Positions 1-64,000 of a stretch of DNA of 64,000 nucleotides are shown in pieces. The translations under genes were made by a program, and so were the position numbers. The DNA is from Candidatus Undinarchaeota archaeon (GTDB lineage: Archaea > Undinarchaeota > CAZWFW01): positions 6,339-70,338 of the forward strand of contig CAZWFW010000001.1 of assembly GCA_964633445.1 (NCBI GenBank), in the 5' to 3' direction. The number at the start of each line of letters is the position of its first letter. Within the stretch, counting starts at the first letter, position 1. The notes beneath the pieces were generated by a model. The model did no database searches. It was not told the origin of the DNA and worked only from the letters and a program-made list of their open reading frames with translations.

Positions 1-1083
1 TATCCACGTCTTAAATGGTAGCGTTAACTCCGTATAATAATTCGCTACAAAAACTTCTGCTGCTTTTGCAAAGCCTAAACCAACTGTAATACCAAGCAGA
101 CCTCCAGCACATCCTATAAATCCAGATTCTAGCAAAAATATAAGAAATATGTGAATCTTCTTAGCACCTATAGCCTTCAATATACCTATCTCTCGTGTTC
201 TTTCAGTTACTGCCATATACATGGTGTTCATAATCCCTGTTGCTCCCACGATTAATGATATCCCAGCAATTCCAACAACAACTGCCGTTATTATTGATAG
301 AATGCTTCCTATCCTTTCAGACAATTCCTCTGTTGTTAAAATCGTAAAATCCTCTCTTTTCCTATCCTTCTTCAAAACCTTTTCTATTTCTTTAGCAACG
401 TCCTCGGGATCTCCCTTAGCTTTAACTAATATTAAATTTGCCTCATCAGCTTTTAAAACTTCCTTCGCAGCATCATAAGGAATATAAATTGAATAATCAT
501 CAAATCTGCTACCTATTTTATTTAAAATCCCGATGACTTTAAAAGGAACACCATTAATAACTATTTTATCACCAACCTCAATTTCTTTGCCAAATTCATA
601 TTTAGCAACTCCATAACCAAGAACAGCCTCATAGCTCTTGCTTTTTCTCAGATATTTTCCTTCTTCCAGGCTATAACCCTGTATGGTTTCCATAATTTCC
701 TTCATTTTATCTACAGGCAAACCGTAAACAAAGGTTACATCAGAGGTATCTTTATAAACAACGGTTGCTGTTTTGAATATCAAAGGAGCTGCTACTTCAA
801 CACCTTTAACTTTCTCTATGTCCTCTATTTCTTTTTCTGAAAATCCTTTTCCAAAAAGCGCGGTTCCAAGCATGCTTTTCTGAGACTTTCCTGGCAGTAC
901 TGTTATTTTATCCTTCCCAAGTTTTTCAAACTCTTCGCTTACGTACTTCTTCATACCAACGCTTATTGAAATCAAAGCCACAATTGCCGAAATTCCGATA
1001 ATTACACCAAGAATTGTTAACCAACTTCTTAATTTTTGTCTTGTAAGGTTTCTTAGTGCTAGGATTGCTATATCCAAAAGCAT
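1..1083 (-). CDS. ABC transporter permease, FtsX/MacB-like (N-terminal portion; gene continues beyond the left edge of the window)
   Basis: ATG at 1083..1081 overlaps the stop of the upstream gene. My own translation reads MLLDIAILALRNLTRQKLRSWLTILGVIIGISAIVALISISVG, which is the typical N-terminal TM1 of MacB/FtsX permeases. No stop occurs before position 1. It follows an ABC ATPase in the same orientation. Confidence 0.6.
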   Translation of the reverse strand, partial: MLLDIAILALRNLTRQKLRSWLTILGVIIGISAIVALISISVGMKKYVSEEFEKLGKDKITVLPGKSQKSMLGTALFGKGFSEKEIEDIEKVKGVEVAAPLIFKTATVVYKDTSDVTFVYGLPVDKMKEIMETIQGYSLEEGKYLRKSKSYEAVLGYGVAKYEFGKEIEVGDKIVINGVPFKVIGILNKIGSRFDDYSIYIPYDAAKEVLKADEANLILVKAKGDPEDVAKEIEKVLKKDRKREDFTILTTEELSERIGSILSIITAVVVGIAGISLIVGATGIMNTMYMAVTERTREIGILKAIGAKKIHIFLIFLLESGFIGCAGGLLGITVGLGFAKAAEVFVANYYTELTLPFKTWI

Positions 1084-2546
1084 TATTTACTTTTTATAAC
1101 TCTCTTTCCGAATTTTATCAAAATAATTGCTGAGATCAAGATAATTCCTAAACCACTAAATTTAAGCAAAGGAATTTCTTCTTTTTCCTCCACAGAAAAG
1201 GAGATTTCCTTAGACATAACATTTTCTTTATTAAATGCATCCTTGTAATAAACCTTAACATATAACTTTATCCTTTTACCTAAAGGCTCTATATTCAATT
1301 CTGCTGTTTCGTAATCGTTCTTATCGACATCTCCTACGAAATCAACACCTTTATTTATAACACAACCTTCGCATCTCTCCAATTCAATTAAAACACCAGT
1401 AGCTGTTGCATCTCCTCTATTTATGATTGTTAATGTAACCTTCCCCTCCTCTGTGTCGAAACTATCCAAATTAATTTCTAGATGTGGAGTAGCTTCTATT
1501 TTAACAACACCTAGAAATGTTGAGTTAAAACTTCTTCCAGCATTATCAGCGAAGGTAATGTAAATTGGGAATGCATATTCCCCTGCATCTGCATTTTCAA
1601 AAGCTTTAACGGGGATTTCAATCTTCCTCTTTTCCCCTATCTCTAAGCTATTAACTTTCACAATCTTATCACCCATTATGAAGAACGGCAAGCCCCCTTC
1701 CTGAAGAGTTATAAAAATATTATCTATTTTTGTATTTCCTTTGTTCTCTACGTATATTGTCAAATTAGTTAGGTTGCCTGGTGCTAAAGTTATTTCTGTT
1801 GTTTTTACTGATATTGAGGGAACTCTTGCATTAACTTTTATTTGCAAGCTTTTGATATCAAAAAGTTGAGGATTGTCCCAAGTTTCATATTTAATGAGTA
1901 AAGGAATAGAAAATCTGCCAGGATAATCAGACTCAACTTTTATGCAAAATCTTTGACTTTTGTCAGGGGCAAGAGAAGCAAAAAAGAAGTTGTTATTGCC
2001 AATAACCTGAACGTAAGGTGTGGAGTTTACTACTATCTCAATATTTCTTAAATCTATTTTCCCAACATTTTCGAGATATGCACAAACCTCTTTCCTTTCA
2101 CCAGTAACTAGCTCTGTAGAACTTTGCTTAATCATAAGAATGGGTCTATAGTTAATTGTTAAAGGATAGTACCAAATATCTTCATGATGCCCAGTGGTGT
2201 CGCTGTATTCAATTTTAATCTTTAACGGATATATTCCAGCTTCGCAATCCTTTGCTTTTAAGTCTACAGGTATGCTTCTTATTTCGTTAGCGTACAAATC
2301 CCCTAGATTCATCCTTGCTTCATTTTCCCCATTTACATACCAGCATGTTCCCCTCAAAGTCAACTCTACATTTGAAGATAGCTGCGTGCTTTTTAGTGAA
2401 AGTATCAGAGTCGCTGTTGTATTCGGCTCTATGTAGCTAGGTATTGTGTATGAGGATTGCATGTCAATAAAAACTGTAGAATAAGCTTTAGGTAGTAAGC
2501 ATATTGCCAAGGTTAAACATAGTGCTAAGCCAACAAGCTTTTTCAT
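1083..2546 (-). CDS. secreted beta-rich surface protein (signal peptide, CARDB/COG1361-like repeats, C-terminal TM anchor), partner of the ABC transporter
   Basis: 487 aa with an N-terminal signal peptide MKKLVGLALCLTLAICLLPKAYS. It has repeated beta-strand-rich modules and a C-terminal hydrophobic anchor LGIILISAIILIKF. It sits between the ABC ATPase and permease genes on the same strand. Confidence 0.6.
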   Translation of the reverse strand: MKKLVGLALCLTLAICLLPKAYSTVFIDMQSSYTIPSYIEPNTTATLILSLKSTQLSSNVELTLRGTCWYVNGENEARMNLGDLYANEIRSIPVDLKAKDCEAGIYPLKIKIEYSDTTGHHEDIWYYPLTINYRPILMIKQSSTELVTGERKEVCAYLENVGKIDLRNIEIVVNSTPYVQVIGNNNFFFASLAPDKSQRFCIKVESDYPGRFSIPLLIKYETWDNPQLFDIKSLQIKVNARVPSISVKTTEITLAPGNLTNLTIYVENKGNTKIDNIFITLQEGGLPFFIMGDKIVKVNSLEIGEKRKIEIPVKAFENADAGEYAFPIYITFADNAGRSFNSTFLGVVKIEATPHLEINLDSFDTEEGKVTLTIINRGDATATGVLIELERCEGCVINKGVDFVGDVDKNDYETAELNIEPLGKRIKLYVKVYYKDAFNKENVMSKEISFSVEEKEEIPLLKFSGLGIILISAIILIKFGKRVIKSK

Positions 2547-2604
2547 GGTACGAAAGAAATTTTCATGTTTTATAAATATAAATCTTTGCTTTACGCTTTA
2601 TCAA

Positions 2605-3324
2605 CTACTCACCTCTAATTATCTCCATAGCCTCATTAATGTTAACATTATCTTTTATTATTTTTCCGTCTCTCATAACCGCAATTCTGTCTGCGTAGTT
2701 GGCTATCTGAGGATCATGAGTCACAACTACTACTGTCTTTCCCTCCTTATTTAATCTTTTAAATAAATCCATAATAATTTTTCCGCTTTTTGTATCTAAA
2801 TTACCAGTAGGCTCGTCAGCAAGCACAACTTCAGGATCATTAGCCAATGCTCTTGCAATAGCAACTCTTTGCCTCTCACCCCCCGAGAGTTCCATAGGTT
2901 TGTGAGACTCTCTACCTTTTAACCCTACCTTCTCTAGCAATTCTCTTGCTTTCTTTATCCTCTCTTTCCTAGGGATATTTTTAAATATTGTTGGCAGTTC
3001 TACATTTTCCAGAGCTGAAAGAGTGGGAAGTAAATAAAAAAACTGAAATACAAAACCAATGAAATTTAATCTTATGTCCGCAAGCTCATTTTCATCCAAA
3101 CAATCAACTCTTCTATTTTTAATAAAGACCTTTCCTTCAGTCGGTTTATCCAAACAACCAGCTATATGAAGGAAAGTTGACTTCCCAGATCCACTAGGTC
3201 CCATTATCGCCAAAAATTCGCCCTTTTTAATTCTTATTGAAACACCTTTCAAGGCTTTAACTTTTATTTTACCTAAATCATATATTTTCCAAACGTTTTC
3301 CAATCTTATTACTGATGAACCCAT
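2605..3324 (-). CDS. ABC transporter ATP-binding protein (MacB/LolD-like)
   Basis: Walker [13 protein letters not shown] signature [15 protein letters not shown], Walker [13 protein letters not shown], and an H-loop VVTHD. Confidence 0.9.
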
Positions 3325-4502
3325 CTTCTGAAAATGAAAAACTTTTTCTTCTTCTTTTTCACTTCCTTCCTTCTCTTTACTTTTTCAATAACTTTGCTAG
3401 CATCTTTGTATGTATTACCTACACCAACGGAATTACCAACCCCTATTAAAATTACGCTCCCCCCTTCACCAACCTCTCTAATTAATTCTAAAATCTTTTC
3501 TCTAGCGGGGTTTATAGATTTTACTATTTTCTTATTCATGGGCTCAATAGCTTCAAAAGCATCCATCTTTACTGCAATGGCATCCAACTCTATATTTCTC
3601 TTGCTTGCAATCTCCTCGATAAATGCCTTGTGATAAAAACCTAGACCACCTATAGCAACACCAACACCGCTAGCTACGCTACCAGTCTCTTCCCCCTCTA
3701 ATTTACTAGCAGCATCTACGGTTATTATTTTCTTAATATTTTTATCTTTCTTCAGAATATCTCTAACAGCATCAGCTATCTCCCCAAGTCTCCCTCCAGG
3801 CCCTTTAGCTCTTATAACATAAACCTTTCTTCCTTCAACCTCCTCTTCGGAGCAAACTATATCCTTTGCTATATCTCTAGCTTCCTTAGATATAAAAGTG
3901 GTAACAATTAGAGGGCCTATGCTATCCCCAATAGGTTCATTTTCAAGAAAAGCCTTTGTGCATTTCAGTTCGGATTTAGCAACTTTCATTATTAATGGCA
4001 TTATCATTTGTAGCTCGGCAAGAAAAAGGGGGTTGTTATGTTTCTTAAACATATATAGGTAGTGTTTAACAACCTTCTTTATGGAGTTTAAGCTCCAAAC
4101 AGCTTTTAAAGCCATGGATATATTCATGATGTCTTCCTCACTGGCCTTGGCATTTCTCAGCAATCTTCTCGTTCCGTCTAGAAAACGATCTTCTGATTGG
4201 TCCAGTATATATTTTAATTTTTTTAATATTCCTGAAGGATCAAGATCTACGGGCTCTATAACAAAGAAATTGAGATAATCATCAAGAAACTTCTTAATGC
4301 TTTTCCTGCTTATACCAAATTTCCTAACTCTTGAGGATATCAAATTTCTACCCTTATTTACCATACCTTCAAGTTCAAGTAAGCTGTTCTCAACTCTGAT
4401 TATCATCTGACGTATAAAAAGCCTTGGTAATACAAAAAGTAGCAACATGAAAAATACTAGTGATAATAACCAATCTTTCCAATCTGTTGGTATTAGCATC
4501 AT
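3309..4502 (-). CDS. conserved archaeal hypothetical protein with N-terminal TM helix (possibly DUF1512-like)
   Basis: 397-aa ORF with an N-terminal hydrophobic segment, a Gly-rich [11 protein letters not shown] region and a C-terminal lysine-rich tail. No catalytic motif recognised. It overlaps the ATPase gene by 16 nt. Confidence 0.5.
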
Positions 4503-5197
4503 TCTTCTTTAGCTTTTAATATTTTTAATAATTTTCTTAAAATTCCTAGCATAGTATTTACCTCCCTACCAGTAAGGTTTGCTCTGCCAATAATCCTCTT
4601 AAACATTATTATAGCTTTTCTTCTTTTCTCCTTACTACTAGGAAATTCTACTATTTCTAAAAGTTCTTCAATATATTTAAATAAAACCTCCTTTTCTCTT
4701 TGGGAGGCAAGCCTAAATTCCCTTATTTTCAAGCTGGATAGCTCATAGAGGAAAATAGCAACGGCATGCGACAAATTTAATGTTGGATAATCTCTTGATG
4801 TTGGAATCGTTACCAAAATATCACACAGTTTTATTTCCTCGTTTAGCAAACCAATATCTTCTCTTCCAAACACAATCGCCACTTCTCCTTTGAGCATTTC
4901 CTTTAAATCCTTCAGCTTAATATAACTTCTTAAAAAATTAGAATCGCTTTTTGGGATCTTCGCAGTAGTTCCAATAACGAAGTCAAATTCTTTTATTGCA
5001 TCCTCAAACTTTCTAAAAATTTTAACATTGTTTACCAGCTTATAAGCGTGCTTTGCAACTTTCTTTATTTTTTCATCCTCAAAACTAAATTGGGGGTTAA
5101 CGACTATTATTTTCTTAAAACCAAAATTCATCATAACCCTTAATATTGCTCCAAAATTCTCAGGGTTTTTTGGTTCAACAAGAATTACAGTTATCAT
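4499..5197 (-). CDS. SpoU/TrmH-family (SPOUT) RNA 2'-O-methyltransferase
   Basis: ITVILVEPKNPENFGAILRVMMNFG is the typical N-terminal motif of TrmH/TrmJ-class SPOUT methyltransferases. I place the start at the internal Met (MITVIL), which gives a 4-nt overlap with the upstream gene instead of an 88-nt overlap. Confidence 0.7.
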   Translation of the reverse strand: MITVILVEPKNPENFGAILRVMMNFGFKKIIVVNPQFSFEDEKIKKVAKHAYKLVNNVKIFRKFEDAIKEFDFVIGTTAKIPKSDSNFLRSYIKLKDLKEMLKGEVAIVFGREDIGLLNEEIKLCDILVTIPTSRDYPTLNLSHAVAIFLYELSSLKIREFRLASQREKEVLFKYIEELLEIVEFPSSKEKRRKAIIMFKRIIGRANLTGREVNTMLGILRKLLKILKAKEE

Positions 5198-5559
5198 GCT
5201 ATATGCGCTAAAAATAGGTATTTTACCGAAAGTATCAGTATTATGTAATATAAAAATACTGCAACAAAGCTCTTTAACCAACTATCCAAACCTGCAAGGA
5301 AATTCAGCATTACTATCATAAGAATGATGGAGATAAAGCTTCCAAAAACAATGCCAAATAATGGAAATGCTATGAATGATCCAAAAATTTCTACAAGAAT
5401 AAAGGTTACTATACTGCCCAAAAAACTCCCACCTAAAAGTTTCACTATTATTCCTAAAACTATTGCGCTTACGATTATCACAAGAAGTCCTATAATGCTA
5501 ATGTGAAGATTGGAAACTAAGATTTTTTCTATTAGTTGAATATAAGCAGATTCAAGCAT
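5194..5559 (-). CDS. small polytopic membrane protein (hypothetical)
   Basis: 121 aa, almost entirely hydrophobic with 3-4 predicted TM helices. Confidence 0.45.
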   Translation of the reverse strand: MLESAYIQLIEKILVSNLHISIIGLLVIIVSAIVLGIIVKLLGGSFLGSIVTFILVEIFGSFIAFPLFGIVFGSFISIILMIVMLNFLAGLDSWLKSFVAVFLYYIILILSVKYLFLAHIA

Positions 5560-5562
5560 TTA

Positions 5563-5634
5563 TGGACCCGCGGGGATTTGAACCCCGGGCCTCCTGCTTG
5601 CGAAGCAGGCGCTCTACCCCTGAGCTACGGGCCC
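5563..5634 (-). tRNA. tRNA-Ala (anticodon CGC)
   Basis: I folded the cloverleaf by hand. Acceptor GGGCCCG/CGGGUCC includes the G3:U70 Ala identity pair. D stem GCUC/GAGC. Anticodon stem CCUGC/GCAGG with loop UUCGCAA. T stem CGGGG/CCCCG with loop UUCAAAU. Discriminator A; no encoded CCA. Confidence 0.85.
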
Positions 5635-5767
5635 TAATGTTATGTTTTATTGTCTCTAGAATTTAAGTTTTAGGAAAGTATTTATCTAACAATCTAACAT
5701 AAAAACATTTTCCATGCTAAATCCTTTTAATAAGTTAATAAAAAATTTAAATGAAAAAAAAGAAGTA

Positions 5768-5923
5768 TTAAACGATTATACCCTCTCTGCGATTCTTTTT
5801 ATTGATCTCTCTGTTCATACGATGTAAACCTCTCCTTACTAGCCACCTTCTAAATTCTTCAAAAGCTTCCTTTTCATATTGCTCATCAATTTTTTCTAGA
5901 ACTTCCTCGATTTCCATAATCAT
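5768..5923 (-). CDS. possible small ORF (51 aa) below the ORF-track length cutoff
   Basis: My own translation reads MIMEIEEVLEKIDEQYEKEAFEEFRRWLVRRGLHRMNREINKKNRREGIIV. It is preceded by GGTGAT (Shine-Dalgarno-like) 5 nt upstream of the ATG and lies in the tRNA-Ala/hypF intergenic region. Confidence 0.25.
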   Translation of the reverse strand: MIMEIEEVLEKIDEQYEKEAFEEFRRWLVRRGLHRMNREINKKNRREGIIV

Positions 5924-5998
5924 TTTGATCACCCAAAAGATTAATTAGTTTTAATTAGTTAGCAGTATAGCGCTAGAGTATGTTGCCATTATTTCAAA

Positions 5999-8275
5999 AT
6001 GAAAAACCGCAAAAAAGCAGTCAAAATAATAATTAGGGGAGTTGTTCAAGGCATAGGTTTTAGACCCTTCATTTTCAGAATTGCCAACTCGCTTAATGTT
6101 AAAGGATATGTTAAAAATGTGAAGGGTGGTGTGGAAGTTTATGCTGAAGCCTCTCAAAAGATTTTAGATAGTTTTTTAAATGAAATAATGAGTAAAAAGC
6201 CACCTTTATGCAAAATTGATGAAATCGAAATTAAGAATGTGTCTCTCGCCAATTTCAAGTCTTTTACTATAGAAAAAAGTGGTTTTGAAGATGAACCAGA
6301 GATGGTAATCCCTCCTGATATTGCTATCTGCAATGAATGTGTTAAGGAGCTACGCGATAAAGAAAATAGAAGATTTGGATATTTTTTCATAACATGCACT
6401 TCTTGTGGGCCAAGGTATACCATAATTGAGGATTTGCCTTTCGATAGAAAGAATACCACATTAAAATGTTTTAAATTATGTAAGGAATGTCTTAGGGAAT
6501 ACCTAGATCCCAAGAATAGGAGGTTTCATGCCCAGACAATTGCTTGCGGTAAATGCGGACCAAAGCTGTTTTTGAAAAGTAGCGGTAAGGTTTTGCGTAA
6601 TAATGTTATTAAAAAAGTTGCAAAATTACTGAGTAATGAAGAAGTTGTTGCAATTAAGGGTTTAGGAGGGTATCATCTAGCTGTTAGGGCTGATAGCAAT
6701 TTTGCGGTGCTAAATTTAAGGAAATCACTGAGAAGATCGCAAAAGCCTTTTGCTGTAATGTGTAAGGATGTTAAAACTGCAAAAACGTTTGCAGTAATTA
6801 ACGAAAGTGAGAGAAGGTTGCTAGAATCTTGGCAGAGACCAATAGTTGTTTTGAGAAAAAGCAGTGATTATTGGTTAAGCAAATATGTAGCACCAGGACT
6901 TGATACAATAGGGGTTTTTCTGCCATATACAGCTTTACATTACCTCTTATTTGACCACATAGATTTTCCAATAATCCTAACATCTGCGAATTATCCTAAC
7001 GAGCCTATTGCTAAAGACGAAAATGAAGTAGAGACGTTTGGTTTTGTTGAGCATATTCTTTACTACAATAGAAGAATAGCTAACAGATGCGATGATTCAG
7101 TCGTTAGGATCGTTGCAAATGAAAAAGTCTTTTTGAGAAAAGCAAGAGGTTATGCACCCTGCACGATGAAGTTGATTGGTGTTGACAAGAAAATTCTAAG
7201 TTTGGGCGCGGAACTCAATGTAACCTTTTCAATTTATAAGTATGGCAAGTGTATAACCTCACCGCATATAGGAGACGTTGATAATGAAGCTTGCTTAACA
7301 CATTTGAAGCAAACTTTGTTTAAATTTCTTAGAATGTTAAAAGTCAAACCTGAGATAGTTGTCTGTGACTTACATCCAGGATATCTAACAAGCTCTTTGG
7401 CTGAGGATCTAGCAAGCAAATTTAAGGCAAAGTTAGTTAAAGTTCAGCATCACGAAGCGCATGCATTTTCATTAATGGCTGAAAAAGGGATTAATAATAT
7501 TGTTTGCATTGTTTGCGACGGTTTAGGCTATGGTAATGATGGCAATATATGGGGTGGTGAGGTCTTTGCAATTAAGGGTAAAGAAGTTATAAGAGCTGGT
7601 AGGCTCGAGTACCAACCAATGCCTGGTGGAGAGCTTACAATAAAGTATCCTTTAAGGATGGCTGCAGGAATACTATTCAAAATTTTTGGGGATGATGCTA
7701 AGAGAATCTTAGCTAAATATGAAAACAAATTCAGATATGGTAGAAAGGAAATCACCGCAATTTTAAATCAAGTTATAAATAAGATAAATACTCCTTATAC
7801 AAGTAGCACTGGTAGAATTCTTGATGCGATTTCTGCATTGCTGGGCGTGTGTTATGAAAGAACTTATGAGGGGGAACCAGCAATGAAACTTGAAGCCATT
7901 GCTAAAGGAAGAGATTTGGGTTTTAACTTTAACATTAAAAAAGAAGACAATGCCCATGTTTTAATAACATCTTCAATTATTGAGGAGGTTGCTAATACCA
8001 TCAATCAAAAAAATGCAAAGGATGTAGCATTATCAGCTCATCTAGCATTAGCTAGAGGTTTATTTGAAATTGCTAGGAGAGTATGCAAAAAATATGATAT
8101 TGATAAGATTGGTTTTACTGGAGGCGTCGCTTACAACACTATAATATCTAGCGAGCTCAAAAGACTTTGCAATGAAGAAAATTTTGAGCTTTACTTACAA
8201 ACAAAATATCCTTGTGGAGATGGGGGGATATCCTTAGGTCAAATTTATAGAACATTGTTCTTTAAGGAAATATAA
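5999..8275 (+). CDS. hypF: [NiFe]-hydrogenase maturation carbamoyltransferase HypF
   Basis: N-terminal acylphosphatase domain (VQGIGFRPFI). Two zinc-finger pairs (CNEC..CTSCGPRY and CKEC..CGKCGPK). A YrdC-like domain followed by a Kae1/carbamoyltransferase domain. 758 aa, typical for HypF. Confidence 0.9.
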   Translation: MKNRKKAVKIIIRGVVQGIGFRPFIFRIANSLNVKGYVKNVKGGVEVYAEASQKILDSFLNEIMSKKPPLCKIDEIEIKNVSLANFKSFTIEKSGFEDEPEMVIPPDIAICNECVKELRDKENRRFGYFFITCTSCGPRYTIIEDLPFDRKNTTLKCFKLCKECLREYLDPKNRRFHAQTIACGKCGPKLFLKSSGKVLRNNVIKKVAKLLSNEEVVAIKGLGGYHLAVRADSNFAVLNLRKSLRRSQKPFAVMCKDVKTAKTFAVINESERRLLESWQRPIVVLRKSSDYWLSKYVAPGLDTIGVFLPYTALHYLLFDHIDFPIILTSANYPNEPIAKDENEVETFGFVEHILYYNRRIANRCDDSVVRIVANEKVFLRKARGYAPCTMKLIGVDKKILSLGAELNVTFSIYKYGKCITSPHIGDVDNEACLTHLKQTLFKFLRMLKVKPEIVVCDLHPGYLTSSLAEDLASKFKAKLVKVQHHEAHAFSLMAEKGINNIVCIVCDGLGYGNDGNIWGGEVFAIKGKEVIRAGRLEYQPMPGGELTIKYPLRMAAGILFKIFGDDAKRILAKYENKFRYGRKEITAILNQVINKINTPYTSSTGRILDAISALLGVCYERTYEGEPAMKLEAIAKGRDLGFNFNIKKEDNAHVLITSSIIEEVANTINQKNAKDVALSAHLALARGLFEIARRVCKKYDIDKIGFTGGVAYNTIISSELKRLCNEENFELYLQTKYPCGDGGISLGQIYRTLFFKEI

Positions 8276-8650
8276 TTCCTTTCACTCATCTTTGTGAATA
8301 AGCATATCTTCGATCGTTCTGTTCTTGATTCTTGAGAAATATTTCTTAGAATTGCTAACCCAAAATATAAAAACTTTTCCAAATTTTCTACTGTGTTGCA
8401 TGATTCATGCAAAACGGTAGCATAAGCCCTTAAAACTCTAAATAAGCATTATAATTGCTTCCTCAGAGCTCACATCAGAAAGAGCTCGCATACCTCAGAT
8501 TGCCAAAAGAAGGAAGAGATAACGGTTTTTTTAAATAATTGTGCAACACAGTACAAATTTTCAATCTGCGAAATAAGGATTATCAGCTAAAGATAGAAAA
8601 GAAACCGATAAAAACTATAATTTTTTAAAAATTTCAACAAAATATATACT

Positions 8651-9295
8651 ATGAAGAAAAACAAGTTTTCACCCTTCCTTTATTTCCTCCTCATTTCCGT
8701 ATCCATAATTCTTTCCTTCGATCTCTTTGCTACCGTTTATGTCAAGGAGGAGGTTTATTCGATTCCTTCGCCTCTTTTTGGGCTTGAATTAGACCCAAAT
8801 TGGAATGTTTCTAAGGAAAACGGTAAAATTATTTTTTCTGGAAGCGAAGTGGGGTTTGTAAGAATCTCGTTAGAAAGAGTGGGAGAGATAAAAATAAAGG
8901 AAGATCTGAAGAAACAAATTCTCCCAAGCGTAGTTGAGAAAATAGAAAAGGTCGAGTTTAGAATGAATATGGAAAAAGGTGGAGTGATCTTAAATTTAGA
9001 GGCTGTCGAGCACAAAGGTGGTTATAGAAGGTATCTAGTAAATTTCTACCAAAATGGAGTAGATATTACAAAGAGAGAGAGTGAAAACGTTTTACTCCAT
9101 GAAACCTTTCCTTTAAATTTGTCGTTCAACCGATGGTATAAAGTCGAAGCTTGGACCGAAAACAAAACGATTTACTTAAAAGTAGATAACTTTACTCAAG
9201 TAAGCTTTTATGATCCAAACCCTTATCGAATTAACAGTATAAGCTTTGAAACTTGGGAAGGCTCGAAGGCTAAAATATCAGAACATAAATATTGA
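8651..9295 (+). CDS. secreted hypothetical protein
   Basis: 214 aa with an N-terminal signal/TM segment FSPFLYFLLISVSIILSF. No recognisable catalytic motif. Confidence 0.5.
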   Translation: MKKNKFSPFLYFLLISVSIILSFDLFATVYVKEEVYSIPSPLFGLELDPNWNVSKENGKIIFSGSEVGFVRISLERVGEIKIKEDLKKQILPSVVEKIEKVEFRMNMEKGGVILNLEAVEHKGGYRRYLVNFYQNGVDITKRESENVLLHETFPLNLSFNRWYKVEAWTENKTIYLKVDNFTQVSFYDPNPYRINSISFETWEGSKAKISEHKY

Positions 9296-9323
9296 GGTGA
9301 AAAAGAAAGAATTTTTCAAGCTA

Positions 9324-10325
9324 ATGTATGAGGATCTCACCGTACTGGGAAGAATTTGTGGTTACTTATTCTTCTTTCTTGCAATCCTTTTCCTACTTCT
9401 CAAGGTAAATGCAAGGTATGCAACTTGGTTCTTTCTGGGATGCTCAGCTGCTTTCCTAGCGGAAAGACCAACCCTATGGTTTTCTCAGCAAGTGTTCGAC
9501 GAAGGTTTTCTCATAGGTTTTTCTCTCTATACTTTCCCCTTTCTAATAATTTCATCATACCTTCTTAGGAAGGGGTTCAGAGATTTCTACTCTTTACTGC
9601 TCGGTGGCCTAATAACCCACTTACTCATAGATTTTTCTCTGAATGTTGTAAGAATGAATATAGTTGGTCTTTCTTTGATGATTTTTGTCGGACCTCTGCT
9701 CTTAATCGATAAATATATTTCGAAGAAACCCATCATAACCTTTCAAAAAAGGATTTATGATATATTTACAAATAGGAGAAATTTTTATCTCTTACTCTTC
9801 TTTGTCTTCATAATTTACTTGGGATATTCGGAAATGGGTTTGGCTGTTTCCCCTCTACCCTTTTATCTTTCCGTCATAGCACTCTTTGCAGAGTTTACGC
9901 TCCTTTACCTCATGTTTTCCTTTCTTTCGGATTCTCCTATAACTTCGCTAAGCATAAGCGAGATATTGCCCAACAAAAGAGAATGGAAAATCTTAACAGC
10001 ATCTTTTTTGCCAATCTATTTTTTAATCTTGGGTTTTCTTGTTTGGAAAGTTAGCAAGCTTCTTCCTCTCTCTACCATCATAGTCTTGATGGGTATGAAT
10101 TTGTTAGCGGTTCCATTCTTGATAATTTTATTGAAAAGGTGTAAGAAGAAGCACATGGAAACTGTGAACATAGAACTTAAAAAGTATGTGAACAAGAAGC
10201 ATCTTCTTATTTTCCTTTGCTTAGCTTCTCTCCCTCTCTTTTTCCTAGCTCCGGTTTCCGCTACTCTCGGAGTATTAACAACGCTAATAGTGCTTTTCTT
10301 CGTATTGGCGGATATACTTAGATAA
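9324..10325 (+). CDS. polytopic integral membrane protein (hypothetical)
   Basis: At least 8 hydrophobic helices. I prefer the start at Met27 (MYEDLTVLGRICGYLFFFLAILF) at 9324, because the track start at 9246 overlaps the preceding gene by 50 nt. Confidence 0.5.
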   Translation: MYEDLTVLGRICGYLFFFLAILFLLLKVNARYATWFFLGCSAAFLAERPTLWFSQQVFDEGFLIGFSLYTFPFLIISSYLLRKGFRDFYSLLLGGLITHLLIDFSLNVVRMNIVGLSLMIFVGPLLLIDKYISKKPIITFQKRIYDIFTNRRNFYLLLFFVFIIYLGYSEMGLAVSPLPFYLSVIALFAEFTLLYLMFSFLSDSPITSLSISEILPNKREWKILTASFLPIYFLILGFLVWKVSKLLPLSTIIVLMGMNLLAVPFLIILLKRCKKKHMETVNIELKKYVNKKHLLIFLCLASLPLFFLAPVSATLGVLTTLIVLFFVLADILR

Positions 10326-10418
10326 TTTCTTCGCTTCTTCAAGAAATGATTTGAAATTTAAATGTTATATAACTTTACGTGCTAATTTAATTACAATAGA
10401 AAATCATTAAATAAATTT

Positions 10419-10991
10419 TTGATAATGGGTGGTTCTTTACCAAGAATAACAAAGGTTTTGGTATGCGTTATGATAACTGTTGGTGTTCTTATAGTATTAT
10501 TTCTGAATATAAACAAGAATATGAGTGGATTTGAATGTCCAAAATATACCCCACCATCTCCAGATTTTTGCAAAGATGGGATAATTATCACAGGATTAAA
10601 AGATTTTAGGGGTTGTAATCTTCCTCCATATTGCTTTAAGAGCGTATCTATGAAACCGCCTTTAAAGAAAATGAACAATAGTGCTATGATATCAAATCCA
10701 GCAGCTGTGTACTGCGAGGCGCTTGGTTATAAATTCAAGATACTGAATGAGGAAAAGGGGCAGAGAGGCTATTGTATATTTCCCGATAATAGTAATTGCA
10801 CCGCATGGTCTTTCTTTGCGGGAGAATGTGGAAAAGAGTGGAGCTATTGTGAAAGATACTTAGGAGGAAAAATTATAGGATATAAACCCTGTAGCGTATC
10901 TACCAAATGCGCTGTATGTAAAGTTAAATTAGATACTACAAGAGAATGTCTTGAATGGAATTTGGTGAGAGGGTTCTGTAGAAATGAATGA
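10419..10991 (+). CDS. secreted Cys-rich protein with DUF333/COG3042-like (putative hemolysin family) motif
   Basis: N-terminal TM/signal. The motif ISNPAAVYCEALGYKF...GQRGYCIFPDNSNCTAWSFFAGECG resembles the DUF333 signature NPAxxYC..GG..C.F.DGS.C..W.F..G.C. Confidence 0.45.
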   Translation: MIMGGSLPRITKVLVCVMITVGVLIVLFLNINKNMSGFECPKYTPPSPDFCKDGIIITGLKDFRGCNLPPYCFKSVSMKPPLKKMNNSAMISNPAAVYCEALGYKFKILNEEKGQRGYCIFPDNSNCTAWSFFAGECGKEWSYCERYLGGKIIGYKPCSVSTKCAVCKVKLDTTRECLEWNLVRGFCRNE

Positions 10992-10993
10992 GA

Positions 10994-11066
10994 AGCCCCG
11001 ACCGGGATTTGAACCCGGGACCTCCGCTTTACCAGAGCGGCGCTCTACCAGCTGAGCTACCGGGGC
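10994..11066 (-). tRNA. tRNA-Thr (anticodon GGU)
   Basis: Hand-folded. Acceptor GCCCCGG/UCGGGGC. D stem GCUC/GAGC. Anticodon stem CCGCU/AGCGG with loop CUGGUAA. T stem CCGGG/CCCGG with loop UUCAAAU. Discriminator U. Confidence 0.85.
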
Positions 11067-11140
11067 ATCATTTTTATTTTAAGCAAATTCATAAAATATA
11101 AAAGTGTTGCTAGAGCTCTTGGAAAATAAATCTGCAAGAT

Positions 11141-12013
11141 TTACAAATTTTCAGATTTCAAAATTTCCCTTAGATACTCTATATTTCCTTCAGCACTTTC
11201 TTTTGAATTCTCAGCCCCTGGCAAATAGCCTTCAACAGTTACGTAACCATTATAGCCAATTTCCTTAAGCAAGCTTAAAACCCTAGCAATATCTATATTA
11301 CCCTCATAAAGAGGTAAATGAGGTCTGGCGCCCTTTGGACCATAGTTGTTGCTAATGTGCACATGCCCTAAATAATCTTTACATTCCTTAACGAATCTAG
11401 CAATTTCTTCTATAGAAGAGCTACCATCTCTCTGCAAATTTACATGAGCTATATCTAAGGTCAACTTTAAACCTTTCTTATGGAATCCATCATTCTCCAA
11501 GAGTTTTTTAACGTCATCTCTCGTAACCACAAGCTCTGTTTCTCTTGGATATTTAGGTTCCATATTTTCAACTGTAATCTCAACATCAAGAATTTTTGCA
11601 AATCTTAAAATTTCATCGAGACCATCTACCATTAACCTCCAGACATCTTCTTTGCTTTGGGACGGTGTAACCTTCCTGCCAGGATGAATAACCACAACCC
11701 TAGCATTTAGTATCTTTGCTAATTTTATCGATGATTTTATGCAACGCAATGAATATCTTCTCACCATAGGATTTAAACTTGCAAAATTCAAATCCCATTT
11801 TGTTGCGTGAACGGTTATATCTAAACCCAAACTTTTAAGTTTCTCCTTCCATCTCTCCCAAAACTTTATTGGATATACTTGAAGCATCCAAGGATACTCG
11901 GCCCATATCTCAACAAAATCATACCCGCATCTAGCAACAAATTCCATAGTTTTGTTAAATCCCCACTCATGCAATAAATCCCAAAGTGCTCGTGTAGAAA
12001 TTCCAAATTTCAT
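11141..12013 (-). CDS. sugar phosphate isomerase/epimerase (xylose-isomerase-like TIM barrel, AP endonuclease family 2)
   Basis: 290 aa. VVVIHPG, ITVENMEP and LDIAHVNL motifs are typical of the TIM-barrel sugar isomerase/endonuclease IV fold. Confidence 0.65.
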   Translation of the reverse strand: MKFGISTRALWDLLHEWGFNKTMEFVARCGYDFVEIWAEYPWMLQVYPIKFWERWKEKLKSLGLDITVHATKWDLNFASLNPMVRRYSLRCIKSSIKLAKILNARVVVIHPGRKVTPSQSKEDVWRLMVDGLDEILRFAKILDVEITVENMEPKYPRETELVVTRDDVKKLLENDGFHKKGLKLTLDIAHVNLQRDGSSSIEEIARFVKECKDYLGHVHISNNYGPKGARPHLPLYEGNIDIARVLSLLKEIGYNGYVTVEGYLPGAENSKESAEGNIEYLREILKSENL

Positions 12014-12063
12014 AACAATAAAAATTATGTTCTTTTGCTATGATATTAATTTTCAGTTCTAAT

Positions 12064-15000
12064 TTATTTTATAATAAGAGTTATTGCCTCGCTCTGTCCT
12101 CTTATATCACTATACATACCATAAGCTACCGCTGGCTTGGCATAAACGACGCTTGGATATTCAGCAACTAATTCATATTCTATGCTTGCCTCACCCAAAT
12201 GATTAATAAACCACGAGATTTTGTTACCATTAATTTCATACCTCACAATATTCTCACTTAAGTCATCCTTTAGCGAAGTTTCTTTAACCCTGAATCCAGG
12301 AGGTATGTAATCTTCAAGAATAACATAGTAGATATCGTTGCCCCTAATGCTTATTTTAACATTCACAACATCCCCAACCCTTGCAACTGTTTTGTTATAA
12401 CTCTTTTCAACGATTATATCTTTTTCAGGTAAAATCTGCAGCGTTTCGGTTGTTTGCTTAACAATTATGGTATAATAAGGATTGCCAATACCCTCTTTTC
12501 TTATTTCAATAACATTTCTTCCTGTTTCTAAATATTTAGTCACATCAATGATGTAAAGTTCGTCCTTATTTTCCTCAGTTACTGTAAAGCTTTGAACCTC
12601 TTTACCATTAACAAAAATGCTTAGTTTATAGTCCGCTTTTTGTTCCTTAGTAATCTTACTATACTCATATATTGCTAGCAGCGCCTCAGCAGTATCTTTT
12701 GTTGTATACCAACCGTAATATCTCTTGTTCTCAATTAACCACTTAATCGCCTCTTGAACAATTCCGTAATACTTAACATTCTCCGTTGCTAATAACGCCC
12801 TTATAGCACATGCAGTTGTTTCAACATCACCTGCAAGTGCTTTACCATGCCAATGGTTATTAACTGCCATGTCATAAAGCTTTTCGGCTAAATGGCTGGT
12901 ATCTCTTCCTGCTTTTTCATAGGCTAGGATTATTAGGGAGAGTGTGTAAGCATCCTCAACATTCTCATGATCTTCCAAATATTCAAGTGCTTTCTGAATA
13001 TGATAATCATCTTTGCTAACACCACTTTCAAGCAAAGCTAAAGTTACGTAAGCTGTCATAGCAACATCATTACCCCTTAACCAATGACTACCATGCCATG
13101 CACCATTGTATTCTTGTCTCTGCATCAAAACCCTCTGAGCCCCATCAATTATGCTCCCATCAACATAGAAACCTACCTGTTTGGCTTTAGCTAGGCCAAA
13201 TAATACGTAAGCCGTCATGAACTCATTAGTAGCATCATTTTCCCACCACCCCCATCCCCCATCGCTATGTCTAAAGCTATAAATTCTTTGTAAACCTTTA
13301 GCTATCATATCATCAAGCTTTTTCTCAAATTCCTCATCAAGCATACCTTTTTCTTTTAGAAGCATTTTGATTATGATATCAGGATATAAGCTACTCATCG
13401 TTTGTTCAACACATCCGTAAGGATACCTTGCAAGTCTTTCTACCCCTACAATTGAAATGCTTAGTAAAGTAGGTTGGATGAGGATCTTAGCATTGGTAAA
13501 TTCTGGAATAGCATTTTCGTATATCTCAAACTCCTTTTTAACATAATTGCTTTCAAGCACACCTGAAAATGATAAGGTTATTGGCTCTATCTTTGGCGTA
13601 ATCAAAATTTGCTTTCTTACGCCATCTGAATACTCGCCTGAATAAGCAACTACAGTGACATTTGCTGAGCCATAACTTGTTAACTTAACATACCAACTTA
13701 CCTCCTTCGCTTCATTTGGTCTTAATCTAACTACTTTTGTTTCATTATCCAGTATGACAAATTTCTTGGATTGAATTAAGGTAACATAAGCATCTATGCT
13801 TTCATCCAAAAAGTTAAACACCCTAGCGCTTATGGTTACCTCATCCCCAACCGTCGCTTCACTAGGCACATGAACCTTTATAAAGAAGTCTTTCTTGGCA
13901 ATAACCTCAGCATCATTATTACTTCCAACATCACAATTCTTAGAGGCTGCTAAGGCAAGAACTTGCCACGTTGTTATACTATCAGGCAATTTGAATTTTA
14001 CCTCTGCGGTACCATCTTTTGCTATAATTTCTTTCCATAAAGCTGTGTCTGGGAAGTAGTATCTTATCTCTATTCCCTTAGGAATATACCCAACACCCCT
14101 TGCCTCTTCTTCTAGCGTTTTAGGTGCCCCAATACCCGCAGCCCATTCCTCATATGTGAGATACTGTGGTGCGGCCCTCATAACCATTCCTCCCATAAGG
14201 AACATGCCTATAAGCAAGAAAACTACAACAAAAATTGCTGAGAGAATCGCTACACAAACAAGCACTGGTTTTCTCATATCTTTTCTTATAGCAGCTAAAA
14301 TGGCCAAAGCTATTATGAAAATTGGTAAAATCCAGAAGGCAGATGCTCCTGAAATTACTAAAAGAAGTAGAGAAAATGGAACAGCTAATCCAGCCAAGTA
14401 GTATCTTGTAGGTCTCCTTTTTACTTTGAGAATTACCAAAGCACCAAGCAAGGACGCAGTTGAGATGGTTGCCCACGCATCTTCATCTACATATCCGATT
14501 CCGAGAACATCAATAATTACTGCAAGAATAAATGCAGCCCCTAAGATTAAAGTTGGTAGTATAGCATACAAATATCTTGCTCTTCCAGTTTTAGCTAAAT
14601 ATACTGATGCAAGCGCTAGTGTTAGCAAAACTATAACTATAGCTAGAAGAATAAGTTTTTCAGCAATTTCGTTAACTTTCCACCTATCCACCTCAATTGC
14701 TGTTAGCGATACTCTGATGCTTTGAGCAGGGTTAGCATAATAGTGCTCAAATGGCGAGAATTTGTTTTCTTTCAGTATTTGAACAGATTTATCTATTACT
14801 GCAAAACTAACTAATGCTGAAATTGGCTTATTATCTTTAGAAACTTTAAATTTTATAGTTGCTTCTTCTCTTGGCTCATAAATTTTCTTATCGGATATTA
14901 TTTCAACATCTAGTTTCTTATCTGGCAAAACGTATATTGAAATTTCGTCATATGGGCAGGGAACACCATAACTTCCTTTAACAAGTTTTGGCGAAACATA

Positions 15001-16701
15001 TTCATAAGCATAAGTTCTATAGTAAGGATAACTGTATTTTCTGCAATCTTTTAAGACATATGCTCTTATAATAGCGTTCTGATATGAGGGCTTAGCTTTG
15101 ATAGTTAATTCAGCTTTTGCATCATTATCAAGCCTTACAGCATAGAAATCTGATGCATAAGATCCTAGAACACTCACATAAACGATTTCGTTTCTGTACT
15201 TCTCCTTTGCCAGTATGCCAAGCTTTATATCCTCGTTTTCTCTATATTCTTTCTTATCAGAGAAAACAACTATGTTTTTTTGCTCAATTTCATTAACTTG
15301 TGGTCTGCAATAAATACCCCTTCTGGAGTAATACCAGCAAGGTTTATAATTTAGGAAAATCTCTTTTTCTGCTGAATAAACACCATCATCTATGCTGAGT
15401 GTTATTTTAACATATTCAACTCCGCTTGGGTACCTGAACTTTATTAAAAACCCAGCACCCCTGCTTGCACCTTCGTCTAGTACCTCCTCCTGCAACTCGT
15501 TATCAACAATTTTATATCCTATAAGCTTCCATGTAGTTCTCGCATTACTTGCCTCTGTGCTATCAGGATATGCTATTGAAACGTAAACTTCAACATTGTC
15601 CCCCTCTCTATAAACTTCCTTGTTTTTCTGAATTTCTACATTAAATGCAGATGTTACGATGGGTATTTTCTTTATAGCTGAGGTTTCTATACCTAAAACT
15701 TCGCTTTTTGCTTCTATTACAAGGGACTTTGGATATCTCCAATAATGGTGGTAGTAATAGGGAATCTCAAAGGGAAATCTAACTATGCAAATTCCTTGGG
15801 AATTTGTTATACAGCTATCCTGTTGAATAATATTCCTTTCACGCCACCCAGATACTTCCAAATAAACCTTGTAATCGATTTTCTGGTTAACAACTGGATC
15901 TCCGAAAATATAAGTCAATTTGAATTTTACCTCAAACTCCTTATCATCCCTTGTAATCCAGTTTTTGCTCAGAATATCTAATTTAGCCTCTGGTTTTTCG
16001 TATTTTCTTATCTCGACAACCAATTTTTCAGTAGTATTCCCATATAATGCTGTAAATGAATAGTTTCCAATCTCAGCTTCTTTATCTATAGGGAAGCTAA
16101 GGGAAAAATGACTAAAATCGTCTGTCTCAACATTTTTCTTAAAGATAATTCTATTAGACGGATTTCTTACTATTAAAGCAACGGTTTTATGAGTAATTGG
16201 TGCGTATGTTCCATTGATTTGCTGCCAAACAAAACCAGCAACCTTTATTTCCTGGCCTGGCTTATAAATTTTTCTATCTGAATATAAATATATCTTAGCT
16301 TTTCTTTTCTCGATCTTTATCATTCTAGAGATCTCTCTGCTCTTACCGTGGTGCCATGCTTTAACTTTAAGCTCATAATTCCCTTCTGGTAAGTCTGGCA
16401 AAGTTATTCTTGCCATACCTGCTTTATTTGCTATTACGGTTTCCTCAAAATCGCCAATCCCAAAAGTTATTTTTGCATAAGGTAGTGGTTTGTAATCGGG
16501 GGATAATGCCATAGCAAAACCGTTAAGCTCTTCACCAGCATATTGCGTATCAGATATTTCTAAAAGCAGATTTATTTTCGTGTATTTGTTGTATAAATAG
16601 AAAAGCTTAGATAACCATAGCGGTGATGAGAAAAGCAGAATGCTTAAAGCTATAAGAGATATTATCGCAAACTTCAATTTTCTAAAAGAAACTTTTTTCA
16701 T
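12064..16701 (-). CDS. alpha-2-macroglobulin-like thioester-containing protein with an internal multi-helix transmembrane module
   Basis: 1545 aa with a signal peptide and beta-rich MG-like repeats. IRYYFPDTALWKEII matches the A2M post-bait FPETWLW motif. Thioester motif GCVEQ is at nt 13403-13417. An alpha-helical TED-like region follows (YVLFGLAKAK, AYVTLALLESG, LSLIILAYEKAG). About 170 hydrophobic residues (roughly 6 TM helices) are encoded at about 14160-14665. Confidence 0.8.
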   Translation of the reverse strand: MKKVSFRKLKFAIISLIALSILLFSSPLWLSKLFYLYNKYTKINLLLEISDTQYAGEELNGFAMALSPDYKPLPYAKITFGIGDFEETVIANKAGMARITLPDLPEGNYELKVKAWHHGKSREISRMIKIEKRKAKIYLYSDRKIYKPGQEIKVAGFVWQQINGTYAPITHKTVALIVRNPSNRIIFKKNVETDDFSHFSLSFPIDKEAEIGNYSFTALYGNTTEKLVVEIRKYEKPEAKLDILSKNWITRDDKEFEVKFKLTYIFGDPVVNQKIDYKVYLEVSGWRERNIIQQDSCITNSQGICIVRFPFEIPYYYHHYWRYPKSLVIEAKSEVLGIETSAIKKIPIVTSAFNVEIQKNKEVYREGDNVEVYVSIAYPDSTEASNARTTWKLIGYKIVDNELQEEVLDEGASRGAGFLIKFRYPSGVEYVKITLSIDDGVYSAEKEIFLNYKPCWYYSRRGIYCRPQVNEIEQKNIVVFSDKKEYRENEDIKLGILAKEKYRNEIVYVSVLGSYASDFYAVRLDNDAKAELTIKAKPSYQNAIIRAYVLKDCRKYSYPYYRTYAYEYVSPKLVKGSYGVPCPYDEISIYVLPDKKLDVEIISDKKIYEPREEATIKFKVSKDNKPISALVSFAVIDKSVQILKENKFSPFEHYYANPAQSIRVSLTAIEVDRWKVNEIAEKLILLAIVIVLLTLALASVYLAKTGRARYLYAILPTLILGAAFILAVIIDVLGIGYVDEDAWATISTASLLGALVILKVKRRPTRYYLAGLAVPFSLLLLVISGASAFWILPIFIIALAILAAIRKDMRKPVLVCVAILSAIFVVVFLLIGMFLMGGMVMRAAPQYLTYEEWAAGIGAPKTLEEEARGVGYIPKGIEIRYYFPDTALWKEIIAKDGTAEVKFKLPDSITTWQVLALAASKNCDVGSNNDAEVIAKKDFFIKVHVPSEATVGDEVTISARVFNFLDESIDAYVTLIQSKKFVILDNETKVVRLRPNEAKEVSWYVKLTSYGSANVTVVAYSGEYSDGVRKQILITPKIEPITLSFSGVLESNYVKKEFEIYENAIPEFTNAKILIQPTLLSISIVGVERLARYPYGCVEQTMSSLYPDIIIKMLLKEKGMLDEEFEKKLDDMIAKGLQRIYSFRHSDGGWGWWENDATNEFMTAYVLFGLAKAKQVGFYVDGSIIDGAQRVLMQRQEYNGAWHGSHWLRGNDVAMTAYVTLALLESGVSKDDYHIQKALEYLEDHENVEDAYTLSLIILAYEKAGRDTSHLAEKLYDMAVNNHWHGKALAGDVETTACAIRALLATENVKYYGIVQEAIKWLIENKRYYGWYTTKDTAEALLAIYEYSKITKEQKADYKLSIFVNGKEVQSFTVTEENKDELYIIDVTKYLETGRNVIEIRKEGIGNPYYTIIVKQTTETLQILPEKDIIVEKSYNKTVARVGDVVNVKISIRGNDIYYVILEDYIPPGFRVKETSLKDDLSENIVRYEINGNKISWFINHLGEASIEYELVAEYPSVVYAKPAVAYGMYSDIRGQSEAITLIIK

Positions 16702-16707
16702 GAAAAT

Positions 16708-18504
16708 TCACCACATAACCTTCTTAATGGCATTCCTTTTCCATACTATGATTATAATGAAAAGAATTAGCAAAAATGTCCAGAGAATCTTAGACTCAAG
16801 CTTCATGCCAACAACCTCAACATAAACTTCCTCATTCGGTTTCAAATTTCTAAATTTCCCTTCCAAATACTTATTCATTCTTGGAATCTCTATTTCTATT
16901 GGTACACCTCTCTTTGTTACAACAACCTCCTCAACTTGCTTCTCAACACCTATCTCCCTTAAAACTTGAGCTTGCTGAGCAAAAAATCCTTTACCACCCA
17001 GCGTTATTTGTCTATATGGTCTTGTGGGAATAAATTCAACAATCTTCAACTCCATTTCAGGTTTCGAGCTCATTTTCAATTTTTTGAAATCTGTTGGCAG
17101 ACCTAGCTTAATCGCCCCTTCAAGAATTGGTGCTGAAATCTTGGGCAAATACGCTAAGTAAGTTAATAGAACATTTCCTTTTTGAACATTATCTTGTGTG
17201 TAGATTACTATTAATTCGAAATCTCTATAGTCATTACCAACTTTTTCTGAAAGAGGCAGAGGAATTTTTATTTTTTCTTGCTCCTTATAGGCGAAAGCAT
17301 TTTCACCGTCTATCAAAGCTCCCCAGAACGTTGCATTATCTGGCAAAGTCAACTCCAATGTTTTACCAGGCTCCGTATTTACAATGCGATACGTTGCTTT
17401 AACAAGTGCAAAATCCTTTGTAGGTAATATATCGTACGTTGCTTGCTTAATAATAGTAGCTAAAACACCTACTTCCTCAACTTTTTCTTTGGATATAAGC
17501 AGAGAAAATTTTTGGCCTTCATACGTTGCCACCAAAACGTAATCTGCAGCATATTTTCTTCCAAAATCCAGCAAATCCTGCCTTTCATACGGGGATATCT
17601 CCCTTACATTAGTTGCAGATGTAACGTTAATCTCAAATCCCTTTGCATATACTGCCAATGCACAAGCATACGCATCTGTAGCTCCTTTTTCTAAAAATAT
17701 CGTTGGCTGTGTAATATTGAGAGTTAGAACTTCAAATTTAAGCGTTAATAGAAGACTGTTTGTAGATCTAGGCAAGACTGCTGAGAGAGTATTATTTTCA
17801 ATCTCAGCAAAATCTAAAAGATGATAGTCGCTTCCAGCATAAGTGGCTATCGCATCCTCCAATCTATAGTTTGATGGGAAACTTAATTTTATGTAATTAA
17901 AGCTACCCGCGGATGTTGGGTGATATATAAATATTGCTTTGTCCTTATCTGCTAGGGTTATTATAGCATATGCCCTCTCTATTTCCTGCGGTAAAGTTAT
18001 CTCCTGCCATTCAGATTTAACATTTAGAGAATTTGCATTTGTAACCAGCCAAACAATCTTGTTTTCAACCCATTCATAGGGTTCAGGAGTGGGGTGAACC
18101 TTTAATTTTCTATAAAATTCATTATCGAACTCATATTCCATCTCCAAAATTTTTGCGGGGCTTGGCAAAGAAATTGAAGATTCCGCCTTATTCTTACAAA
18201 TCTTAATCCCATCAGCTAAGATTATATGTTTACCAGAAGTTAAATTAATTTTAAGCAAGTTGTAAGCATATTGCTCCTCAGAAACTGGGTTATTATCTAC
18301 ATAAACATCTTCAACAGCAAAATCCCCTAATGGCAGAGTGATTGTTGTATTCCTGAATGCTGAAATTTCTATTCTTAGCGAGACATCGCACTTATTCTCA
18401 GAAATCTTGTAAGCAAGTTCGTATTTATTTATGGTGTAATCCTGAGCATGTGCGTAATTCAAGCTTGTCAAGACCAGTAAAAGTAATATAAACAGACCCC
18501 TCAT
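16708..18504 (-). CDS. secreted protein with C-terminal TM anchor (hypothetical; co-operonic with A2M-like gene)
   Basis: 598 aa. Signal peptide MRGLFILLLLVLTSLNYAHA and a C-terminal hydrophobic helix ILWTFLLILFIIIIVW. The stop lies 7 nt before the A2M start codon. Confidence 0.55.
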   Translation of the reverse strand: MRGLFILLLLVLTSLNYAHAQDYTINKYELAYKISENKCDVSLRIEISAFRNTTITLPLGDFAVEDVYVDNNPVSEEQYAYNLLKINLTSGKHIILADGIKICKNKAESSISLPSPAKILEMEYEFDNEFYRKLKVHPTPEPYEWVENKIVWLVTNANSLNVKSEWQEITLPQEIERAYAIITLADKDKAIFIYHPTSAGSFNYIKLSFPSNYRLEDAIATYAGSDYHLLDFAEIENNTLSAVLPRSTNSLLLTLKFEVLTLNITQPTIFLEKGATDAYACALAVYAKGFEINVTSATNVREISPYERQDLLDFGRKYAADYVLVATYEGQKFSLLISKEKVEEVGVLATIIKQATYDILPTKDFALVKATYRIVNTEPGKTLELTLPDNATFWGALIDGENAFAYKEQEKIKIPLPLSEKVGNDYRDFELIVIYTQDNVQKGNVLLTYLAYLPKISAPILEGAIKLGLPTDFKKLKMSSKPEMELKIVEFIPTRPYRQITLGGKGFFAQQAQVLREIGVEKQVEEVVVTKRGVPIEIEIPRMNKYLEGKFRNLKPNEEVYVEVVGMKLESKILWTFLLILFIIIIVWKRNAIKKVMW

Positions 18505-19130
18505 CTTACAACGCTTGCTTTTTCTACAAATCCATAGCTTGCCTCAGCTAGGATTCCCGCTCTTACTTTTGGGGTCGGATGGAAAAGTAGATCCACAAAT
18601 TGAACTAGTGTAAAGATAAGAATACATAAAGTTACTATAATTAAAATAACTGTCTCCCAATCTTTTCTCTTTTCATGCTTAAAATATAAGTAAAGATATC
18701 TTATACTTGCAGCACCTCCTAACCATATTGAGATTATATGTAACACTACTGGCGAATGATCTGTTAAACTATAAAGAATGTTTAACGGTAGGATGGCAAG
18801 CATGACTAAAGTTGCTACCAAAAAAGTTACAAGGTTTCTTGAAAATGCATTAATAACAGTGTCTCTTGAGCCAAAAATCCATGTAAGCATATAAAGAGGA
18901 ATTGTTGCAAAAAGAATTGTTAAAATTTCTGTTACAGGAAATTTCCACGCAAATGCTAAAGATGTTTGGAAAATTTTATCTAATAAGTATCCGTAGATTG
19001 CCCCATAGATTGAGGAAAATATAATAAGCGCCAAGGAAAAATATAAGACGGTTATTTTTTCCTTGTTTAGCATATCAAAACTCTTCTCAGGCTTTTTTAG
19101 GAGAGATATTACTGCTGTTATAGCACCCAT
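18501..19130 (-). CDS. polytopic membrane protein (hypothetical), first gene of the A2M cluster
   Basis: 209 aa with about 6 hydrophobic helices. 4-nt overlap (ATGA-type) with the downstream 598-aa gene. Confidence 0.5.
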   Translation of the reverse strand: MGAITAVISLLKKPEKSFDMLNKEKITVLYFSLALIIFSSIYGAIYGYLLDKIFQTSLAFAWKFPVTEILTILFATIPLYMLTWIFGSRDTVINAFSRNLVTFLVATLVMLAILPLNILYSLTDHSPVVLHIISIWLGGAASIRYLYLYFKHEKRKDWETVILIIVTLCILIFTLVQFVDLLFHPTPKVRAGILAEASYGFVEKASVVR

Positions 19131-19295
19131 ACCAAATAGTATAGGTTACTGCTAAACTTTATAAAATTAACTTTTGCGTTGTATCTTGGTTTCTGTAGCT
19201 ATTGTTTGGTGATTTTGTTCATGATAAAATGCGGAAATTGCGATCATATAGTAACTTTCAAAGCAAAAAGGGTGTAAAATTGAGATAGGGGAGTA

Positions 19296-20252
19296 TCAAC
19301 CAAGACTTGCTAGAAACTTTATTCTCTTAAGAGTATTCGGATGTGTGCTAAGCAACTCCATAATTCTTTCGGCAAATCCTACTCTTATTTTCTTACTCCT
19401 TAAAGCTGCAAGCTCGTCTTCTTCAATTTTTCCACTCATATCCATATCGATTTGCTTTAATTCAGTAATTTCGTTGTAAGCCCTTGAAACATCATTTAAA
19501 AAGAATGCCTTTAATCCCTCAACTCTCCTCAATTCGCTTTCATCACTTCTTGCGGAACCATAAACTATCTTGTAAAGCGCTGAAGCTAGAGCGCTTGGCT
19601 TATTACCAAGCTTAACACTCCCTAAATCAGCATAGTACTCTCTTATTCTTGAAGCATATAGAACGACAAGATTTGTTATTAGGTAAAATATAAATGCTGC
19701 TAACCCAATTATTATTGCTTGCGCTGGTCTTTCCTCAAATGCTGCAACATAAATACTGTTTCTTGCGATCATCCAGCAAATTAGTGGTATTGCGCTTAAC
19801 ATCGTAATTATTATGACATCCCTATTTTTCAAGTGCGAAATTTCGTGCCCTAAAACAGCTTTTAATTCCTCTCTATCAAGCAACTCTACTATTCCTCTTG
19901 TTACACAAACTCTACCATCTCCAACTCCTCTGCCAAATGCAAATGCGTTTGGTATGCTTAAGTTGCATATACCAACTTTAGGTTTTCTAATTTTTGCTTT
20001 TCTCGCGAGCTCTTCAACAATTTCATGCAACTCTGGGTATTCCTCTTTGCTAATATATCTTACACCCATGCTAAGCTCCACAATCTTAGGACCGATAAGA
20101 TATTGGATAAAGAGAAGAAAACATGCGAAAGATACTGCAAACGCAATGCTATAAAATCCAAAAATAACACTTACTATAGATGCTATAGCATAGAATAAAG
20201 CAAATGCTAGCATCAAAACAAAAAACATCTTTATTCTTAGGATAAATGTCAT
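19296..20252 (-). CDS. htpX: HtpX-like M48 zinc metalloprotease
   Basis: HExxH zinc site in LGHEISHLKNRD, N-terminal TM helices, and a downstream Glu-containing region typical of M48 peptidases. Confidence 0.8.
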   Translation of the reverse strand: MTFILRIKMFFVLMLAFALFYAIASIVSVIFGFYSIAFAVSFACFLLFIQYLIGPKIVELSMGVRYISKEEYPELHEIVEELARKAKIRKPKVGICNLSIPNAFAFGRGVGDGRVCVTRGIVELLDREELKAVLGHEISHLKNRDVIIITMLSAIPLICWMIARNSIYVAAFEERPAQAIIIGLAAFIFYLITNLVVLYASRIREYYADLGSVKLGNKPSALASALYKIVYGSARSDESELRRVEGLKAFFLNDVSRAYNEITELKQIDMDMSGKIEEDELAALRSKKIRVGFAERIMELLSTHPNTLKRIKFLASLG

Positions 20253-20504
20253 AATTTTTTAACTTAAAGTGAACTATTTAAAAATTTTTATCAATGTATG
20301 GCTGAAAGAGTTTAGCCTGCCAGATTTCTGAAAAAGTTAAAGAAAATTTGAGAAAAAGTATTTAGAAGATTGGATGATTGATGGTTTGTTGACCATGGAG
20401 TATGTAGAATACCTATGGCCCTTTAACAAGGAAAAATAACTATTTTAAAAACTTATTGCGAGTATCAGGTGTTAGTTTTTCAAACATAATAAAGTTTAAA
20501 TATT

Positions 20505-23500
20505 TTGAGGGGATTCCAACATACAGGTATGAAAGCCATTTTCAAAGACTTTTGCCCAAACTGTAATGGGGAAATAGATGATGAGAGACTTTGGCATAAA
20601 GTTCCTTGCGAAAAGTGTTTACCCTTATCTTTGGACAAAGTTAAAAAACTAAGCGAAAATCTCAGCAATTTAGAATTTAAAGAGCTAATTTACGAGTTAC
20701 TAAATGAAAGAGGAACTCTAAAGAATTATTCAAAAATATATGAGCTGGAGAGAAGGGTTGAGGAAGTTAACAAGATTTTTGAGGCATGTATAGGCAGCGG
20801 TCTTTGGTCTGCCCAGAAAGTTTGGGTAAAGAGAATTTTAAACAAAGTAAGTTTTGCTTTGATAAGTCCTACAGGAATGGGAAAAACAACGTTTGGTATG
20901 GTAATGTCCCTTTATTTGGCAAAGCATGGTAAGAAATGTTACATAATTTTGCCAACGACGATCCTTGTTAAACAAATAAACGATAGACTTGAAGAGTTTA
21001 TGGAAAAAAGCGGGGTTAGAGTTAGAGTTTTAGCATATCATACCGAATTAAAAAAAGGCGAGAAAGAGGAGGTAAAGGAGAAGATAACTAAAGGAGAATT
21101 CGATATATTAGTAACATCAAGTCAATTCCTAGCAAGAAACTTTGAGATAATAAAAAAGCAGAGATTCTATTTCATATTTGTGGATGATGTTGACGCTTTT
21201 CTTAAAGCATCCAAAAACATTGACAGGGTTTTGTTTCTCATGGGATTTTCTGAAGATGCCATCAAAGCCGCTATGGAGATTATTAAAATTAAAAAACAGT
21301 TAGTTGTCAGGAGGGATAAAAATCTCGAAGATAAGCTAAAAACTCTTGAAAGAAGTTTGGAGGAGTTTAAGGATGTCGAAAGCATTCTTGTGGTTTCCTC
21401 AGCAACTGGTAAGGTTAAGGGCGATAAGGTAAAAGTTTTTAGAGAATTACTCAACTTTGAAGTTGGCACTGCAAGGGAAGGGGCTAGAAATATAGAGCAT
21501 ATTTGGCTTGAAGGCAAGCTAGAGGATATCTGTGAAATAATTAGGAAAATGGGTGGTGGTTGCTTAATATTTGTTCCTATAGATGCTGGTACAGAGCTTG
21601 CCAAGGAAATTGAGCAGTTTTTAATTTCGAAAGGAATTAACGCTAAAGCTGTTCATGCAAAAACTAAAAAGAGTGTTATTGATCGCTTTGCTAAAGGGGA
21701 AATTGATGCGTTGATAGGAGTAGCGAGTTATTATGGTGTTATTGTGAGAGGATTGGATATTCCCGAGAGGGTTAGGTATGCAATATTTTATGGAATTCCG
21801 AAATTCAAATTCTCCTTAGAGATAAAGGAGAGGAATCCGATTAGGGTTCTGTCCCTGCTATCTACCTTAAGGGAATTTTCAAGTAACAAAGAAAGAGTTG
21901 ATAGAATGATTATAAAATTAAGAAGGATACTGTCAAAGCTGTCACCAGAGGATTTGAGGAAAGTTGAGGAAAGCCAACAGTTAAATGATTTTTTGGTGTA
22001 TGTTAAGCAAGAATTTGAAAAAGCTGCTGAATTTTTGCAGAATATGCTCAAAAATAAGGAGGTTCTAGATAAAATAGGAAAAAGCCCGTATATTTCTCTA
22101 GTTAAAGAAAGTGAAGGATTATTCATAAAAATACCTGATGTAAGAACATACATACAGGCTACAGGTAGAACTTCAAGAATGTATGCTGGTGGTATTACCA
22201 AAGGAGCTTCCTTTGTCTTTATAGATGATGAAAAGGTGTTTAATGGTTTGAAAAGGCAGCTGATATTACTTGATGAGGAGTTCAAAAGTATTGGTGAAGT
22301 TGATCTTAAGAAGATTAAGGAGGAGATAGAAAGGGATAGGAAATTGCTTACTGAAATCAGGGAGGGTAAAGTTAAAGTTGAGGCAAAAGAACCCGTTAAA
22401 TCTTGTTTGTTTATTGTTGAATCCCCAAACAAAGCAAAAACAATTGCAAATTTCTTTGGTAGACCATCTAAGCGTAGAATTGGTGAATTGGTTGCTTATG
22501 AAACACATACTGGAGATTTCGCTTTAACAATAATTGCAACTGGTGGACATATTTTAGATTTAGCTCATGATGGTATATATGGGGTTAAGAGGGTTAATGG
22601 TAAATTTATTCCGATCTACACGACAATTAAAAAATGTAGGAAATGTAATGAGCAATTTGTTGAGGGTGATGTATGCCCGAATAAGAAATGCAATTCAAAG
22701 GACATATTTGATAGCAGGTATACAATTGAAGCATTAAGGCATCTTGCAGATGAAATAGGATATGTTATAGTCGGTACAGATGCTGATTCGGAAGGTGAGA
22801 AAATTGCTTGGGATGTAGCAACATTAATCGCACCTTTTGCAAAAGAAATAAAGAGAGCTGAGTTTCACGAGGTTACTAGGAGAGCTATTTTGAACGCTTT
22901 GGAAAATCCAAGAGAAATTGACGAATTTAGGGTTAACGCTCAAATTGTAAGGCGTATTGAGGATAGGTGGATTGGCTTCTACTTAAGCCAAGATTTATGG
23001 AGAATATTTGAAAAGGGTTGGCTTTCGGCTGGTAGGGTGCAAACGCCAGTACTTGGCTGGGTAATTGAGTTTGAGAAGCTTGCAAGAAAGAAGAAGTCAG
23101 TAGTTAGGATAGTACTTGAGAATGATGCTGTTGTGGATTTTGAGTTTAAAAACATTAGACAGGCTAAGAAATTTGCTGAAGATGTTGAGGAAGCGTATGT
23201 GGAAATACTTGAGGAGAAAGAGGAGAAAATAAAGCCGAATCCCCCATATACAACTGATACTTTACTAAGGGACGCTTCTCGCTTCTTCAGACTTGATGCT
23301 CCAAAGGTTATGCAAATTGCGCAGGATCTTTTCGAGGCTGGGTTATGCTTGACACCAGACACCTACGTAATTATGCATGATGGAAGTATTAAGAAGATAG
23401 GCGATATCTCCGAAAATGAAAATGTTTTGGGCTTGAACAATCTACATGAGATGCCTGCAAAGGTACTAAGGTTTTGGAAGATACCGTATAAAGGTGTGAT

Positions 23501-25598
23501 CAAAGAAATAGTGCTTGAGAATAATTATAGCATAAAGGCTACTCCAGATCACGGAATTTTTGTTTACAGAGATGGTAAATTTGGTTGGGTTTCAGCTAAG
23601 AATGTAAGGGTTGGAGATTATGTGGCAGTAGCTTTCAATGTCAACATTAAAAGAGAAAGCTTAGGTTTACTCGAATTATTGGCGAAGCTTGGAATATTGG
23701 ATATATGCGTCGAATTCAAGAAAGATTCAAAACTATTTGAAAAGCTTAAAAAGAGAGTTGATGGAAGTAAGGCAAGTGCAAAATATAAGTATATGGGAAG
23801 CAGGGCAATTCCTTTAAAGTATTTAGATAAATGGGGCATTGATCTAAAAGCCGTTGAAAGGGAAGCAACCACCATTTCCAAGCAGAGATCCTCAGCTGAA
23901 AAAATTCCAATTTTTAAATTAAATAGCGATTTTTGGTACTTCGTTGGACTGGTTATGGGTGGTGGAACAATCGAAGAAGAGAAAATTGTAATATCTCAAA
24001 AAGATGCTAAGGAAATCAAAAGGATACTTGAAAATGTGTTTCCATTTGCCAATGTGAGGATTGCTGGCACGCAAGTTTACCTTGCTAATTCGATTATAGC
24101 AGAGATTTTAAGAAAACTGGATGTAAGGGGCAAGTTAAATGGTTTAGTGTTTTCACTGCCAGAGGATTGCATAAATGCTATGATAGCTGGATATATTGAT
24201 GCTGATGATAGCATTTCGTTGAAGTTTGACAAGAAATGTTGTAAAAACAATCTTAGAATTGTTATAAGTAATAAAGAAAGGGAAAAAATTGAGAAAATTG
24301 GATATTACCTATGCTTGATTGGTATTTTGAACACATTGCATAAGGATGAAAAAACAGGTATTTGGAAACTAATTTTAGGCAATAAATCGCTTAAGACGTT
24401 TAAAAAGAAGATTGGTAAACATCTTAGAACTAGGAGAAAGATTTTTGAGAAAGCATACAAAGCATGCGCAAGTGAGCATCTAGAGTCAGATTTTGTTCCG
24501 TTTAGTAAATTTTTCAAGTTACTTAAATTTGGGAAAGGTGTTGAGGGTAGAATTCTCAAAGAACTTTGCACTGATGCTCGAAATTTGGATGACTGTGCAT
24601 GTATACAAAGAGAAAAGCTTAAGAAGGTAGTTAAATTGGCTGAAGACACTGATGTTAAGACATTTTTGCTTGAACTGTTAAATGCCAATGTTTCATGGGT
24701 TAGAGTGAAGGAGGTTAGGAATAGGCAATATAACGGATATGTTTACGATATAACAACTGCAACATCAAACTTCTTTGCTAATGCGATACTTAACCACAAC
24801 TGCACCTATCACCGTACAGATTCAACAAGAGTATCAAAGGAAGGTTTGAACGTTGCTAGGGAATTGGTTGAGGAAAGTTTTGGCAAGGAATATTTCAAAG
24901 CAAGAATTTGGTATATGGAAGGTGCCCATGAGTGCATAAGGCCCACAAAACCACTTACGAGAGAGTATCTCGAGGAGTTGATTAATACTGGCGCGCTAAC
25001 ATTGCCTAGACAATTAACCTTTTGGCATCTTGTAGTTTATGAGCTCATTGTGAATAGATTTATGGCAAGTCAGATGAGAGAGGCTAGAGTTGTTAAACAG
25101 AAAGTAAAAGTAAGTGTTAAAGATGTTGAAAAAGAAGTTGAAGGATACGCTAAGGTAGCTGATGAAAGTTTCCTAAAGATAACTAAGGTACCAATGATAC
25201 CCGAGTTTAGGAATGGTAGGGTAAAAGTTAAAGATGTAAAGGTAATGAGGGTACCATCATCCAAGTTGCTTACGCAAGCGGATCTCGTTGCTTTAATGAA
25301 GGAGAGGGGTATAGGTAGGCCATCAACCTATGCTACAATAATTGCTAAATTGTTCAAAAGGGGTTACCTTTACGAGCTTGGTAAGGAGAAGAGGATTAAT
25401 AAAATTGTGGCAAGGAAAATTGGCAAGGAAGTTTTTCAGTATTTGATTAGCAATTATCCTCATTTAATTAGCGAGGAGCGTACAAGGAAACTTGAGGAGG
25501 ATATGGATATGATAGAGGAGGGTAAGAAAGATTATCAGGAAGTTCTAAATGAAATTTACAAGGAAATCTTTGAGCCAGAAATACTCAAGCAATATTAA
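20505..25598 (+). CDS. rgy: reverse gyrase, interrupted in-frame by an intein
   Basis: N-terminal zinc finger CPNCNGE..CEKC. Helicase-like domain with Walker A SPTGMGKTT and a DExx-type box FIFVDDVD. C-terminal topoisomerase IA domain including the active-site motif LTREYLEELI. The predicted extein is 1212 aa, typical for reverse gyrase. The track start is a TTG at 20505; an in-frame ATG lies at 20529. Confidence 0.9.
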   Translation: MRGFQHTGMKAIFKDFCPNCNGEIDDERLWHKVPCEKCLPLSLDKVKKLSENLSNLEFKELIYELLNERGTLKNYSKIYELERRVEEVNKIFEACIGSGLWSAQKVWVKRILNKVSFALISPTGMGKTTFGMVMSLYLAKHGKKCYIILPTTILVKQINDRLEEFMEKSGVRVRVLAYHTELKKGEKEEVKEKITKGEFDILVTSSQFLARNFEIIKKQRFYFIFVDDVDAFLKASKNIDRVLFLMGFSEDAIKAAMEIIKIKKQLVVRRDKNLEDKLKTLERSLEEFKDVESILVVSSATGKVKGDKVKVFRELLNFEVGTAREGARNIEHIWLEGKLEDICEIIRKMGGGCLIFVPIDAGTELAKEIEQFLISKGINAKAVHAKTKKSVIDRFAKGEIDALIGVASYYGVIVRGLDIPERVRYAIFYGIPKFKFSLEIKERNPIRVLSLLSTLREFSSNKERVDRMIIKLRRILSKLSPEDLRKVEESQQLNDFLVYVKQEFEKAAEFLQNMLKNKEVLDKIGKSPYISLVKESEGLFIKIPDVRTYIQATGRTSRMYAGGITKGASFVFIDDEKVFNGLKRQLILLDEEFKSIGEVDLKKIKEEIERDRKLLTEIREGKVKVEAKEPVKSCLFIVESPNKAKTIANFFGRPSKRRIGELVAYETHTGDFALTIIATGGHILDLAHDGIYGVKRVNGKFIPIYTTIKKCRKCNEQFVEGDVCPNKKCNSKDIFDSRYTIEALRHLADEIGYVIVGTDADSEGEKIAWDVATLIAPFAKEIKRAEFHEVTRRAILNALENPREIDEFRVNAQIVRRIEDRWIGFYLSQDLWRIFEKGWLSAGRVQTPVLGWVIEFEKLARKKKSVVRIVLENDAVVDFEFKNIRQAKKFAEDVEEAYVEILEEKEEKIKPNPPYTTDTLLRDASRFFRLDAPKVMQIAQDLFEAGLCLTPDTYVIMHDGSIKKIGDISENENVLGLNNLHEMPAKVLRFWKIPYKGVIKEIVLENNYSIKATPDHGIFVYRDGKFGWVSAKNVRVGDYVAVAFNVNIKRESLGLLELLAKLGILDICVEFKKDSKLFEKLKKRVDGSKASAKYKYMGSRAIPLKYLDKWGIDLKAVEREATTISKQRSSAEKIPIFKLNSDFWYFVGLVMGGGTIEEEKIVISQKDAKEIKRILENVFPFANVRIAGTQVYLANSIIAEILRKLDVRGKLNGLVFSLPEDCINAMIAGYIDADDSISLKFDKKCCKNNLRIVISNKEREKIEKIGYYLCLIGILNTLHKDEKTGIWKLILGNKSLKTFKKKIGKHLRTRRKIFEKAYKACASEHLESDFVPFSKFFKLLKFGKGVEGRILKELCTDARNLDDCACIQREKLKKVVKLAEDTDVKTFLLELLNANVSWVRVKEVRNRQYNGYVYDITTATSNFFANAILNHNCTYHRTDSTRVSKEGLNVARELVEESFGKEYFKARIWYMEGAHECIRPTKPLTREYLEELINTGALTLPRQLTFWHLVVYELIVNRFMASQMREARVVKQKVKVSVKDVEKEVEGYAKVADESFLKITKVPMIPEFRNGRVKVKDVKVMRVPSSKLLTQADLVALMKERGIGRPSTYATIIAKLFKRGYLYELGKEKRINKIVARKIGKEVFQYLISNYPHLISEERTRKLEEDMDMIEEGKKDYQEVLNEIYKEIFEPEILKQY
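23346..24800 (+). mobile_element. intein (485 aa) with LAGLIDADG homing-endonuclease domain inside the reverse gyrase topoisomerase domain
   Basis: It starts with Cys (FEAGL|CLTPD). Block B TxxH (ATPDHGIF). LAGLIDADG-type motifs DFWYFVGLVMGGG and INAMIAGYIDADDS. It ends ..ILNHN followed by +1 Cys (CTYHRTD). All coordinates are in frame with the host ORF. Confidence 0.8.
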
Positions 25599-25636
25599 GT
25601 TTATGACATAATCACTAGAACGGATTTGAAGCTTAT

Positions 25637-25696
25637 CGTTAACATCGTTAAGAATGTTAAGTTTATTATCGTTAAGTAAAATTTAAGTAGTGTTAA
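25637..25696 (+). repeat. direct repeat copy 1 (about 60 bp, GTTAAG-submotif rich) upstream of the COG2865 gene
   Basis: CGTTAACATCGTTAAGAATGTTAAGTTTATTATCGTTAAGTAAAATTTAAGTAGTGTTAAG is about 90% identical to the copy at 27003-27062. Confidence 0.75.
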
Positions 25697-25712
25697 GTTA
25701 ATTTGATTTTTT

Positions 25713-27002
25713 ATGAGGCTAGAGGAATTCTTTAAATTGATTGAAAATGGAGAAAGTGAGAGAATAGAGTTTAAGGAGAAAGTAACGAAAAATATTGCTG
25801 AGGAGATAGTTGCATTTGCAAACTCTTTGGGAGGTTACTTGTTAATAGGAGTGAAAGACGATAAAACACTTGTAGGTCTTAATACTAAAGAATTGCAAGA
25901 GGCCAAAAGATTCATATCTAATTGCCTAGCGAATATTGCTCCACCCATAACAGTAAAATTTCATGAAGTGAGAATAAATAGAAAGAGTTTTCTAATAGTG
26001 GAAGTTCCAAAATCAAAATATATTTGTTCCATTGGTGGTATAGCCTACATTAGAGTTGGCACATCCAAAAGACCTTTATCAATTCAAGAAACACTAACTT
26101 TAGGCGCAGAAATTCTACTTTTTCCCTTCGATAAAACACCAACAAAAATTCCTGCAAAATTAATCTGGGAAGATGCCTTGAAGAGGTACGAAAGAGGTTT
26201 GAAGGAGAGAAATATTAAGGTAAGCGATATCTACTATCATTTAAAAAAATTGGATGTAATTATATCAAAGAAAGGTAGAGATTTCTTGACATTTGGAGGT
26301 GCCTTAATTTTCCTTGAAAACCCCCAAGAATATTTTCCACAGAGTTACTTAAGGGTTTGCTTTGAAGAAGGTTACACAAGAATCTCAGGCCCTCTATGGA
26401 AAATTATTGACAAGTTTGTGGAAGCTTTCTTTAAGCAAGAGATCCTTAGATATGTGCTAAAAGGATTTAGGAGAATAGATTATGAAATGTTGCCAGCAAG
26501 GATTTTAAGAGAAGGTGTAACTAACGCTTTGATTCATAGAAATTATACAATATCCTCTGAAACTTTTGTTTCCTTAGAAAGCAACGCTATCAAAATAAAG
26601 AATCCTGGAGCCTTTCCTCCTGGAGTTACCCCTGAGGATCCTCATCCTGTGGCGAGAAATCCACTAATATATGAATTGATGTTTAATATGGGTTACATAG
26701 AGAAGCAAGGTGCTGGGGTAAAAATGATATTTGAAGAAGCGAGAAAAAATCCTTATTTGGATGTTGAATATAAGATTTCGCCAAACTTCACAACATTGCT
26801 ATTAAAATTTAAGGTTGAGCTAGATGAAGTCGATAAGAAAATACTAGACGCCTTAATTGGTCCAAAATCTTCAAGTGAGATTGCTAGAATTGTAGGATTA
26901 AGCAAACCAGCTGTAATTAATAGGCTAAACAGACTAATTGATGCCAAACTTGTTAAAAGGATTGGAAGTGGGGCAAAAACCAAATATAGGTTAACAAGTT
27001 AA
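25713..27002 (+). CDS. COG2865-type protein: N-terminal AlbA_2 (Schlafen-like divergent AAA) domain + HATPase_c-like domain + C-terminal winged HTH
   Basis: N-terminus ESERIEFKEKV..AEEIVAFANSLGGYLLIGVKDD is the characteristic AlbA_2 box. The C-terminus KKILDALIGPKSSSEIARIVGLSKPAVINRLNRLIDAKLVKR is a wHTH. The gene is flanked on both sides by the 60-bp direct repeat. Confidence 0.7.
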   Translation: MRLEEFFKLIENGESERIEFKEKVTKNIAEEIVAFANSLGGYLLIGVKDDKTLVGLNTKELQEAKRFISNCLANIAPPITVKFHEVRINRKSFLIVEVPKSKYICSIGGIAYIRVGTSKRPLSIQETLTLGAEILLFPFDKTPTKIPAKLIWEDALKRYERGLKERNIKVSDIYYHLKKLDVIISKKGRDFLTFGGALIFLENPQEYFPQSYLRVCFEEGYTRISGPLWKIIDKFVEAFFKQEILRYVLKGFRRIDYEMLPARILREGVTNALIHRNYTISSETFVSLESNAIKIKNPGAFPPGVTPEDPHPVARNPLIYELMFNMGYIEKQGAGVKMIFEEARKNPYLDVEYKISPNFTTLLLKFKVELDEVDKKILDALIGPKSSSEIARIVGLSKPAVINRLNRLIDAKLVKRIGSGAKTKYRLTS

Positions 27003-27062
27003 CGTTAACATCGTTAAGAGTGTTAAATTTTCTAGCGTTAAGTAAAATTTGAGTAGTGTTAA
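27003..27062 (+). repeat. direct repeat copy 2 (about 60 bp) immediately after the COG2865 stop codon
   Basis: CGTTAACATCGTTAAGAGTGTTAAATTTTCTAGCGTTAAGTAAAATTTGAGTAGTGTTAA begins 1 nt after the TAA stop at 27000-27002. Confidence 0.75.
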
Positions 27063-27103
27063 AAATAGTAAGCTTAAATGGAAGAATAGTTTTTATTTAA
27101 ATA

Positions 27104-27931
27104 TTGTTTTTTAAGTTAATGAATGTAGAAATTTCGCTAGAAAAAGATTTAAGCCTAATAAGAAAAAATAAGCCGCTAATCCTCCACTTAGTTAATTATG
27201 TTGCTATGAACGATTGCGCAAATGTTACGCTTGCTTTGCATGCTTCTCCAATAATGACAAGCTATGAGGACGAAATTAAGGAAATTGTTAGCAAATCTGA
27301 TTCTCTTTATATAAACATTGGCACACCAACAAGAAGAATAATTGATGTTATTAAACAAGCATGCAAAGTCGCAAATGAAAATAAAAAGCCAATAATTCTT
27401 GACCCTGTTGGAGTTGGGGCTACTAAGGCAAGAACTAGTTTTGTTCATTATTTACTCAAGAATTATGAAATAGATGTTTTGAAAGGCAACTATGGCGAAA
27501 TTTGCTCAGTTGCTGGCTTAAATAATGCTATGAAGGGTGTCGACTCCTTAGAAATTAATGAAAAAATTGTTTTAAGAAGTTGCAAAGAAATTGCTAGGGA
27601 ATATAGTATTTGTGTTGTAGCTACTGGTGAAAAGGATTTTGTTGTTGATAAAAATGAAAATGCTTATGTAGTGTTAAATGGTCATGAGATGCTTAGCATG
27701 CTCACAGGTAGCGGATGCATGCTTGGTAGCGTAATTGCCTGCTTTTTAACAACACAAAAGCCATTAAATGCTTGCTTAGAGGGATTAGTAGTTTTTAATG
27801 TCAGCGCTGAAATTGCTGCGAAGCATGCTAATGGTTTGGGTAGTTTTAAAGTAAGATTGCTCGATGAAATATCAAATGTTGATACTGAGCAAATTAAGAA
27901 ACTTGCAAGGATTAAAGTTTGCCAGTTTTAA
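27104..27931 (+). CDS. thiM: hydroxyethylthiazole kinase
   Basis: 275 aa. PLILHLVNYVAMNDCANVTLALHASPIM, VDVLKGN and ATGEKDFVVD motifs match ThiM. Confidence 0.8.
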   Translation: MFFKLMNVEISLEKDLSLIRKNKPLILHLVNYVAMNDCANVTLALHASPIMTSYEDEIKEIVSKSDSLYINIGTPTRRIIDVIKQACKVANENKKPIILDPVGVGATKARTSFVHYLLKNYEIDVLKGNYGEICSVAGLNNAMKGVDSLEINEKIVLRSCKEIAREYSICVVATGEKDFVVDKNENAYVVLNGHEMLSMLTGSGCMLGSVIACFLTTQKPLNACLEGLVVFNVSAEIAAKHANGLGSFKVRLLDEISNVDTEQIKKLARIKVCQF

Positions 27932-29508
27932 GGATTTAGCAAGAATAGAATAATGTTGGCTAGTAAGGATGTGAAAATGGCAGTTAATATTAAAAATAGA
28001 CAAAGCATGCCAACAGCAACTAATGTTTTAGGAATTACTTGCTTTATATTGATCTTTTTCAAATATCTTAGCTTCAAATATCTCAGCAATATTGCTATTG
28101 TTGGGATAATGCATATAAGGAGGAGAAACTCTAAGGGGTGATATTCCAGTAAATCTAGTAGTAATGATAGAATAAAGCCAAAAATGTAAGGAATTGCTAC
28201 AAAAAATGCTACTTTTTTAATACCTCTGTTGAACTTCAAGAAGAATAGAAGTAATAAAACTGCTATAGTAACGCTTATAGGCACCAAATTATCTGAAATT
28301 GCGATTAAAATCGAAGCAGAATTTGAAGGGAGCAGATACAAATCATCCTTTATTTTATTAGAGTCTATTTCAAATTTCGTGTAAACGTTATCTCCTATTC
28401 TTCCATATTTCCCTTTGTAATTTCCTTTATAGGCCCCTTTCGCGTACACAGCAATTTTTATATCATGGTTAGCCATTAAGAGCAAAGGATAATAAGGCTT
28501 GTTATCCAGGGGTATAAACTCTATTTCTATATTAGCTCTTCTTTGACATTTAAAAAATAGGTCACGAGCAAGACCCCAACGCGCTTCACGGACTTTTTCA
28601 CATGTTATAGGGATTTTTGTGTAGTCTTCTATGTAACCAACAATAAAGTATGTTGTATCACTTTTAAGCTTTTCAAGCATCTCTTTTTCTTCTTGAGTCA
28701 AATTTCCAAATTTTGACAAATATGCAATGATGTTCTCGCTTGATGGTATTAGTTCAAGAGCTATGCCGTATTTTTTAATTGTTAGCAGCTTCTTAACTTG
28801 CACCTCTTCAGAAACACCAGCGGCACCTATATAAAAAGTAAATAAATCTAGCCAAGAAGTCAAGGGGCGAATTACTGTAGCTTCAGTAACATCGGAGGCA
28901 ACTTTTCTTAGGGATTCTTCTATAGGAATGAACTCTAGATTAATGTTGGTTTCCGTTATGTCGAGTTTAATTTGCTTAGGATATTTAGTTTCAATAGGGA
29001 TAACCCAAAAAATGTTTGTAAAGTTTTTCTTATCAATTTTTTCATAGAAGTTCTCTGGTGAAATGTCCCAGCAGTAGATGCAATTATAACAATAGACACA
29101 ATTTCTGGAAATCTTCCCATACTTCTCTATACAGTGCTCCAGTACAATCCAATGAAATTTTGGTTCTGGACAAGTTTCCTTATATAATATATGAGAACTA
29201 ATAGAAAGGTTTAAAGGAAAAATCTTCACGTTGCCAACGTATGTTTTTATAATCTCTTCTCTTCCAAAATCATTTATTATAGTCATTTTTTCTTTTTCAC
29301 CATCATACTCAACAATTCCAACCTGATCGTAGCCGTACAACGACTTTAGCAAAGCTGTTCTTTCTTCAAAAAAGTAAACAGTTCCATCGCAAAACACACT
29401 AGGTAAAGTTAAAAGAAATGCTATAGCAATAAGGAGAAACCTCATTAAGTTTTTATTTTGATGTCCCATTAATAAACTTAAGGAAAATCTTTTATTTGGA
29501 ATTCTCAA
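27928..29508 (-). CDS. Cys-rich membrane protein (signal peptide, large extracytoplasmic domain, about 4 C-terminal TM helices), hypothetical
   Basis: 526 aa with a cysteine cluster CPEPKFHWIVLEHCIEKYGKISRNCVYCYNCIYCWD and a C-terminal hydrophobic block. Its start overlaps the upstream nuclease-like gene by 17 nt. The real start may be at the internal MRFLLIAIAF. Confidence 0.5.
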   Translation of the reverse strand: MRIPNKRFSLSLLMGHQNKNLMRFLLIAIAFLLTLPSVFCDGTVYFFEERTALLKSLYGYDQVGIVEYDGEKEKMTIINDFGREEIIKTYVGNVKIFPLNLSISSHILYKETCPEPKFHWIVLEHCIEKYGKISRNCVYCYNCIYCWDISPENFYEKIDKKNFTNIFWVIPIETKYPKQIKLDITETNINLEFIPIEESLRKVASDVTEATVIRPLTSWLDLFTFYIGAAGVSEEVQVKKLLTIKKYGIALELIPSSENIIAYLSKFGNLTQEEKEMLEKLKSDTTYFIVGYIEDYTKIPITCEKVREARWGLARDLFFKCQRRANIEIEFIPLDNKPYYPLLLMANHDIKIAVYAKGAYKGNYKGKYGRIGDNVYTKFEIDSNKIKDDLYLLPSNSASILIAISDNLVPISVTIAVLLLLFFLKFNRGIKKVAFFVAIPYIFGFILSLLLDLLEYHPLEFLLLICIIPTIAILLRYLKLRYLKKINIKQVIPKTLVAVGMLCLFLILTAIFTSLLANIILFLLNP

Positions 29509-30010
29509 ATTTCTTTATTTCTTCCTGCAGATGCAGGAGTAACCACGAAACCCTACCTTTTTCTACCAATTCTTTGATTAACCTTTCCACTTTGCTTAAA
29601 CTTGCTGTCTTCCCGCTCTTAACTTCAACAAATATTATTTCCTCAGGCTCTTCTTTATGCAAACCTTTAAACACGACAAAATCCACGGGAGTCCCTAAGA
29701 ATCTAACATCCTTTGGTTCAATTCCGTAATTTGAAAACAAAATTATTGGTGCTAGTTGCTCACCTACTCTTCCCAAAATAGTTGCTGCTGATCTTTTTAC
29801 AGCATCCTCCCTGATATCCTCCTCCGCTTTAAGCCTCCATTCCTCAAATAAAACTTTTGCTCTTTCATTAGCTTCTCGTTCAAGCTCTGAAACACGCCAG
29901 TTATCAAATAATTTCCTTGCTCTTTCCTCAATTTCGTCTTTGATTTTCAAGTAATTCCAGAATAATACTAACAAAGCAACAATTAATATTAATAGTATAA
30001 GTTCAAGCAT
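29492..30010 (-). CDS. membrane-anchored PD-(D/E)xK nuclease-like protein (Holliday-junction-resolvase-related fold)
   Basis: N-terminal TM helix LILLILIVALLVLFW, a coiled-coil linker, then GTPVDFVVFKG...IIFVEVKSG, which matches a D...E-x-K restriction-endonuclease-like core. Confidence 0.45.
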   Translation of the reverse strand: MLELILLILIVALLVLFWNYLKIKDEIEERARKLFDNWRVSELEREANERAKVLFEEWRLKAEEDIREDAVKRSAATILGRVGEQLAPIILFSNYGIEPKDVRFLGTPVDFVVFKGLHKEEPEEIIFVEVKSGKTASLSKVERLIKELVEKGRVSWLLLHLQEEIKKFENSK

Positions 30011-30119
30011 TTTAATTTGTGTTTATTTAATCTTATTAAATAAATTTAGAGGCAAGCTACATCCTACTATCTTCCTTAGCTTAAAACGCATAAATATATT
30101 CAAATAATTTTATAATAAA

Positions 30120-31481
30120 ATGGTGGGTATACAAGAGATCCCAGAGGATGTTAGAGAATTGGAAAGAGTTGCTGCACATAGCCACATTAAGGGCTTGGGA
30201 TTAGAAGGCTTGAAGGCAAAATTTATTGCTGATGGATTTGTTGGGCAAGAAGAGGCAAGAGAAGCTGCAGGTATAATTGTTAGGCTTATAAAAGCTGGTA
30301 GATTTGGTGGAAGAGCGATATTGATCGCTGGACCACCTGGCACAGGTAAGACTGCAATTGCTGTGGGTATAGCAAGGGAGCTTGGTAAAGACGTTCCGTT
30401 TGTTCCTTTAACCGCAAGCGAAATATACTCTGCTGAAGTTAAGAAAACGGAATTTTTGACACAAACACTAAGAAAGGCTATTGGTGTTAGAATAAGGGAA
30501 TTAAGGAAAGTTTATGAGGGTGAAGTAGTTGAGCTTAATATTGAGCGCAAACCCCATCCCTATAATCCATATTTTCAGATTCCTGTAGCTGCAACAGTTA
30601 AGCTTGAGACTAAGGATGAATCAAAACGTTTGAGCGTTGATCAGAATTTCGCAATGCAATTGATGCAGCAGGGTGTTAATGAAGGGGATGTTATACAAAT
30701 AGATGTTGATGGCGGGCGATTAATAAGACTTGGACCAAGTGAGAGAATAGCTAATAAACTCAAGGATATAACTACTGAAAAGCCAGTTCCTCTGCCAGTA
30801 GGTAAAGTACTTAAAGAAAAGGAATTTGTTTATGTGCTTAGCTTACATCAGCTTGATATGATGCGTGCTAGAAGTGAGGTTGACATATTTGGCTTGCTTT
30901 TTGGTTCAACAAGAAAGGAGGTTGATTCCGAGGTAAGGAGAGAGGTAGATGAACTTGTAAAAGAGATGGTTGAAAAAGGTAAAGCTGAGCTTGTACCAGG
31001 GGTAATATTTATTGATGAATGCTCACTGCTTGATATTGAAACGTATGCATTTCTTAACAGAGCGTTGGAGCAAGAATTAAGTCCAATAATAATATTTGCT
31101 ACAAATAGAGGAACCGCAAGAATTAGGGGCACTGATCAGGTTTCCCCTCATGCAATGCCGCTTGATTTGCTTGATAGAGTTCTGATAATTACCACAAGAC
31201 CGTATAATGAGGAGGAGATAAGAGAGATAATAAAGATAAGAGCTAAGGCAGAAAAAATTGGAATTGATGAGCAGGCATTGGAATTATTAACGAAACTTGG
31301 AGTTGAGCGTTCCTTGCGTTATGCTTTGCAATTACTTGCGCCAGCTTATGAAGTTGCTAAGGAAGAAGGTAAGGAAAAAGTTTGTAAAGAACATGTTGAA
31401 GCTGTTGCTAAGCTATTTGTTGATGTTAAGAAATCATCTAAATACTTAAAGAAGATGGAGGAAAAATTGCTTAGTTACTAA
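30120..31481 (+). CDS. TIP49/RuvB-like AAA+ ATPase (Pontin/Reptin family homolog)
   Basis: Walker A GPPGTGKTAIA, Walker B GVIFIDECSLL, and the TIP49-specific inserted domain between them (EGEVVELNIER..VDGGRLIRLG). 453 aa. Confidence 0.8.
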   Translation: MVGIQEIPEDVRELERVAAHSHIKGLGLEGLKAKFIADGFVGQEEAREAAGIIVRLIKAGRFGGRAILIAGPPGTGKTAIAVGIARELGKDVPFVPLTASEIYSAEVKKTEFLTQTLRKAIGVRIRELRKVYEGEVVELNIERKPHPYNPYFQIPVAATVKLETKDESKRLSVDQNFAMQLMQQGVNEGDVIQIDVDGGRLIRLGPSERIANKLKDITTEKPVPLPVGKVLKEKEFVYVLSLHQLDMMRARSEVDIFGLLFGSTRKEVDSEVRREVDELVKEMVEKGKAELVPGVIFIDECSLLDIETYAFLNRALEQELSPIIIFATNRGTARIRGTDQVSPHAMPLDLLDRVLIITTRPYNEEEIREIIKIRAKAEKIGIDEQALELLTKLGVERSLRYALQLLAPAYEVAKEEGKEKVCKEHVEAVAKLFVDVKKSSKYLKKMEEKLLSY

Positions 31482-31636
31482 TTAAAGCAATACATAAACT
31501 TTTACAGATTTTTAATGACTATAGAAAACTGGAAAATTTGGAAAGTTCATTTTTGGAAATTTTCAAAGTAATGATATATATCAGCAACCTCTATAACGTT
31601 AGATGTTTTTATTTCTGGAAAATACGTGATGCATAC

Positions 31637-32572
31637 TCATTTTATTTTTATACTCCTTACAATGTCTTTTCCAAATGCTATATTAAGAATAAGGTTAAGA
31701 TAACATTCACCTTCACCAAATCCTATTAAAACTGGCTTTTTAACGCTTAATTTTTCTAAAAGTTTTGAAGGATGGATATTCTTCGATAAGGAAAGTACTA
31801 TGAAATCGTCATCCAGATTCAATTGCTTTACCACATTAATTGAGCCCCTGCTTGCTTCCGCAAGAGTTAAACTGAATTTCCTATTCTTTCCAACACAGCA
31901 CAACTCCACTCTTGCACCTCTGCATTTTCTCTTTGGAAGGGTTTCAAGAGTCCCCTCAATTTTTCCTTCTTCTATTTTACCGAAAAACCTTGCATTTCCC
32001 TTTTCATCATATATTTCAAGTGACACCTCCTTGTTTGGAAGATAACATACCTTTGGTATGAGTAAAAGATACGCTTTAGAGCCCTCTATTTCAAATTCTA
32101 GAGAAGGCAAGTGCATATAGCTTGTTAAGTCTTTTCTTACAAAAATCGTATTTTTCCTTAGAAACTCGGGATTAATCTTAACATCATCACCAAAGCCCTC
32201 CTGCATAGAATTAAAGTTACTGCTTATATTATACGTTACTACCCTGCCATAATACTCCCATTCTCCAACTATATCCAAGTAGCCTAATTTATATCTTGTC
32301 TTGCGTCTAAATTTAATTCTTTCCAAAGAACTGCTTTCAGCATCAAAAATTTCGCTAACAAAGCTTAAAATCTTTCTTTTCTTTTTTTGCTTAAAAAACA
32401 TAAGCAAGAAAAACGCAACATTTATAATCGCTAGTAGAAGAACAAGGTATTTTATTGAAGGAGCTTTCAGATAGAAAAGGAGGAAGATGAAGAACGCTAA
32501 TAGCGCAACGAAAGGTGCTACTGCTAAGGTGAATATCCTGCTACCATAATCTTTAACTATGTGAAATTTCAT
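31637..32572 (-). CDS. membrane protein, hypothetical
   Basis: 311 aa with two N-terminal TM helices followed by a soluble domain. No motif recognised. Confidence 0.45.
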   Translation of the reverse strand: MKFHIVKDYGSRIFTLAVAPFVALLAFFIFLLFYLKAPSIKYLVLLLAIINVAFFLLMFFKQKKKRKILSFVSEIFDAESSSLERIKFRRKTRYKLGYLDIVGEWEYYGRVVTYNISSNFNSMQEGFGDDVKINPEFLRKNTIFVRKDLTSYMHLPSLEFEIEGSKAYLLLIPKVCYLPNKEVSLEIYDEKGNARFFGKIEEGKIEGTLETLPKRKCRGARVELCCVGKNRKFSLTLAEASRGSINVVKQLNLDDDFIVLSLSKNIHPSKLLEKLSVKKPVLIGFGEGECYLNLILNIAFGKDIVRSIKIK

Positions 32573-32597
32573 GATAATTTAGTACTAACAAAACAAT

Positions 32598-33089
32598 TCA
32601 AATAACTTTACCACCTTGATACCTACCATTGTATTTCTCAGCTTTTCCTTCAACTTTTTCAAAAACAATTTGAGCAATTTTGGCAAACCTTTTAACTCTA
32701 AATTCGTAATTTGAAAAATTCTTAATACCAAAAGTTAATGCGCCTTTATAACCAGGATCTACTAATGCTGTAAAAATATAAACTCCGCATCTAAAAAGCG
32801 TAGATCTTGGTAAAATTCTTGCAATTAAGTTACTTGGAATATTAACCTTTTCAACAGTTTTTACAAGATAATACTCATTTGGTTTAATTACATAAACATC
32901 CCCACAAATCTCTTCAACTTCTGGAAGCTTTCTTGAATTAATTCCAAGTCTAGCATCACTTTTTATCTTATACAGAACATCAAGTCTCAAATCATAGCCT
33001 GCTCCTTGCAAATTTTCTTTCTTAAAATTCTCTATTAAAGGAGGGTTTTCCGCAACTAACTTTTCAATTTCACTTTTTGCAAGTATCAT
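32598..33089 (-). CDS. dcd: dCTP deaminase / dUTPase-fold protein
   Basis: 163 aa. GYDLRL and the Tyr/Gly-rich beta-jelly-roll motifs (IFTALVDPGYKGALTFGIKN) are typical of the Dcd/Dut family. Confidence 0.65.
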   Translation of the reverse strand: MILAKSEIEKLVAENPPLIENFKKENLQGAGYDLRLDVLYKIKSDARLGINSRKLPEVEEICGDVYVIKPNEYYLVKTVEKVNIPSNLIARILPRSTLFRCGVYIFTALVDPGYKGALTFGIKNFSNYEFRVKRFAKIAQIVFEKVEGKAEKYNGRYQGGKVI

Positions 33090-33139
33090 ATAGTTATTTT
33101 AGGTTTTTTGAAAAATTTATCTTCATGTTGTTTGCAAGA

Positions 33140-33370
33140 CCCAATGCGTAAGCGTGGGGATACGCAATGGGAGGCGGGTGGGAAATATTTAAATACTTTG
33201 AAGTTGTATAAACAGTAATCTCGCAACAGCCGTTAAGGCCGGACAGCCCGTGAGGATAACGGGTAGTGGCCTCGTGAACAGGCCTGTGAGGATAAGGGTG
33301 GTAGAAATCCACCAAACTCCTCACGAAGCTCCTTTCGTAAGGGAGGGGCAGTTTACAGCCCTGTTTTTCC
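33140..33370. ncRNA. GC-rich intergenic island 1: candidate structured RNA and/or regulatory repeat module (family not identified)
   Basis: About 230 nt of G+C-rich sequence in an AT-rich genome. Strong hairpins: CCCAATGCGUA..UACGCAAUGGG, GGCC-UCGUGAACA-GGCC, CCCG-UGAGGAUAA-CGGG and GGUGG-UAGAAAU-CCACC. A plus-strand TATA-like AAAAATTTAT lies at 33111-33120 and a T5 run at 33364-33368. The strand is not certain. Confidence 0.35.
33169..33198 (-). promoter_or_regulatory. consensus archaeal TATA box (TTTAAATA) module oriented toward dcd, shared with the hypC upstream region
   Basis: The minus strand reads AAGTATTTAAATATTTCCCACCCGCCTCCC. This is 28/30 identical to 62418-62446 on the plus strand. 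TATA at 33186-33195 lies about 100 nt upstream of the dcd ATG. Confidence 0.4.
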
Positions 33371-34004
33371 AATATTTCTTGAGAAGCTCTCCAGAAGCAT
33401 ATGCACTAAGAAGTGCGAAAAGTGAAAAATTAACTCTTCTTTCAAAGCTGCCAATTAATTTCACTTCTACAAATTCCTTTCTTTCAAAAGCTTTGACAAG
33501 AATTCTACAAACCTTTCTATTGTTTAAATAACCCTCCAAATAAATAAACTCGTTTTTTAAAATTTTTATAGTGTAGGATGTTTTTTTGATTTTACCCATT
33601 AAAAATCTAAATTCGCTATTCTTTATCAAAAGTTTTGCGAATTGTTTTCTTAGTGAAAGCAATATCGGATTTCCACTCCCACCAAATTCCAAAATAACGT
33701 CCTTTAAAGACTTTTTAGTAGTAAGAATTATTTTACCCTCCAGATATACAGGTATCGAAAAAAGTAGATAATAGGAGGTAGAAACAGCATCCAGCCAGAT
33801 CTCGTAATAACAATGTTTACAGAATAGAAAAAGTGAAAATGAAGATAGAAAATATCCAGGGGAATGAGGAATACCATTTTTAATGAAAGGGAATATTAGA
33901 GCATAGATACATGAATGCAACAAAAATAGATATGTTGCTAAAAATAGTTTAAGCAAACCAAAAATTATAAACAGAGAATCGAGAAGATAAATCAAACTTA
34001 CCAA
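33321..34004 (-). CDS. hypothetical protein with N-terminal TM segments
   Basis: 227 aa. The hydrophobic N-terminus is followed by a basic soluble domain. The last about 18 codons run into GC island 1. Confidence 0.4.
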   Translation of the reverse strand: MVSLIYLLDSLFIIFGLLKLFLATYLFLLHSCIYALIFPFIKNGIPHSPGYFLSSFSLFLFCKHCYYEIWLDAVSTSYYLLFSIPVYLEGKIILTTKKSLKDVILEFGGSGNPILLSLRKQFAKLLIKNSEFRFLMGKIKKTSYTIKILKNEFIYLEGYLNNRKVCRILVKAFERKEFVEVKLIGSFERRVNFSLFALLSAYASGELLKKYWKNRAVNCPSLTKGAS

Positions 34005-34151
34005 TAAAAGTGCAAAAGTAGCATAAAGGTATTTTTAAAATAATTTCTCTTAATTCAAAAATTAATAAATAAAATGTTAAATAGTAAAAGCTTAAGTATA
34101 TGCCCAATAGGAAAATCTTGTAAATTTTGCTGAAGTTCATAAATTTCCATA

Positions 34152-35576
34152 TTATTCTTGTTTTATTTTGCTAATATTAATTTGCCTCACCAACAACTTC
34201 TCAAATTTCTCAATAAATTCGCTTATTTTATCCTTAGGAACAAACGCTCCTGCTGCTGGTGCGTGTCCTCCACCACTACCTCCAACTTCGCTTGCAGCAA
34301 TCCTTATCGCCTTACCTAAATTCATATTTTTCATTGCAAGTAATTTTGAGCATCTTGCTGAAACTTTGTACCCCTTTTCAGTCTCAACGAATCCTACTAA
34401 TGGTTTATAGTGGTTAACAATATCAGAACCTAAAATTAATCCAACAACACTTCCAAGCAAAACTGCATCTACTTTATTTTTAGCATCGAAAAATTGCAAA
34501 TAGCCTTTTGGCGCGTAATCAATACCCTCCTCAATAATTACCTCACATGCCTTAGCTAAGTTGCGTCTATGCTTTTCAAGCAACCTCTGCAAAACCTTAT
34601 AATACAACCCACGTCTACCGGTGGCAACCTCTATGCCAATGATTTCTTTTTTATTTCGTCCAGCAGCATTTAAACAAGTAGCGAACTCTTCCACATCTTT
34701 TAATGGTGATTTGTCGCTTTCATCTTTAAGCGAATATACTTCACCGATTATAAGTTTTGGAACATAAATGGCAAGCTCCTTTGGTGCATATGCCATTGCT
34801 CTTGCTATCAAAGCATCCGCAATTTTTCTTTTTTCCTCTTCACTTAAATCAACAAGTCTTCGCCAGGAATTTTCTTTATTATCATTTTGTAATTTTATAC
34901 CTAATTTGTTAAGAAAATTTATACTGCCTGCCTCACTACCAGAGATACCTGGAATGTAAGGATCCGTAAGCAGCTCTAATGCCTTGAAAACTGGTCTTGT
35001 ATATCTTCCATAAAGCGCTAAGTCAACTTTAACTTCTATCTTATCAGCCTTTATGGCATCCTCCAGTATTTTCCTATTCATCCCTGTGAAACTGCCCCAG
35101 AAGTTTTGCATATCCCCAATTGCCCCTATAATAGCGAGATAACTTAAATCTACATTTCTTTCATTTAAATACTTAGCAAATAGATATGCTGAACCAGCTC
35201 CAGAAATTTCGCTGGATCCATCTATTCCAAAAAAGTAAGGATTGAAATGCACAAGTTCTTGCCAACTTTCACGTTCAGGTTGGTGATGATCAAGAATAAT
35301 GGTGTCATGCCCCTTAAATTTTTCCTTAAGTAAATTCGTTTGTCCAGAACCAAGATCCGTAAAGAATGTTAAGTCATCTGGAGCTAAATCCTCTATTGTT
35401 TCTGGGTCTATTTGCCTGATAGTAACAATATTCGCCTCAGCACCTTCCCTCTGCAAACATTTATAAAGAATAGCTGCTGCAGACAAACCATCAGCATCTA
35501 TATGCGATATAATAGTTATGGAATCATTTTTGTGCTTTCTGAACAAATCTATTGCCTTTTTTATTATTCTTATCAT
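34152..35576 (-). CDS. archaeal RecJ-like DHH/DHHA1 phosphoesterase (GAN/RecJ-like nuclease)
   Basis: DHH motifs ITIISHIDADGLSAAA, IILDHHQP and GDMQNFWG. C-terminal DHHA1-like GGGH motif (GSGGGHAPAAGA). 474 aa. Confidence 0.75.
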   Translation of the reverse strand: MIRIIKKAIDLFRKHKNDSITIISHIDADGLSAAAILYKCLQREGAEANIVTIRQIDPETIEDLAPDDLTFFTDLGSGQTNLLKEKFKGHDTIILDHHQPERESWQELVHFNPYFFGIDGSSEISGAGSAYLFAKYLNERNVDLSYLAIIGAIGDMQNFWGSFTGMNRKILEDAIKADKIEVKVDLALYGRYTRPVFKALELLTDPYIPGISGSEAGSINFLNKLGIKLQNDNKENSWRRLVDLSEEEKRKIADALIARAMAYAPKELAIYVPKLIIGEVYSLKDESDKSPLKDVEEFATCLNAAGRNKKEIIGIEVATGRRGLYYKVLQRLLEKHRRNLAKACEVIIEEGIDYAPKGYLQFFDAKNKVDAVLLGSVVGLILGSDIVNHYKPLVGFVETEKGYKVSARCSKLLAMKNMNLGKAIRIAASEVGGSGGGHAPAAGAFVPKDKISEFIEKFEKLLVRQINISKIKQE

Positions 35577-35625
35577 TTTACACTCAGATTAAAATATGAG
35601 ATTTAGCTATTTTTAAATTTAAACA

Positions 35626-36963
35626 ATGAAAGACGCGGGAATAAGCATAGAGGATATTGGCAAATTAAGGAGAACTCACTATACTATAGATGTTATAGAG
35701 GAGGAAGAAGGGAAAGAAGTTGTATTAATGGGATGGGTTCATGAAATAAGGGATTTGGGAGGTATAAAATTTCTTTTGCTTAGAGATAGAGAGGGTATAA
35801 TTCAAATAACTTTTCCAAAGAAGAAAGTGCCAGGGAATATCTTTAAAATTGCTTCAAAGTTAACAAAGGAGAGTATTATAGCTGTTAAAGGAAAAATTAT
35901 AAGAAATAAGCAAGCCCCCAATAGTGTTGAAATTTTACCGAGCGATTTAAAGGTTTTAAGTTTGGCTGATGCTTTATTACCTTTAGATGTAACTGAAAAG
36001 GTTAAGGCTGATTTGGATACGCGTTTAGATGCAAGAGTTTTGGATTTGAGGAAGCCAAAAATTCAGGCGATTTTTAAAATTAGAATGACAATTTTAAATG
36101 CATTCAGAGAGTATTTGAAAAATCAAGGATTTATTGAAGTTAACACGCCAACAATAGTGGCTGCCGCTACTGAAGGTGGTGCAGAGCTATTCCCTGTAGC
36201 ATATTTTGAAAGAGAGGCATTTCTAAGGCAATCACCTCAATTGTATAAACAAATGCTCATGGCCACAGGATTTGATAGGGTCTTTGAGATTTGCCCAGTT
36301 TTTAGAGCAGAAAAGCACAATACCGTTAGGCATCTAAACGAAATTACGCAAATGGATATTGAAATGGCTTTCGCAACACATGAAGATGCCATGCGGATGC
36401 TTGAGAATGTTGTTAGGTACATGATTGAAAAAGTTGCCAAGGAAAACAAAAGAGAATTAGAATTACTTAATAAAAAGATTGATGTGCCTGAAACACCATT
36501 TAAAAGGCTTACCTATGATGAAGTTCTTGAGATAGCAAAGAAGTATAACTTAGCGTTTGAATGGGGCGAAGATGTACCCACGCAAGTTATGAAATTGCTT
36601 GGCAAGCTATACAAAGATCCTATTTTTATTGTAGACTGGCCTACGGAAGCAAGAGCTTTTTATGCAATGCCGCATGAAGATGATGAGAAATATTGCTATG
36701 CATTCGATTTGGCTTATAGAGGTATTGAGATTTCCTCTGGCACATGCAGAATTCATCAGTACGATTTGCTTGTGAAGCAATTAAAGGCTAGAGGATTAAG
36801 CGTTGAGAGCTTTAAAGCTTATCTTGACGCTTTTAGATATGGAATGCCTCCGCATGCAGGTTGGTCTATTGGAGCCGAGCGTTTTTTAATGGCTTTGCTT
36901 GATTTGGATAATATAAGAGAAGCTACGCTATTTCCGAGGGATAGGAAAAGGTTATTGCCTTAA
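35626..36963 (+). CDS. aspS: aspartyl-tRNA synthetase (archaeal/eukaryotic-type class IIb)
   Basis: N-terminal OB anticodon-binding domain. Class II motif 2 [21 protein letters not shown]. Motif 3 [17 protein letters not shown]. 445 aa. Confidence 0.9.
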
Positions 36964-37084
36964 ATTTTGGTTATCTAGTTAAAACCTCTTAGCATCTTAA
37001 ACATAATTTTTGCATAAGTTACTAGTTTGCACGGATTATAATGTTGGAAATCCTAAATTATACTCAAAATTCGGAAAATAGAAA

Positions 37085-37384
37085 CTAGAACTCCTCAGCC
37101 TCTTCATACTTTCTAGGTACTCTTATTAAAACAACATCACCGAACGCCGAGACTTCTGAGAAAGGAACAAGCAAAACTTTGGCTTTCTCAGGATCTGTAC
37201 TTTCCTTCATTAATTCAAGAATTCTTTTATAAATTATACTATCAGACGAGAGCTGGATGACCAAACCATAAACGTGACTCCTCTCTATATCAAGCTGAAT
37301 ATCCTTAACTTTTCCTACATAATTAGCATTCATCGTGTAAACATCTCTACCTATAATCTCCGAAAGAGGAAGCTTCTCAACCAT
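37085..37384 (-). CDS. PRC-barrel domain protein
   Basis: 99 aa. EIIGRDVYTMNANYVGKVKDIQLDIE is typical of PRC-barrel proteins. Confidence 0.5.
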   Translation of the reverse strand: MVEKLPLSEIIGRDVYTMNANYVGKVKDIQLDIERSHVYGLVIQLSSDSIIYKRILELMKESTDPEKAKVLLVPFSEVSAFGDVVLIRVPRKYEEAEEF

Positions 37385-37454
37385 ACTGGGTCACCTTAAA
37401 TAACTATTCTTTTATGTTTATAAATCTATTTCTTTTTTAAACTTTGCTATGATT

Positions 37455-38291
37455 TTAAAAATCAAAAAGGCTTTTCTGGGCACCTTGCATAATGAAATTT
37501 GCTAGCTTTATTTGCATATTATCCCTAGCTGCTATTGTTTTAACCTTTGCTTTTTCTTCAATGATTCTCGCTTCTTTTTCAGGATTTGCCTTCAGCATAG
37601 CTAATCCGAAATGCTGTATGATTGCTAATTTTGGTTTAATTTCACTTAGAATTTTTATAACATCCTCGGTACATAGATGAAACTTTATTCTTCTAGCATT
37701 TGGACGCATAACATTAATTATTAAAACATCTACGTCAGAAAATTGAGAGGCCAGACCAGGAAAATACTCAGTATCACTTGTATATCCTAAAGTTACGTCT
37801 TTGAAATAAATTTTAACGCCTATGGTTGTTGGATCCTCGTGCTTACATTTTGTTGCTTCAAACTTAATACCCATGATTTCTCTGAATTCTCCTTCATTCA
37901 GAATGAAAATGTTGCAAAGGCTTGCATGGTATTTTGTTATTACAGGAAATCTGTCATCAACTCCCTCAACAACGCTTTCGCTTGCCAAAACGTATCCTCT
38001 CTTCGTACTTGCCCCCTTAGCCATTGCCTCTATCAGAACATTAGCATCATTGCAGTGATCTGGATGGGCATGGGTAACTATAATAACATCAAGATTTCTA
38101 GGATTCAGGTTGTTATCGACAGACCTTACCAAAGCACCTGGCCCAGGATCGACATGAATGTTAAGGTTGCTGTGGATTCTGAATCCTGCAGTTGCTCGCA
38201 TTTGCGTAGTCATGCAATGTCTTCCTCCACCACTACCGAGGAAAAATATTTCAGTGGCAACTTGTTCATGCATTAAAGAAAAAAATAACAT
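37455..38291 (-). CDS. metallo-beta-lactamase-fold hydrolase
   Basis: HxHxDH motif (VTHAHPDHCND) with downstream His/Asp ligands. Confidence 0.7.
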   Translation of the reverse strand: MLFFSLMHEQVATEIFFLGSGGGRHCMTTQMRATAGFRIHSNLNIHVDPGPGALVRSVDNNLNPRNLDVIIVTHAHPDHCNDANVLIEAMAKGASTKRGYVLASESVVEGVDDRFPVITKYHASLCNIFILNEGEFREIMGIKFEATKCKHEDPTTIGVKIYFKDVTLGYTSDTEYFPGLASQFSDVDVLIINVMRPNARRIKFHLCTEDVIKILSEIKPKLAIIQHFGLAMLKANPEKEARIIEEKAKVKTIAARDNMQIKLANFIMQGAQKSLFDF

Positions 38292-38308
38292 TGATTAGAT
38301 AAAACTTA

Positions 38309-39361
38309 ATGATAAACAAAAAAGTAAGATTGATAGAGTTTTCAAAATTTGACAAATGTACGACTGTTTATGAAACCTCTAGGCGAATTCCATTATTCAA
38401 GACATTAATTTCCAATAAATGCATAAATAATTGCTTATATTGCGCATTCAGAAGAGATAGAAGATGCGAGAGGATGGAGTTTAACAATGAGGAAATTGTG
38501 AAATTGACTTTTCTGTTAAAAAATAAGGGTTTAATAAGGGGCGTATTCTTTAGCTCAAGCGTTGATAGAGACCCTGATGCGACAACTCAGAAACTTGTTA
38601 GCATTTCTATGGAACTTAGAAAGAAAGGATTTAGTGATTACATACACCTTAGGCTGATGCCTGGTTGCAGCAAAGATCTGATAAAAACAGCTTTATGCCT
38701 AGCAGATAGAGTTGGCATAAATGTTGAGGCTCCAAAGGGCGTTTTCAGCGAAATTTGTCCAGATATAGACCTCAAATACGACATTATCAAAAGATTTCAA
38801 ATTATGTTTAAATTAAAGAAAAAGTTAGGTGTTAAGACCGACATTGACACTCAGTTTGTCGTTGGAGCAGGTAACGAGACTGATAAAGAAATTCTTCTAA
38901 CAACTTACAGACTTTATAGGAAGTTCAATCTTAAAATTATTTACTTCAGCCCATTCGAACCTGTGAGGGGGACTCCCCTGGAGAATAGGAAGGTCTGCGA
39001 AAAGAAAAGGATTTTAAGGTTGTATCAGGCAAGCTTCCTAATAAGAGATTATGGAATAAGAATTAGGAATTTGCTTGATATTCTGGAGAATGACATGCTA
39101 CCTGATGAAGATCCTAAGGTGCTGATTGCAAGGGGTATGGGCATCTTTCCTATAGACCTAAATAATGCAAGCATAAAGGAATTAATGTTTTTACCTGGAG
39201 TTGGAAAATTTACTGCGAGAGAAATAGTAAAATTGAGGGAGAAAAAGAGAATTGAAAAACCTGGAGATTTACTTAGCATCATGAGCGTTGAAAAAATAAG
39301 GAAAATTACACCCTTTGCAAAATTTAGATATGCTCAAAGAAAGCTAATAGAAGACTACTGA
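38309..39361 (+). CDS. radical SAM protein with C-terminal helix-hairpin-helix domain (putative DNA modification/repair radical SAM family)
   Basis: CxxxCxxC cluster [10 protein letters not shown] and a C-terminal Hh[21 protein letters not shown]. The architecture matches the radical-SAM+HhH family that is usually paired with a UDG-like protein. Confidence 0.6.
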
Positions 39362-39669
39362 TATTCTCGCCAAGTATACTTACATTTTGTGCATCTGAAG
39401 AATCTTGTTTCAGGCTCATCCGCAGCTCTTGTTTGCTGTGTCCAGTAATATGCTTCGTTATGACCACATTTAGGACACTCAACTTTTGTTTTTGGTAGAA
39501 GCTCCACATCTTTAACAATTGCCAGTTCGTCTCTTTCTTCTTTCTTTATCTTTCCAGAGATGGTATACTCCTCTTTATCAAATTTACTTTCCTTATATCC
39601 GCATTTCCTGCAAACTAGTTCATCTCCCTTTGGGAACATCATGCTACCACACTTAGGACAAAACTTCAT
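39355..39669 (-). CDS. tfs: transcription factor S / RNA polymerase subunit M (TFIIS-type zinc ribbon)
   Basis: N-terminal zinc ribbon [14 protein letters not shown]-terminal TFIIS zinc ribbon [32 protein letters not shown] with an acidic hairpin. Confidence 0.8.
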
Positions 39670-39710
39670 TGTTCCACAAAAAGGATAGTATTAGAGAAGT
39701 ATATTTAAAA

Positions 39711-40190
39711 TTATTTTCTAAGCAAGAAGGTGATTATTTCTGAAAAAATTACCTTAACCCAACCAATGTAGGGTATTCTAAAAACAACTCTACCCAAAAC
39801 CATGTTTGGGTTCACTGGTGGAGATATTCCTACATCCTGATCTGCAGCTGGATTATTATCTCCTCTAGTTATAAAATATCCCTCATTGGTAATATTAATA
39901 ACTCTGTGAACAATTCTCATGCCACTTGGTGCCTTATAAACAATTATATCACCAATTTTTATGTCCTGAGGGTCTACCCCTTTAACAATTAGCACATCAC
40001 CTTTATGAATAGCGGGATACATGCTATTAGACATAACAGCTACCAAAGGCGTCTCCGTTTTTAGAGCGTAACCTAAGGCATGATTGAAAGTGAAACTAAA
40101 AACTATGGCGAAAGCTATCCAGAATATCCAACTTTTCAACTCCTCTTTATCAATTTTTAATACAATTCTCAAGTCCAACACCCCTTGCAA
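39711..40190 (-). CDS. signal peptidase I (archaeal Sec11/SPC18 type)
   Basis: N-terminal TM, then the catalytic Ser box VMSNSMYPAIHKGD and a downstream conserved GDNN motif (ITRGDNNPAADQ). Confidence 0.7.
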   Translation of the reverse strand: MQGVLDLRIVLKIDKEELKSWIFWIAFAIVFSFTFNHALGYALKTETPLVAVMSNSMYPAIHKGDVLIVKGVDPQDIKIGDIIVYKAPSGMRIVHRVINITNEGYFITRGDNNPAADQDVGISPPVNPNMVLGRVVFRIPYIGWVKVIFSEIITFLLRK

Positions 40191-40764
40191 TTATATGAGC
40201 AACTCTTATTGGCTCTGGTATAAGGCTTCTGGTTGCACTCAGCCTTGTTATGTTTATTGCATCCTCCAAATAAATTCCCTTTGTTTGGATATAAATATAT
40301 TTAGCAGGTCTTACGGCAACTTTATAAATTTCACCGGCCTTCTGAATCATACGCCACCTGATTTCTGCGTCCTTAAAATTATTGAACAAGGCCTTTCTAA
40401 TTTTTTTAAAGTTTGGTTTATCTCGCATAACGACTATAACGGGCAAATTCGTATTTTTATAAATTTCCTCGATATCCATAACATTAAAGCCAGCATATGT
40501 TATACCATCAAGCATAATAACTCTTAGCTGCTCCTTGTGATTGCTTTTGTTAATAACCTCGATAAGTTTTTGCGTAGCATCTAATCCATCAACAGTTATC
40601 TTTGTTGCTAACAACCCATCAAGCCACAAACCCCCTCTGAAAATGGTGCAAATAAGAAAAGTCTTCTCATGATTTTTATTAAAAGGCCCATCATCAACGC
40701 CCAAAATTCTAATTTCAGGCTTTGCCTCTATTCTTTTGTAGCTCATTATTAAATTCCTTTTCAA
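40150..40764 (-). CDS. DUF99/UPF0215 family protein (endonuclease V-like fold)
   Basis: 204 aa. ILGVDDGPF is the signature N-terminal motif of DUF99. Conserved neighbourhood next to rpoL. Confidence 0.55.
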   Translation of the reverse strand: MKRNLIMSYKRIEAKPEIRILGVDDGPFNKNHEKTFLICTIFRGGLWLDGLLATKITVDGLDATQKLIEVINKSNHKEQLRVIMLDGITYAGFNVMDIEEIYKNTNLPVIVVMRDKPNFKKIRKALFNNFKDAEIRWRMIQKAGEIYKVAVRPAKYIYIQTKGIYLEDAINITRLSATRSLIPEPIRVAHIIARGVGLENCIKN

Positions 40765-41005
40765 ATTCCTTAATTTGTTTTCTTAAAGACTTTATAGTCC
40801 TTAGTAAAGCTTCCTTAGCATCCTCCTTACATACCAAGTAAAGCCGAGGATTTGAGAGATACGGGTGATCAATAACATAACTTGCCACTTTAACGTCTTT
40901 ATCCCTATGCAAAGCCTCTCTAAGCAAATTTGCAAGTGTATGTGTCTCCCCCTCAAGTTCAATCTCCAACTTATTCTTTTTTATCTCCAAAACCTTAACT
41001 TTCAT
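40715..41005 (-). CDS. rpoL: DNA-directed RNA polymerase subunit L (Rpo11)
   Basis: 96 aa. FELEGETHTLANLLREAL is the typical Rpb11/RpoL dimerisation motif. Confidence 0.75.
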   Translation of the reverse strand: MKVKVLEIKKNKLEIELEGETHTLANLLREALHRDKDVKVASYVIDHPYLSNPRLYLVCKEDAKEALLRTIKSLRKQIKEFEKEFNNELQKNRGKA

Positions 41006-41023
41006 GATAATTGGAAATTCATA

Positions 41024-41776
41024 CTATGTAATATAAATTTTTATTCTCTCATATATACTTCTTAACTCCTCTATAGAAAGGGAATAAACTTTTCTATGTA
41101 GAATTTCATCATCAAAAGGTAAACGAACTCTATATGCAGCCTCAAAAGCATTTTTTAGTGTTTTTCTTCTGTAGCAGAAAACTTTGTCAACGAATCTGCC
41201 GAAATCATTGTCAAGAATTCTTTTAGATTTCGGTTCTATAAGAACTATAGCTGAAAATACTTTTGGAACGGGTCTAAAATTTCTTGGATGGATAAATCTC
41301 AATATTTTCCCTTCGGCAAGCATATTAAATTTGACTGAGAGTCTACCATAATTAGGCATACCTGGTTTAGCTATCATCTTCTCAGCAAATTCTTTTTGAA
41401 ACATTAAAACTCCTAGCTCAAAATCGTAGCTCAAAATTTTAAAAAGTAGTTTGGAGGATATTGAATAGGGAATGTTGGATACCACTTTATTAAATTTTGG
41501 GAAATTAACTTTAAGAGCATCTCCCAAAATTACCTCTAAATTCTTAGCATCTTTAAACCTATTTTTTAGATATTCTACCAATAACCTATCTTTTTCTATT
41601 ACAATAACTTTCCTAGCTTTCCTGATGAGATATTTTGTTAGTATTCCTCTCCCTGCCCCTATCTCAAAAACTGTGTCCTTCTTATTCACATTTGCATACT
41701 TAACTTGCTTTTTTGCAATATTTTCGTTAATCAAAAATACTTGTCCTAGCTTTTTAGCTCTATAATTCCTTGGCAT
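41024..41776 (-). CDS. ksgA: 16S rRNA (adenine1518/1519-N6)-dimethyltransferase KsgA/Dim1
   Basis: LGQVFL start motif and a SAM-binding VFEIGAGRGILT motif. Confidence 0.85.
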   Translation of the reverse strand: MPRNYRAKKLGQVFLINENIAKKQVKYANVNKKDTVFEIGAGRGILTKYLIRKARKVIVIEKDRLLVEYLKNRFKDAKNLEVILGDALKVNFPKFNKVVSNIPYSISSKLLFKILSYDFELGVLMFQKEFAEKMIAKPGMPNYGRLSVKFNMLAEGKILRFIHPRNFRPVPKVFSAIVLIEPKSKRILDNDFGRFVDKVFCYRRKTLKNAFEAAYRVRLPFDDEILHRKVYSLSIEELRSIYERIKIYIT

Positions 41777-42359
41777 CTAGCATGCCAGGTCTCTTCTTAA
41801 ATTTAGGCGTAAAAACGTAGTATCTTGTTTCACCCGTAAGCTCTTTAAGGATTCTTTCAATGATCATCTTCCTAGGATCAGGTACCAGCTTTAGTCTTCT
41901 CTTTATATCTTCGAAGCTTTCAAAAGGCTTTTTTTCTCTTTCCTCTATTATCTTCTTCATATGTTGCTTCCCTATACCAGGTAATAGTTCCAAAGCATGC
42001 AACCTTGGTGTTATTGGCCCTGCTTTATTGAAAAACTCTATAAACCTCTCCTCATTCTTCTTAACCAGCTCCTCAACAACATACTTTAACTCCCCCTCCG
42101 CAGCTGGTGTTAGCTCTTGTCTTGTTAATCTTCTCTTTATATGCTTAATTTTGTCTCTAATACCCTCCCCAATATATACTCTTTCGTGTAATTCTAAAGT
42201 TGTACCTTCTTTAGGGATTACCTCAAGTAAAACAAAATTTTGCTCCGTAATTACCTGAGCTATTGGTTTTTTTAGATGAGGTGGTCTAGTATCAGTAGGG
42301 TACCCTTCAGGTAAAAAATCTAAAACTATAGCATATTCGTCCTTTGGCATTATCCCCAC
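41760..42359 (-). CDS. DUF655-family conserved archaeal protein (predicted RNA-binding, HhH-containing)
   Basis: 199 aa. LELLPGIGKQHMKKIIEERE is an HhH. Conserved position between rpoF and ksgA. Confidence 0.6.
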   Translation of the reverse strand: MGIMPKDEYAIVLDFLPEGYPTDTRPPHLKKPIAQVITEQNFVLLEVIPKEGTTLELHERVYIGEGIRDKIKHIKRRLTRQELTPAAEGELKYVVEELVKKNEERFIEFFNKAGPITPRLHALELLPGIGKQHMKKIIEEREKKPFESFEDIKRRLKLVPDPRKMIIERILKELTGETRYYVFTPKFKKRPGMLDAKEL

Positions 42360-42368
42360 CTAAAATTT

Positions 42369-42701
42369 TTAACTCGATTTTAGAACGCTATTAACAGCCT
42401 CAAGTATCTTATTTATATCTTCTTGCTTTAACTTGTATCTCTCTCTAGCGAAAATTATTCTGACATCATCAGCATCTTTCGGTAAGATATCAACAATCTT
42501 TGCTGCAACCTTCTCATCATATCCCAGTTCTAAAATTTTCTTCTTTAATTGTTTTGCTTTTGATAATTCTAGTTTAGCATATTTTTCTGCGTAATCCAAT
42601 GCTAGTTTTTGATAATCATTCAGATTTTCTAAGGAATTAAGCATATCTGCAACCTCTGCTAAACTTAACACCTTTTCTTTAACAACTTTTTTCCCAATCA
42701 T
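42369..42701 (-). CDS. rpoF: DNA-directed RNA polymerase subunit F (Rpo4)
   Basis: 110 aa acidic helical protein in the conserved L21e-RpoF gene order. It overlaps rpl21e by 4 nt. Confidence 0.65.
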   Translation of the reverse strand: MIGKKVVKEKVLSLAEVADMLNSLENLNDYQKLALDYAEKYAKLELSKAKQLKKKILELGYDEKVAAKIVDILPKDADDVRIIFARERYKLKQEDINKILEAVNSVLKSS

Positions 42702-42994
42702 CTAACCTTCACAAGCTTTAAATGTTCTGGTAATGCGATAATCTTTTTTATCGTATTCCCATCCTTCACCTCAATAACATACGCTCTTCCTCTTTTCTCT
42801 ACAACTTTACCTGTTCTTCCATAAAACCTTGGATGTGGCATTCCCTTGTGTATGCTAGGGTCAATTTTTATGGCTACATAATCTCCAACATTAAATTCTT
42901 GAAGGGCTTTTGTAACATAGATTTTCCCCTTCTCTCTAACCCCCTTGCGAAGCTTTTTTCGCGTTTTTCTTCTAAAACCTTTTGATCTTCTCAT
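42698..42994 (-). CDS. rpl21e: 50S ribosomal protein L21e
   Basis: 98 aa. MRRSKGFRRKTRKKL...GDYVAIKIDPSIHKGMPHPRFYGRTGKV is diagnostic for L21e. Confidence 0.85.
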   Translation of the reverse strand: MRRSKGFRRKTRKKLRKGVREKGKIYVTKALQEFNVGDYVAIKIDPSIHKGMPHPRFYGRTGKVVEKRGRAYVIEVKDGNTIKKIIALPEHLKLVKVR

Positions 42995-43062
42995 TTTTTA
43001 AAATAATAGAAAAACTTATAAATATACATTACTTTCAGATAGTTTTTGAAACTTCTTAAAAA

Positions 43063-43452
43063 TCAGCCACTTCCCTCCTCTGGTAGTTCCTCAGCTGCCA
43101 AAACTTTTCTAATAACTTCTATAACTGCAGATGGTTCAAAGGGTTTAACAACGTAATCCTCCGCTCCTAAATCTAAAGCCTTCTTTATAATTGCATCCTG
43201 ACCAACTGCAGAAACCATAATAACTTTTATTTCTGGAAACTCTCCCTTTATTTCTTTAAGTGTTTCAATACCATCTTTTCCCTCCATTATAATATCAAGC
43301 ATAACTAGTTCTGGTTTTTCAATCTTGACTTTTGCAATAGCCTCATCACCAGATCCTGCTTCAATAATATCAGAGTAACCCTCCTTCTCAAGTATTCCTC
43401 TAAGGACTCTTCTCATAAACTTGGAGTCATCAACTATTAGTACTTTGACCAT
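43063..43452 (-). CDS. cheY: chemotaxis response regulator CheY
   Basis: Stand-alone receiver domain: VLIVDDS, phospho-acceptor context LVMLDIIMEG, and the conserved Lys in VVKPF. Confidence 0.85.
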   Translation of the reverse strand: MVKVLIVDDSKFMRRVLRGILEKEGYSDIIEAGSGDEAIAKVKIEKPELVMLDIIMEGKDGIETLKEIKGEFPEIKVIMVSAVGQDAIIKKALDLGAEDYVVKPFEPSAVIEVIRKVLAAEELPEEGSG

Positions 43453-43608
43453 TTTCCTAAGAGTTTTATTGTAAATAAATTATACTTAAATTGTTCTACA
43501 CCTTCGTATGAATCTTTTTTCTTCACATAGGCTGCAACATCTATTACAATGTATGCTTTAATCTACTATATATATGCTTTTCGGTTACTCTCTCTTGTGT
43601 GTGAAGTA

Positions 43609-44079
43609 TTATTGAGGTGTTGTTAAACTACTTAGTTTTTCGAGCTCCTTAGGCGAAAGAATTTTTTTTACATCAATTATAAGAATTATTTTCTTATCTA
43701 TGGTTATGACTCCTGTCAAATACTTCGCTGAAATTAAAGATGTTAAAACTTGAGGAACTGGTTTTATTTCCTTTTTCGGAACTCTGATTATCTCGGAAAC
43801 ACCGTCTACAATTATTCCAACAAAAGATTCTTTCTCTACCTCAACAATTATAATATTACTACCCTTTTTCTTACTTTCAACGTTAAATCTCTTCTTTAAA
43901 TCTATAACAGGAATTATGTCACCACGCAAATTAATTAACCCTTCAACAAATTCTGGAACATTTGGCACCTTTGTTACCTCTTCTCTCACAATTATTTCCT
44001 TAGCTTGAAGTATATCCATAGCGTATTCTTCATCCTCCAATTTAAAGACTATAAGTTGCGCTTCCTCGCTTCCAACCAT
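43609..44079 (-). CDS. cheW: chemotaxis coupling protein CheW
   Basis: 156 aa. QLIVFKLEDEEYAMDILQAKEII and LINLRGDIIPVIDLKKRF are CheW motifs. Confidence 0.8.
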   Translation of the reverse strand: MVGSEEAQLIVFKLEDEEYAMDILQAKEIIVREEVTKVPNVPEFVEGLINLRGDIIPVIDLKKRFNVESKKKGSNIIIVEVEKESFVGIIVDGVSEIIRVPKKEIKPVPQVLTSLISAKYLTGVITIDKKIILIIDVKKILSPKELEKLSSLTTPQ

Positions 44080-44085
44080 TTTTAT

Positions 44086-45207
44086 TTATTTTTTAAATTT
44101 TCTAATCTCCTCTAATTTTTTGCTGAATTCCTTTAGAGAATTAGCAAATCCCTCAACACTTGCTGTAACTTCCTCAGCCCCAGCTGCGTTCTCTTCAGCT
44201 GCTGCAGCAATTTCTGTTATTGTTGTCGAAACTTGTTGTATATTTTTAGCTTGTTGTTGTTGGGATGCAGAAACTTGCTGCATTTGTGCAGCAATTCTCT
44301 GAATGGCTTCAGCAATAGTTCTAAATGCTAGTAAAGCATTAGCAGATGTTTTGACAGCCTTTGTAACACTACTTTTGGCTATTCCTGCAGATTCTACAGA
44401 TTTAGCGCTATAAGTTTGTATTTCTCCAAGTAAATCGGAAATTTTTGTTGCAGCAACTCTTGAATTTTCAGCCAACTTTCTAATCTCATCAGCAACTACT
44501 GCGAATCCTCTACCAGCTTCACCAGCTCTTGCAGCTTCTATAGCAGCATTTAATGCTAGTAAGTTAGTTTGTAATGATATATCTTTTATAGTTTCGACAA
44601 TTTTTCCAATTTCCTGACTTTTACCACCCAAATTTTTAATTATATCAGAAAGCTCCACAACAATTTTCTCGCTATTTTTAAGCTCCTCTATAGCTTTTTC
44701 AGCGCCTTCCTTACCCCTAGTAGCACTTTTACTTATATCAACTGCAAGTTTTTCTGCTTTCTGAATACTTGAGCTAATTTGTTGTGAAGCTGCTGAAAGC
44801 TCTATAATTGCTTTTCTAATGTCCTCAATTTGAATAGATTGATTTTGAGCATTTTTTGCCATTTGCTGAGTAACAGCATTAATTTCCTTGGAAACATCGA
44901 CAATATTTGAAAAAGACTTCATCATCTTTTCTATTTCGCTGGAAATACCTTCTTTTACTTTCACTTCAATAGAGTCTAAAACATCGTTTAAAGCTTGTGC
45001 AAAAACTTTGAAATTAGGATCGGGAATCTCATCTGGGTTTACTCTTGCCTTTATATTTCCCTCCTTGTATATTCTAAGCAAAACTTCACATATCTTACCA
45101 ATACTTTCACTAATTTCAGAGGCTACTCTTCCCACTTCCTCAGGTTTGTTAACATGTTCAAAAACTTTAGCTTTTAACTCGTTTATGTCCAAAAATTTCT
45201 CAGTCAT
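44086..45207 (-). CDS. methyl-accepting chemotaxis protein, soluble (no TM helices)
   Basis: Highly conserved signalling hairpin [34 protein letters not shown]. Methylation-helix heptads. No hydrophobic segment. Confidence 0.85.
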
Positions 45208-45299
45208 TCTATTTTTTTGTTTCTTTTACATAATTTTTATCAAAGCTCAAAGGAATTACCATCTATAAGTAATTGTTATCATCTAAAAGTTAAAAATCT

Positions 45300-45480
45300 T
45301 ATTATCTTCATGTTACTTGCAAGATCCCAGTAGCCCACTCTTAACGAGAGTGGTATGCGGGGACTGTGAGCTGGAGGGTGTATGAGCTTAGAGCGTAAAG
45401 CTCTGGGTGAATGTCTAAACTTGCAAGCCATGAAAAGATTAAGGATTGGATTGAAAGTGTGTACGGAAAACAATCAACTC
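45300..45480. ncRNA. GC-rich intergenic island 2: candidate structured RNA (family not identified)
   Basis: About 180 nt GC-rich stretch between two minus-strand genes. Its 5' end CTTCATGTTACTTGCAAGATCCCAGTAG aligns (about 25/30) with the 5' end of island 1, CTTCATGTTGTTTGCAAGACCCAATGCG. Both are preceded by AAAAAT-TTAT-like TATA elements. Hairpin CCACUC-UUAACGA-GAGUGG. Confidence 0.3.
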
Positions 45481-45753
45481 CTCTTCTAATGAAGGATCTG
45501 AAGAAAAAATATGAAAAAATATATGAATAGGAAAGTTTTGGTGGGAAAGATACTTTTTCTAACCTTTAGGAATCTTTGGGAAATGTTAAGGCAAGTTTGA
45601 AAACAGATCAATTAGTTTTATGAATCTGCAAATCGAATGGATCTGGTGGTTTGGTTATGTGTGTTTATAATCAAAAATTATTGAAACGCAACGTATTCAA
45701 TTAGGAAAAATTACTTAATTATAAAAATAAAAATTAGAGAGCTAGAAGTAAAG

Positions 45754-46491
45754 TTATTGTCCGATACTCTTAAAAATTCTTAAAAACTCCATTGGAATCA
45801 CTATGGTGACATTCTTCTCCGCTGCAACCTCCGAAATTGTTTGTAAGTATCTTAAACTTGCAGCATCTACGCCAAGAATTTCAGCTGCTTGTTTTAATCT
45901 TTGCGCAGCTTGAACTTCAGCCTCAGCGGTTATTATTCTTGCCCTTCTATCTCTTTCAGCTTCTGCAGCTCTAGCCATTGCTCTATGCATCTCCTCAGGA
46001 ATCTGTACATCTTTTATCTCAACCGCTGAAACTTTTACACCCCAAGGATCTGTTGCCAAATCGATTTGCTCCTGCAATACCTGATTTATTTTCTCTCTTT
46101 CAGCAAGTACCTCATCAAGCTCTGCTTTACCAACAACCGCTCTTAACGTAGTTTGAGCAATCTGGCTTGTTGCATACATGTAATCTTCAACCTTACAAAC
46201 TGCTTTTTCTGCATCGAAGACTCTTGCGTATACTACTGCATTGACCTTTACTGGTACATTATCCTTCGTAATGATTTCCTGGGGAGGCACATCAATTACA
46301 AATGTCCTCAGACTTATGATGTTTATCTTATCTATTACTGGTATAACGAATATTAATCCTGGTCCCTTAACACCGTGCAACCTTCCTAGTCTAAAAACAA
46401 CTGCTCTTTCATACTCTTTTAGTATCCTAATGGCTCTGCTCACTATAAAAAGCAAGATTATTAATACTGCAATTAATGTTCCCCATCCCAT
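45754..46491 (-). CDS. SPFH/band-7 protein (stomatin/prohibitin homolog)
   Basis: N-terminal TM, then an SPFH core ([31 protein letters not shown]) and a C-terminal coiled coil. Confidence 0.8.
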
Positions 46492-47751
46492 TCACATCTC
46501 CTCCACTATTAATATTAGCCCATCCTCCTTTATATCAACTATTCTAACCTTTCTCCCTTCCTCAGCCTTACCATCTTTATTTCTAAGCACAGCATTCCAA
46601 ATCTCACCTTCAACCAGAACTTTACCCTCTGGTTGTAATGTCTTAATTACTTTAGCTTCCTTACCAATCAATTCCTCCTTACCAACCTTAGGCTTACCTA
46701 TCTGGGCCCTTATACCTTTATAGATTGCAAAGATGAAAAAAGCTGCAAATGTACCAACAGTTGCAAGTATTACCTCTATGGGCAAACTCGGCATCAGAGG
46801 TTCTTTTAGAAGCATTAGAGAGCCTAGTATTATTGCTACTGAAGCACCTAATGTTAATAAGCCATGAGAAGGTACAAAGAGTTCTGCAGCGAGCATAGCT
46901 GTGCCAATCATTATAAGTAAAATCGCTGCTGCGCTAACTTCAAGAGTCCCAAAGGCGTATAAAGCCAAAATTAATAGCGTTATGCCCAGAACACCACCAA
47001 TTGTTATTCCTGGAATTAATAATTCAAAAATTAGGCCGTATAAACCAAGGATAAAAAGTAGATAGGCAACAGTTGGATCCGTAATTAACCTTAGGAAGTA
47101 TTCTCTTGACGTTTCTTTTATCTCGATTCTTCCTCTGGTATTTAAAGTAAAAGGCTTTCCTTTAACGGTAATGTTTTTTCCATCCAAATAATCAAGCAGG
47201 CTATCCTCGTTTTCAAAAATGCCATTTATAATGTGAGCTTTATATGCTTCATTAGCATCATATGCTTTGCTTTCATTTATCATAACCTCTATTGCGGTAG
47301 CATTTCTATTTCTTTCCTCTGCAAATGCTTTTAACCTTGCCATATATGCCCTAGTTATTTTCTCAAGCAAAACCTCATCTTCAGCACCAACGGGATGCGC
47401 TGCACCAATTGCCGAGTTATTAGCCATTGCCGCATAATGACTTGCAATAACAATAAATGCGCCTGCTGAAAATGCTTTCTTACCCGCAGGAACATATGTG
47501 ATTATAGGAATTCTCGATTCCTCAATTTTCTCGAGAATTCTGTCAGTGGCGTCTGCTGTTCCTCCTGGGGTATTAATAATTATCAATAAAGCAGCATCCT
47601 CAGAATTTGCTAAGTTTATACATCTTTCCAAATATTCAGCCACACCATGATCTATTACGCTATCAACCTCAGCAATGTAAACTTTAGCACAGGAAGTTTT
47701 GGAAATTAAAACTAGCATTAAGGTAAAAATGAGTACTTGCTTGATCGTCAT
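46492..47751 (-). CDS. NfeD-like membrane-bound ClpP-class serine protease (stomatin operon partner)
   Basis: N-terminal ClpP/crotonase-like domain (GGTADATDRI..AFSAGAFI), central TM helices, and a C-terminal OB/NfeD beta-barrel. It sits immediately upstream of stomatin, the classical pair. Confidence 0.75.
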   Translation of the reverse strand: MTIKQVLIFTLMLVLISKTSCAKVYIAEVDSVIDHGVAEYLERCINLANSEDAALLIIINTPGGTADATDRILEKIEESRIPIITYVPAGKKAFSAGAFIVIASHYAAMANNSAIGAAHPVGAEDEVLLEKITRAYMARLKAFAEERNRNATAIEVMINESKAYDANEAYKAHIINGIFENEDSLLDYLDGKNITVKGKPFTLNTRGRIEIKETSREYFLRLITDPTVAYLLFILGLYGLIFELLIPGITIGGVLGITLLILALYAFGTLEVSAAAILLIMIGTAMLAAELFVPSHGLLTLGASVAIILGSLMLLKEPLMPSLPIEVILATVGTFAAFFIFAIYKGIRAQIGKPKVGKEELIGKEAKVIKTLQPEGKVLVEGEIWNAVLRNKDGKAEEGRKVRIVDIKEDGLILIVEEM

Positions 47752-47797
47752 AAGATTATTTAAGTGAATGGATAATATAATTTTATACTCATAGATT

Positions 47798-47870
47798 GGG
47801 CCCGTGGTCTAGTGGTTAGGACGTCCCGCTGACGCCGGGAAGGTCGCAGGTTCGAATCCTGCCGGGCCCA
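47798..47870 (+). tRNA. tRNA-Val (anticodon GAC)
   Basis: Hand-folded. Acceptor GGGCCCG/CGGGCCC. D stem GUCU/GGAC. Anticodon stem UCCCG/CGGGA with loop CUGACGC. T stem GCAGG/CCUGC with loop UUCGAAU. Discriminator A. Confidence 0.85.
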
Positions 47871-48090
47871 TTAAAGCCAAAAAAATCTTGAATCCTAGCT
47901 TTCTTATTTTTCTAGTTTTCCCAAGATATGCTTTCGAATTCCTTGAATCTTCTCTATCTCCTTGAGTTTAGCTATCTTCTCAAAATTTTCGAAAAATCCT
48001 ATCCTCAAACCGCTAGCTTTGATAGTATCTTTCAATTCTCATTCTTATTTTTAATAAGTTTTAATTTTTATTCTGAAGATTATAATTTTT

Positions 48091-48912
48091 ATGAAGCTGC
48101 AAGAAAGAATACTTGAGCAAATAAGACTCTATGGTCCGAGTACACCTGTAGATGTTGCTCAGAGAACAAAGGAAAACTCAATAATCATTACTGCAATATT
48201 AGAAGATTTGGTGAAGCAAGGTATGCTCTTAAAAGCCAAAAAGAAGTTTGGCTCGCTTGAGATATACTATCTACCTCATCAAAAAAGTACTTTGAGGAGG
48301 GTTTTAATGGAAAGGATATACAATGAGATTGAAAAATATCTTTTGCGGAAGATAGAGGCTAGGGGTTACATTCATGAAAGCGAATTAAGTGATGAGGAAA
48401 AGAAGGCGATTTATGGGCTTGCGGATTTTGTTGAAAAGGAAAACAAATTTTGGAAGTTGAAAGGATTTGTAATACCTAAGGAAGAGATACCTGAAATCAA
48501 AACTGAGGAAGAAGTAAAAGAAAAAGTTGAGCAAGTACAAATACAACCAATTAAGAAAGAAAAGGATAAACTTCCTAAAGATGTTAAGCAAATAAAGGCA
48601 AAGGTATTGGATTGGCTTAAGGATAAAGGTGTAGAGATATTAAAGGAGGAGGAAGTGAGAAAAAATGTCTACAAGCTAGTTGCAAAGGCTCCTACAGCTT
48701 TTGGTAAACAAAAATACTATGTGTTCATCAAGATAAAGAAGAAAGTTGCGTATCAAGACATGGCTGATATTTTGAATATTTGCATAACAGAGAAAGTGCC
48801 AATTGTTATTATAACAACTGGCGAATTTTCAAAATCAGCGAAGGAGTTCCATAAGAAGAATTTGGGTGAGATGGTTAAACTTGTAGAACTTAAGGAAATT
48901 GACATGTCCTAA
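48091..48912 (+). CDS. hypothetical protein with N-terminal winged-helix domain
   Basis: 273 aa. N-terminal ILEQIRLYGPSTPVDVAQRT...LEDLVKQGML resembles a wHTH. A lysine-rich middle is followed by a C-terminal alpha/beta domain with no recognised motif. Confidence 0.45.
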   Translation: MKLQERILEQIRLYGPSTPVDVAQRTKENSIIITAILEDLVKQGMLLKAKKKFGSLEIYYLPHQKSTLRRVLMERIYNEIEKYLLRKIEARGYIHESELSDEEKKAIYGLADFVEKENKFWKLKGFVIPKEEIPEIKTEEEVKEKVEQVQIQPIKKEKDKLPKDVKQIKAKVLDWLKDKGVEILKEEEVRKNVYKLVAKAPTAFGKQKYYVFIKIKKKVAYQDMADILNICITEKVPIVIITTGEFSKSAKEFHKKNLGEMVKLVELKEIDMS

Positions 48913-48924
48913 GGTTTTTAAGAT

Positions 48925-50145
48925 TCAGGTGAGAACGCCGTAACCGATTAATCTCCACCTACCTTTAACTTGCCTACTTATTGTTACCCTATCCCCCTCC
49001 TCAGCACAAATTGGTAGTCTAAATACCACCTCGACATATTCCTTTTTAACATTTTTAACTATACTCAGCGTTGTTCTCGTGCCGCAAGTTATCATTAATG
49101 GTTCGTTAACTTTCAAAGGTTCAACCTTAATCTCTTTATCCAACCCAACTACCCTCTCTAACAAATTATATTCGATTGTTGCTTGCATTAACACATCTGG
49201 CAGCTTGTCTGGTAAGCCAACAACATTACCAACTAAGGCATCGGCTTTGGTTAAGTTAGGGTCAAGATACGTGCCGATAGCTATTGAACCTCCAGCATGT
49301 ACCTCTTCGAGCTTTACATCACCAGCATATAAACTTGCTGTCTCTGTAAATAAACTTTGCCATCCCTTTCTCTCATCATATATTCCAGGCCTAATTTCTA
49401 TTTCCTGCCCAACCTTTAATTTTCCTTTAATTAAACTACCTCCGAGTACACCTCCTACAAGCTCCTCTGGAGGCATACCTGGCTTATTAACATCAAAACT
49501 TCTAGCAACATAAAATTTTGGGTTTGCATCCAGATCACGTTTTGGTGTTGGTATGAATTCCTCAATTGCTTGAATTAATGCATCTATGTTAACCTTATGC
49601 TGTGCCGAAACCGGTATTATGGGAGCATCTTCAATTTGCGTGTTTTCTAAAAATTTTTTTATTTCTTCATAATTCCTCAACGCTTTTTCCTTGTTAACAA
49701 GATCTATCTTATTCTGGACAACAACAACATTCTTGATTCCAGTTATCTTCAGAGCAATTAAATGTTCCTTTGTTTGAGGTTGAGGACAATGTTCGTTAGC
49801 TGCAATTATTAGCAAAGCGCCATCCATTATTGCAGCACCACTCAGCATTGTAGCCATTAGCGTTTCATGACCAGGCGCATCAACAAACGATACTCTTCTT
49901 AAAAACTCCGTTTTGCTTCCACAGTGTTCACATGTTTCCTTGGTAGTGTAAGCTTCGGGCTCCCCACATCTTGGACATTTATAAAAATTCGTATCTGCAT
50001 AACCTAATTTTATTGTTATTCCACGCCTTAGCTCCTCAGAATGTGTATCCGTCCACTTTCCTGTTAATGCTTCGGTAAGTGTTGTTTTACCATGATCTAT
50101 GTGACCTACTAACCCAATATTTACCTCTGGCTGCTTCTTAATCAT
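48925..50145 (-). CDS. eif2g: translation initiation factor aIF2 gamma subunit
   Basis: G1 GHIDHGKTTL and NKID (G4). The characteristic zinc ribbon CPRCGEP..CEHCGSK in the G domain. 406 aa. Confidence 0.9.
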   Translation of the reverse strand: MIKKQPEVNIGLVGHIDHGKTTLTEALTGKWTDTHSEELRRGITIKLGYADTNFYKCPRCGEPEAYTTKETCEHCGSKTEFLRRVSFVDAPGHETLMATMLSGAAIMDGALLIIAANEHCPQPQTKEHLIALKITGIKNVVVVQNKIDLVNKEKALRNYEEIKKFLENTQIEDAPIIPVSAQHKVNIDALIQAIEEFIPTPKRDLDANPKFYVARSFDVNKPGMPPEELVGGVLGGSLIKGKLKVGQEIEIRPGIYDERKGWQSLFTETASLYAGDVKLEEVHAGGSIAIGTYLDPNLTKADALVGNVVGLPDKLPDVLMQATIEYNLLERVVGLDKEIKVEPLKVNEPLMITCGTRTTLSIVKNVKKEYVEVVFRLPICAEEGDRVTISRQVKGRWRLIGYGVLT

Positions 50146-50528
50146 TTCTCTTTCTTGGGAATTAGCTCCTCAAGATTTCTCTTGCCTCTCTTAACAACAA
50201 CGGTATTTATTTGAACAATATCTTGAGATATTGTATTACCTCTTACTCTTTTTCTTCTCCTCATACCCCTCTCCTTAGGCCTATAACCTGGACCAGAAGT
50301 GAGCAAAACATATTTTACACCAGGCCCATTAATATCCTTACGCATCGGGAAACCATCTTTATCTGTTCCGCCAGTAATTTTTAGCTTATAACCAGCTAAG
50401 CCTAAAGGGGTAGCATCAAATTCTTGCCCTATTTTCATACCTATCAAAAATTTAGCTTTGTTCTCATCCACTTCAAGCTGATGTGCCTTACCGCTTTCGG
50501 GATCTGAGATAACTATTTTGAATACCAT
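50142..50528 (-). CDS. rps6e: 30S ribosomal protein S6e
   Basis: 128 aa. KIVISDPESGKAHQLEV..GKDGFPMRKDINGPGVKYVLLT is diagnostic for S6e. 4-nt overlap with eif2g. Confidence 0.85.
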   Translation of the reverse strand: MVFKIVISDPESGKAHQLEVDENKAKFLIGMKIGQEFDATPLGLAGYKLKITGGTDKDGFPMRKDINGPGVKYVLLTSGPGYRPKERGMRRRKRVRGNTISQDIVQINTVVVKRGKRNLEELIPKKEK

Positions 50529-50881
50529 CCTATATCACCACCTAAATTTTATAGACATTATTAATGTGGTCACAATTTTAATAAAATTATTCAATTCCAA
50601 AAAACTGTCAACTTACCCTAGCATAGAACAAGTTATACAAAACACAAGCAAAAATTCGTAAATCGCTTCAAATCTTTCAAAAAGCAATTATAAATCTCCC
50701 TTAGTTATGTGTCTCATCAAGAAAAATTTTGCATGTTGCATTCCTCAAAAGAATTTCATAATTTAACTAAATTTTTCAAAAGCATGATAGCATGACCCTC
50801 TATTGCAAAGAATTAGCTTTCTTTAAGGGCAATGTTAAGTTGACAAGTTGAAATCTCAAAGGTCTGTCCAGCAGCAAAAAA

Positions 50882-52621
50882 CTATACTCTTTCAATTTTT
50901 ATCCTCTTTATCTCGTTAAGCAATTCTTTTTCCTCGTCGCTTAACATATTTAGCAGTTTTTCCTCAATGATACTGATATCCCTGTCCTCAAGAAAAACAT
51001 AAAGCATATCTCCCTCATTTGCTTGTCTGCCAATTGTTAAACCCTCTACTGCAATCGCAACGCGCTTGCCTTTCTTTGCCTCTTTAATATTTTCACCATG
51101 CTCCTGCATGCTTTTCAGTCTTCCTACAATTCTTCCATCTTTTCTCATTAAATAACAATTTGGTTTTAGAGTTCCGCAAATCACCTCTATACCGAAAATT
51201 GCTGGCTTACTTTGCCTAAATATATAACCTGGTAGGATCTTTATCTTTGCTGGTAGTGTAGCCTTCAGTTTTTCAATCTCCTCTTTTTTAGCCTTTTCAA
51301 TCCACTTCTCGTAATCCTCCTTAAGCTTGTAAATAACATTGCTCAGGAAAATCTTTATTTTATAATCTTCAGCAAGCTTTTTAGCGTCTTCATTGACATA
51401 TACATTAAATCCAAAGATAACAGCTTTCAACGGATCCTCAGCCCTAACACTCTTAACCTCCATGATGTCAGCTCTTGAAATATTACCGACATCTGCCTTC
51501 CTTATAGGAACTACGCCCTCAAGTAGCTTTGTTAACGCTTCTAACGAGCCTAGAGTATCGGCTTTAACGATTGCCCCTATATTCTGCTTGTTAAATATTA
51601 TTTTAGCTATTTCCTTTTGAACATCTTTACATGCTTTATCAATGTCTTTTGCGACAATTAAAGGTGAACCAGCTAGTGCTTCCTCAATATTTTTTGCGAG
51701 AATCCTTATACCTGCCGCAGCGTAAGCTTCGTCAATTTTCCTAAATTTTCTCTCACTTTCTCTTAATTCGCTTAAAGGCTTAGGTTTAAGGATCGCCCTT
51801 ATTTTCGTTATTATTGGCCCTTGCTTACCAGCCAGAACGATCGTATCCCCTTGCTTAATATGCCCATCGTAGAGAATAACGTCTAGTGCGATTCCAGCAA
51901 GCGTCTTTTTAACGTCGAGCACAACACCTTTACCAGGGCCCTTGACCTCGATTTTTAGCTTATCCTCAAGATATTTTTGTGCTAAGCCAGTTAAAATCAT
52001 TAGCAACTCAGCAATACCCTCACCAGTTTTTGCTGAGATCGGCACGATGCATATCTGCTTTGTAAAATCAGTAACTCTGTCGAAGCGATCCGCATTAAAG
52101 TTATACTTTGCAAGCTCCTCAACAATCTTGTAAATTCTCTCCTCAAGCTTTGCTACAGCATCGTCTCTTTGATTTCTCAGGTTTTGTGTAAATGGTTCAT
52201 GGCTACTTTGCCAACCATCTATTAAATCAATTTTGTTTGCGGCAACAATAAAGGGAACTTTGTATTTTCTCAAAATTTCTACGCATTCAATTGTTTGGGG
52301 CTGAAAGCCTTGCACTATGTCAATTACCAAAATAGCTAAATCAGAAATTGATCCTCCTCTGGCTCTCAAATTTGTGAATGCCTCGTGTCCTGGCGTATCT
52401 ATGAAGAGCAATCCAGGTATTGTTATTTTTATTTTCAAAGTCTCTAACAATCCCTTGCAAATTTTTTTAATAGCACTTATTGGTATTTCAGTAGCTCCTA
52501 TATGCTGTGTTATACCTCCTGCCTCTTTTGCCGCAATTGCAGTTCCTCTAATTTTATCGAGTAGTGCTGTTTTTCCGTGATCTACATGCCCAAGCACTGT
52601 AATTATTGGCTGACGAATCAT
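50882..52621 (-). CDS. infB: translation initiation factor aIF5B (IF2 homolog)
   Basis: G1 VLGHVDHGKTALLD, DTPGHEAF, and NKID. 579 aa, colinear with aIF5B. No intein insertion. Confidence 0.9.
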   Translation of the reverse strand: MIRQPIITVLGHVDHGKTALLDKIRGTAIAAKEAGGITQHIGATEIPISAIKKICKGLLETLKIKITIPGLLFIDTPGHEAFTNLRARGGSISDLAILVIDIVQGFQPQTIECVEILRKYKVPFIVAANKIDLIDGWQSSHEPFTQNLRNQRDDAVAKLEERIYKIVEELAKYNFNADRFDRVTDFTKQICIVPISAKTGEGIAELLMILTGLAQKYLEDKLKIEVKGPGKGVVLDVKKTLAGIALDVILYDGHIKQGDTIVLAGKQGPIITKIRAILKPKPLSELRESERKFRKIDEAYAAAGIRILAKNIEEALAGSPLIVAKDIDKACKDVQKEIAKIIFNKQNIGAIVKADTLGSLEALTKLLEGVVPIRKADVGNISRADIMEVKSVRAEDPLKAVIFGFNVYVNEDAKKLAEDYKIKIFLSNVIYKLKEDYEKWIEKAKKEEIEKLKATLPAKIKILPGYIFRQSKPAIFGIEVICGTLKPNCYLMRKDGRIVGRLKSMQEHGENIKEAKKGKRVAIAVEGLTIGRQANEGDMLYVFLEDRDISIIEEKLLNMLSDEEKELLNEIKRIKIERV

Positions 52622-52690
52622 ATTAGATTAAACTTAGGGGTTTATTTATAAAAAACTTCAAACTAAATTTATCAGCAGGAGAATATTAGC

Positions 52691-55600
52691 CTAAAATAAT
52701 CTAAGTGCCCTGCACCTTGAGAAATAGGCGAGTGCCAGAATAACAGCTAAAATAATTGCATAAGTGTTTATACCACTTGCAATCTTAATCGTTACGGGAA
52801 TCCAAGGAGTCACTTGAACGTCCTCCACTATATCAACACTTATTGATTTTTCAGGATAATCACATATATCGCCATAAGGGCCTTTTTCACAAACTTTAAT
52901 TCCAATAGTGTCAGTACCAGCCTGTGCACCCAATAGAGTAATAGTAACTTTAATTTCGCTAAAACCTTTTACATTCTGTATGCAGAACTCAGAAATACCA
53001 CACTTAAAGATGCCTGATCCTGTATCAGGATCAGCTCCTGAAACATCCTCTATTTTAACATTACCTTTGTTTATGTCTATGGTTATCGTAATATTTCTTT
53101 CCTCCTTTAATCTTTTACCTATTTTTAGCAGAATTTCTCTATCTTGACCCAAAGGGATTTCTACTTTAGTCTGGGAAATAGCAGCAGATATGCAAGCGCC
53201 ACATCCACTATTTATTCCGCAATCTACATCCTCCTCATTGCAAATGTTATCATCCTTAATATTATTCTCGCAATGATTATCGTACCAAGTTCCATTTAAG
53301 CAAACCCCTCCTTCATATATATGGCACCAGTTATCTGTTGGCTTGTCGCAGCATTTGTTAAAGTTAATATCCGTGTTATATGGAGAGTCATCATCCCAGT
53401 GATGTCCAAAGGCTTCGCAGATTGCCGAGTCCAGCTCTTTCTCATATTCGCTTCCCCAATATATCTTTCCAGCTGACGAATTATATCTCGATCCAGTTAG
53501 GTTAACGCATGCATATTTGGTGCCATTATATACAGTAACAATTTCATTCAAATCTTTTTCTTTAACAAAATTACTCTCATCAGAGCTCACGTCAAAGTAA
53601 CACTTGTATACATAAGATTGAGTACCTTCGTCAGAATCTGAACCATAACCAGATGTTATCGTATCGTTACCTGGGCAGAGGTAGCAGTTGTAGCAAAGAG
53701 ATGGCGTATCTGTTGCATTTACTCTCCAAATCTCGTTTAGTTTACATGATTTGTAAACAGTTATGGAATGCTTACTTTCCTCCTCACCAAAAGTACCATC
53801 CGTGCTTAATATGCTTAACCTTGTTTTAAGTTCAGATTGATTAACAATACCATCACCATTTTCGTCTGCTGTAAATGGTAGGTCTTCAACTTCACCAACA
53901 CCACAGTGAGCTACCTCATAAAACCCTCCTCTACTTCTTTTTATGCATTTATCGAAATTATAAAGGCATTCTGCTAAAGTTAGTGGTTCCAGATCTTGAA
54001 AGCTTGCATATGCCCACGCTTGACTGCAGTTATAAGAAATTTGCTCGGTTATGTTAAGTGATACTGTGAGGTCATCCAACCATGATAAAGCAAGATCCAA
54101 CTTTATGTCTGCAATCTGGTTAATCTTAATAGTTAGATCTCCAACAAGATCGTTTTCCCAGCCTATTGTGAGATTTAATGTGATGTTGGCCAAATCCTTA
54201 TTTACAGGAGAAACTTCTATAGAGTTAACACTCTCGGATGCTACACTTGGCACATATCCCTCGCAAAGGGAATATTTTTTCTCAATTTCATCTTTTAACT
54301 TGCTTTTAATTTGGGAATCAGTTACAACGCCTTTATTTTTAATATCATTGTAAACAGTGTTGTAGTTTGTGTAGTCCTCAGCATAATTCTCAAATTCAGT
54401 GGAATTCATACCGAATATTTCAGTAGTATTTATATCTGAAAGATTCATCATTATATTAAAGGTTTCAGTTGGTAGTGGTGAAGGAAGACTTGCAGAAACG
54501 CTTTCTATACCTCCATCTACGCCGCATTTACTCTTTATTAATGCTTCAAAAGATTTCCAATTTGAATTTATATCATTAGCTAGCTCAGTAGCATTGCAAT
54601 AACCCCAGTCAGTTGCTATGAACCCACAAATTTTTGTTACTTCGTAATACGTGTCTGGTGTAACAGCTATGTTAGCTGGTGGTTTTTCAACATAGAATAT
54701 TGGGTTATACGAGGGGCAAACACTTGGACTTATATAACCAAGGGAGGTTAGTTTGTTAATCAGTTTTTGCTTTAGAACAGTTTTATCTATATAACCAGAA
54801 GAATTTAGTTCATCAAAAGTCTCATTATAATTTACAGGATTTTCGGCATAAGTCTTGAACTCGGAGGCACTTAAGCCAAATAGTTTTGTTACGTTAACAT
54901 CATCTAAAGTTAATAGAACATTAAAAGATGTATATCCTGCAGGAACATTTGCTTGGACATCCTTAATATTTTCCTCCTTAACACCACACTCGGTAGCAAT
55001 GGCACTTTTAAAACTCTGCCAATTACCATTTATATCATTAGCTAAACTATAAGCATCACAATAACCACTCCAACTGCTACTTGTTGCTATAGAAACGCAT
55101 GAGGAGTATTGAGTTACAGTTAATTCACATTCTGTAATATTTGGAGGCACTTCATGCTGTCCTAGGACAAATGATTCGGAAAAATAAATATCTCCAACTC
55201 TTTTTGGACCCTCTGTCTCGGTAGGAACATAAATACCTTTGGCTGTAAGATTTACCCAACCAGGAATTCCCCCACTTCTACCAATCTCAACAGTCTTGTT
55301 AATAGCTTCTATGAGCGCTCTTCTCCATGCCCAACTTTTATACCCTTTACCTATCAATTTTAGCGTATAATTTTTCCTAAAAACTTGCTGTTCAGGAATT
55401 GTAAAATTTTCCAGAATTCCGGTATTACCTGCAGTAAGATTTAAGCTTTGATGAGCAACAAATATACCATATTCAGTGCTTAAAACATTACTGCCATCTA
55501 AAAGGCTTGCATTAACTCCTAACATTGGAATTCTGTCTACACAAGCTTCTATAAATGCTGAGAAAGTGACAGTGACATTCTCACCGGAACGCCATATATT

Positions 55601-57562
55601 GTTTGCATCTCTTATCCCAGGGTTGCTTAATCCAAGAGATAAACTATCAATTGATGTTAAATTTAAACCAATACGTGACAATTCTTTTTCTAAAACATTT
55701 TCTCGAAGCTCTCCAATAACTCTACACATTGGACAAATCCATCCTCCCGAAATTGTAAGTGTGGAACTGGACCCAGAAGTAAGTGAGCAACCCCCACTGA
55801 AAGGATTGCAACCTTCAGAAGGGATGGTATAGGATACTATGCATGGCTGCGTTACGGTTGTGCTACCTGCCTCATTTTTATATTCCCATTTACATTGGGG
55901 AGGATCACACCATGTTCCATATTGTACACATCTCCTACAACTTTCAGCAGCCTTTATTTCAGTTTTCTCAACTGGATGGGGGCAAAAACTTAAGGAAGCT
56001 GCACCAAAACTACAACTTGCATTTTTATATAAGCTTAATGGCTGGTATAGCGTTGTTGTTTCTCCTCCACTACAACATGGCCAAGGATTACTTGGAGAAT
56101 AAAGACATCTCGCACATTCCGAGGTACAACATCCTGCGTATGCAAATTTCGTATTAAGAAACAAAGTGAATAAGAGTAGAACGATTGGAAGGTATTCCTT
56201 CCTTCTAAAGAACTTGAAGAATAACATCGTTGCTAATATAATGGTTAGAGCTACTAAAATATATACTTTGTTCGACTTCTTAACTTCAACTTTTTCCCCA
56301 AAACCTGGAGTTTCCTCACCAGTTTCTTTTGCAGGCATGAAGCTTATGCAATCCATACAATTAAGTTTTTTCTCAAAATCATCGCAAATTCCATCATCAA
56401 AGCATTGATTGGCATTCAAATATTTGACTCTCCCATCCTCAGCAAGTATTATCTCAGGTTCTAAATCATAATACTCTATTTGCTCTTCATCAAAAACACG
56501 ACCATCTTTTCCTAATTTTACAACAACCTTATATTTCAACAAATCTTCTTTGGCTCTAAATTTGAACGTAAAACTTTCTGGTTTAAAAGTAAGGTCTATT
56601 GTCTTATTCTCACTAAACACCTCCTCATTATTCCTATAGATTTCAAGCAAAAGATATGCATTGCTGACAATTGATTTATCTGCAGGCCCTACAACCGTAA
56701 CGTTAATTTCAACTTCATCACCTTTTTTATAGACGTCCTTCTTATTTTCAATACTTAGTATTGTGCCACCTTCACCCATGATAACAGCTCTGCATTCGCT
56801 CGTAGCTAATAAATTGTTCTGCAAATCGTAAATCTCTATAACAACTCTATAAGTTCCTGGGATTGTTATGCTAATAGGAATCTCAATAACTTTTCTAGCA
56901 TTACCTTCTAGCTCTCCAATATCAACCTCCTTCTCAAAGATAACATTGCCAGAGTAAGTACCAATCGCTTTTACTAATCCCTTTACTTTTATGCTAAAAG
57001 GATTTTTATTTATTAAGGGAGCGATTAGACGAATTTCGGCTGATGGTGGTATTTCTCTCCCCCAATCTGAATAGGAATACCATACAATTCTCCTGACAAT
57101 TGTGTCTGAGCGTTGAATTTGAATAACTTTTAAATAAACAGTTTTCTCAAATGAAACCTTTGGTAAGGTTGCAATGTCGCTTAAGTTCACATCACTTGAT
57201 AACCATGTAAGAGGCTTTCCAAACTCGTATACTTTGCAATATACCTTATAATTATCTCTTGGAAGTTTCTCTGGTAGTGTTAAGCTAAAACTTAAATCTT
57301 TTACCTCTCTTGAATCTAGAAGCACTGTCTCAGTATTTCTTGCGAAGATGCTGGAATCAGATCCTGCAAGAATGACCTCAACGTTAAATTTCTTTACGAC
57401 GTATTCCGTATTAGCAACTCTTACAGAAACATCTAAAGCATTACCTACATTCTCAGCTTCACATTGAAGCAAAGTAACACAATTTGCCACATTTAATATA
57501 ACAAGCTGTGCTAGGCAAATAATAAAAAAAACCTTAAAATTTTTCAATCCTCGCCTAACCAT
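52691..57562 (-). CDS. giant cysteine-rich surface protein (signal peptide, Ig/CARDB-like beta domains, internal TM/second signal-like segment, tandem about 115-aa repeats, C-terminal TM anchor)
   Basis: 1623 aa with an N-terminal signal. There are more than 60 Cys residues concentrated in two regions. An internal hydrophobic pair lies around aa 432-480. Duplicated modules [29 protein letters not shown] / [29 protein letters not shown]. The C-terminal [17 protein letters not shown] is a TM anchor. Confidence 0.65.
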
Positions 57563-57999
57563 TCCTCATCACATCTCCTATAATCATATATTTCATTATC
57601 ATTAAAATAAATTCTTATTTCTCTTTCAGCTGTTTTTCTTGAATCAGAAGCATGAACAATATTATTTGGCAAGCCTATTGCAAAATCTCCTCTTATACTA
57701 CCTGGTAAAGCTTCCCTAGGATTTGTTGCGCCTACAAGATTTCTAACAACTTTAATAGCCTCCTTACCCTCAACAACCATAACAACGCTGGGGGCTGAGG
57801 TTATATATTTTATTAAACCTTCATAAAATGGTTTGCCTTTATGCATCTCATATTGCTTCTCCGCAAGCCTTTTATTAATCCAAATCATCTTCATTGCAAC
57901 GATTTTAAGCCCTTTTTTCTCAATTCTTTTAACAACCTCTCCAACTAGCCCCCTAACAACACCATCTGGTTTTACTATAACAAGTGTTTTTTCGATCAT
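57544..57999 (-). CDS. ndk: nucleoside-diphosphate kinase
   Basis: [21 protein letters not shown], the active-site His in NIVHASDS, and YFNDNE. I place the start at the internal MIEKTL, which gives 151 aa. Confidence 0.85.
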
Positions 58000-58049
58000 G
58001 CTATATTTTATGATAGTAAAGCAGAAATTTATATCATAAAGCATGATAC

Positions 58050-58676
58050 ATGAACATTGAGAAAATTATAGATGCTCTAAAGGAAGCAAGAATTTGTGAG
58101 AAGTTGCCTTCCGAGAGATACAAGGATCCGTTCAAAGTTTTGGTTTCTGCCTTTCTTAGCACGAGAACCAAAGATGAGGTTACTGAGCAAGCTACCAAAA
58201 AACTTTTCAAAGTTGTTAATAATCCTGAGGATTTGCTTAAGCTTGATGTTGAGCAAATCGAAAAGCTAATCTATCCCGTTGGGTTTTATAAGGTTAAGGC
58301 TAGAAGGCTGAAAGAACTTGCCGAACAAATTTGCAAAGAGTTCAATGGCAAGGTGCCAGATAATTTTAATGATCTAATAAAACTTAAAGGTGTTGGAAGG
58401 AAAGTAGCGAATGTTGTTTTAGCTTACGCTTTTAACAAAGATGTTATAGCTGTAGATACTCATGTGCATAGAGTCGCTAACAGGCTCGGTATTGTTAACG
58501 CAAAAACTCCAGAAGAAACTGAGAAAGCGTTAAAAAATGTAGTACCAAGAAGATTTTGGAAAGATATAAATCATCTGTTTGTTAACTTTGGAAAGAAAGT
58601 TTGCAAACCAGTTAAGCCGAATTGCAAAGCCTGTCCAATAAGGAAATTTTGCAACCTTTCACAGCATCCAAAATGA
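58050..58676 (+). CDS. nth: endonuclease III (HhH-GPD DNA glycosylase with [4Fe-4S] cluster)
   Basis: Hh[20 protein letters not shown] with the catalytic Asp in VDTHVHRV. Cys ligands [17 protein letters not shown]. Confidence 0.85.
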
Positions 58677-58800
58677 GAATTTTTCAACATTCTCTACCAT
58701 TCTTTCTGAGTTTTTGCTGTAAGTGGTGGGAATGTAATCCACTTTACAGTGGTTACTCTGAAACACTTTAAAACTTTTATGTTAATTAAAATTTAAGTGG

Positions 58801-61278
58801 ATGCTAAAGATGATAAGTGCAAACGCCATTCCCAAAATATTTAAGGGAAAACTTGGTGTTGTTATAGTTGTGGTATTTTTAGTAATTTTAGTTGGTCTCT
58901 TAATTCACCATACAACTGTCTCGAATGTCTCTAACGCATCCTCAACTGAGGAGGTAGGTCAGGAAACGCCGTCTCCTGAATCATCTCCCGAAATAACTAA
59001 AGAAATTGAGGAGGAAATTAAGAAAGAGGAAGAACTTGAGGAGTCTGACAAAAGCCCTCCAGAGATTTTTGTGAAGTTATCTAAGGAAAAGGTTAAAAAA
59101 GGAGATACTGTTGACATTGAGGTTACAGCAAGAGACGAGTCTGGAGTTGCTAGTGTTGTTGCGGAGGTTGAAACTGAGGGAACCTTCAATTTACAACTTG
59201 CTGAGGGTAGTGAATATAGTGGTATATGGAGGGCCTCATTTGTCATTGTTTCCGATTTGGAGAAGGATAAGAAGTATAAGATAGTTATTAAAGCATTTGA
59301 TAGAAGAGGAAATTTGGCCGTAAAAACTTTGGAATACTACGATCCAGTTACCAAAATTGTGATACCTAGAGCTGATGATGATATGAACTATCAAACCCAG
59401 GACTCAGATTGTTCATCGAATCCTGAATATAAATATTATACTTGCAGCAATTGCGATGAAAATGATATTCCTGGTTGGTATATGCTTAGCTATGATGATT
59501 CCTCATGGCCAACGGGCTACGCACCTTTTGGTCAACCTGCTTGGGGAGAATGCACTCAAGCCTTAACTTCAGCTCCAGATGATTTGTTTGTAAGGAAGTG
59601 GTTCTTTATTCCTGGCACTCCTCAAGGCGCTACATTAAGATTGAGTTATGATGATGGGATTAAATGCTACATTAATGAGAATGTTGTAATTAATGTTATA
59701 AGCGAAGCTCATGGCCCTTCATATTGGAATAGGCAAGTTACTATATCTAGCTCTGTTTTGAAGTCTGGCCAAAATCTTTTAACTTGTTGGGTTGCTAATG
59801 GTGGTGAGAATAGTGGCAGTGGAGGAGGCTGGCTTGATTTAGAGCTAGAAGTTACTTATGAACCTATATATATAACGAATGTTACAGTTGAAACAGATAA
59901 ACAAGCCTACGATCCTGGTGATGACGTCAACATAACTGTTACAGTCTTCTCGGACTCCACAAGACTAAGCAACGTTCCCGTTACCATAAAGATCTATGAT
60001 CCAGACGAAAAAATTGTTTTAGATAAACAAGCGGTAACTGATAACAACGGTGAAGTGAAACTCACATATACTTTACCTGTCGATGCGAAGTGGGGTGTTT
60101 ACGTAATTAATGCTACTGCTGAAATGGAAAATACATTCAGCACAATTAAAAAATTTGGTGTTGGTCCAGCTGTTGATATATTTGACATAAAAACAACTCC
60201 TCAAAAGGTTAAGGCACCTGCTAATGTTACAATAACTGCAGACATTTCAAATATAGGTAGCATGAACCTTAGCAATTTGGTTGTTGAAACAAAGATTATT
60301 GGAGGGTCATGGTTTGATGCTTCGTGGAATTACAGAGTACCTATAACAATAACCGAGCAAAGTGGGAATGTTTTGACAGACTATCAAGTTCTGGTTACTT
60401 TAGATACCGCTTCTTTGATTTCAGCAGGGAAAATGCGAAGTGATTGCGGAGATATAAGGTTTGCTGACTCAAATGGAAATACATTAAGCTATTGGATAGA
60501 GTCTGGTTGTGGTTCAGCTAATACAAAAATCTGGATAAAAGTTCCAGAGATTATGGCTAATAAGAATACAACAATTTATGTTTACTATGGGAATCCTAAC
60601 GCAGAAAGTATGAGTAATGGAAATGATGTATTTTTAGACTATGAAGAAACACTTTACTGTCAAGGTTCAACTGCTTCAGGGGGATGTTATGTAACGTTCT
60701 CTCTTTCTAATGAAAAATTTGCTCCTTATCAATCTTCAGGCTATGGTGTATTAGATTGGAAAATGGCTGGAGACTTTAATTCCGGAGGAAGTTATTCATC
60801 CTCGGGCTGTAGCTGTGTCTCAGAAAGCTATGAAAGAGCAAGATTATGTGCAGATTCAACTACTTGTTCAGATACTCATCCAAATTGTCTTGGATGCTAC
60901 TCAACTGGATATCAAGATTGTACGCTGCGCTCTCCTTCTGGCTTCCCAAAGGATGTTAGCAGCTATATAATAGATAAAACTTCTGTGTCTTTTGCAACAG
61001 ACACTACGAATGAAGTAAACTATAATCCTGGCTGTGGTTATTATTACAAATTTGAGTTTCATTTGAAAGCTAAAACTCGCAAGTATGTCTCTCCAGAACC
61101 AACAACAAGTGTAGGTGATGAGGAAACTTTAAGCTCTGTAATACTGGCATCACTTTCAAAAACAATCTCAAGCTTAGCAGTAGGCCAAACAATAAATGAT
61201 TTCCAATTAGGTAAAGTAGATGTTGACTGCTGGGATGTAGGGAATTATAACATAGTCATAACCGTTAAGCAAGGATGA
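58801..61278 (+). CDS. secreted/membrane-anchored protein containing a DUF2341 domain and Cys-rich C-terminal region
   Basis: N-terminal TM LGVVIVVVFLVILVGLLI and an acidic/Ser-rich linker. SWNYRVPITITEQSGNVLTDYQVLVTLDTASL...CGDIRFADSNGNTLSYWIESG...KIWIKVPEIMANKNTTIYVYYGNPNA matches the DUF2341 consensus. Confidence 0.6.
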   Translation: MLKMISANAIPKIFKGKLGVVIVVVFLVILVGLLIHHTTVSNVSNASSTEEVGQETPSPESSPEITKEIEEEIKKEEELEESDKSPPEIFVKLSKEKVKKGDTVDIEVTARDESGVASVVAEVETEGTFNLQLAEGSEYSGIWRASFVIVSDLEKDKKYKIVIKAFDRRGNLAVKTLEYYDPVTKIVIPRADDDMNYQTQDSDCSSNPEYKYYTCSNCDENDIPGWYMLSYDDSSWPTGYAPFGQPAWGECTQALTSAPDDLFVRKWFFIPGTPQGATLRLSYDDGIKCYINENVVINVISEAHGPSYWNRQVTISSSVLKSGQNLLTCWVANGGENSGSGGGWLDLELEVTYEPIYITNVTVETDKQAYDPGDDVNITVTVFSDSTRLSNVPVTIKIYDPDEKIVLDKQAVTDNNGEVKLTYTLPVDAKWGVYVINATAEMENTFSTIKKFGVGPAVDIFDIKTTPQKVKAPANVTITADISNIGSMNLSNLVVETKIIGGSWFDASWNYRVPITITEQSGNVLTDYQVLVTLDTASLISAGKMRSDCGDIRFADSNGNTLSYWIESGCGSANTKIWIKVPEIMANKNTTIYVYYGNPNAESMSNGNDVFLDYEETLYCQGSTASGGCYVTFSLSNEKFAPYQSSGYGVLDWKMAGDFNSGGSYSSSGCSCVSESYERARLCADSTTCSDTHPNCLGCYSTGYQDCTLRSPSGFPKDVSSYIIDKTSVSFATDTTNEVNYNPGCGYYYKFEFHLKAKTRKYVSPEPTTSVGDEETLSSVILASLSKTISSLAVGQTINDFQLGKVDVDCWDVGNYNIVITVKQG

Positions 61279-62309
61279 AGAATTTAAAGCTAATTATTAT
61301 AGCTTTACTATTTTTACTCTTTGCTGAAAATTCTTTTTCACAAACAATTTATGGAAAGGCTAAGTCAGAATTATGCATAATTTATTCTTGTATTCCTGAG
61401 AACTTCACTTATGCTCAAGCTCTGCAGGAAATGAGAATAATCTATTCATGTATACCTAAAAATTTCACTTATACAGAAACTTCTGGAAAATTTAGGGTAA
61501 TCTATTCATGTATACCTAAAAATTTCACTTATACACAAATTTCTGGAAAAATGAGGGTAATTTATTCTTGCATACCACCTAATTTTATTTATCAAAGTTA
61601 CGAATTCGAAGGTTTTGAAATAAATGAAACCTGCCCACCCCAGCCAGCTGATCTGAAAATTCTAGACTATGATATTATTCCATTGTCAAGCCCCTTGGAG
61701 TCATTACAGAAATTCAGGCTCGAGGTTCTTGTCACATCAAACACAACGTGCTATGCAACTCTACTATTTAAGGATTACTCCACGTCTTTTTATATTCGTG
61801 CAAATGAAACAAAGGAGCTAGCAATTTATTTCGATGAAAATGTAAGTACAGAAAGCTTAACAAGGAAAATAGAAATAAGCTATCCACTTGAAGTTAATGA
61901 AAGCGATAATAAAAAAACAATAGTTCTTTACGTTCAGAACCCACCTAACGTTTTGAAAGCAAACGAAACATATGATTTTTCAGCCTCTGAGGGTAAGATA
62001 ATCGCAAGTGTTGATCTGAAATCTAGTGATGTTTGGACATGGATTGAGATTGAAGAAAACGATGATGCGAGGGGAATGAGTATAAAAAAGATTGTTAGGC
62101 AGGATGGAAAAGTTATTGAGAGATGGTTTAGAATAGGAAACAAGGTATACATTTTTGACGATCCATCAACCTACATCGTATACTATGTGAAACCATATCT
62201 GCCTGTAGTTGCCTATGAAACTAGCTTATTCATAGCAGTTCTAATTTCACTGGCAATAGGGATAATTGTTAGTTTGAGAACGGTTAGACGAAGTAAGATA
62301 GGAAGTTAA
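61275..62309 (+). CDS. secreted protein with four tandem 20-aa repeats and C-terminal TM anchor
   Basis: Signal peptide MKNLKLIIIALLFLLFAENSFS. Repeats (I/V)IYSCIP.NFTY....(M/F)R encoded by exact 60-bp tandem units. C-terminal hydrophobic helix LFIAVLISLAIGIIVSL. 4-nt overlap with the upstream gene. Confidence 0.55.
   Translation: MKNLKLIIIALLFLLFAENSFSQTIYGKAKSELCIIYSCIPENFTYAQALQEMRIIYSCIPKNFTYTETSGKFRVIYSCIPKNFTYTQISGKMRVIYSCIPPNFIYQSYEFEGFEINETCPPQPADLKILDYDIIPLSSPLESLQKFRLEVLVTSNTTCYATLLFKDYSTSFYIRANETKELAIYFDENVSTESLTRKIEISYPLEVNESDNKKTIVLYVQNPPNVLKANETYDFSASEGKIIASVDLKSSDVWTWIEIEENDDARGMSIKKIVRQDGKVIERWFRIGNKVYIFDDPSTYIVYYVKPYLPVVAYETSLFIAVLISLAIGIIVSLRTVRRSKIGS
61376..61600 (+). repeat. 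tandem direct repeat, period 60 bp, about 3.7 copies (coding)
   Basis: The units starting at 61381, 61441, 61501 and 61561 are in exact 60-nt register. Copies 2 and 3 are more than 90% identical (ATCTATTCATGTATACCTAAAAATTTCACTTATACA...). Confidence 0.8.
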
Positions 62310-62319
62310 GTATTAAGGT

Positions 62320-62417
62320 CTGTGAACTACCCACCGTTTTTAATGGGTGGCTTCCCCCAGATAAACACCACCACGGCTGGGGTCGGGCTGTTCACGAGCC
62401 CCGATGCCACCCATCAA
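62320..62417. other. GC-rich intergenic island 3: structured element upstream of the hypC promoter
   Basis: Nested helices: GGGUGGC...GCCACCC (62345-51 / 62406-12) enclose CCCCAG..CUGGGG and GGGCU-GUUCACG-AGCCC. The GUUCACGA hairpin loop is the same as the one in island 1 (33268-33284, opposite strand). Confidence 0.3.
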
Positions 62418-62446
62418 AGGTATTTAAATATTTCCCACCTCCTCCC
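62418..62446 (+). promoter_or_regulatory. consensus archaeal TATA box (TATTTAAATA) module oriented toward hypC
   Basis: AGGTATTTAAATATTTCCCACCTCCTCCC is nearly identical to the minus-strand module at 33169-33198. TATA at 62421-62430 lies about 140 nt upstream of the hypC ATG. Confidence 0.4.
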
Positions 62447-62570
62447 TAATTCACCCACCGATTGAAATCAGGGGTACTCTTAGCGACATTTTTATGGAAA
62501 TATTTATACTCTGCAAGACATTATTTTAACCTCTCAAATTTAGAAATACAGGGAAGTCAATGAAAAATTT

Positions 62571-62777
62571 ATGTGCTTAGGTGTGCCTGGTAAAGTGATT
62601 AAAATAATTGGCGATGAGGGTATAGTGGATTTTGGAGGTGTTAAAAGGAGAGTTGTGTTGGCTTTGCTGAAGGATTTAAAGGAAGGAGACTATGTTGTTG
62701 TTCATGCTGGTTTTGCGATTGAGAAAATTAATATGCAAGAGGTTAGAAAGCTAAAAGAAATACTTGAAAAATTTTGA
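62571..62777 (+). CDS. hypC: hydrogenase maturation factor HypC/HupF
   Basis: 68 aa. Invariant N-terminal MC(L)G(V)P and the OB-fold core (VDFGGVKRRV..EGDYVVVHAGFAIEKI). Confidence 0.85.
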   Translation: MCLGVPGKVIKIIGDEGIVDFGGVKRRVVLALLKDLKEGDYVVVHAGFAIEKINMQEVRKLKEILEKF

Positions 62778-63700
62778 AAGCAAATATGGTGAAGTATTAT
62801 CTATTTGCTGGCAAAGGCGGTGTTGGTAAAACTACAATGGCTTCCTCCTTAGCCTTATTGCTTTCAGAAAATTCAAAAGTTTTGCTGATATCTACAGATC
62901 CAGCGCATTCGCTTTCAGACATTTTTGAAACAGAAATTGGTGGTAAGGAAACAGAAGTAGACGAAAATTTGTTTGCCATAGAAATCTCTCCAGAGGATGC
63001 TTACAGAGAATATAAGCGCATAGTATCCTCTGCAAATTTAAATTTGCCTATGGATCTAAATTTTGATTTAACGCTAGAGGATTTTGAAGCACCTGGTGTT
63101 GATGAGGCTACAGCTTTTATGAAGTTTGTTGATTTAATAAATAATGCTAATTATGATTACATTGTTTTCGATACTGCTCCTACTGGACATACTCTAAGAT
63201 TTCTATCACTGCCTGACATATTGGACAGCTGGCTCGGAAAAATGATTAAATTGAGACTAAAGCTGGAAAGCATATTTGCTACATTCAAAGCATTGATACC
63301 TTTCATGAAAAAGGAGGATGAAAAAGATAAATCCTTAGAATTGTTGGATGAGCTAAGAAAAAAAGTTGAAAACTGTAAAGAGGTGCTAAGGGATGATAAA
63401 AAAACTAAGGTGAATATAGTTATGATTCCAGAGGATTTATCTATTTTTGAATCTGAAAGGGCAATAAAACAACTAGCAAAATATGGAATAAAAGTCAGCA
63501 GCATTATTGTCAACAAAGTTCAACCTCAATGCTCGTGCAATTTTTGTCAAGCAAGGATAAATATGCAAAAGGAGAAAATGAGAGTTATAAGATCGAAATT
63601 TTCAAATATGAAGATCATTGAAGTGCCTTTCTTTGAAAGGGAAGTTAAAGGCAGAGAAATGCTTTGGAAAGTTGCGAACTATTTACAAGAACTGTGCTGA
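62774..63700 (+). CDS. ArsA/Get3-family P-loop ATPase (single ArsA-type domain)
   Basis: Deviant Walker A AGKGGVGKTT. The ArsA/Get3 signature DTAPTGHTLRFL. CxC/CxxC cysteines (QCSCNFCQ). The start overlaps the hypC stop by 4 nt. Confidence 0.75.
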   Translation: MKANMVKYYLFAGKGGVGKTTMASSLALLLSENSKVLLISTDPAHSLSDIFETEIGGKETEVDENLFAIEISPEDAYREYKRIVSSANLNLPMDLNFDLTLEDFEAPGVDEATAFMKFVDLINNANYDYIVFDTAPTGHTLRFLSLPDILDSWLGKMIKLRLKLESIFATFKALIPFMKKEDEKDKSLELLDELRKKVENCKEVLRDDKKTKVNIVMIPEDLSIFESERAIKQLAKYGIKVSSIIVNKVQPQCSCNFCQARINMQKEKMRVIRSKFSNMKIIEVPFFEREVKGREMLWKVANYLQELC

Positions 63701-63712
63701 TTATATCATAAT

Positions 63713-63895
63713 TCATCGGGACTTTGTGAAAATCCTTATCCTCTGTAAGATTAGCCAAATCCCCCAAAGCTTTCCTGTTATATTTTTCTTTTTCCTTTTT
63801 CCTGTATTCTTTAAAATTCTTATAATTTCTTCAGCAGATTTTCTTCTTTTTATTAATGGACCTTCCTCCGAAGGTATAACTATAAACTTCTCCAC
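63713..63895 (-). CDS. possible small basic protein (GTG start), hypothetical
   Basis: 60-aa ORF rich in K/R (KRRKSAEEIIRILKNTGKRKKKN). The frame stays open upstream to an in-frame stop near 63990 without any ATG. Weak. Confidence 0.2.
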   Translation of the reverse strand: MEKFIVIPSEEGPLIKRRKSAEEIIRILKNTGKRKKKNITGKLWGIWLILQRIRIFTKSR

Positions 63896-64000
63896 CCTCT
63901 TTATACCGTACGCTTCTCTAAGTATTTTGGGAATACTATTTGCCGTTCCAACATATATAACTAATCTATAGGTGTACTGTGTTGCATTTTAATAATTTTT

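What the first reader, a model, noticed from the sequence alone, without database searches (positions are those of the whole stretch)
58801..62309. Secreted-protein pair downstream of nth: a DUF2341 protein and a protein with exact 60-bp tandem repeats
The 825-aa protein carries a textbook DUF2341 block (SWNYRVPITI...DIRFADSNGNTLSYWIESG...IYVYYGNPNA). This domain is usually seen attached to LamG/ExbB-associated bacterial proteins. Here it sits in an archaeal Cys-rich surface protein. It is translationally coupled (4-nt overlap) to a 344-aa protein built around four head-to-tail 20-aa repeats (IIYSCIPKNFTY..) and a C-terminal anchor. Together with the giant Cys-rich protein on the other side of ndk/nth, this forms an envelope/adhesion gene island.
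Basis: partly seen in the sequence, partly recalled or inferred. Interest (0 to 1): 0.5.

Follow-up and report, generated by a model that had tools for sequence, protein, structure and literature searches.

The report
Paired archaeal surface adhesin-like genes
Two overlapping genes of a heat-loving archaeon encode membrane-anchored surface proteins that look like a two-part adhesin with an exchangeable binding head; the pair is real and confined to one lineage, but this kind of protein is already known in archaea.

Summary
Both ORFs, their ATGA overlap and the DUF2341 hit (E=3e-24) are real. The repeats are not exact. There are four 60-nt units: units 2 and 3 are 93% identical with a 38-nt exact core, and the other pairs are 48-68% identical.

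DUF2341 in an archaeon is not unusual. The family is called MJ1470/DUF2341 in the literature, and archaeal DUF2341 proteins were already proposed as type IV pilus adhesins.

The large protein reads: N-terminal membrane anchor, acidic linker, Ig-like domain, an unannotated ~170-aa beta-sandwich, MG2, DUF2341, a hypervariable Cys-rich head, and a conserved C-terminal module. The small protein reads: signal peptide, four Cys- and sequon-bearing 20-aa repeats, two Ig-like sandwiches, and a C-terminal anchor.

The same overlapping pair occurs three more times in one related MAG, each in a different neighbourhood. The head is swapped between copies and the repeat count differs (3, 4, about 5). The small protein has no other relatives among 1.84 billion representatives.

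The unannotated sandwich occurs only in DPANN archaeal proteins, where it is usually nested inside DUF2341.

Most likely this is a two-subunit surface adhesin or lectin. The function is inferred, not shown. The "adhesion island" claim is not supported. Interest is modest.

The parts
58801..61278 (+). Large-subunit gene (825 aa; alternative start 58810 gives 822 aa)
   Evidence: ORF. The identical 822-aa product P0001 appears in public assemblies.
58852..58908 (+). N-terminal hydrophobic segment (aa 18-36), read as a signal-anchor; an acidic linker follows (aa ~47-90)
   Evidence: It is the only hydrophobic window in the protein. AF2 models a helix at aa 15-40. There is no Pilin_N hit.
59062..59355 (+). 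Ig-like domain 1 (aa 88-185)
   Evidence: Weak Big_7 hit. AF2 models beta strands at aa 89-192. The region is conserved in the paralogues.
59356..59868 (+). Unannotated ~170-aa beta-sandwich domain (aa 186-356; motifs ADDD, LTSAPDDLFVRKWF, YDDG.RCY, CWVANGGENSG)
   Evidence: Alignment A4. No Pfam family matches. Weak PA14 and rhamnosidase-N similarity. Fold matches to the GH2 N-terminal sugar-binding plus Ig domains. Found only in DPANN MAGs.
59887..60138 (+). MG2 (macroglobulin-type Ig-like) domain (aa 363-446)
60316..60648 (+). DUF2341 domain (aa ~506-616; Pfam core 548-616). The loop G569-A573 is the site where other DPANN proteins carry a nested domain
   Evidence: Pfam E=3.1e-24. AF2 pLDDT 85-93.
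60649..61095 (+). Hypervariable Cys-rich head (aa 617-765), ending in RKYVSPEPTTSVGDEE
   Evidence: 10-35% identity to the paralogues, against 80-94% in the flanking domains. Ten Cys. No Pfam hit. The same slot holds a true PA14 domain in L016.
61096..61275 (+). Conserved C-terminal module (aa 766-825, ...VDCWDVGNYNIVITVKQG)
   Evidence: 48-82% identity to the paralogues. It is found only in proteins followed by the small-subunit gene.
61275..62309 (+). Small-subunit gene (344 aa), overlapping the large-subunit stop by ATGA
   Evidence: Only two other 50%-identity clusters exist among 1.84 billion representatives.
61378..61617 (+). Four 60-nt units encoding 20-aa repeats R(I/V)IYSCIP(K/E)NFTY...; each has one Cys and three carry an N-F-T sequon
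   Evidence: One unit is deleted in L004.
61641..62192 (+). Two Ig-like beta-sandwich domains (aa ~123-220 and ~225-306)
62199..62288 (+). Invariant LPVVAYE motif, C-terminal transmembrane helix (aa 309-338), then a basic tail

Best explanation
The two genes form a co-translated operon for a two-subunit surface adhesin or lectin, specific to the lineage of a thermophilic archaeon. The genome carries reverse gyrase, and the nearest relatives of one domain are all DPANN.

The large subunit is held in the membrane by an N-terminal anchor. On a stalk of Ig-like and MG2 domains it presents two putative ligand-binding modules. One is an unannotated sugar-binding-like beta-sandwich. The other is a DUF2341 scaffold carrying an exchangeable Cys-rich head.

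The small subunit is a C-terminally anchored protein. It has a short Cys-containing repeat stalk that is probably N-glycosylated, followed by two Ig-like domains. It probably docks the conserved C-terminal module of the large subunit.

Paralogous copies differ mainly in the head, which would give different ligand specificities.

Shown: the gene structure, domain content, topology signals, conservation of the pair, and the mosaic variability.
Inferred: complex formation, glycosylation, disulfides, and an adhesion or glycan-binding function.
For: - The ATGA overlap is kept in four distinct cassettes.
- The C-terminal module of the large protein and the small-protein family co-occur in 4 of 4 distinct cassettes. 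Neither appears anywhere else in the 21 fetched loci.
- The two genes have diverged to a similar degree: 74% versus 65-70% identity to the L003 pair, and 41% versus 46% to the L005 pair.
- Identity along the large protein is mosaic. Against P0002, the stalk domains are 88-94% identical, DUF2341 is 50%, the head is 35% and the C-terminus is 80%. The head is 21% against L004 and 10% against L005.
- The head slot holds a genuine PA14 lectin domain in L016 and closes with the same RKY..PEP..G.EE motif.
- The domain at aa 186-356 gives fold matches to GH2 sugar-binding domains and weak sequence matches to PA14 and rhamnosidase-N.
- N-glycosylation sequons are enriched in the small protein: 9 observed against 2.5 expected, three of them inside repeats.
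- Topology signals are present in both proteins.
- DUF2341 proteins are already proposed as archaeal adhesins (PMC4858521). Hypothetical surface proteins of Nanoarchaeota show raised non-synonymous SNP density (PMC6142677).
Against: - No ligand, partner contact or localisation has been tested.
- The structure models are of low overall confidence (pLDDT 58.6 and 65.3), so the fold calls rest on parts of each model.
- The aa 186-356 domain fails every formal PA14 test: no Pfam hit and no hhalign match to a true PA14.
- All cassettes come from one narrow lineage, so strict co-occurrence may only reflect recent duplication.
- The organism could not be named, so an episymbiotic lifestyle is an assumption. 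The window also encodes an MCP-type receptor and hydrogenase maturation genes, which suggests a less reduced genome.
Confidence: 0.55

Rival explanations
1. The pair are structural envelope components. The C-terminally anchored small protein would act as an S-layer-type stalk and the large protein as an associated lattice or sheath subunit. Variability would reflect escape from viruses rather than ligand specificity.
For: - The small protein has a C-terminal TM anchor with conserved cysteines and many sequons. This resembles the S-layer-like proteins described next to archaeal surface systems (PMC4858521).
Against: - The related MAG holds three divergent copies, one lacking a whole domain. That is unusual for a lattice protein.
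- The family is absent from all other archaea searched.
- The S-layer fold match is no better than about fifty generic Ig-like matches.
Confidence: 0.2
2. The large protein is a type IV pilus-associated tip adhesin like the DUF2341 proteins of the Methanococcus Epd locus, and the small protein is an accessory pilus component.
For: - DUF2341 proteins are placed in archaeal T4P loci (PMC4858521) and lie among the Epd pilus genes hit in a screen for transformation defects (PMC10133366).
- Relatives that share the aa 186-356 domain carry class III pilin signals: the two adjacent proteins in L009 and P0003, which has a weak Pilin_N hit (E=0.0013).
Against: - The window protein has no Pilin_N hit and no KG|xSPIIA-type signal.
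- The small protein has an ordinary Sec-type signal.
- No pilin, secretion ATPase, TadC or prepilin peptidase was found among the ORFs of the 64-kb window that were scanned, nor next to the three paralogous cassettes.
Confidence: 0.1
3. The pair serves nutrient capture or protection rather than adhesion: glycan binding for polysaccharide scavenging, or a macroglobulin-like protease trap.
For: - The protein has an MG2 domain and a sugar-binding-like sandwich.
- A complete alpha-2-macroglobulin homologue is encoded elsewhere in the window.
Against: - The large protein has no catalytic, A2M, TED or thioester domain.
- MG2 here is a single Ig-like spacer.
- No glycoside hydrolase or transporter is linked to any of the four cassettes.
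Confidence: 0.1

Closest known systems
Archaeal DUF2341 proteins of type IV pilus loci (arCOG03508; M. maripaludis MMJJ_08210)
   Same: A large exported archaeal protein with a DUF2341 domain and a proposed adhesin role.
   Different: This protein has no class III signal and no pilus genes nearby. It carries MG2 and a new beta-sandwich, has an N-terminal anchor, and is coupled to a private partner gene.
Giant DUF2341-rich surface proteins of DPANN archaea (L006-L013) and of Patescibacteria (PMC11809585)
   Same: The DPANN proteins share DUF2341 and the aa 186-356 domain at 48-55% identity. For the Patescibacteria proteins a host-interaction role has been suggested.
   Different: In those DPANN proteins the aa 186-356 domain is nested inside DUF2341 and is sometimes circularly permuted. 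Here it stands alone. Those proteins are 1,000-4,200 aa and have no partner gene and no C-terminal module.
Bacterial DUF2341-LamG proteins and ExbB/MotA-type channel subunits with DUF2341 (PMC12505986; P0007, P0008)
   Same: They share the DUF2341 domain. A lectin-like module follows it in P0007 and P0008.
   Different: This protein has no Laminin_G_3 domain and no MotA/ExbB channel, and it is archaeal.
PA14-type and GH2-N-type carbohydrate-binding beta-sandwiches in fibrillar adhesins (Flo/Epa, MpPA14)
   Same: A putative sugar-binding sandwich displayed on an Ig-like stalk, with a tandem-repeat region and paralogue diversification.
   Different: The sequence does not meet the PA14 model, and no calcium or sugar site was demonstrated.

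Membership tests
Pfam DUF2341 (PF10102) | HMM score above the gathering cut-off | tested here: met
   85.7 bits against a cut-off of 23.4, E=3.1e-24, aa 548-616.
Pfam MG2 (PF01835) | HMM score above the cut-off and an MG-type fold | tested here: met
Alpha-2-macroglobulin / thioester proteins | A2M, TED and thioester domains in addition to MG domains | tested here: not met
   The 825-aa protein has only MG2. A separate, complete A2M homologue lies at 12064-16701.
T4P-associated archaeal DUF2341 adhesins | Encoded in a locus with pilins, a secretion ATPase, TadC or a prepilin peptidase | tested here: not met
   None of these was found among the window ORFs scanned or next to the paralogues. Not every small ORF was scanned.
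T4P-associated archaeal DUF2341 adhesins | Class III (pilin-type) signal peptide | tested here: not met
   No Pilin_N hit. The N-termini of the paralogues lack a conserved KG|xSPIIA motif. Relatives in L009 and P0003 do have one.
Bacterial DUF2341-LamG / ExbB-linked proteins | Laminin_G_3 domain, or a fused or adjacent MotA/ExbB channel | tested here: not met
   No such hits in the protein or its neighbours.
PA14 domain (PF07691), for aa 186-356 | Pfam HMM match | tested here: not met
   No PA14 hit at E up to 10 for any of the five family members. hhalign against the true PA14 of L016 gives probability 0.5%.
PA14 / galactose-binding-like fold, for aa 186-356 | Beta-sandwich fold similar to known sugar-binding domains | tested here: inconclusive
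   The profile hits PA14 protein 6qdi at E=0.0033 and a rhamnosidase at E=0.052. The model matches GH2 N-terminal plus Ig domains. The N-terminal half of the modelled domain has pLDDT below 50.
Archaeosortase substrates (PGF-CTERM and similar), for the 344-aa protein | A recognised C-terminal sorting-signal model | tested here: not met
   No NCBIfam hit at E up to 0.1. The motif here is LPVVAYE followed by a TM helix and a basic tail.
Contingency-type variable tandem repeats | Unit number differs between close strains | tested here: not met
   Four near-identical strain variants all keep four units, and the two compared at DNA level are identical across the repeats. Differences appear only between paralogues: 3, 4 and about 5 units.

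The most novel reading that the evidence does not exclude
The unannotated aa 186-356 beta-sandwich, found only in DPANN archaea, and the exchangeable head held by DUF2341 together form a host-recognition system specific to DPANN. In this reading DUF2341 is a display scaffold whose loop or C-terminal slot accepts interchangeable lectin modules. The two-gene cassette would be its minimal, membrane-anchored, two-subunit form and would determine which host or surface the cell attaches to.
Probability: 0.25. Interest if true: 0.55.

Novelty: new variant of a known kind. Interest (0 to 1): 0.3.

Why it matters
If the reading is right, the cassette is a compact candidate for how small thermophilic archaea recognise surfaces or hosts, and it could be tested experimentally. 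It also gives DUF2341 a concrete role, as a scaffold that displays swappable binding modules.

It defines one new domain family and one orphan partner family that current databases do not annotate.

It does not change any established picture. Surface proteins rich in Ig-like and lectin-like modules, and DUF2341 proteins in archaea, are already known.

Tried and rejected
- The genome-contig scan with the small-protein alignment found nothing. The family is absent from the species-representative genomes.
- The search for homologous proteins with the domain alignment A4 returned nothing, not even its own source proteins. I treat this as a tool failure, not as evidence of absence. The genome and metagenome scans then found 8 and 7 loci.
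- The viral contig scan was negative, so a viral receptor-binding protein origin is not supported.
- NCBIfam gave no hits for either protein or for the giant neighbour.
- PDB sequence search of the DUF2341-to-C-terminus part found nothing.
- Naming the organism failed. Cluster look-ups for 17 window or related proteins returned no source names. Accession and sample identifiers appear in no held paper.
- The three weak extra hits of the deep HMMER search (P0018-P0020) are unrelated repeat proteins.
- The afdb50 fold library was unavailable.
- GC content of the pair matches the rest of the window, so recent foreign origin is not indicated.
- I considered and set aside a class III signal in the window protein (FKG|KLGVV). 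The motif is not conserved in the paralogues.
Full report
**Observation.** The window holds an 825-aa ORF at 58801-61278 (+) and a 344-aa ORF at 61275-62309 (+). They overlap by ATGA. Public gene calls use the ATG at 58810 and give an 822-aa product, P0001. Pfam confirms DUF2341 at aa 548-616 (E=3.1e-24). The small protein has no Pfam or NCBIfam match.

The tandem array is real but not exact. TRF reports period 60 and 82% matches. Of the four units at 61378-61617, units 2 and 3 share 56/60 nt with a 38-nt exact run. All other pairs are 48-68% identical. The large protein has 19 Cys, ten of them in aa 620-745.

**Anatomy of the large protein.** The following order comes from hydropathy, Pfam, paralogue alignment and an AlphaFold model. 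The model has mean pLDDT 58.6 but reaches 85-93 over DUF2341.
- One N-terminal hydrophobic helix (aa 18-36) and an acidic linker.
- An Ig-like domain (aa 88-185).
- A conserved ~170-aa domain (aa 186-356).
- A poorly modelled spacer.
- DUF2341 (aa ~506-616).
- A Cys-rich segment (aa 617-765) ending in RKYVSPEPTTSVGDEE.
- A conserved 60-aa C-terminal module.

**Distribution of the pair.** The small protein is close to an orphan. A full HMMER search of 1.84 billion representatives found only two real clusters, P0010 and P0011. The word-indexed search found the same ones. Both lie in one related MAG, GCA_054010715.1.

That MAG carries three cassettes (L003, L004, L005). Each has a DUF2341 gene overlapping a small-protein gene by 4 nt. 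Each sits in a different neighbourhood: HMG-CoA reductase and a helicase, DNA polymerase B, and a glycosyltransferase with diphthamide synthase. The MAG could be a mixed bin, so L003 and L004 might be strain variants rather than paralogues.

The C-terminal module of the large protein and the small-protein family co-occur in all four distinct cassettes. Neither appears anywhere else in the 21 loci fetched. The two genes have diverged by similar amounts.

**Repeat number.** Strain variants of the window sequence keep four units. L001 and L014 are identical to the window across the repeat DNA. L004 lacks exactly one 60-nt unit relative to L003 and the window. P0011 has about five degenerate units. 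Unit number therefore changes between paralogues, not between close strains.

**A mosaic, swappable head.** Against P0002, the stalk domains are 88-94% identical, DUF2341 is 50%, the aa 617-765 segment is 35% and the C-terminal module is 80%. Against L004 the last three values are 77%, 21% and 82%. Against L005 they are 61%, 10% and 48%.

In metagenome locus L016 the same slot holds a genuine PA14 domain (E=6e-7, above the Pfam cut-off). That slot lies after DUF2341 and before an RKYTSPEPTVSLGNEE closure. The L005 paralogue lacks the aa 186-356 domain entirely. This is the pattern expected of a ligand-binding head exchanged by recombination.

A scan of 185,579 species genomes found it in eight loci. 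All are DPANN MAGs: Iainarchaeum, Nanoarchaeia, Aenigmatarchaeota and Micrarchaeota. 241 million metagenome records gave seven loci, and viral contigs gave none.

In six of those eight genome loci the domain is nested inside a DUF2341 domain, between profile positions ~70 and ~74. This corresponds to the G569-A573 loop between two modelled strands in the window protein. In L011, L012 and P0006 the nested copy is circularly permuted. In P0005 it appears to lie inside a lectin-like domain, judged from the sequence and a sub-threshold legume-lectin hit just after the insert. In the window protein it stands alone between two Ig-like domains.

**Comparison with what is known.** DUF2341 is not a bacterial speciality.
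- The literature calls it MJ1470/DUF2341 (PMC11809585).
- Makarova et al. 2016 describe large DUF2341 proteins (arCOG03508) in the type IV pilus loci of Methanococci. They propose them as tip adhesins by analogy with PilY (PMC4858521).
- A DUF2341 gene lies among the Epd pilus genes recovered in a transposon screen for transformation-defective M. maripaludis mutants (PMC10133366).
- The domain also occurs in giant Patescibacteria proteins (PMC11809585) and in ExbB/MotA-type channel subunits (PMC12505986).

Some relatives here are pilin-like. L009 encodes two adjacent DUF2341 proteins with KG|(V/I)SPIIAV signals. P0003 has a weak Pilin_N hit. The window protein has no such signal. The window ORFs that were scanned encode housekeeping functions and no pilus machinery. 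They include reverse gyrase with an intein, HypF and HypC, TIP49, AspRS, aIF5B, Ndk and Nth.

**The 'island' idea.** The 1623-aa Cys-rich protein is separated from the pair by ndk and nth. It shares only a 56-aa stretch at 30% identity with the large protein. It has no counterpart next to the paralogous cassettes. The co-location is not conserved.

**Interpretation.** The best-supported reading is a co-translated, two-subunit surface adhesin or lectin. It would have an Ig/MG2 stalk, two putative binding modules and a partner that docks the conserved C-terminal module (confidence 0.55). Rivals are:
- a structural envelope role (0.2);
- a pilus-associated adhesin (0.1);
- a scavenging or protective role (0.1).

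Complex formation, glycosylation, disulfides and ligand binding are inferred, not shown. The organism could not be named. 'DPANN-affiliated thermophile' rests on reverse gyrase and on the taxonomy of the only relatives of one domain.

**Verdict.** This is a real, lineage-restricted surface-protein operon of a known general kind. It has two modest novelties: an orphan partner family, and a new domain confined to DPANN that is usually nested in DUF2341. Interest is 0.3.

Noticed in passing
window 62320-62480 (intergenic, between the 344-aa gene and hypC): A GC-rich island in a ~35% GC genome folds into a long imperfect hairpin or three-way junction (about 62343-62414). The minus strand gives z=-2.1 and the plus strand z=-0.67. 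Rfam finds nothing. The sequence is essentially identical in strain variants L001 and L014, so covariation could not be tested. It may be a structured ncRNA of a thermophile.
   Followed up: partly
window 12064-16701 (-): A complete alpha-2-macroglobulin homologue (1545 aa; MG2, A2M, TED and bMG10 domains) is encoded in this archaeal window. A 598-aa ORF and a Yip1-like ORF lie just downstream of it on the same strand.
   Followed up: no
window 20505-25598 (+): Reverse gyrase interrupted by an intein with a LAGLIDADG homing-endonuclease domain. This points to a (hyper)thermophilic host.
   Followed up: no
window 52691-57562 (-): The 1623-aa protein has 61 Cys, 32 sequons and an internal hydrophobic segment at aa 430-453 in addition to its terminal ones. 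Its Cys-rich module at aa ~1403-1457 is 45% identical to part of P0006, which its source labels as an Aenigmarchaeota protein.
   Followed up: partly
L011 7290-9176; L012 7134-10820; P0006: The aa 186-356 domain occurs circularly permuted (C-half then N-half) and nested inside DUF2341. L012 carries two such copies in one protein. This combines domain insertion with circular permutation.
   Followed up: partly
L009 2059-6129 and 6219-9473: Two adjacent DUF2341 proteins in an Aenigmatarchaeota MAG carry archaeal class III (pilin-type) signal peptides, so they are pilin-like DUF2341 proteins.
   Followed up: partly
window aa C549 and C570 of the 825-aa protein (60445-60447, 60508-60510): The two cysteines inside DUF2341 are present together in the window, L004 and L005 copies and absent together in P0002. 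This suggests a disulfide across the loop that serves as the insertion site in other proteins.
   Followed up: no
P0004 aa ~40-290: A distant relative carries its own, unrelated N-terminal tandem repeats of about 47 aa. They also contain Cys and N-x-T sequons, analogous to the small protein's repeat stalk.
   Followed up: no
window 44086-45207 (-): A protein with a methyl-accepting chemotaxis signalling domain. This would be unexpected if the genome were a strongly reduced DPANN symbiont.
   Followed up: no

What the first reader, a model, noticed from the sequence alone, without database searches (positions are those of the whole stretch)
62320..62460. Third GC-rich island: same TATA+TTTCCCACC.CCTCCC module as island 1 in the opposite orientation, and the same GUUCACGA hairpin
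62418-62446 (AGGTATTTAAATATTTCCCACCTCCTCCC) is 28/30 identical to the reverse complement of 33169-33198. In both loci the TATA box points toward the next gene on that strand: hypC here, dcd there. Upstream of it both loci carry a GGGC/GGCC stem closing a UGUUCACGA loop, at 62385-62402 here and 33268-33284 (other strand) there. Island 3 additionally forms a nested structure: a 7-bp outer helix GGGUGGC/GCCACCC encloses two hairpins. This is a composite repeated module (structured element + strong promoter + conserved initial transcribed sequence) placed in front of two unrelated genes. The pattern suggests either a mobile promoter-bearing repeat or a shared regulatory unit such as a protein- or RNA-binding leader.
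Basis: seen in the sequence. Interest (0 to 1): 0.65.

Follow-up and report, generated by a model that had tools for sequence, protein, structure and literature searches.

The report
Gene-less TnpB transposon remnants with guide-RNA scaffold
The repeated "TATA plus GC-rich hairpin" module is the left end, promoter and guide-RNA (omega RNA) tail of a small archaeal IS200/IS605-type transposon that has lost its tnpB gene, so it is an ordinary kind of mobile-element relic and not a shared regulator of hypC and dcd.

Summary
TATTTAAATATTTCCCACC occurs exactly twice, in opposite orientation, and so does the GGSC-UGUUCACGA-GSCC hairpin.

In Ca. Alkanophaga and in metagenome contigs, the same module sits 20-25 nt upstream of full-length tnpB genes (IS200/IS605 family, RNA-guided nuclease). 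There it is the transposon's left end plus a promoter with leaderless-mRNA geometry.

The GC-rich parts of islands 3 and 1 are the last ~95 and ~140 nt of two different tnpB genes plus the right end. That region encodes the omega-RNA scaffold. Both islands are therefore internally deleted, tnpB-less (PATE-like) elements, with the promoter pointing into the GC island and away from hypC and dcd.

Read on the sense strand, the "GUUCACGA" loop is GUGAAC. It pairs with the element's last six bases (GUUCAC), and this pairing covaries across 19 elements. It matches the pseudoknot next to the guide in the solved ISDra2 omega RNA.

A close relative has neither element upstream of hypC or dcd.

Identity is near certain. 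Whether these copies still make a guide RNA for a TnpB supplied in trans, or are fossils, is open. This is a new member of a known kind and of modest interest.

The parts
62494..62499 (-). Flank next to the left end of the island 3 element: TTCCAT, a candidate TAM (transposon-adjacent motif)
   Evidence: Independent copies carry TTCTAT, TTAC or TTAT at the same place, just before (A)AAATGTCGC. The boundary is uncertain by a few nt because no clean empty site was found.
62478..62493 (-). Left-end (LE) terminus AAAAATGTCGCTAAGA
   Evidence: TGTCGCTAAGA is conserved in 10 elements from at least 4 organisms.
62453..62475 (-). LE subterminal hairpin (ACCCCUGAU-UUCA-AUCGGUGGGU)
   Evidence: A hairpin is kept at this position with compensatory changes: CCACCGAT/ATCGGTGG, CCACCGTT/AACGGTGG, CCACCGAA/TTCGGTGG, and other stems in other subfamilies. 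Its stem resembles that of the right-end hairpin, as expected for TnpA-recognised ends.
62431..62449 (-). G-rich block TTAGGGAGGAGGTGGGAAA, directly upstream of the TATA box
   Evidence: GGGGAGGnGGGTGGG is conserved in both LE types and in elements whose TnpB proteins are only 24% identical. Its function is unknown.
62421..62430 (-). Palindromic TATA box TATTTAAATA. It is the promoter of the element and is read towards lower coordinates.
   Evidence: The same box lies 20 nt (L007) and 25 nt (L003) before the tnpB ATG. Homologues have TTTATATA or TTTTTATA in that orientation.
62322..62415 (-). Remnant of the 3' end of tnpB plus the right end, i.e. the omega-RNA scaffold. The deletion junction is at about 62416-62420.
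   Evidence: 88-93% identical to the last ~95 nt of the full-length elements L007, L054 and L058. It translates to WVASGLVNSPTPAVV, against WVAAGRVNRPTPAVV in L007.
62385..62402 (-). On the sense strand its loop is CGUGAAC, and GUGAAC lies at 62390-62395.
   Evidence: The stem covaries (GC/CG and UA/GC). The loop is complementary to the last 6 nt of the element.
62354..62384 (-). Stem B (GACCCCAG ... CUGGGGG) with a variable insert
   Evidence: It covaries across the subfamily, e.g. CUGAGG/CCUCAG in L061.
62329..62351 (-). Right-end (RE) subterminal hairpin C
   Evidence: There are compensatory changes in 6 of its pairs across 8 elements.
62322..62327 (-). Last six bases of the element (GUUCAC). 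This is the 3' strand of the pseudoknot and the RE boundary.
   Evidence: The flanks of independent copies diverge right after CAC. The pseudoknot covaries as A-U, C-G and G-C.
62301..62321 (-). Predicted guide segment (the flank read through from the scaffold). It is antisense to the stop codon and last codons of gene 61275-62309.
   Evidence: Inference from the TnpB/omega-RNA paradigm (PMC10097598, PMC10055086). Not tested.
33106..33111 (+). Flank next to the LE of the island 1 element: TTTATC (candidate TAM)
   Evidence: TTTATC or TTTATAAAA precedes the LE in 5 copies of this LE type, plus island 2.
33112..33185 (+). LE of the island 1 element. It comprises the terminus TTCATGTTGTTTGCAAGACCC, a hairpin at 33140-33171, and the G-rich block at 33169-33185.
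   Evidence: It aligns with the LE of the full-length tnpB element L003 and of the mini elements L040, L033 and L038.
33186..33195 (+). TATA box TATTTAAATA, read towards higher coordinates and so away from dcd
   Evidence: Same evidence as for island 3. In L003 the tnpB ATG follows 25 nt later.
33218..33356 (+). Omega-RNA scaffold, i.e. a remnant of the tnpB 3' end plus the RE. It contains hairpin A at 33268-33284, stem B at 33285-33325, hairpin C at 33328-33349 and the terminal GUUUAC at 33351-33356.
   Evidence: tblastn to the C-terminus of L003 TnpB gives 63% identity over 38 aa, E 4e-7. blastn gives 84-90% identity. The fold has z -4.2. The start at about 33218 is a prediction, 23 nt after the TATA box.
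33357..33368 (+). Flank that would serve as guide. It is cut short by a T5 run at 33364-33368.
   Evidence: Read from the sequence. Treating an oligo-T run as an archaeal terminator rests on general knowledge.
45295..45440 (+). Island 2, a degenerate third copy. The LE terminus ATCTTCATGTTACTTGCAAGATCCC is fused to a scaffold-like body. It has no TATA module and no RE.
   Evidence: It is 91% identical over 23 nt to the island 1 LE. Its body resembles the mini elements L033 and L040.

Best explanation
Islands 3 and 1 are two internally deleted, protein-less derivatives of two different tnpB-only IS200/IS605-family insertion sequences (IS1341-like). They are PATE-like mini-elements. Island 3 spans 62322 to about 62493 and is read on the minus strand. 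Island 1 spans about 33112 to 33356 and is read on the plus strand. Island 2 is a further-decayed copy.

The shared module is the transposon's left end. It consists of a terminus, a subterminal hairpin, a conserved G-rich block and an archaeal TATA box. In intact copies that TATA box starts a leaderless tnpB mRNA.

The GC-rich part is what remains of the 3' end of tnpB plus the right end. That stretch encodes the omega-RNA scaffold. It has hairpin A, stem B and the right-end hairpin, plus a pseudoknot between the hairpin A loop (GUGAAC) and the last six bases of the element (GUUCAC), directly before the guide.

Shown: the homology, the architecture, the orientation, the conserved and covarying structure, and the spread of a comparable 230-bp mini-element as a unit.

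Inferred: the promoter, now fused to the scaffold, transcribes a stand-alone omega RNA whose guide is the flanking DNA. A TnpB made by a full-length copy elsewhere could use it in trans to cut the empty donor site and so keep the mini-element in place. I put the chance that either window copy does this today at about 0.4. Island 3 is the more plausible of the two, because island 1's guide is truncated by a T5 run.
For: 1. The 19-mer GGTGGGAAATATTTAAATA recovers loci in Ca. Alkanophaga and in metagenomes. In L003/L027, L007 and L044 it is followed after 20-33 nt by a TnpB ORF. Pfam gives Cas12f1-like_TNB (E 3e-18 and 2e-22) and OrfB_IS605 (E 3e-21). Sources annotate the protein as an RNA-guided endonuclease TnpB. 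The RuvC and zinc-finger motifs align with solved TnpB and Cas12f structures.
2. Island 3 at 62322-62415 is 88-93% identical to the last ~95 nt of the full-length elements L007, L054 and L058. Island 1 matches the C-terminus of L003 TnpB with E 4e-7.
3. Flanks of independent copies diverge immediately after ...GTTCAC, which marks the right-end boundary.
4. Pseudoknot: 17 of 19 elements keep all six loop-tail positions paired (15 with six Watson-Crick pairs, 2 with one G-U). One pair varies as A-U (8), C-G (4) and G-C (3). 97.1% of cells are paired, against 22-52% when the partner is slid, and 0 of 500 shuffles reach the observed value. The geometry is the same as in the ISDra2 omega-RNA structure, where positions -6..-2 pair with -102..-106 (PMC10097598).
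5. For the nested helices, 13 of 27 pairs show double compensatory changes.
6. A 45%-identical homologue (L061) has an adjacent Y1 TnpA gene.
7. A 230-bp tnpB-less element of the same design is 93% identical at two loci with unrelated flanks (L049 and L051).
8. Short-read contigs of the window's organism break inside both islands.
9. A close relative lacks both insertions.
10. PATEs derived from IS605/IS1341 elements are documented in archaea (PMC3119063). PATEs 'often encode omega RNAs' that need TnpB in trans (PMC10055086).
Against: - No full-length tnpB lies in the 64-kb window. I could not show that one with a matching scaffold exists in this genome.
- In island 3 only 5 nt separate the TATA box from the retained 3' part. 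The predicted start site (about 62398-62402) therefore falls at the very foot of hairpin A, and everything 5' of it in the normal scaffold is missing.
- Island 1's would-be guide runs into TTTTT after 7-12 nt.
- Some sister copies (L045, L033) have lost pseudoknot complementarity, and island 2 is clearly decayed. Many of these elements are therefore fossils.
- No expression data were available.
- No clean empty site was found, so the left boundary and the TAM are approximate.
- The covarying hairpins could serve as DNA hairpins for TnpA rather than, or as well as, RNA helices.
Confidence: 0.88

Rival explanations
1. The elements have the same origin (deleted tnpB elements) but are inert fossils. 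They are not transcribed into a usable guide RNA and not mobilised, and they persist only because deleting them brings no benefit.
For: - Island 2 has lost its promoter and right end.
- Island 3 keeps only about 95 nt of scaffold, and the predicted start site falls at the edge of hairpin A.
- Island 1's guide is cut by T5.
- L045 and L033 have broken pseudoknots.
- There is no tnpB in the window.
- Repeat-mediated core deletions of IS605-type elements are common in archaea (PMC3119063).
Against: - Both window copies retain complete ends, an intact TATA box and pseudoknot complementarity (one G-U in island 1).
- A comparable mini-element has spread as a unit.
- In several mini-elements the promoter sits about 23 nt before the first scaffold helix, which looks selected rather than random.
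Confidence: 0.45
2. One reading: the module is a promoter plus conserved leader that drives or regulates hypC and dcd. The TATA box fires outward, and the structured GC-rich part acts upstream as a protein- or RNA-binding element.
For: - TATTTAAATA is a perfect palindrome, so TBP could bind in either orientation.
- Both elements sit in the 5' intergenic region of a gene: about 75 nt from hypC's ATG and about 22 nt from dcd's ATG.
Against: - In all full-length relatives the box drives tnpB in the opposite direction.
- An AAA-NN-TTTAAATA (BRE-like) context is present only on the tnpB side. This rests on the sequence plus my recollection of the archaeal box A consensus.
- An outward transcript would meet TTTTT at the element boundary in both loci, at 62489-62493 and 33105-33109.
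- hypC and dcd in a close relative lack the module. Their proximal upstream sequence, which is homologous for hypC, contains its own A/T-rich box.
- The same module occurs at unrelated loci in other archaea.
Confidence: 0.06
3. The GC-rich islands are independent host non-coding RNA genes of a thermophile (a tRNA-like, C/D or H/ACA guide, or a novel sRNA) that merely share a strong promoter.
For: - GC-rich islands in an AT-rich (35% GC) thermophile genome typically mark structural RNAs, and the three tRNAs of the window look like that.
- The outer helix is 7 bp and one hairpin has a loop reminiscent of a T-loop.
Against: - There is no Rfam hit even at E<=10, and ARAGORN finds nothing there.
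- The islands align base-for-base with the coding 3' ends of tnpB genes.
- The two islands are not homologous to each other outside the transposon-end motifs.
Confidence: 0.02

Closest known systems
PATEs (palindrome-associated transposable elements) derived from IS605/IS1341-type transposons, described in Haloquadratum walsbyi and Natronomonas (PMC3119063) and seen as PATE-like elements in Geobacillus stearothermophilus (PMC10055086)
   Same: [quoted passage not shown]
- They have no terminal inverted repeats and have near-terminal hairpins at both ends.
- Their ends are homologous to those of full-length tnpB elements.
- They arise by internal (core) deletion that leaves C-terminal coding remnants.
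- They can spread as units.
- They often retain the omega-RNA region.
   Different: - The host is an uncultured AT-rich thermophilic archaeon. Its nearest named relatives are Hadarchaeota/MSBL1, at about 50% identity for a RecJ-like protein.
- These copies keep the element's own TATA promoter fused within 5-25 nt of the scaffold.
- They share a 30-nt G-block/TATA cassette across TnpB families that are only 24% identical.
TnpB omega RNA (reRNA) of IS200/IS605 elements, e.g. ISDra2 (cryo-EM structure, PMC10097598)
   Same: - It is encoded over the 3' end of tnpB up to the right end.
- The scaffold has several stems.
- A pseudoknot forms between the nucleotides just 5' of the guide and an upstream segment.
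- The guide is the DNA flanking the right end.
   Different: - There is no detectable sequence similarity.
- The pseudoknot partner lies in a hairpin loop about 70 nt upstream (about 75-85 nt in other subfamilies) rather than about 100 nt upstream.
- The retained scaffold is about 80-95 nt in island 3, against 116 nt in ISDra2.
- Binding and cleavage are untested.
sotRNAs: sense-overlapping transcripts at the 3' end of IS1341-type tnpB genes in Halobacterium salinarum (PMC4615843)
   Same: - They are archaeal non-coding RNAs from the 3' end of tnpB.
- The nearest relatives of L007 TnpB outside the Alkanophaga group are haloarchaeal TnpBs at about 42% identity.
   Different: sotRNAs are made from within intact genes. 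Here the gene body is gone and the gene's own 5' promoter abuts the RNA region.
IS608 (Helicobacter pylori), the mechanistic model for IS200/IS605 ends
   Same: - It has subterminal hairpins at both ends.
- It inserts 3' of a short motif. That motif is TTAC in IS608, and TTAC, TTAT or TTCTAT here.
- The right end finishes with a TCA-type tetranucleotide: TCAA in IS608 and TCAC here.

The IS608 details are recalled from memory.
   Different: No tnpA lies next to any of the close copies. A Y1 transposase was seen only beside a 45%-identical homologue.

Membership tests
IS200/IS605-family element (tnpB-only, IS1341-like) or its deletion derivative (PATE) | The ends are homologous to those of full-length elements that encode TnpB. 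| tested here: met
   The LE and RE of island 3 match L007, L054, L058 and L060. Those of island 1 match L003. The TnpB domains were confirmed.
IS200/IS605-family element (tnpB-only, IS1341-like) or its deletion derivative (PATE) | There are subterminal hairpins at both ends, no terminal inverted repeats and no target-site duplication. | tested here: met
   The LE hairpin is at 62453-62475 and the RE hairpin at 62329-62351. They have similar stems (..CGGUGGGU) and show compensatory changes in relatives. The flanks TTCCAT and AGACCT are not duplicated.
IS200/IS605-family element (tnpB-only, IS1341-like) or its deletion derivative (PATE) | A Y1 (HUH) TnpA transposase is associated with the family. 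| tested here: inconclusive
   A Y1_Tnp gene lies divergently next to the 45%-identical homologue L061. None lies beside the close copies or was detected in the window.
IS200/IS605-family element (tnpB-only, IS1341-like) or its deletion derivative (PATE) | Mobility: the same element occurs at different loci, and empty sites exist in relatives. | tested here: inconclusive
   A sister mini-element is 93% identical at two loci with unrelated flanks. A close relative lacks both window insertions, but its neighbouring genes differ, so there is no scarless empty site. Contig breaks inside both islands suggest multiple copies.
TnpB omega RNA | It is encoded across the 3' end of tnpB and ends at the transposon's right end. 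| tested here: met
   The scaffold-like conserved structure spans the last ~100-150 nt of tnpB up to ...GUUCAC in L007, L054, L058, L060-L063 and L003.
TnpB omega RNA | A pseudoknot involves the nucleotides immediately 5' of the guide. | tested here: met
   A 6-bp loop-tail pairing is kept in 17 of 19 elements, with A-U, C-G and G-C covariation. 0 of 500 shuffles reach the observed value.
TnpB omega RNA | It is expressed, bound by TnpB, and guides TAM-dependent DNA cleavage. | not testable with these tools
   This needs RNA-seq and biochemistry.
Archaeal BRE/TATA promoter driving a leaderless mRNA | A TATA box lies about 23-27 nt upstream of the start site, which coincides with the ATG. | tested here: met
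   This was tested for the full-length copies only. L007 has 20 nt between the box and the ATG, and L003 has 25 nt. Start sites in the window copies are predictions.
Rfam families (including transposon-associated motifs, tRNA, C/D and H/ACA guides) | The sequence scores against a curated covariance model. | tested here: not met
   There is no match at the gathering threshold in the window other than 3 tRNAs. Nothing relevant appears at E<=10 in either island.
   It is absent upstream of hypC and dcd in GCA_054010715.1. In tnpB-bearing copies the orientation is the opposite one.

The most novel reading that the evidence does not exclude
These are self-promoted 'guide-RNA-only' mini-transposons. 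Selection has repeatedly fused the element's own strong promoter to a minimal omega-RNA scaffold of about 80-140 nt. They then parasitise the TnpB nucleases of full-length elements in trans to secure their own retention. The 30-nt G-rich/TATA cassette, identical across TnpB families that are only 24% identical and across hosts of 35-54% GC, would be a functional, horizontally exchanged module (for example a control site for the transposon or a DNA structure used in single-strand transposition) rather than just a promoter.
Probability: 0.25. Interest if true: 0.5.

Novelty: new member of a known kind. Interest (0 to 1): 0.3.

Why it matters
- It removes a false lead. hypC and dcd do not share a regulatory RNA or leader.
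- It annotates three unexplained GC-rich islands in this window as transposon relics.
- For people who work on TnpB, it gives a set of thermophile-derived omega-RNA scaffolds with a covariation-supported pseudoknot and natural minimal versions (about 80-95 nt). It also gives examples where a defined archaeal promoter is fused directly to the scaffold. Both are useful for defining minimal guide RNAs and for asking whether guide-only elements exploit TnpB in trans.
- It shows near-identical transposon ends shared between distantly related archaea from hot sediments (Ca. Alkanophaga and a Hadarchaeota-like lineage). This points to horizontal spread.

Tried and rejected
- Rfam at the gathering threshold over the whole window, and at E<=10 over both islands, gave nothing relevant.
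- ARAGORN found no tRNA-like gene at the islands, despite the 7-bp outer helix and a loop resembling a T-loop.
- I inspected the sequence by eye for C/D-box or H/ACA guide architecture. There are no proper boxes and no ACA after the stem, so I dropped this.
- Most hits of the 19-mer in genome contigs (Pelagibacteraceae, Winogradskyella, Paenibacillus and others), many of the metagenome hits, and both viral-contig hits are chance matches in AT-rich DNA, in coding regions, or in one ordinary host-gene promoter of a Methanomethylicota lineage.
- A further GGTAGCTCAC at 53906 lies in a coding region and is chance.
- The bacterial promoter/terminator scan is not applicable to an archaeon and gave nothing useful.
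- The search for a clean empty site failed. The only close relative found has different neighbouring genes at both loci.
- I could not identify the organism by name, because the exact-match clusters carry no names.

Full report
**1. Observation**

The window is AT-rich (35% GC) and has a few short GC-rich islands, three of which are tRNAs.

- The 19-mer TATTTAAATATTTCCCACC occurs exactly at 62421-62439 (+) and 33177-33195 (-). It occurs nowhere else even with 3 mismatches, and 0.09 matches are expected by chance.
- The hairpin GGSC-UGUUCACGA-GSCC is at 62385-62401 and 33268-33284, as stated.
- The nested fold of island 3 is reproduced.

**2. What the module is**

Rfam gives nothing for either island, even at E<=10.

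I scanned one genome per species for the invariant core GGTGGGAAATATTTAAATA. This returned four real loci in the two Ca. Alkanophaga species, plus chance hits. A metagenome scan added about a dozen more real loci.

I oriented all copies so that the core reads GGTGGGAAATATTTAAATAC.

- In three loci (L003=L027, L007, L044) an ORF starts 20-33 nt after the TATA box.
- Two of these ORFs were checked and are TnpB. Pfam gives Cas12f1-like_TNB (E 3e-18 and 2e-22) and OrfB_IS605 (E 3e-21). Sources annotate the protein as 'RNA-guided endonuclease InsQ/TnpB'. The GIDVN / LENL / ADR and CxxC motifs align with solved TnpB and Cas12f chains.
- A gap of 20-25 nt between the box and the ATG is the geometry of an archaeal leaderless mRNA.
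- Close homologues that lack the exact 19-mer carry asymmetric boxes (TTTATATA and TTTTTATA) in the same orientation.

Upstream of the TATA box, all copies share a G-rich block (GGGGAGGnGGGTGGG), then a hairpin whose sequence varies while its pairing is kept, then one of two end sequences: (A)TGTCGCTAAGA or GTTGCTTGCAAGA. Beyond that the flanks are unrelated, apart from a short TTAC, TTAT, TTCTAT or TTTAT motif.

This is the left end of an IS200/IS605-type element, with its promoter and, outside it, a TAM-like motif.

**3. What the GC-rich parts are**

- Island 3, read on the minus strand from 62415 to 62322, is 88-93% identical to the last ~95 nt of the full-length elements L007, L054 and L058. 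It still translates to WVASGLVNSPTPAVV, against WVAAGRVNRPTPAVV at the L007 C-terminus.
- Island 1 (33238-33348, plus strand) matches the C-terminus of the other TnpB, L003, at 63% over 38 aa with E 4e-7.
- The two TnpBs are only 24% identical. This is why the islands do not resemble each other outside the end motifs.
- In every copy, similarity to relatives stops right after ...G(U/G/C)UCAC, which is the right end.

Hence island 3 (62322 to about 62493) and island 1 (about 33112 to 33356) are complete-ended elements from which almost the whole tnpB gene has been deleted. In island 3 the junction lies 5 nt after the TATA box.

Island 2 (about 45295-45440) has the island 1-type left terminus fused to a scaffold-like body. 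It has neither the TATA module nor a right end.

**4. Structure and the 'GUUCACGA hairpin'**

The 3' end of tnpB up to the right end is where TnpB's omega RNA is encoded (PMC10097598, PMC10055086).

Eight elements of the L007 subfamily, 43-100% identical at the protein level, share three helices: hairpin A, stem B with a variable insert, and the right-end hairpin C. 13 of 27 predicted pairs show double compensatory changes.

- Across 19 elements from at least five scaffold types, 17 keep all six positions paired (15 with six Watson-Crick pairs; L060 and island 1 have one G-U).
- The one variable pair changes in step: GUGAAC:GUUCAC, GUGACC:GGUCAC and GUGAGC:GCUCAC. The counts are A-U 8, C-G 4 and G-C 3.
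- 97.1% of cells are paired, against 22-52% when the partner is slid by one to three positions within the alignment. 0 of 500 shuffles reach the observed value.

In the ISDra2 structure the nucleotides -6 to -2, next to the guide, form a pseudoknot with -102 to -106. The element here has the same design.

In relatives, however, its 3' strand competes with the right-end hairpin. In island 3 its 5' strand lies upstream of the predicted start site.

**5. Family context**

- A 45%-identical homologue has a divergent Y1 transposase (TnpA) gene next to it. This ties the group to IS200/IS605.
- A 230-bp tnpB-less element of the same plan (left end, promoter, about 23 nt, scaffold, right end) is 93% identical at two Alkanophaga-like loci whose flanks are unrelated. 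Such mini-elements therefore propagate as units.
- Short-read contigs of the window's own organism end inside both islands, as expected for repeats.
- The organism is an uncultured archaeon. The best named matches of its RecJ-like protein are Hadarchaeota/MSBL1, at about 50% identity. Alkanophaga belongs to a different class, so near-identical transposon ends are shared across distant, co-habiting thermophiles. Horizontal spread is an inference.

**6.

- In GCA_054010715.1 (RecJ-like 93% and ArsA 88% amino-acid identity), dcd is preceded by 139 nt of AT-rich DNA with no island.
- In the same genome, hypC is preceded by only 33 nt. That stretch is homologous to window 62539-62570, the part proximal to hypC and outside the element.
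- Both genes therefore work without the module.
- A transcript fired outward from the palindromic TATA box would also meet TTTTT at the element boundary in both loci.
- The neighbouring genes differ in the relative, so these are not scarless empty sites.

**7. Mechanism**

Shown: the identity and orientation of all parts, the conserved and covarying structure, and the spread of sister mini-elements.

Inferred:
- Transcription starts about 23 nt after the TATA box, at about 62398-62402 on the minus strand and about 33218 on the plus strand.
- It yields a stand-alone omega RNA whose guide is the flanking DNA. For island 3 the guide is 62321 downward, antisense to the end of gene 61275-62309. For island 1 it is 33357 onward, cut by T5 at 33364-33368.
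- A TnpB from a full-length copy could load this RNA and cut the empty donor joint, favouring retention of the mini-element. This is the role proposed for PATE-borne omega RNAs (PMC10055086).

Against current activity: there is no tnpB in the window, island 3's scaffold is truncated, island 1's guide is short, and decay is visible in island 2, L045 and L033.

**8. Comparison and novelty**

This is a PATE-like derivative of IS605/IS1341 elements. That class is already described in haloarchaea, including copies that retain C-terminal coding remnants (PMC3119063). It carries a TnpB omega-RNA scaffold of the known architecture (PMC10097598).

Three things are new, and only at the level of detail: the host lineage, the direct promoter-scaffold fusion, and the 30-nt G-block/TATA cassette shared by very different TnpB families. 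The function of that cassette remains unexplained.

Verdict: a real feature, correctly spotted and partly misread, and a new member of a known kind.

Noticed in passing
window 8389-8553; L021 1867-2030 (corresponds to window 34049-34057): This is a 165-bp MITE with terminal inverted repeats ACTGTGTTGCA...TGCAACACAGT. A 94.5% identical copy is inserted in another strain's contig at a site that is empty in the window, flanked by a duplicated GAATTAAG. It is therefore a recently active, strain-specific element unrelated to the tnpB relics.
   Followed up: partly
window 45295-45440 (island 2): The island 1-type left terminus is fused to a scaffold-like body similar to the mini-elements L033 and L040. 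It lacks the G-block/TATA module and the right end. It is bracketed by CTTGCAAG repeats and by near-complementary ends (ATCTTCATG...CATGAAAAGAT), which suggests repeat-mediated decay.
   Followed up: partly
LE of all elements, e.g. window 62431-62449 and 33169-33185: The block GGGGAGGnGGGTGGG(AAA) next to the TATA box is the most conserved part of the elements. It is shared by two left-end types and by TnpB families only 24% identical, in hosts of 35-54% GC. It has four G-runs on the transposon's sense strand. No explanation was tested. Possibilities include promoter strength, a G-quadruplex in the single-stranded transposition intermediate, or a binding site.
   Followed up: no
flanks at window 62494-62515 and 33100-33111: The TAM-like motifs (TTCCAT/TTCTAT, TTAC, TTTATC, TTTATAAAA) are A/T-rich and resemble archaeal TATA boxes. 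Both window insertions sit next to the likely promoter of the neighbouring gene. The target preference may steer these elements into promoter regions.
   Followed up: no
window 62453-62475 vs L031; L005/L045 vs L049: The left-end hairpin is polymorphic between strains at the same locus. The window has ACCCCTG where L031 has ACCCTG. L005 has GCCCTAAGGGA where L049 has GCCCCTTTAGTGAGGGGA.
   Followed up: no
window 33321-34004 (-): This 227-aa ORF runs into the right end of the island 1 element, so its last ~12 codons (…AVNCPSLTKGAS) are element-encoded. A gene caller on a strain contig called a 113-aa product here instead. The insertion may have altered the 3' end of a host gene.
   Followed up: no
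window 61377-61576, within gene 61275-62309: There are internal ~60-nt tandem repeats encoding (R)IIYSCIPKNFTY units in a protein with no Pfam match.
   Followed up: no
L009, L034, L048 (Methanomethylicota contigs): The same 19-mer, preceded by GGGAAGAA, lies about 50 nt upstream of an ordinary host gene. So GGTGGGAAATATTTAAATA can also occur as a normal archaeal promoter unrelated to tnpB.
   Followed up: no
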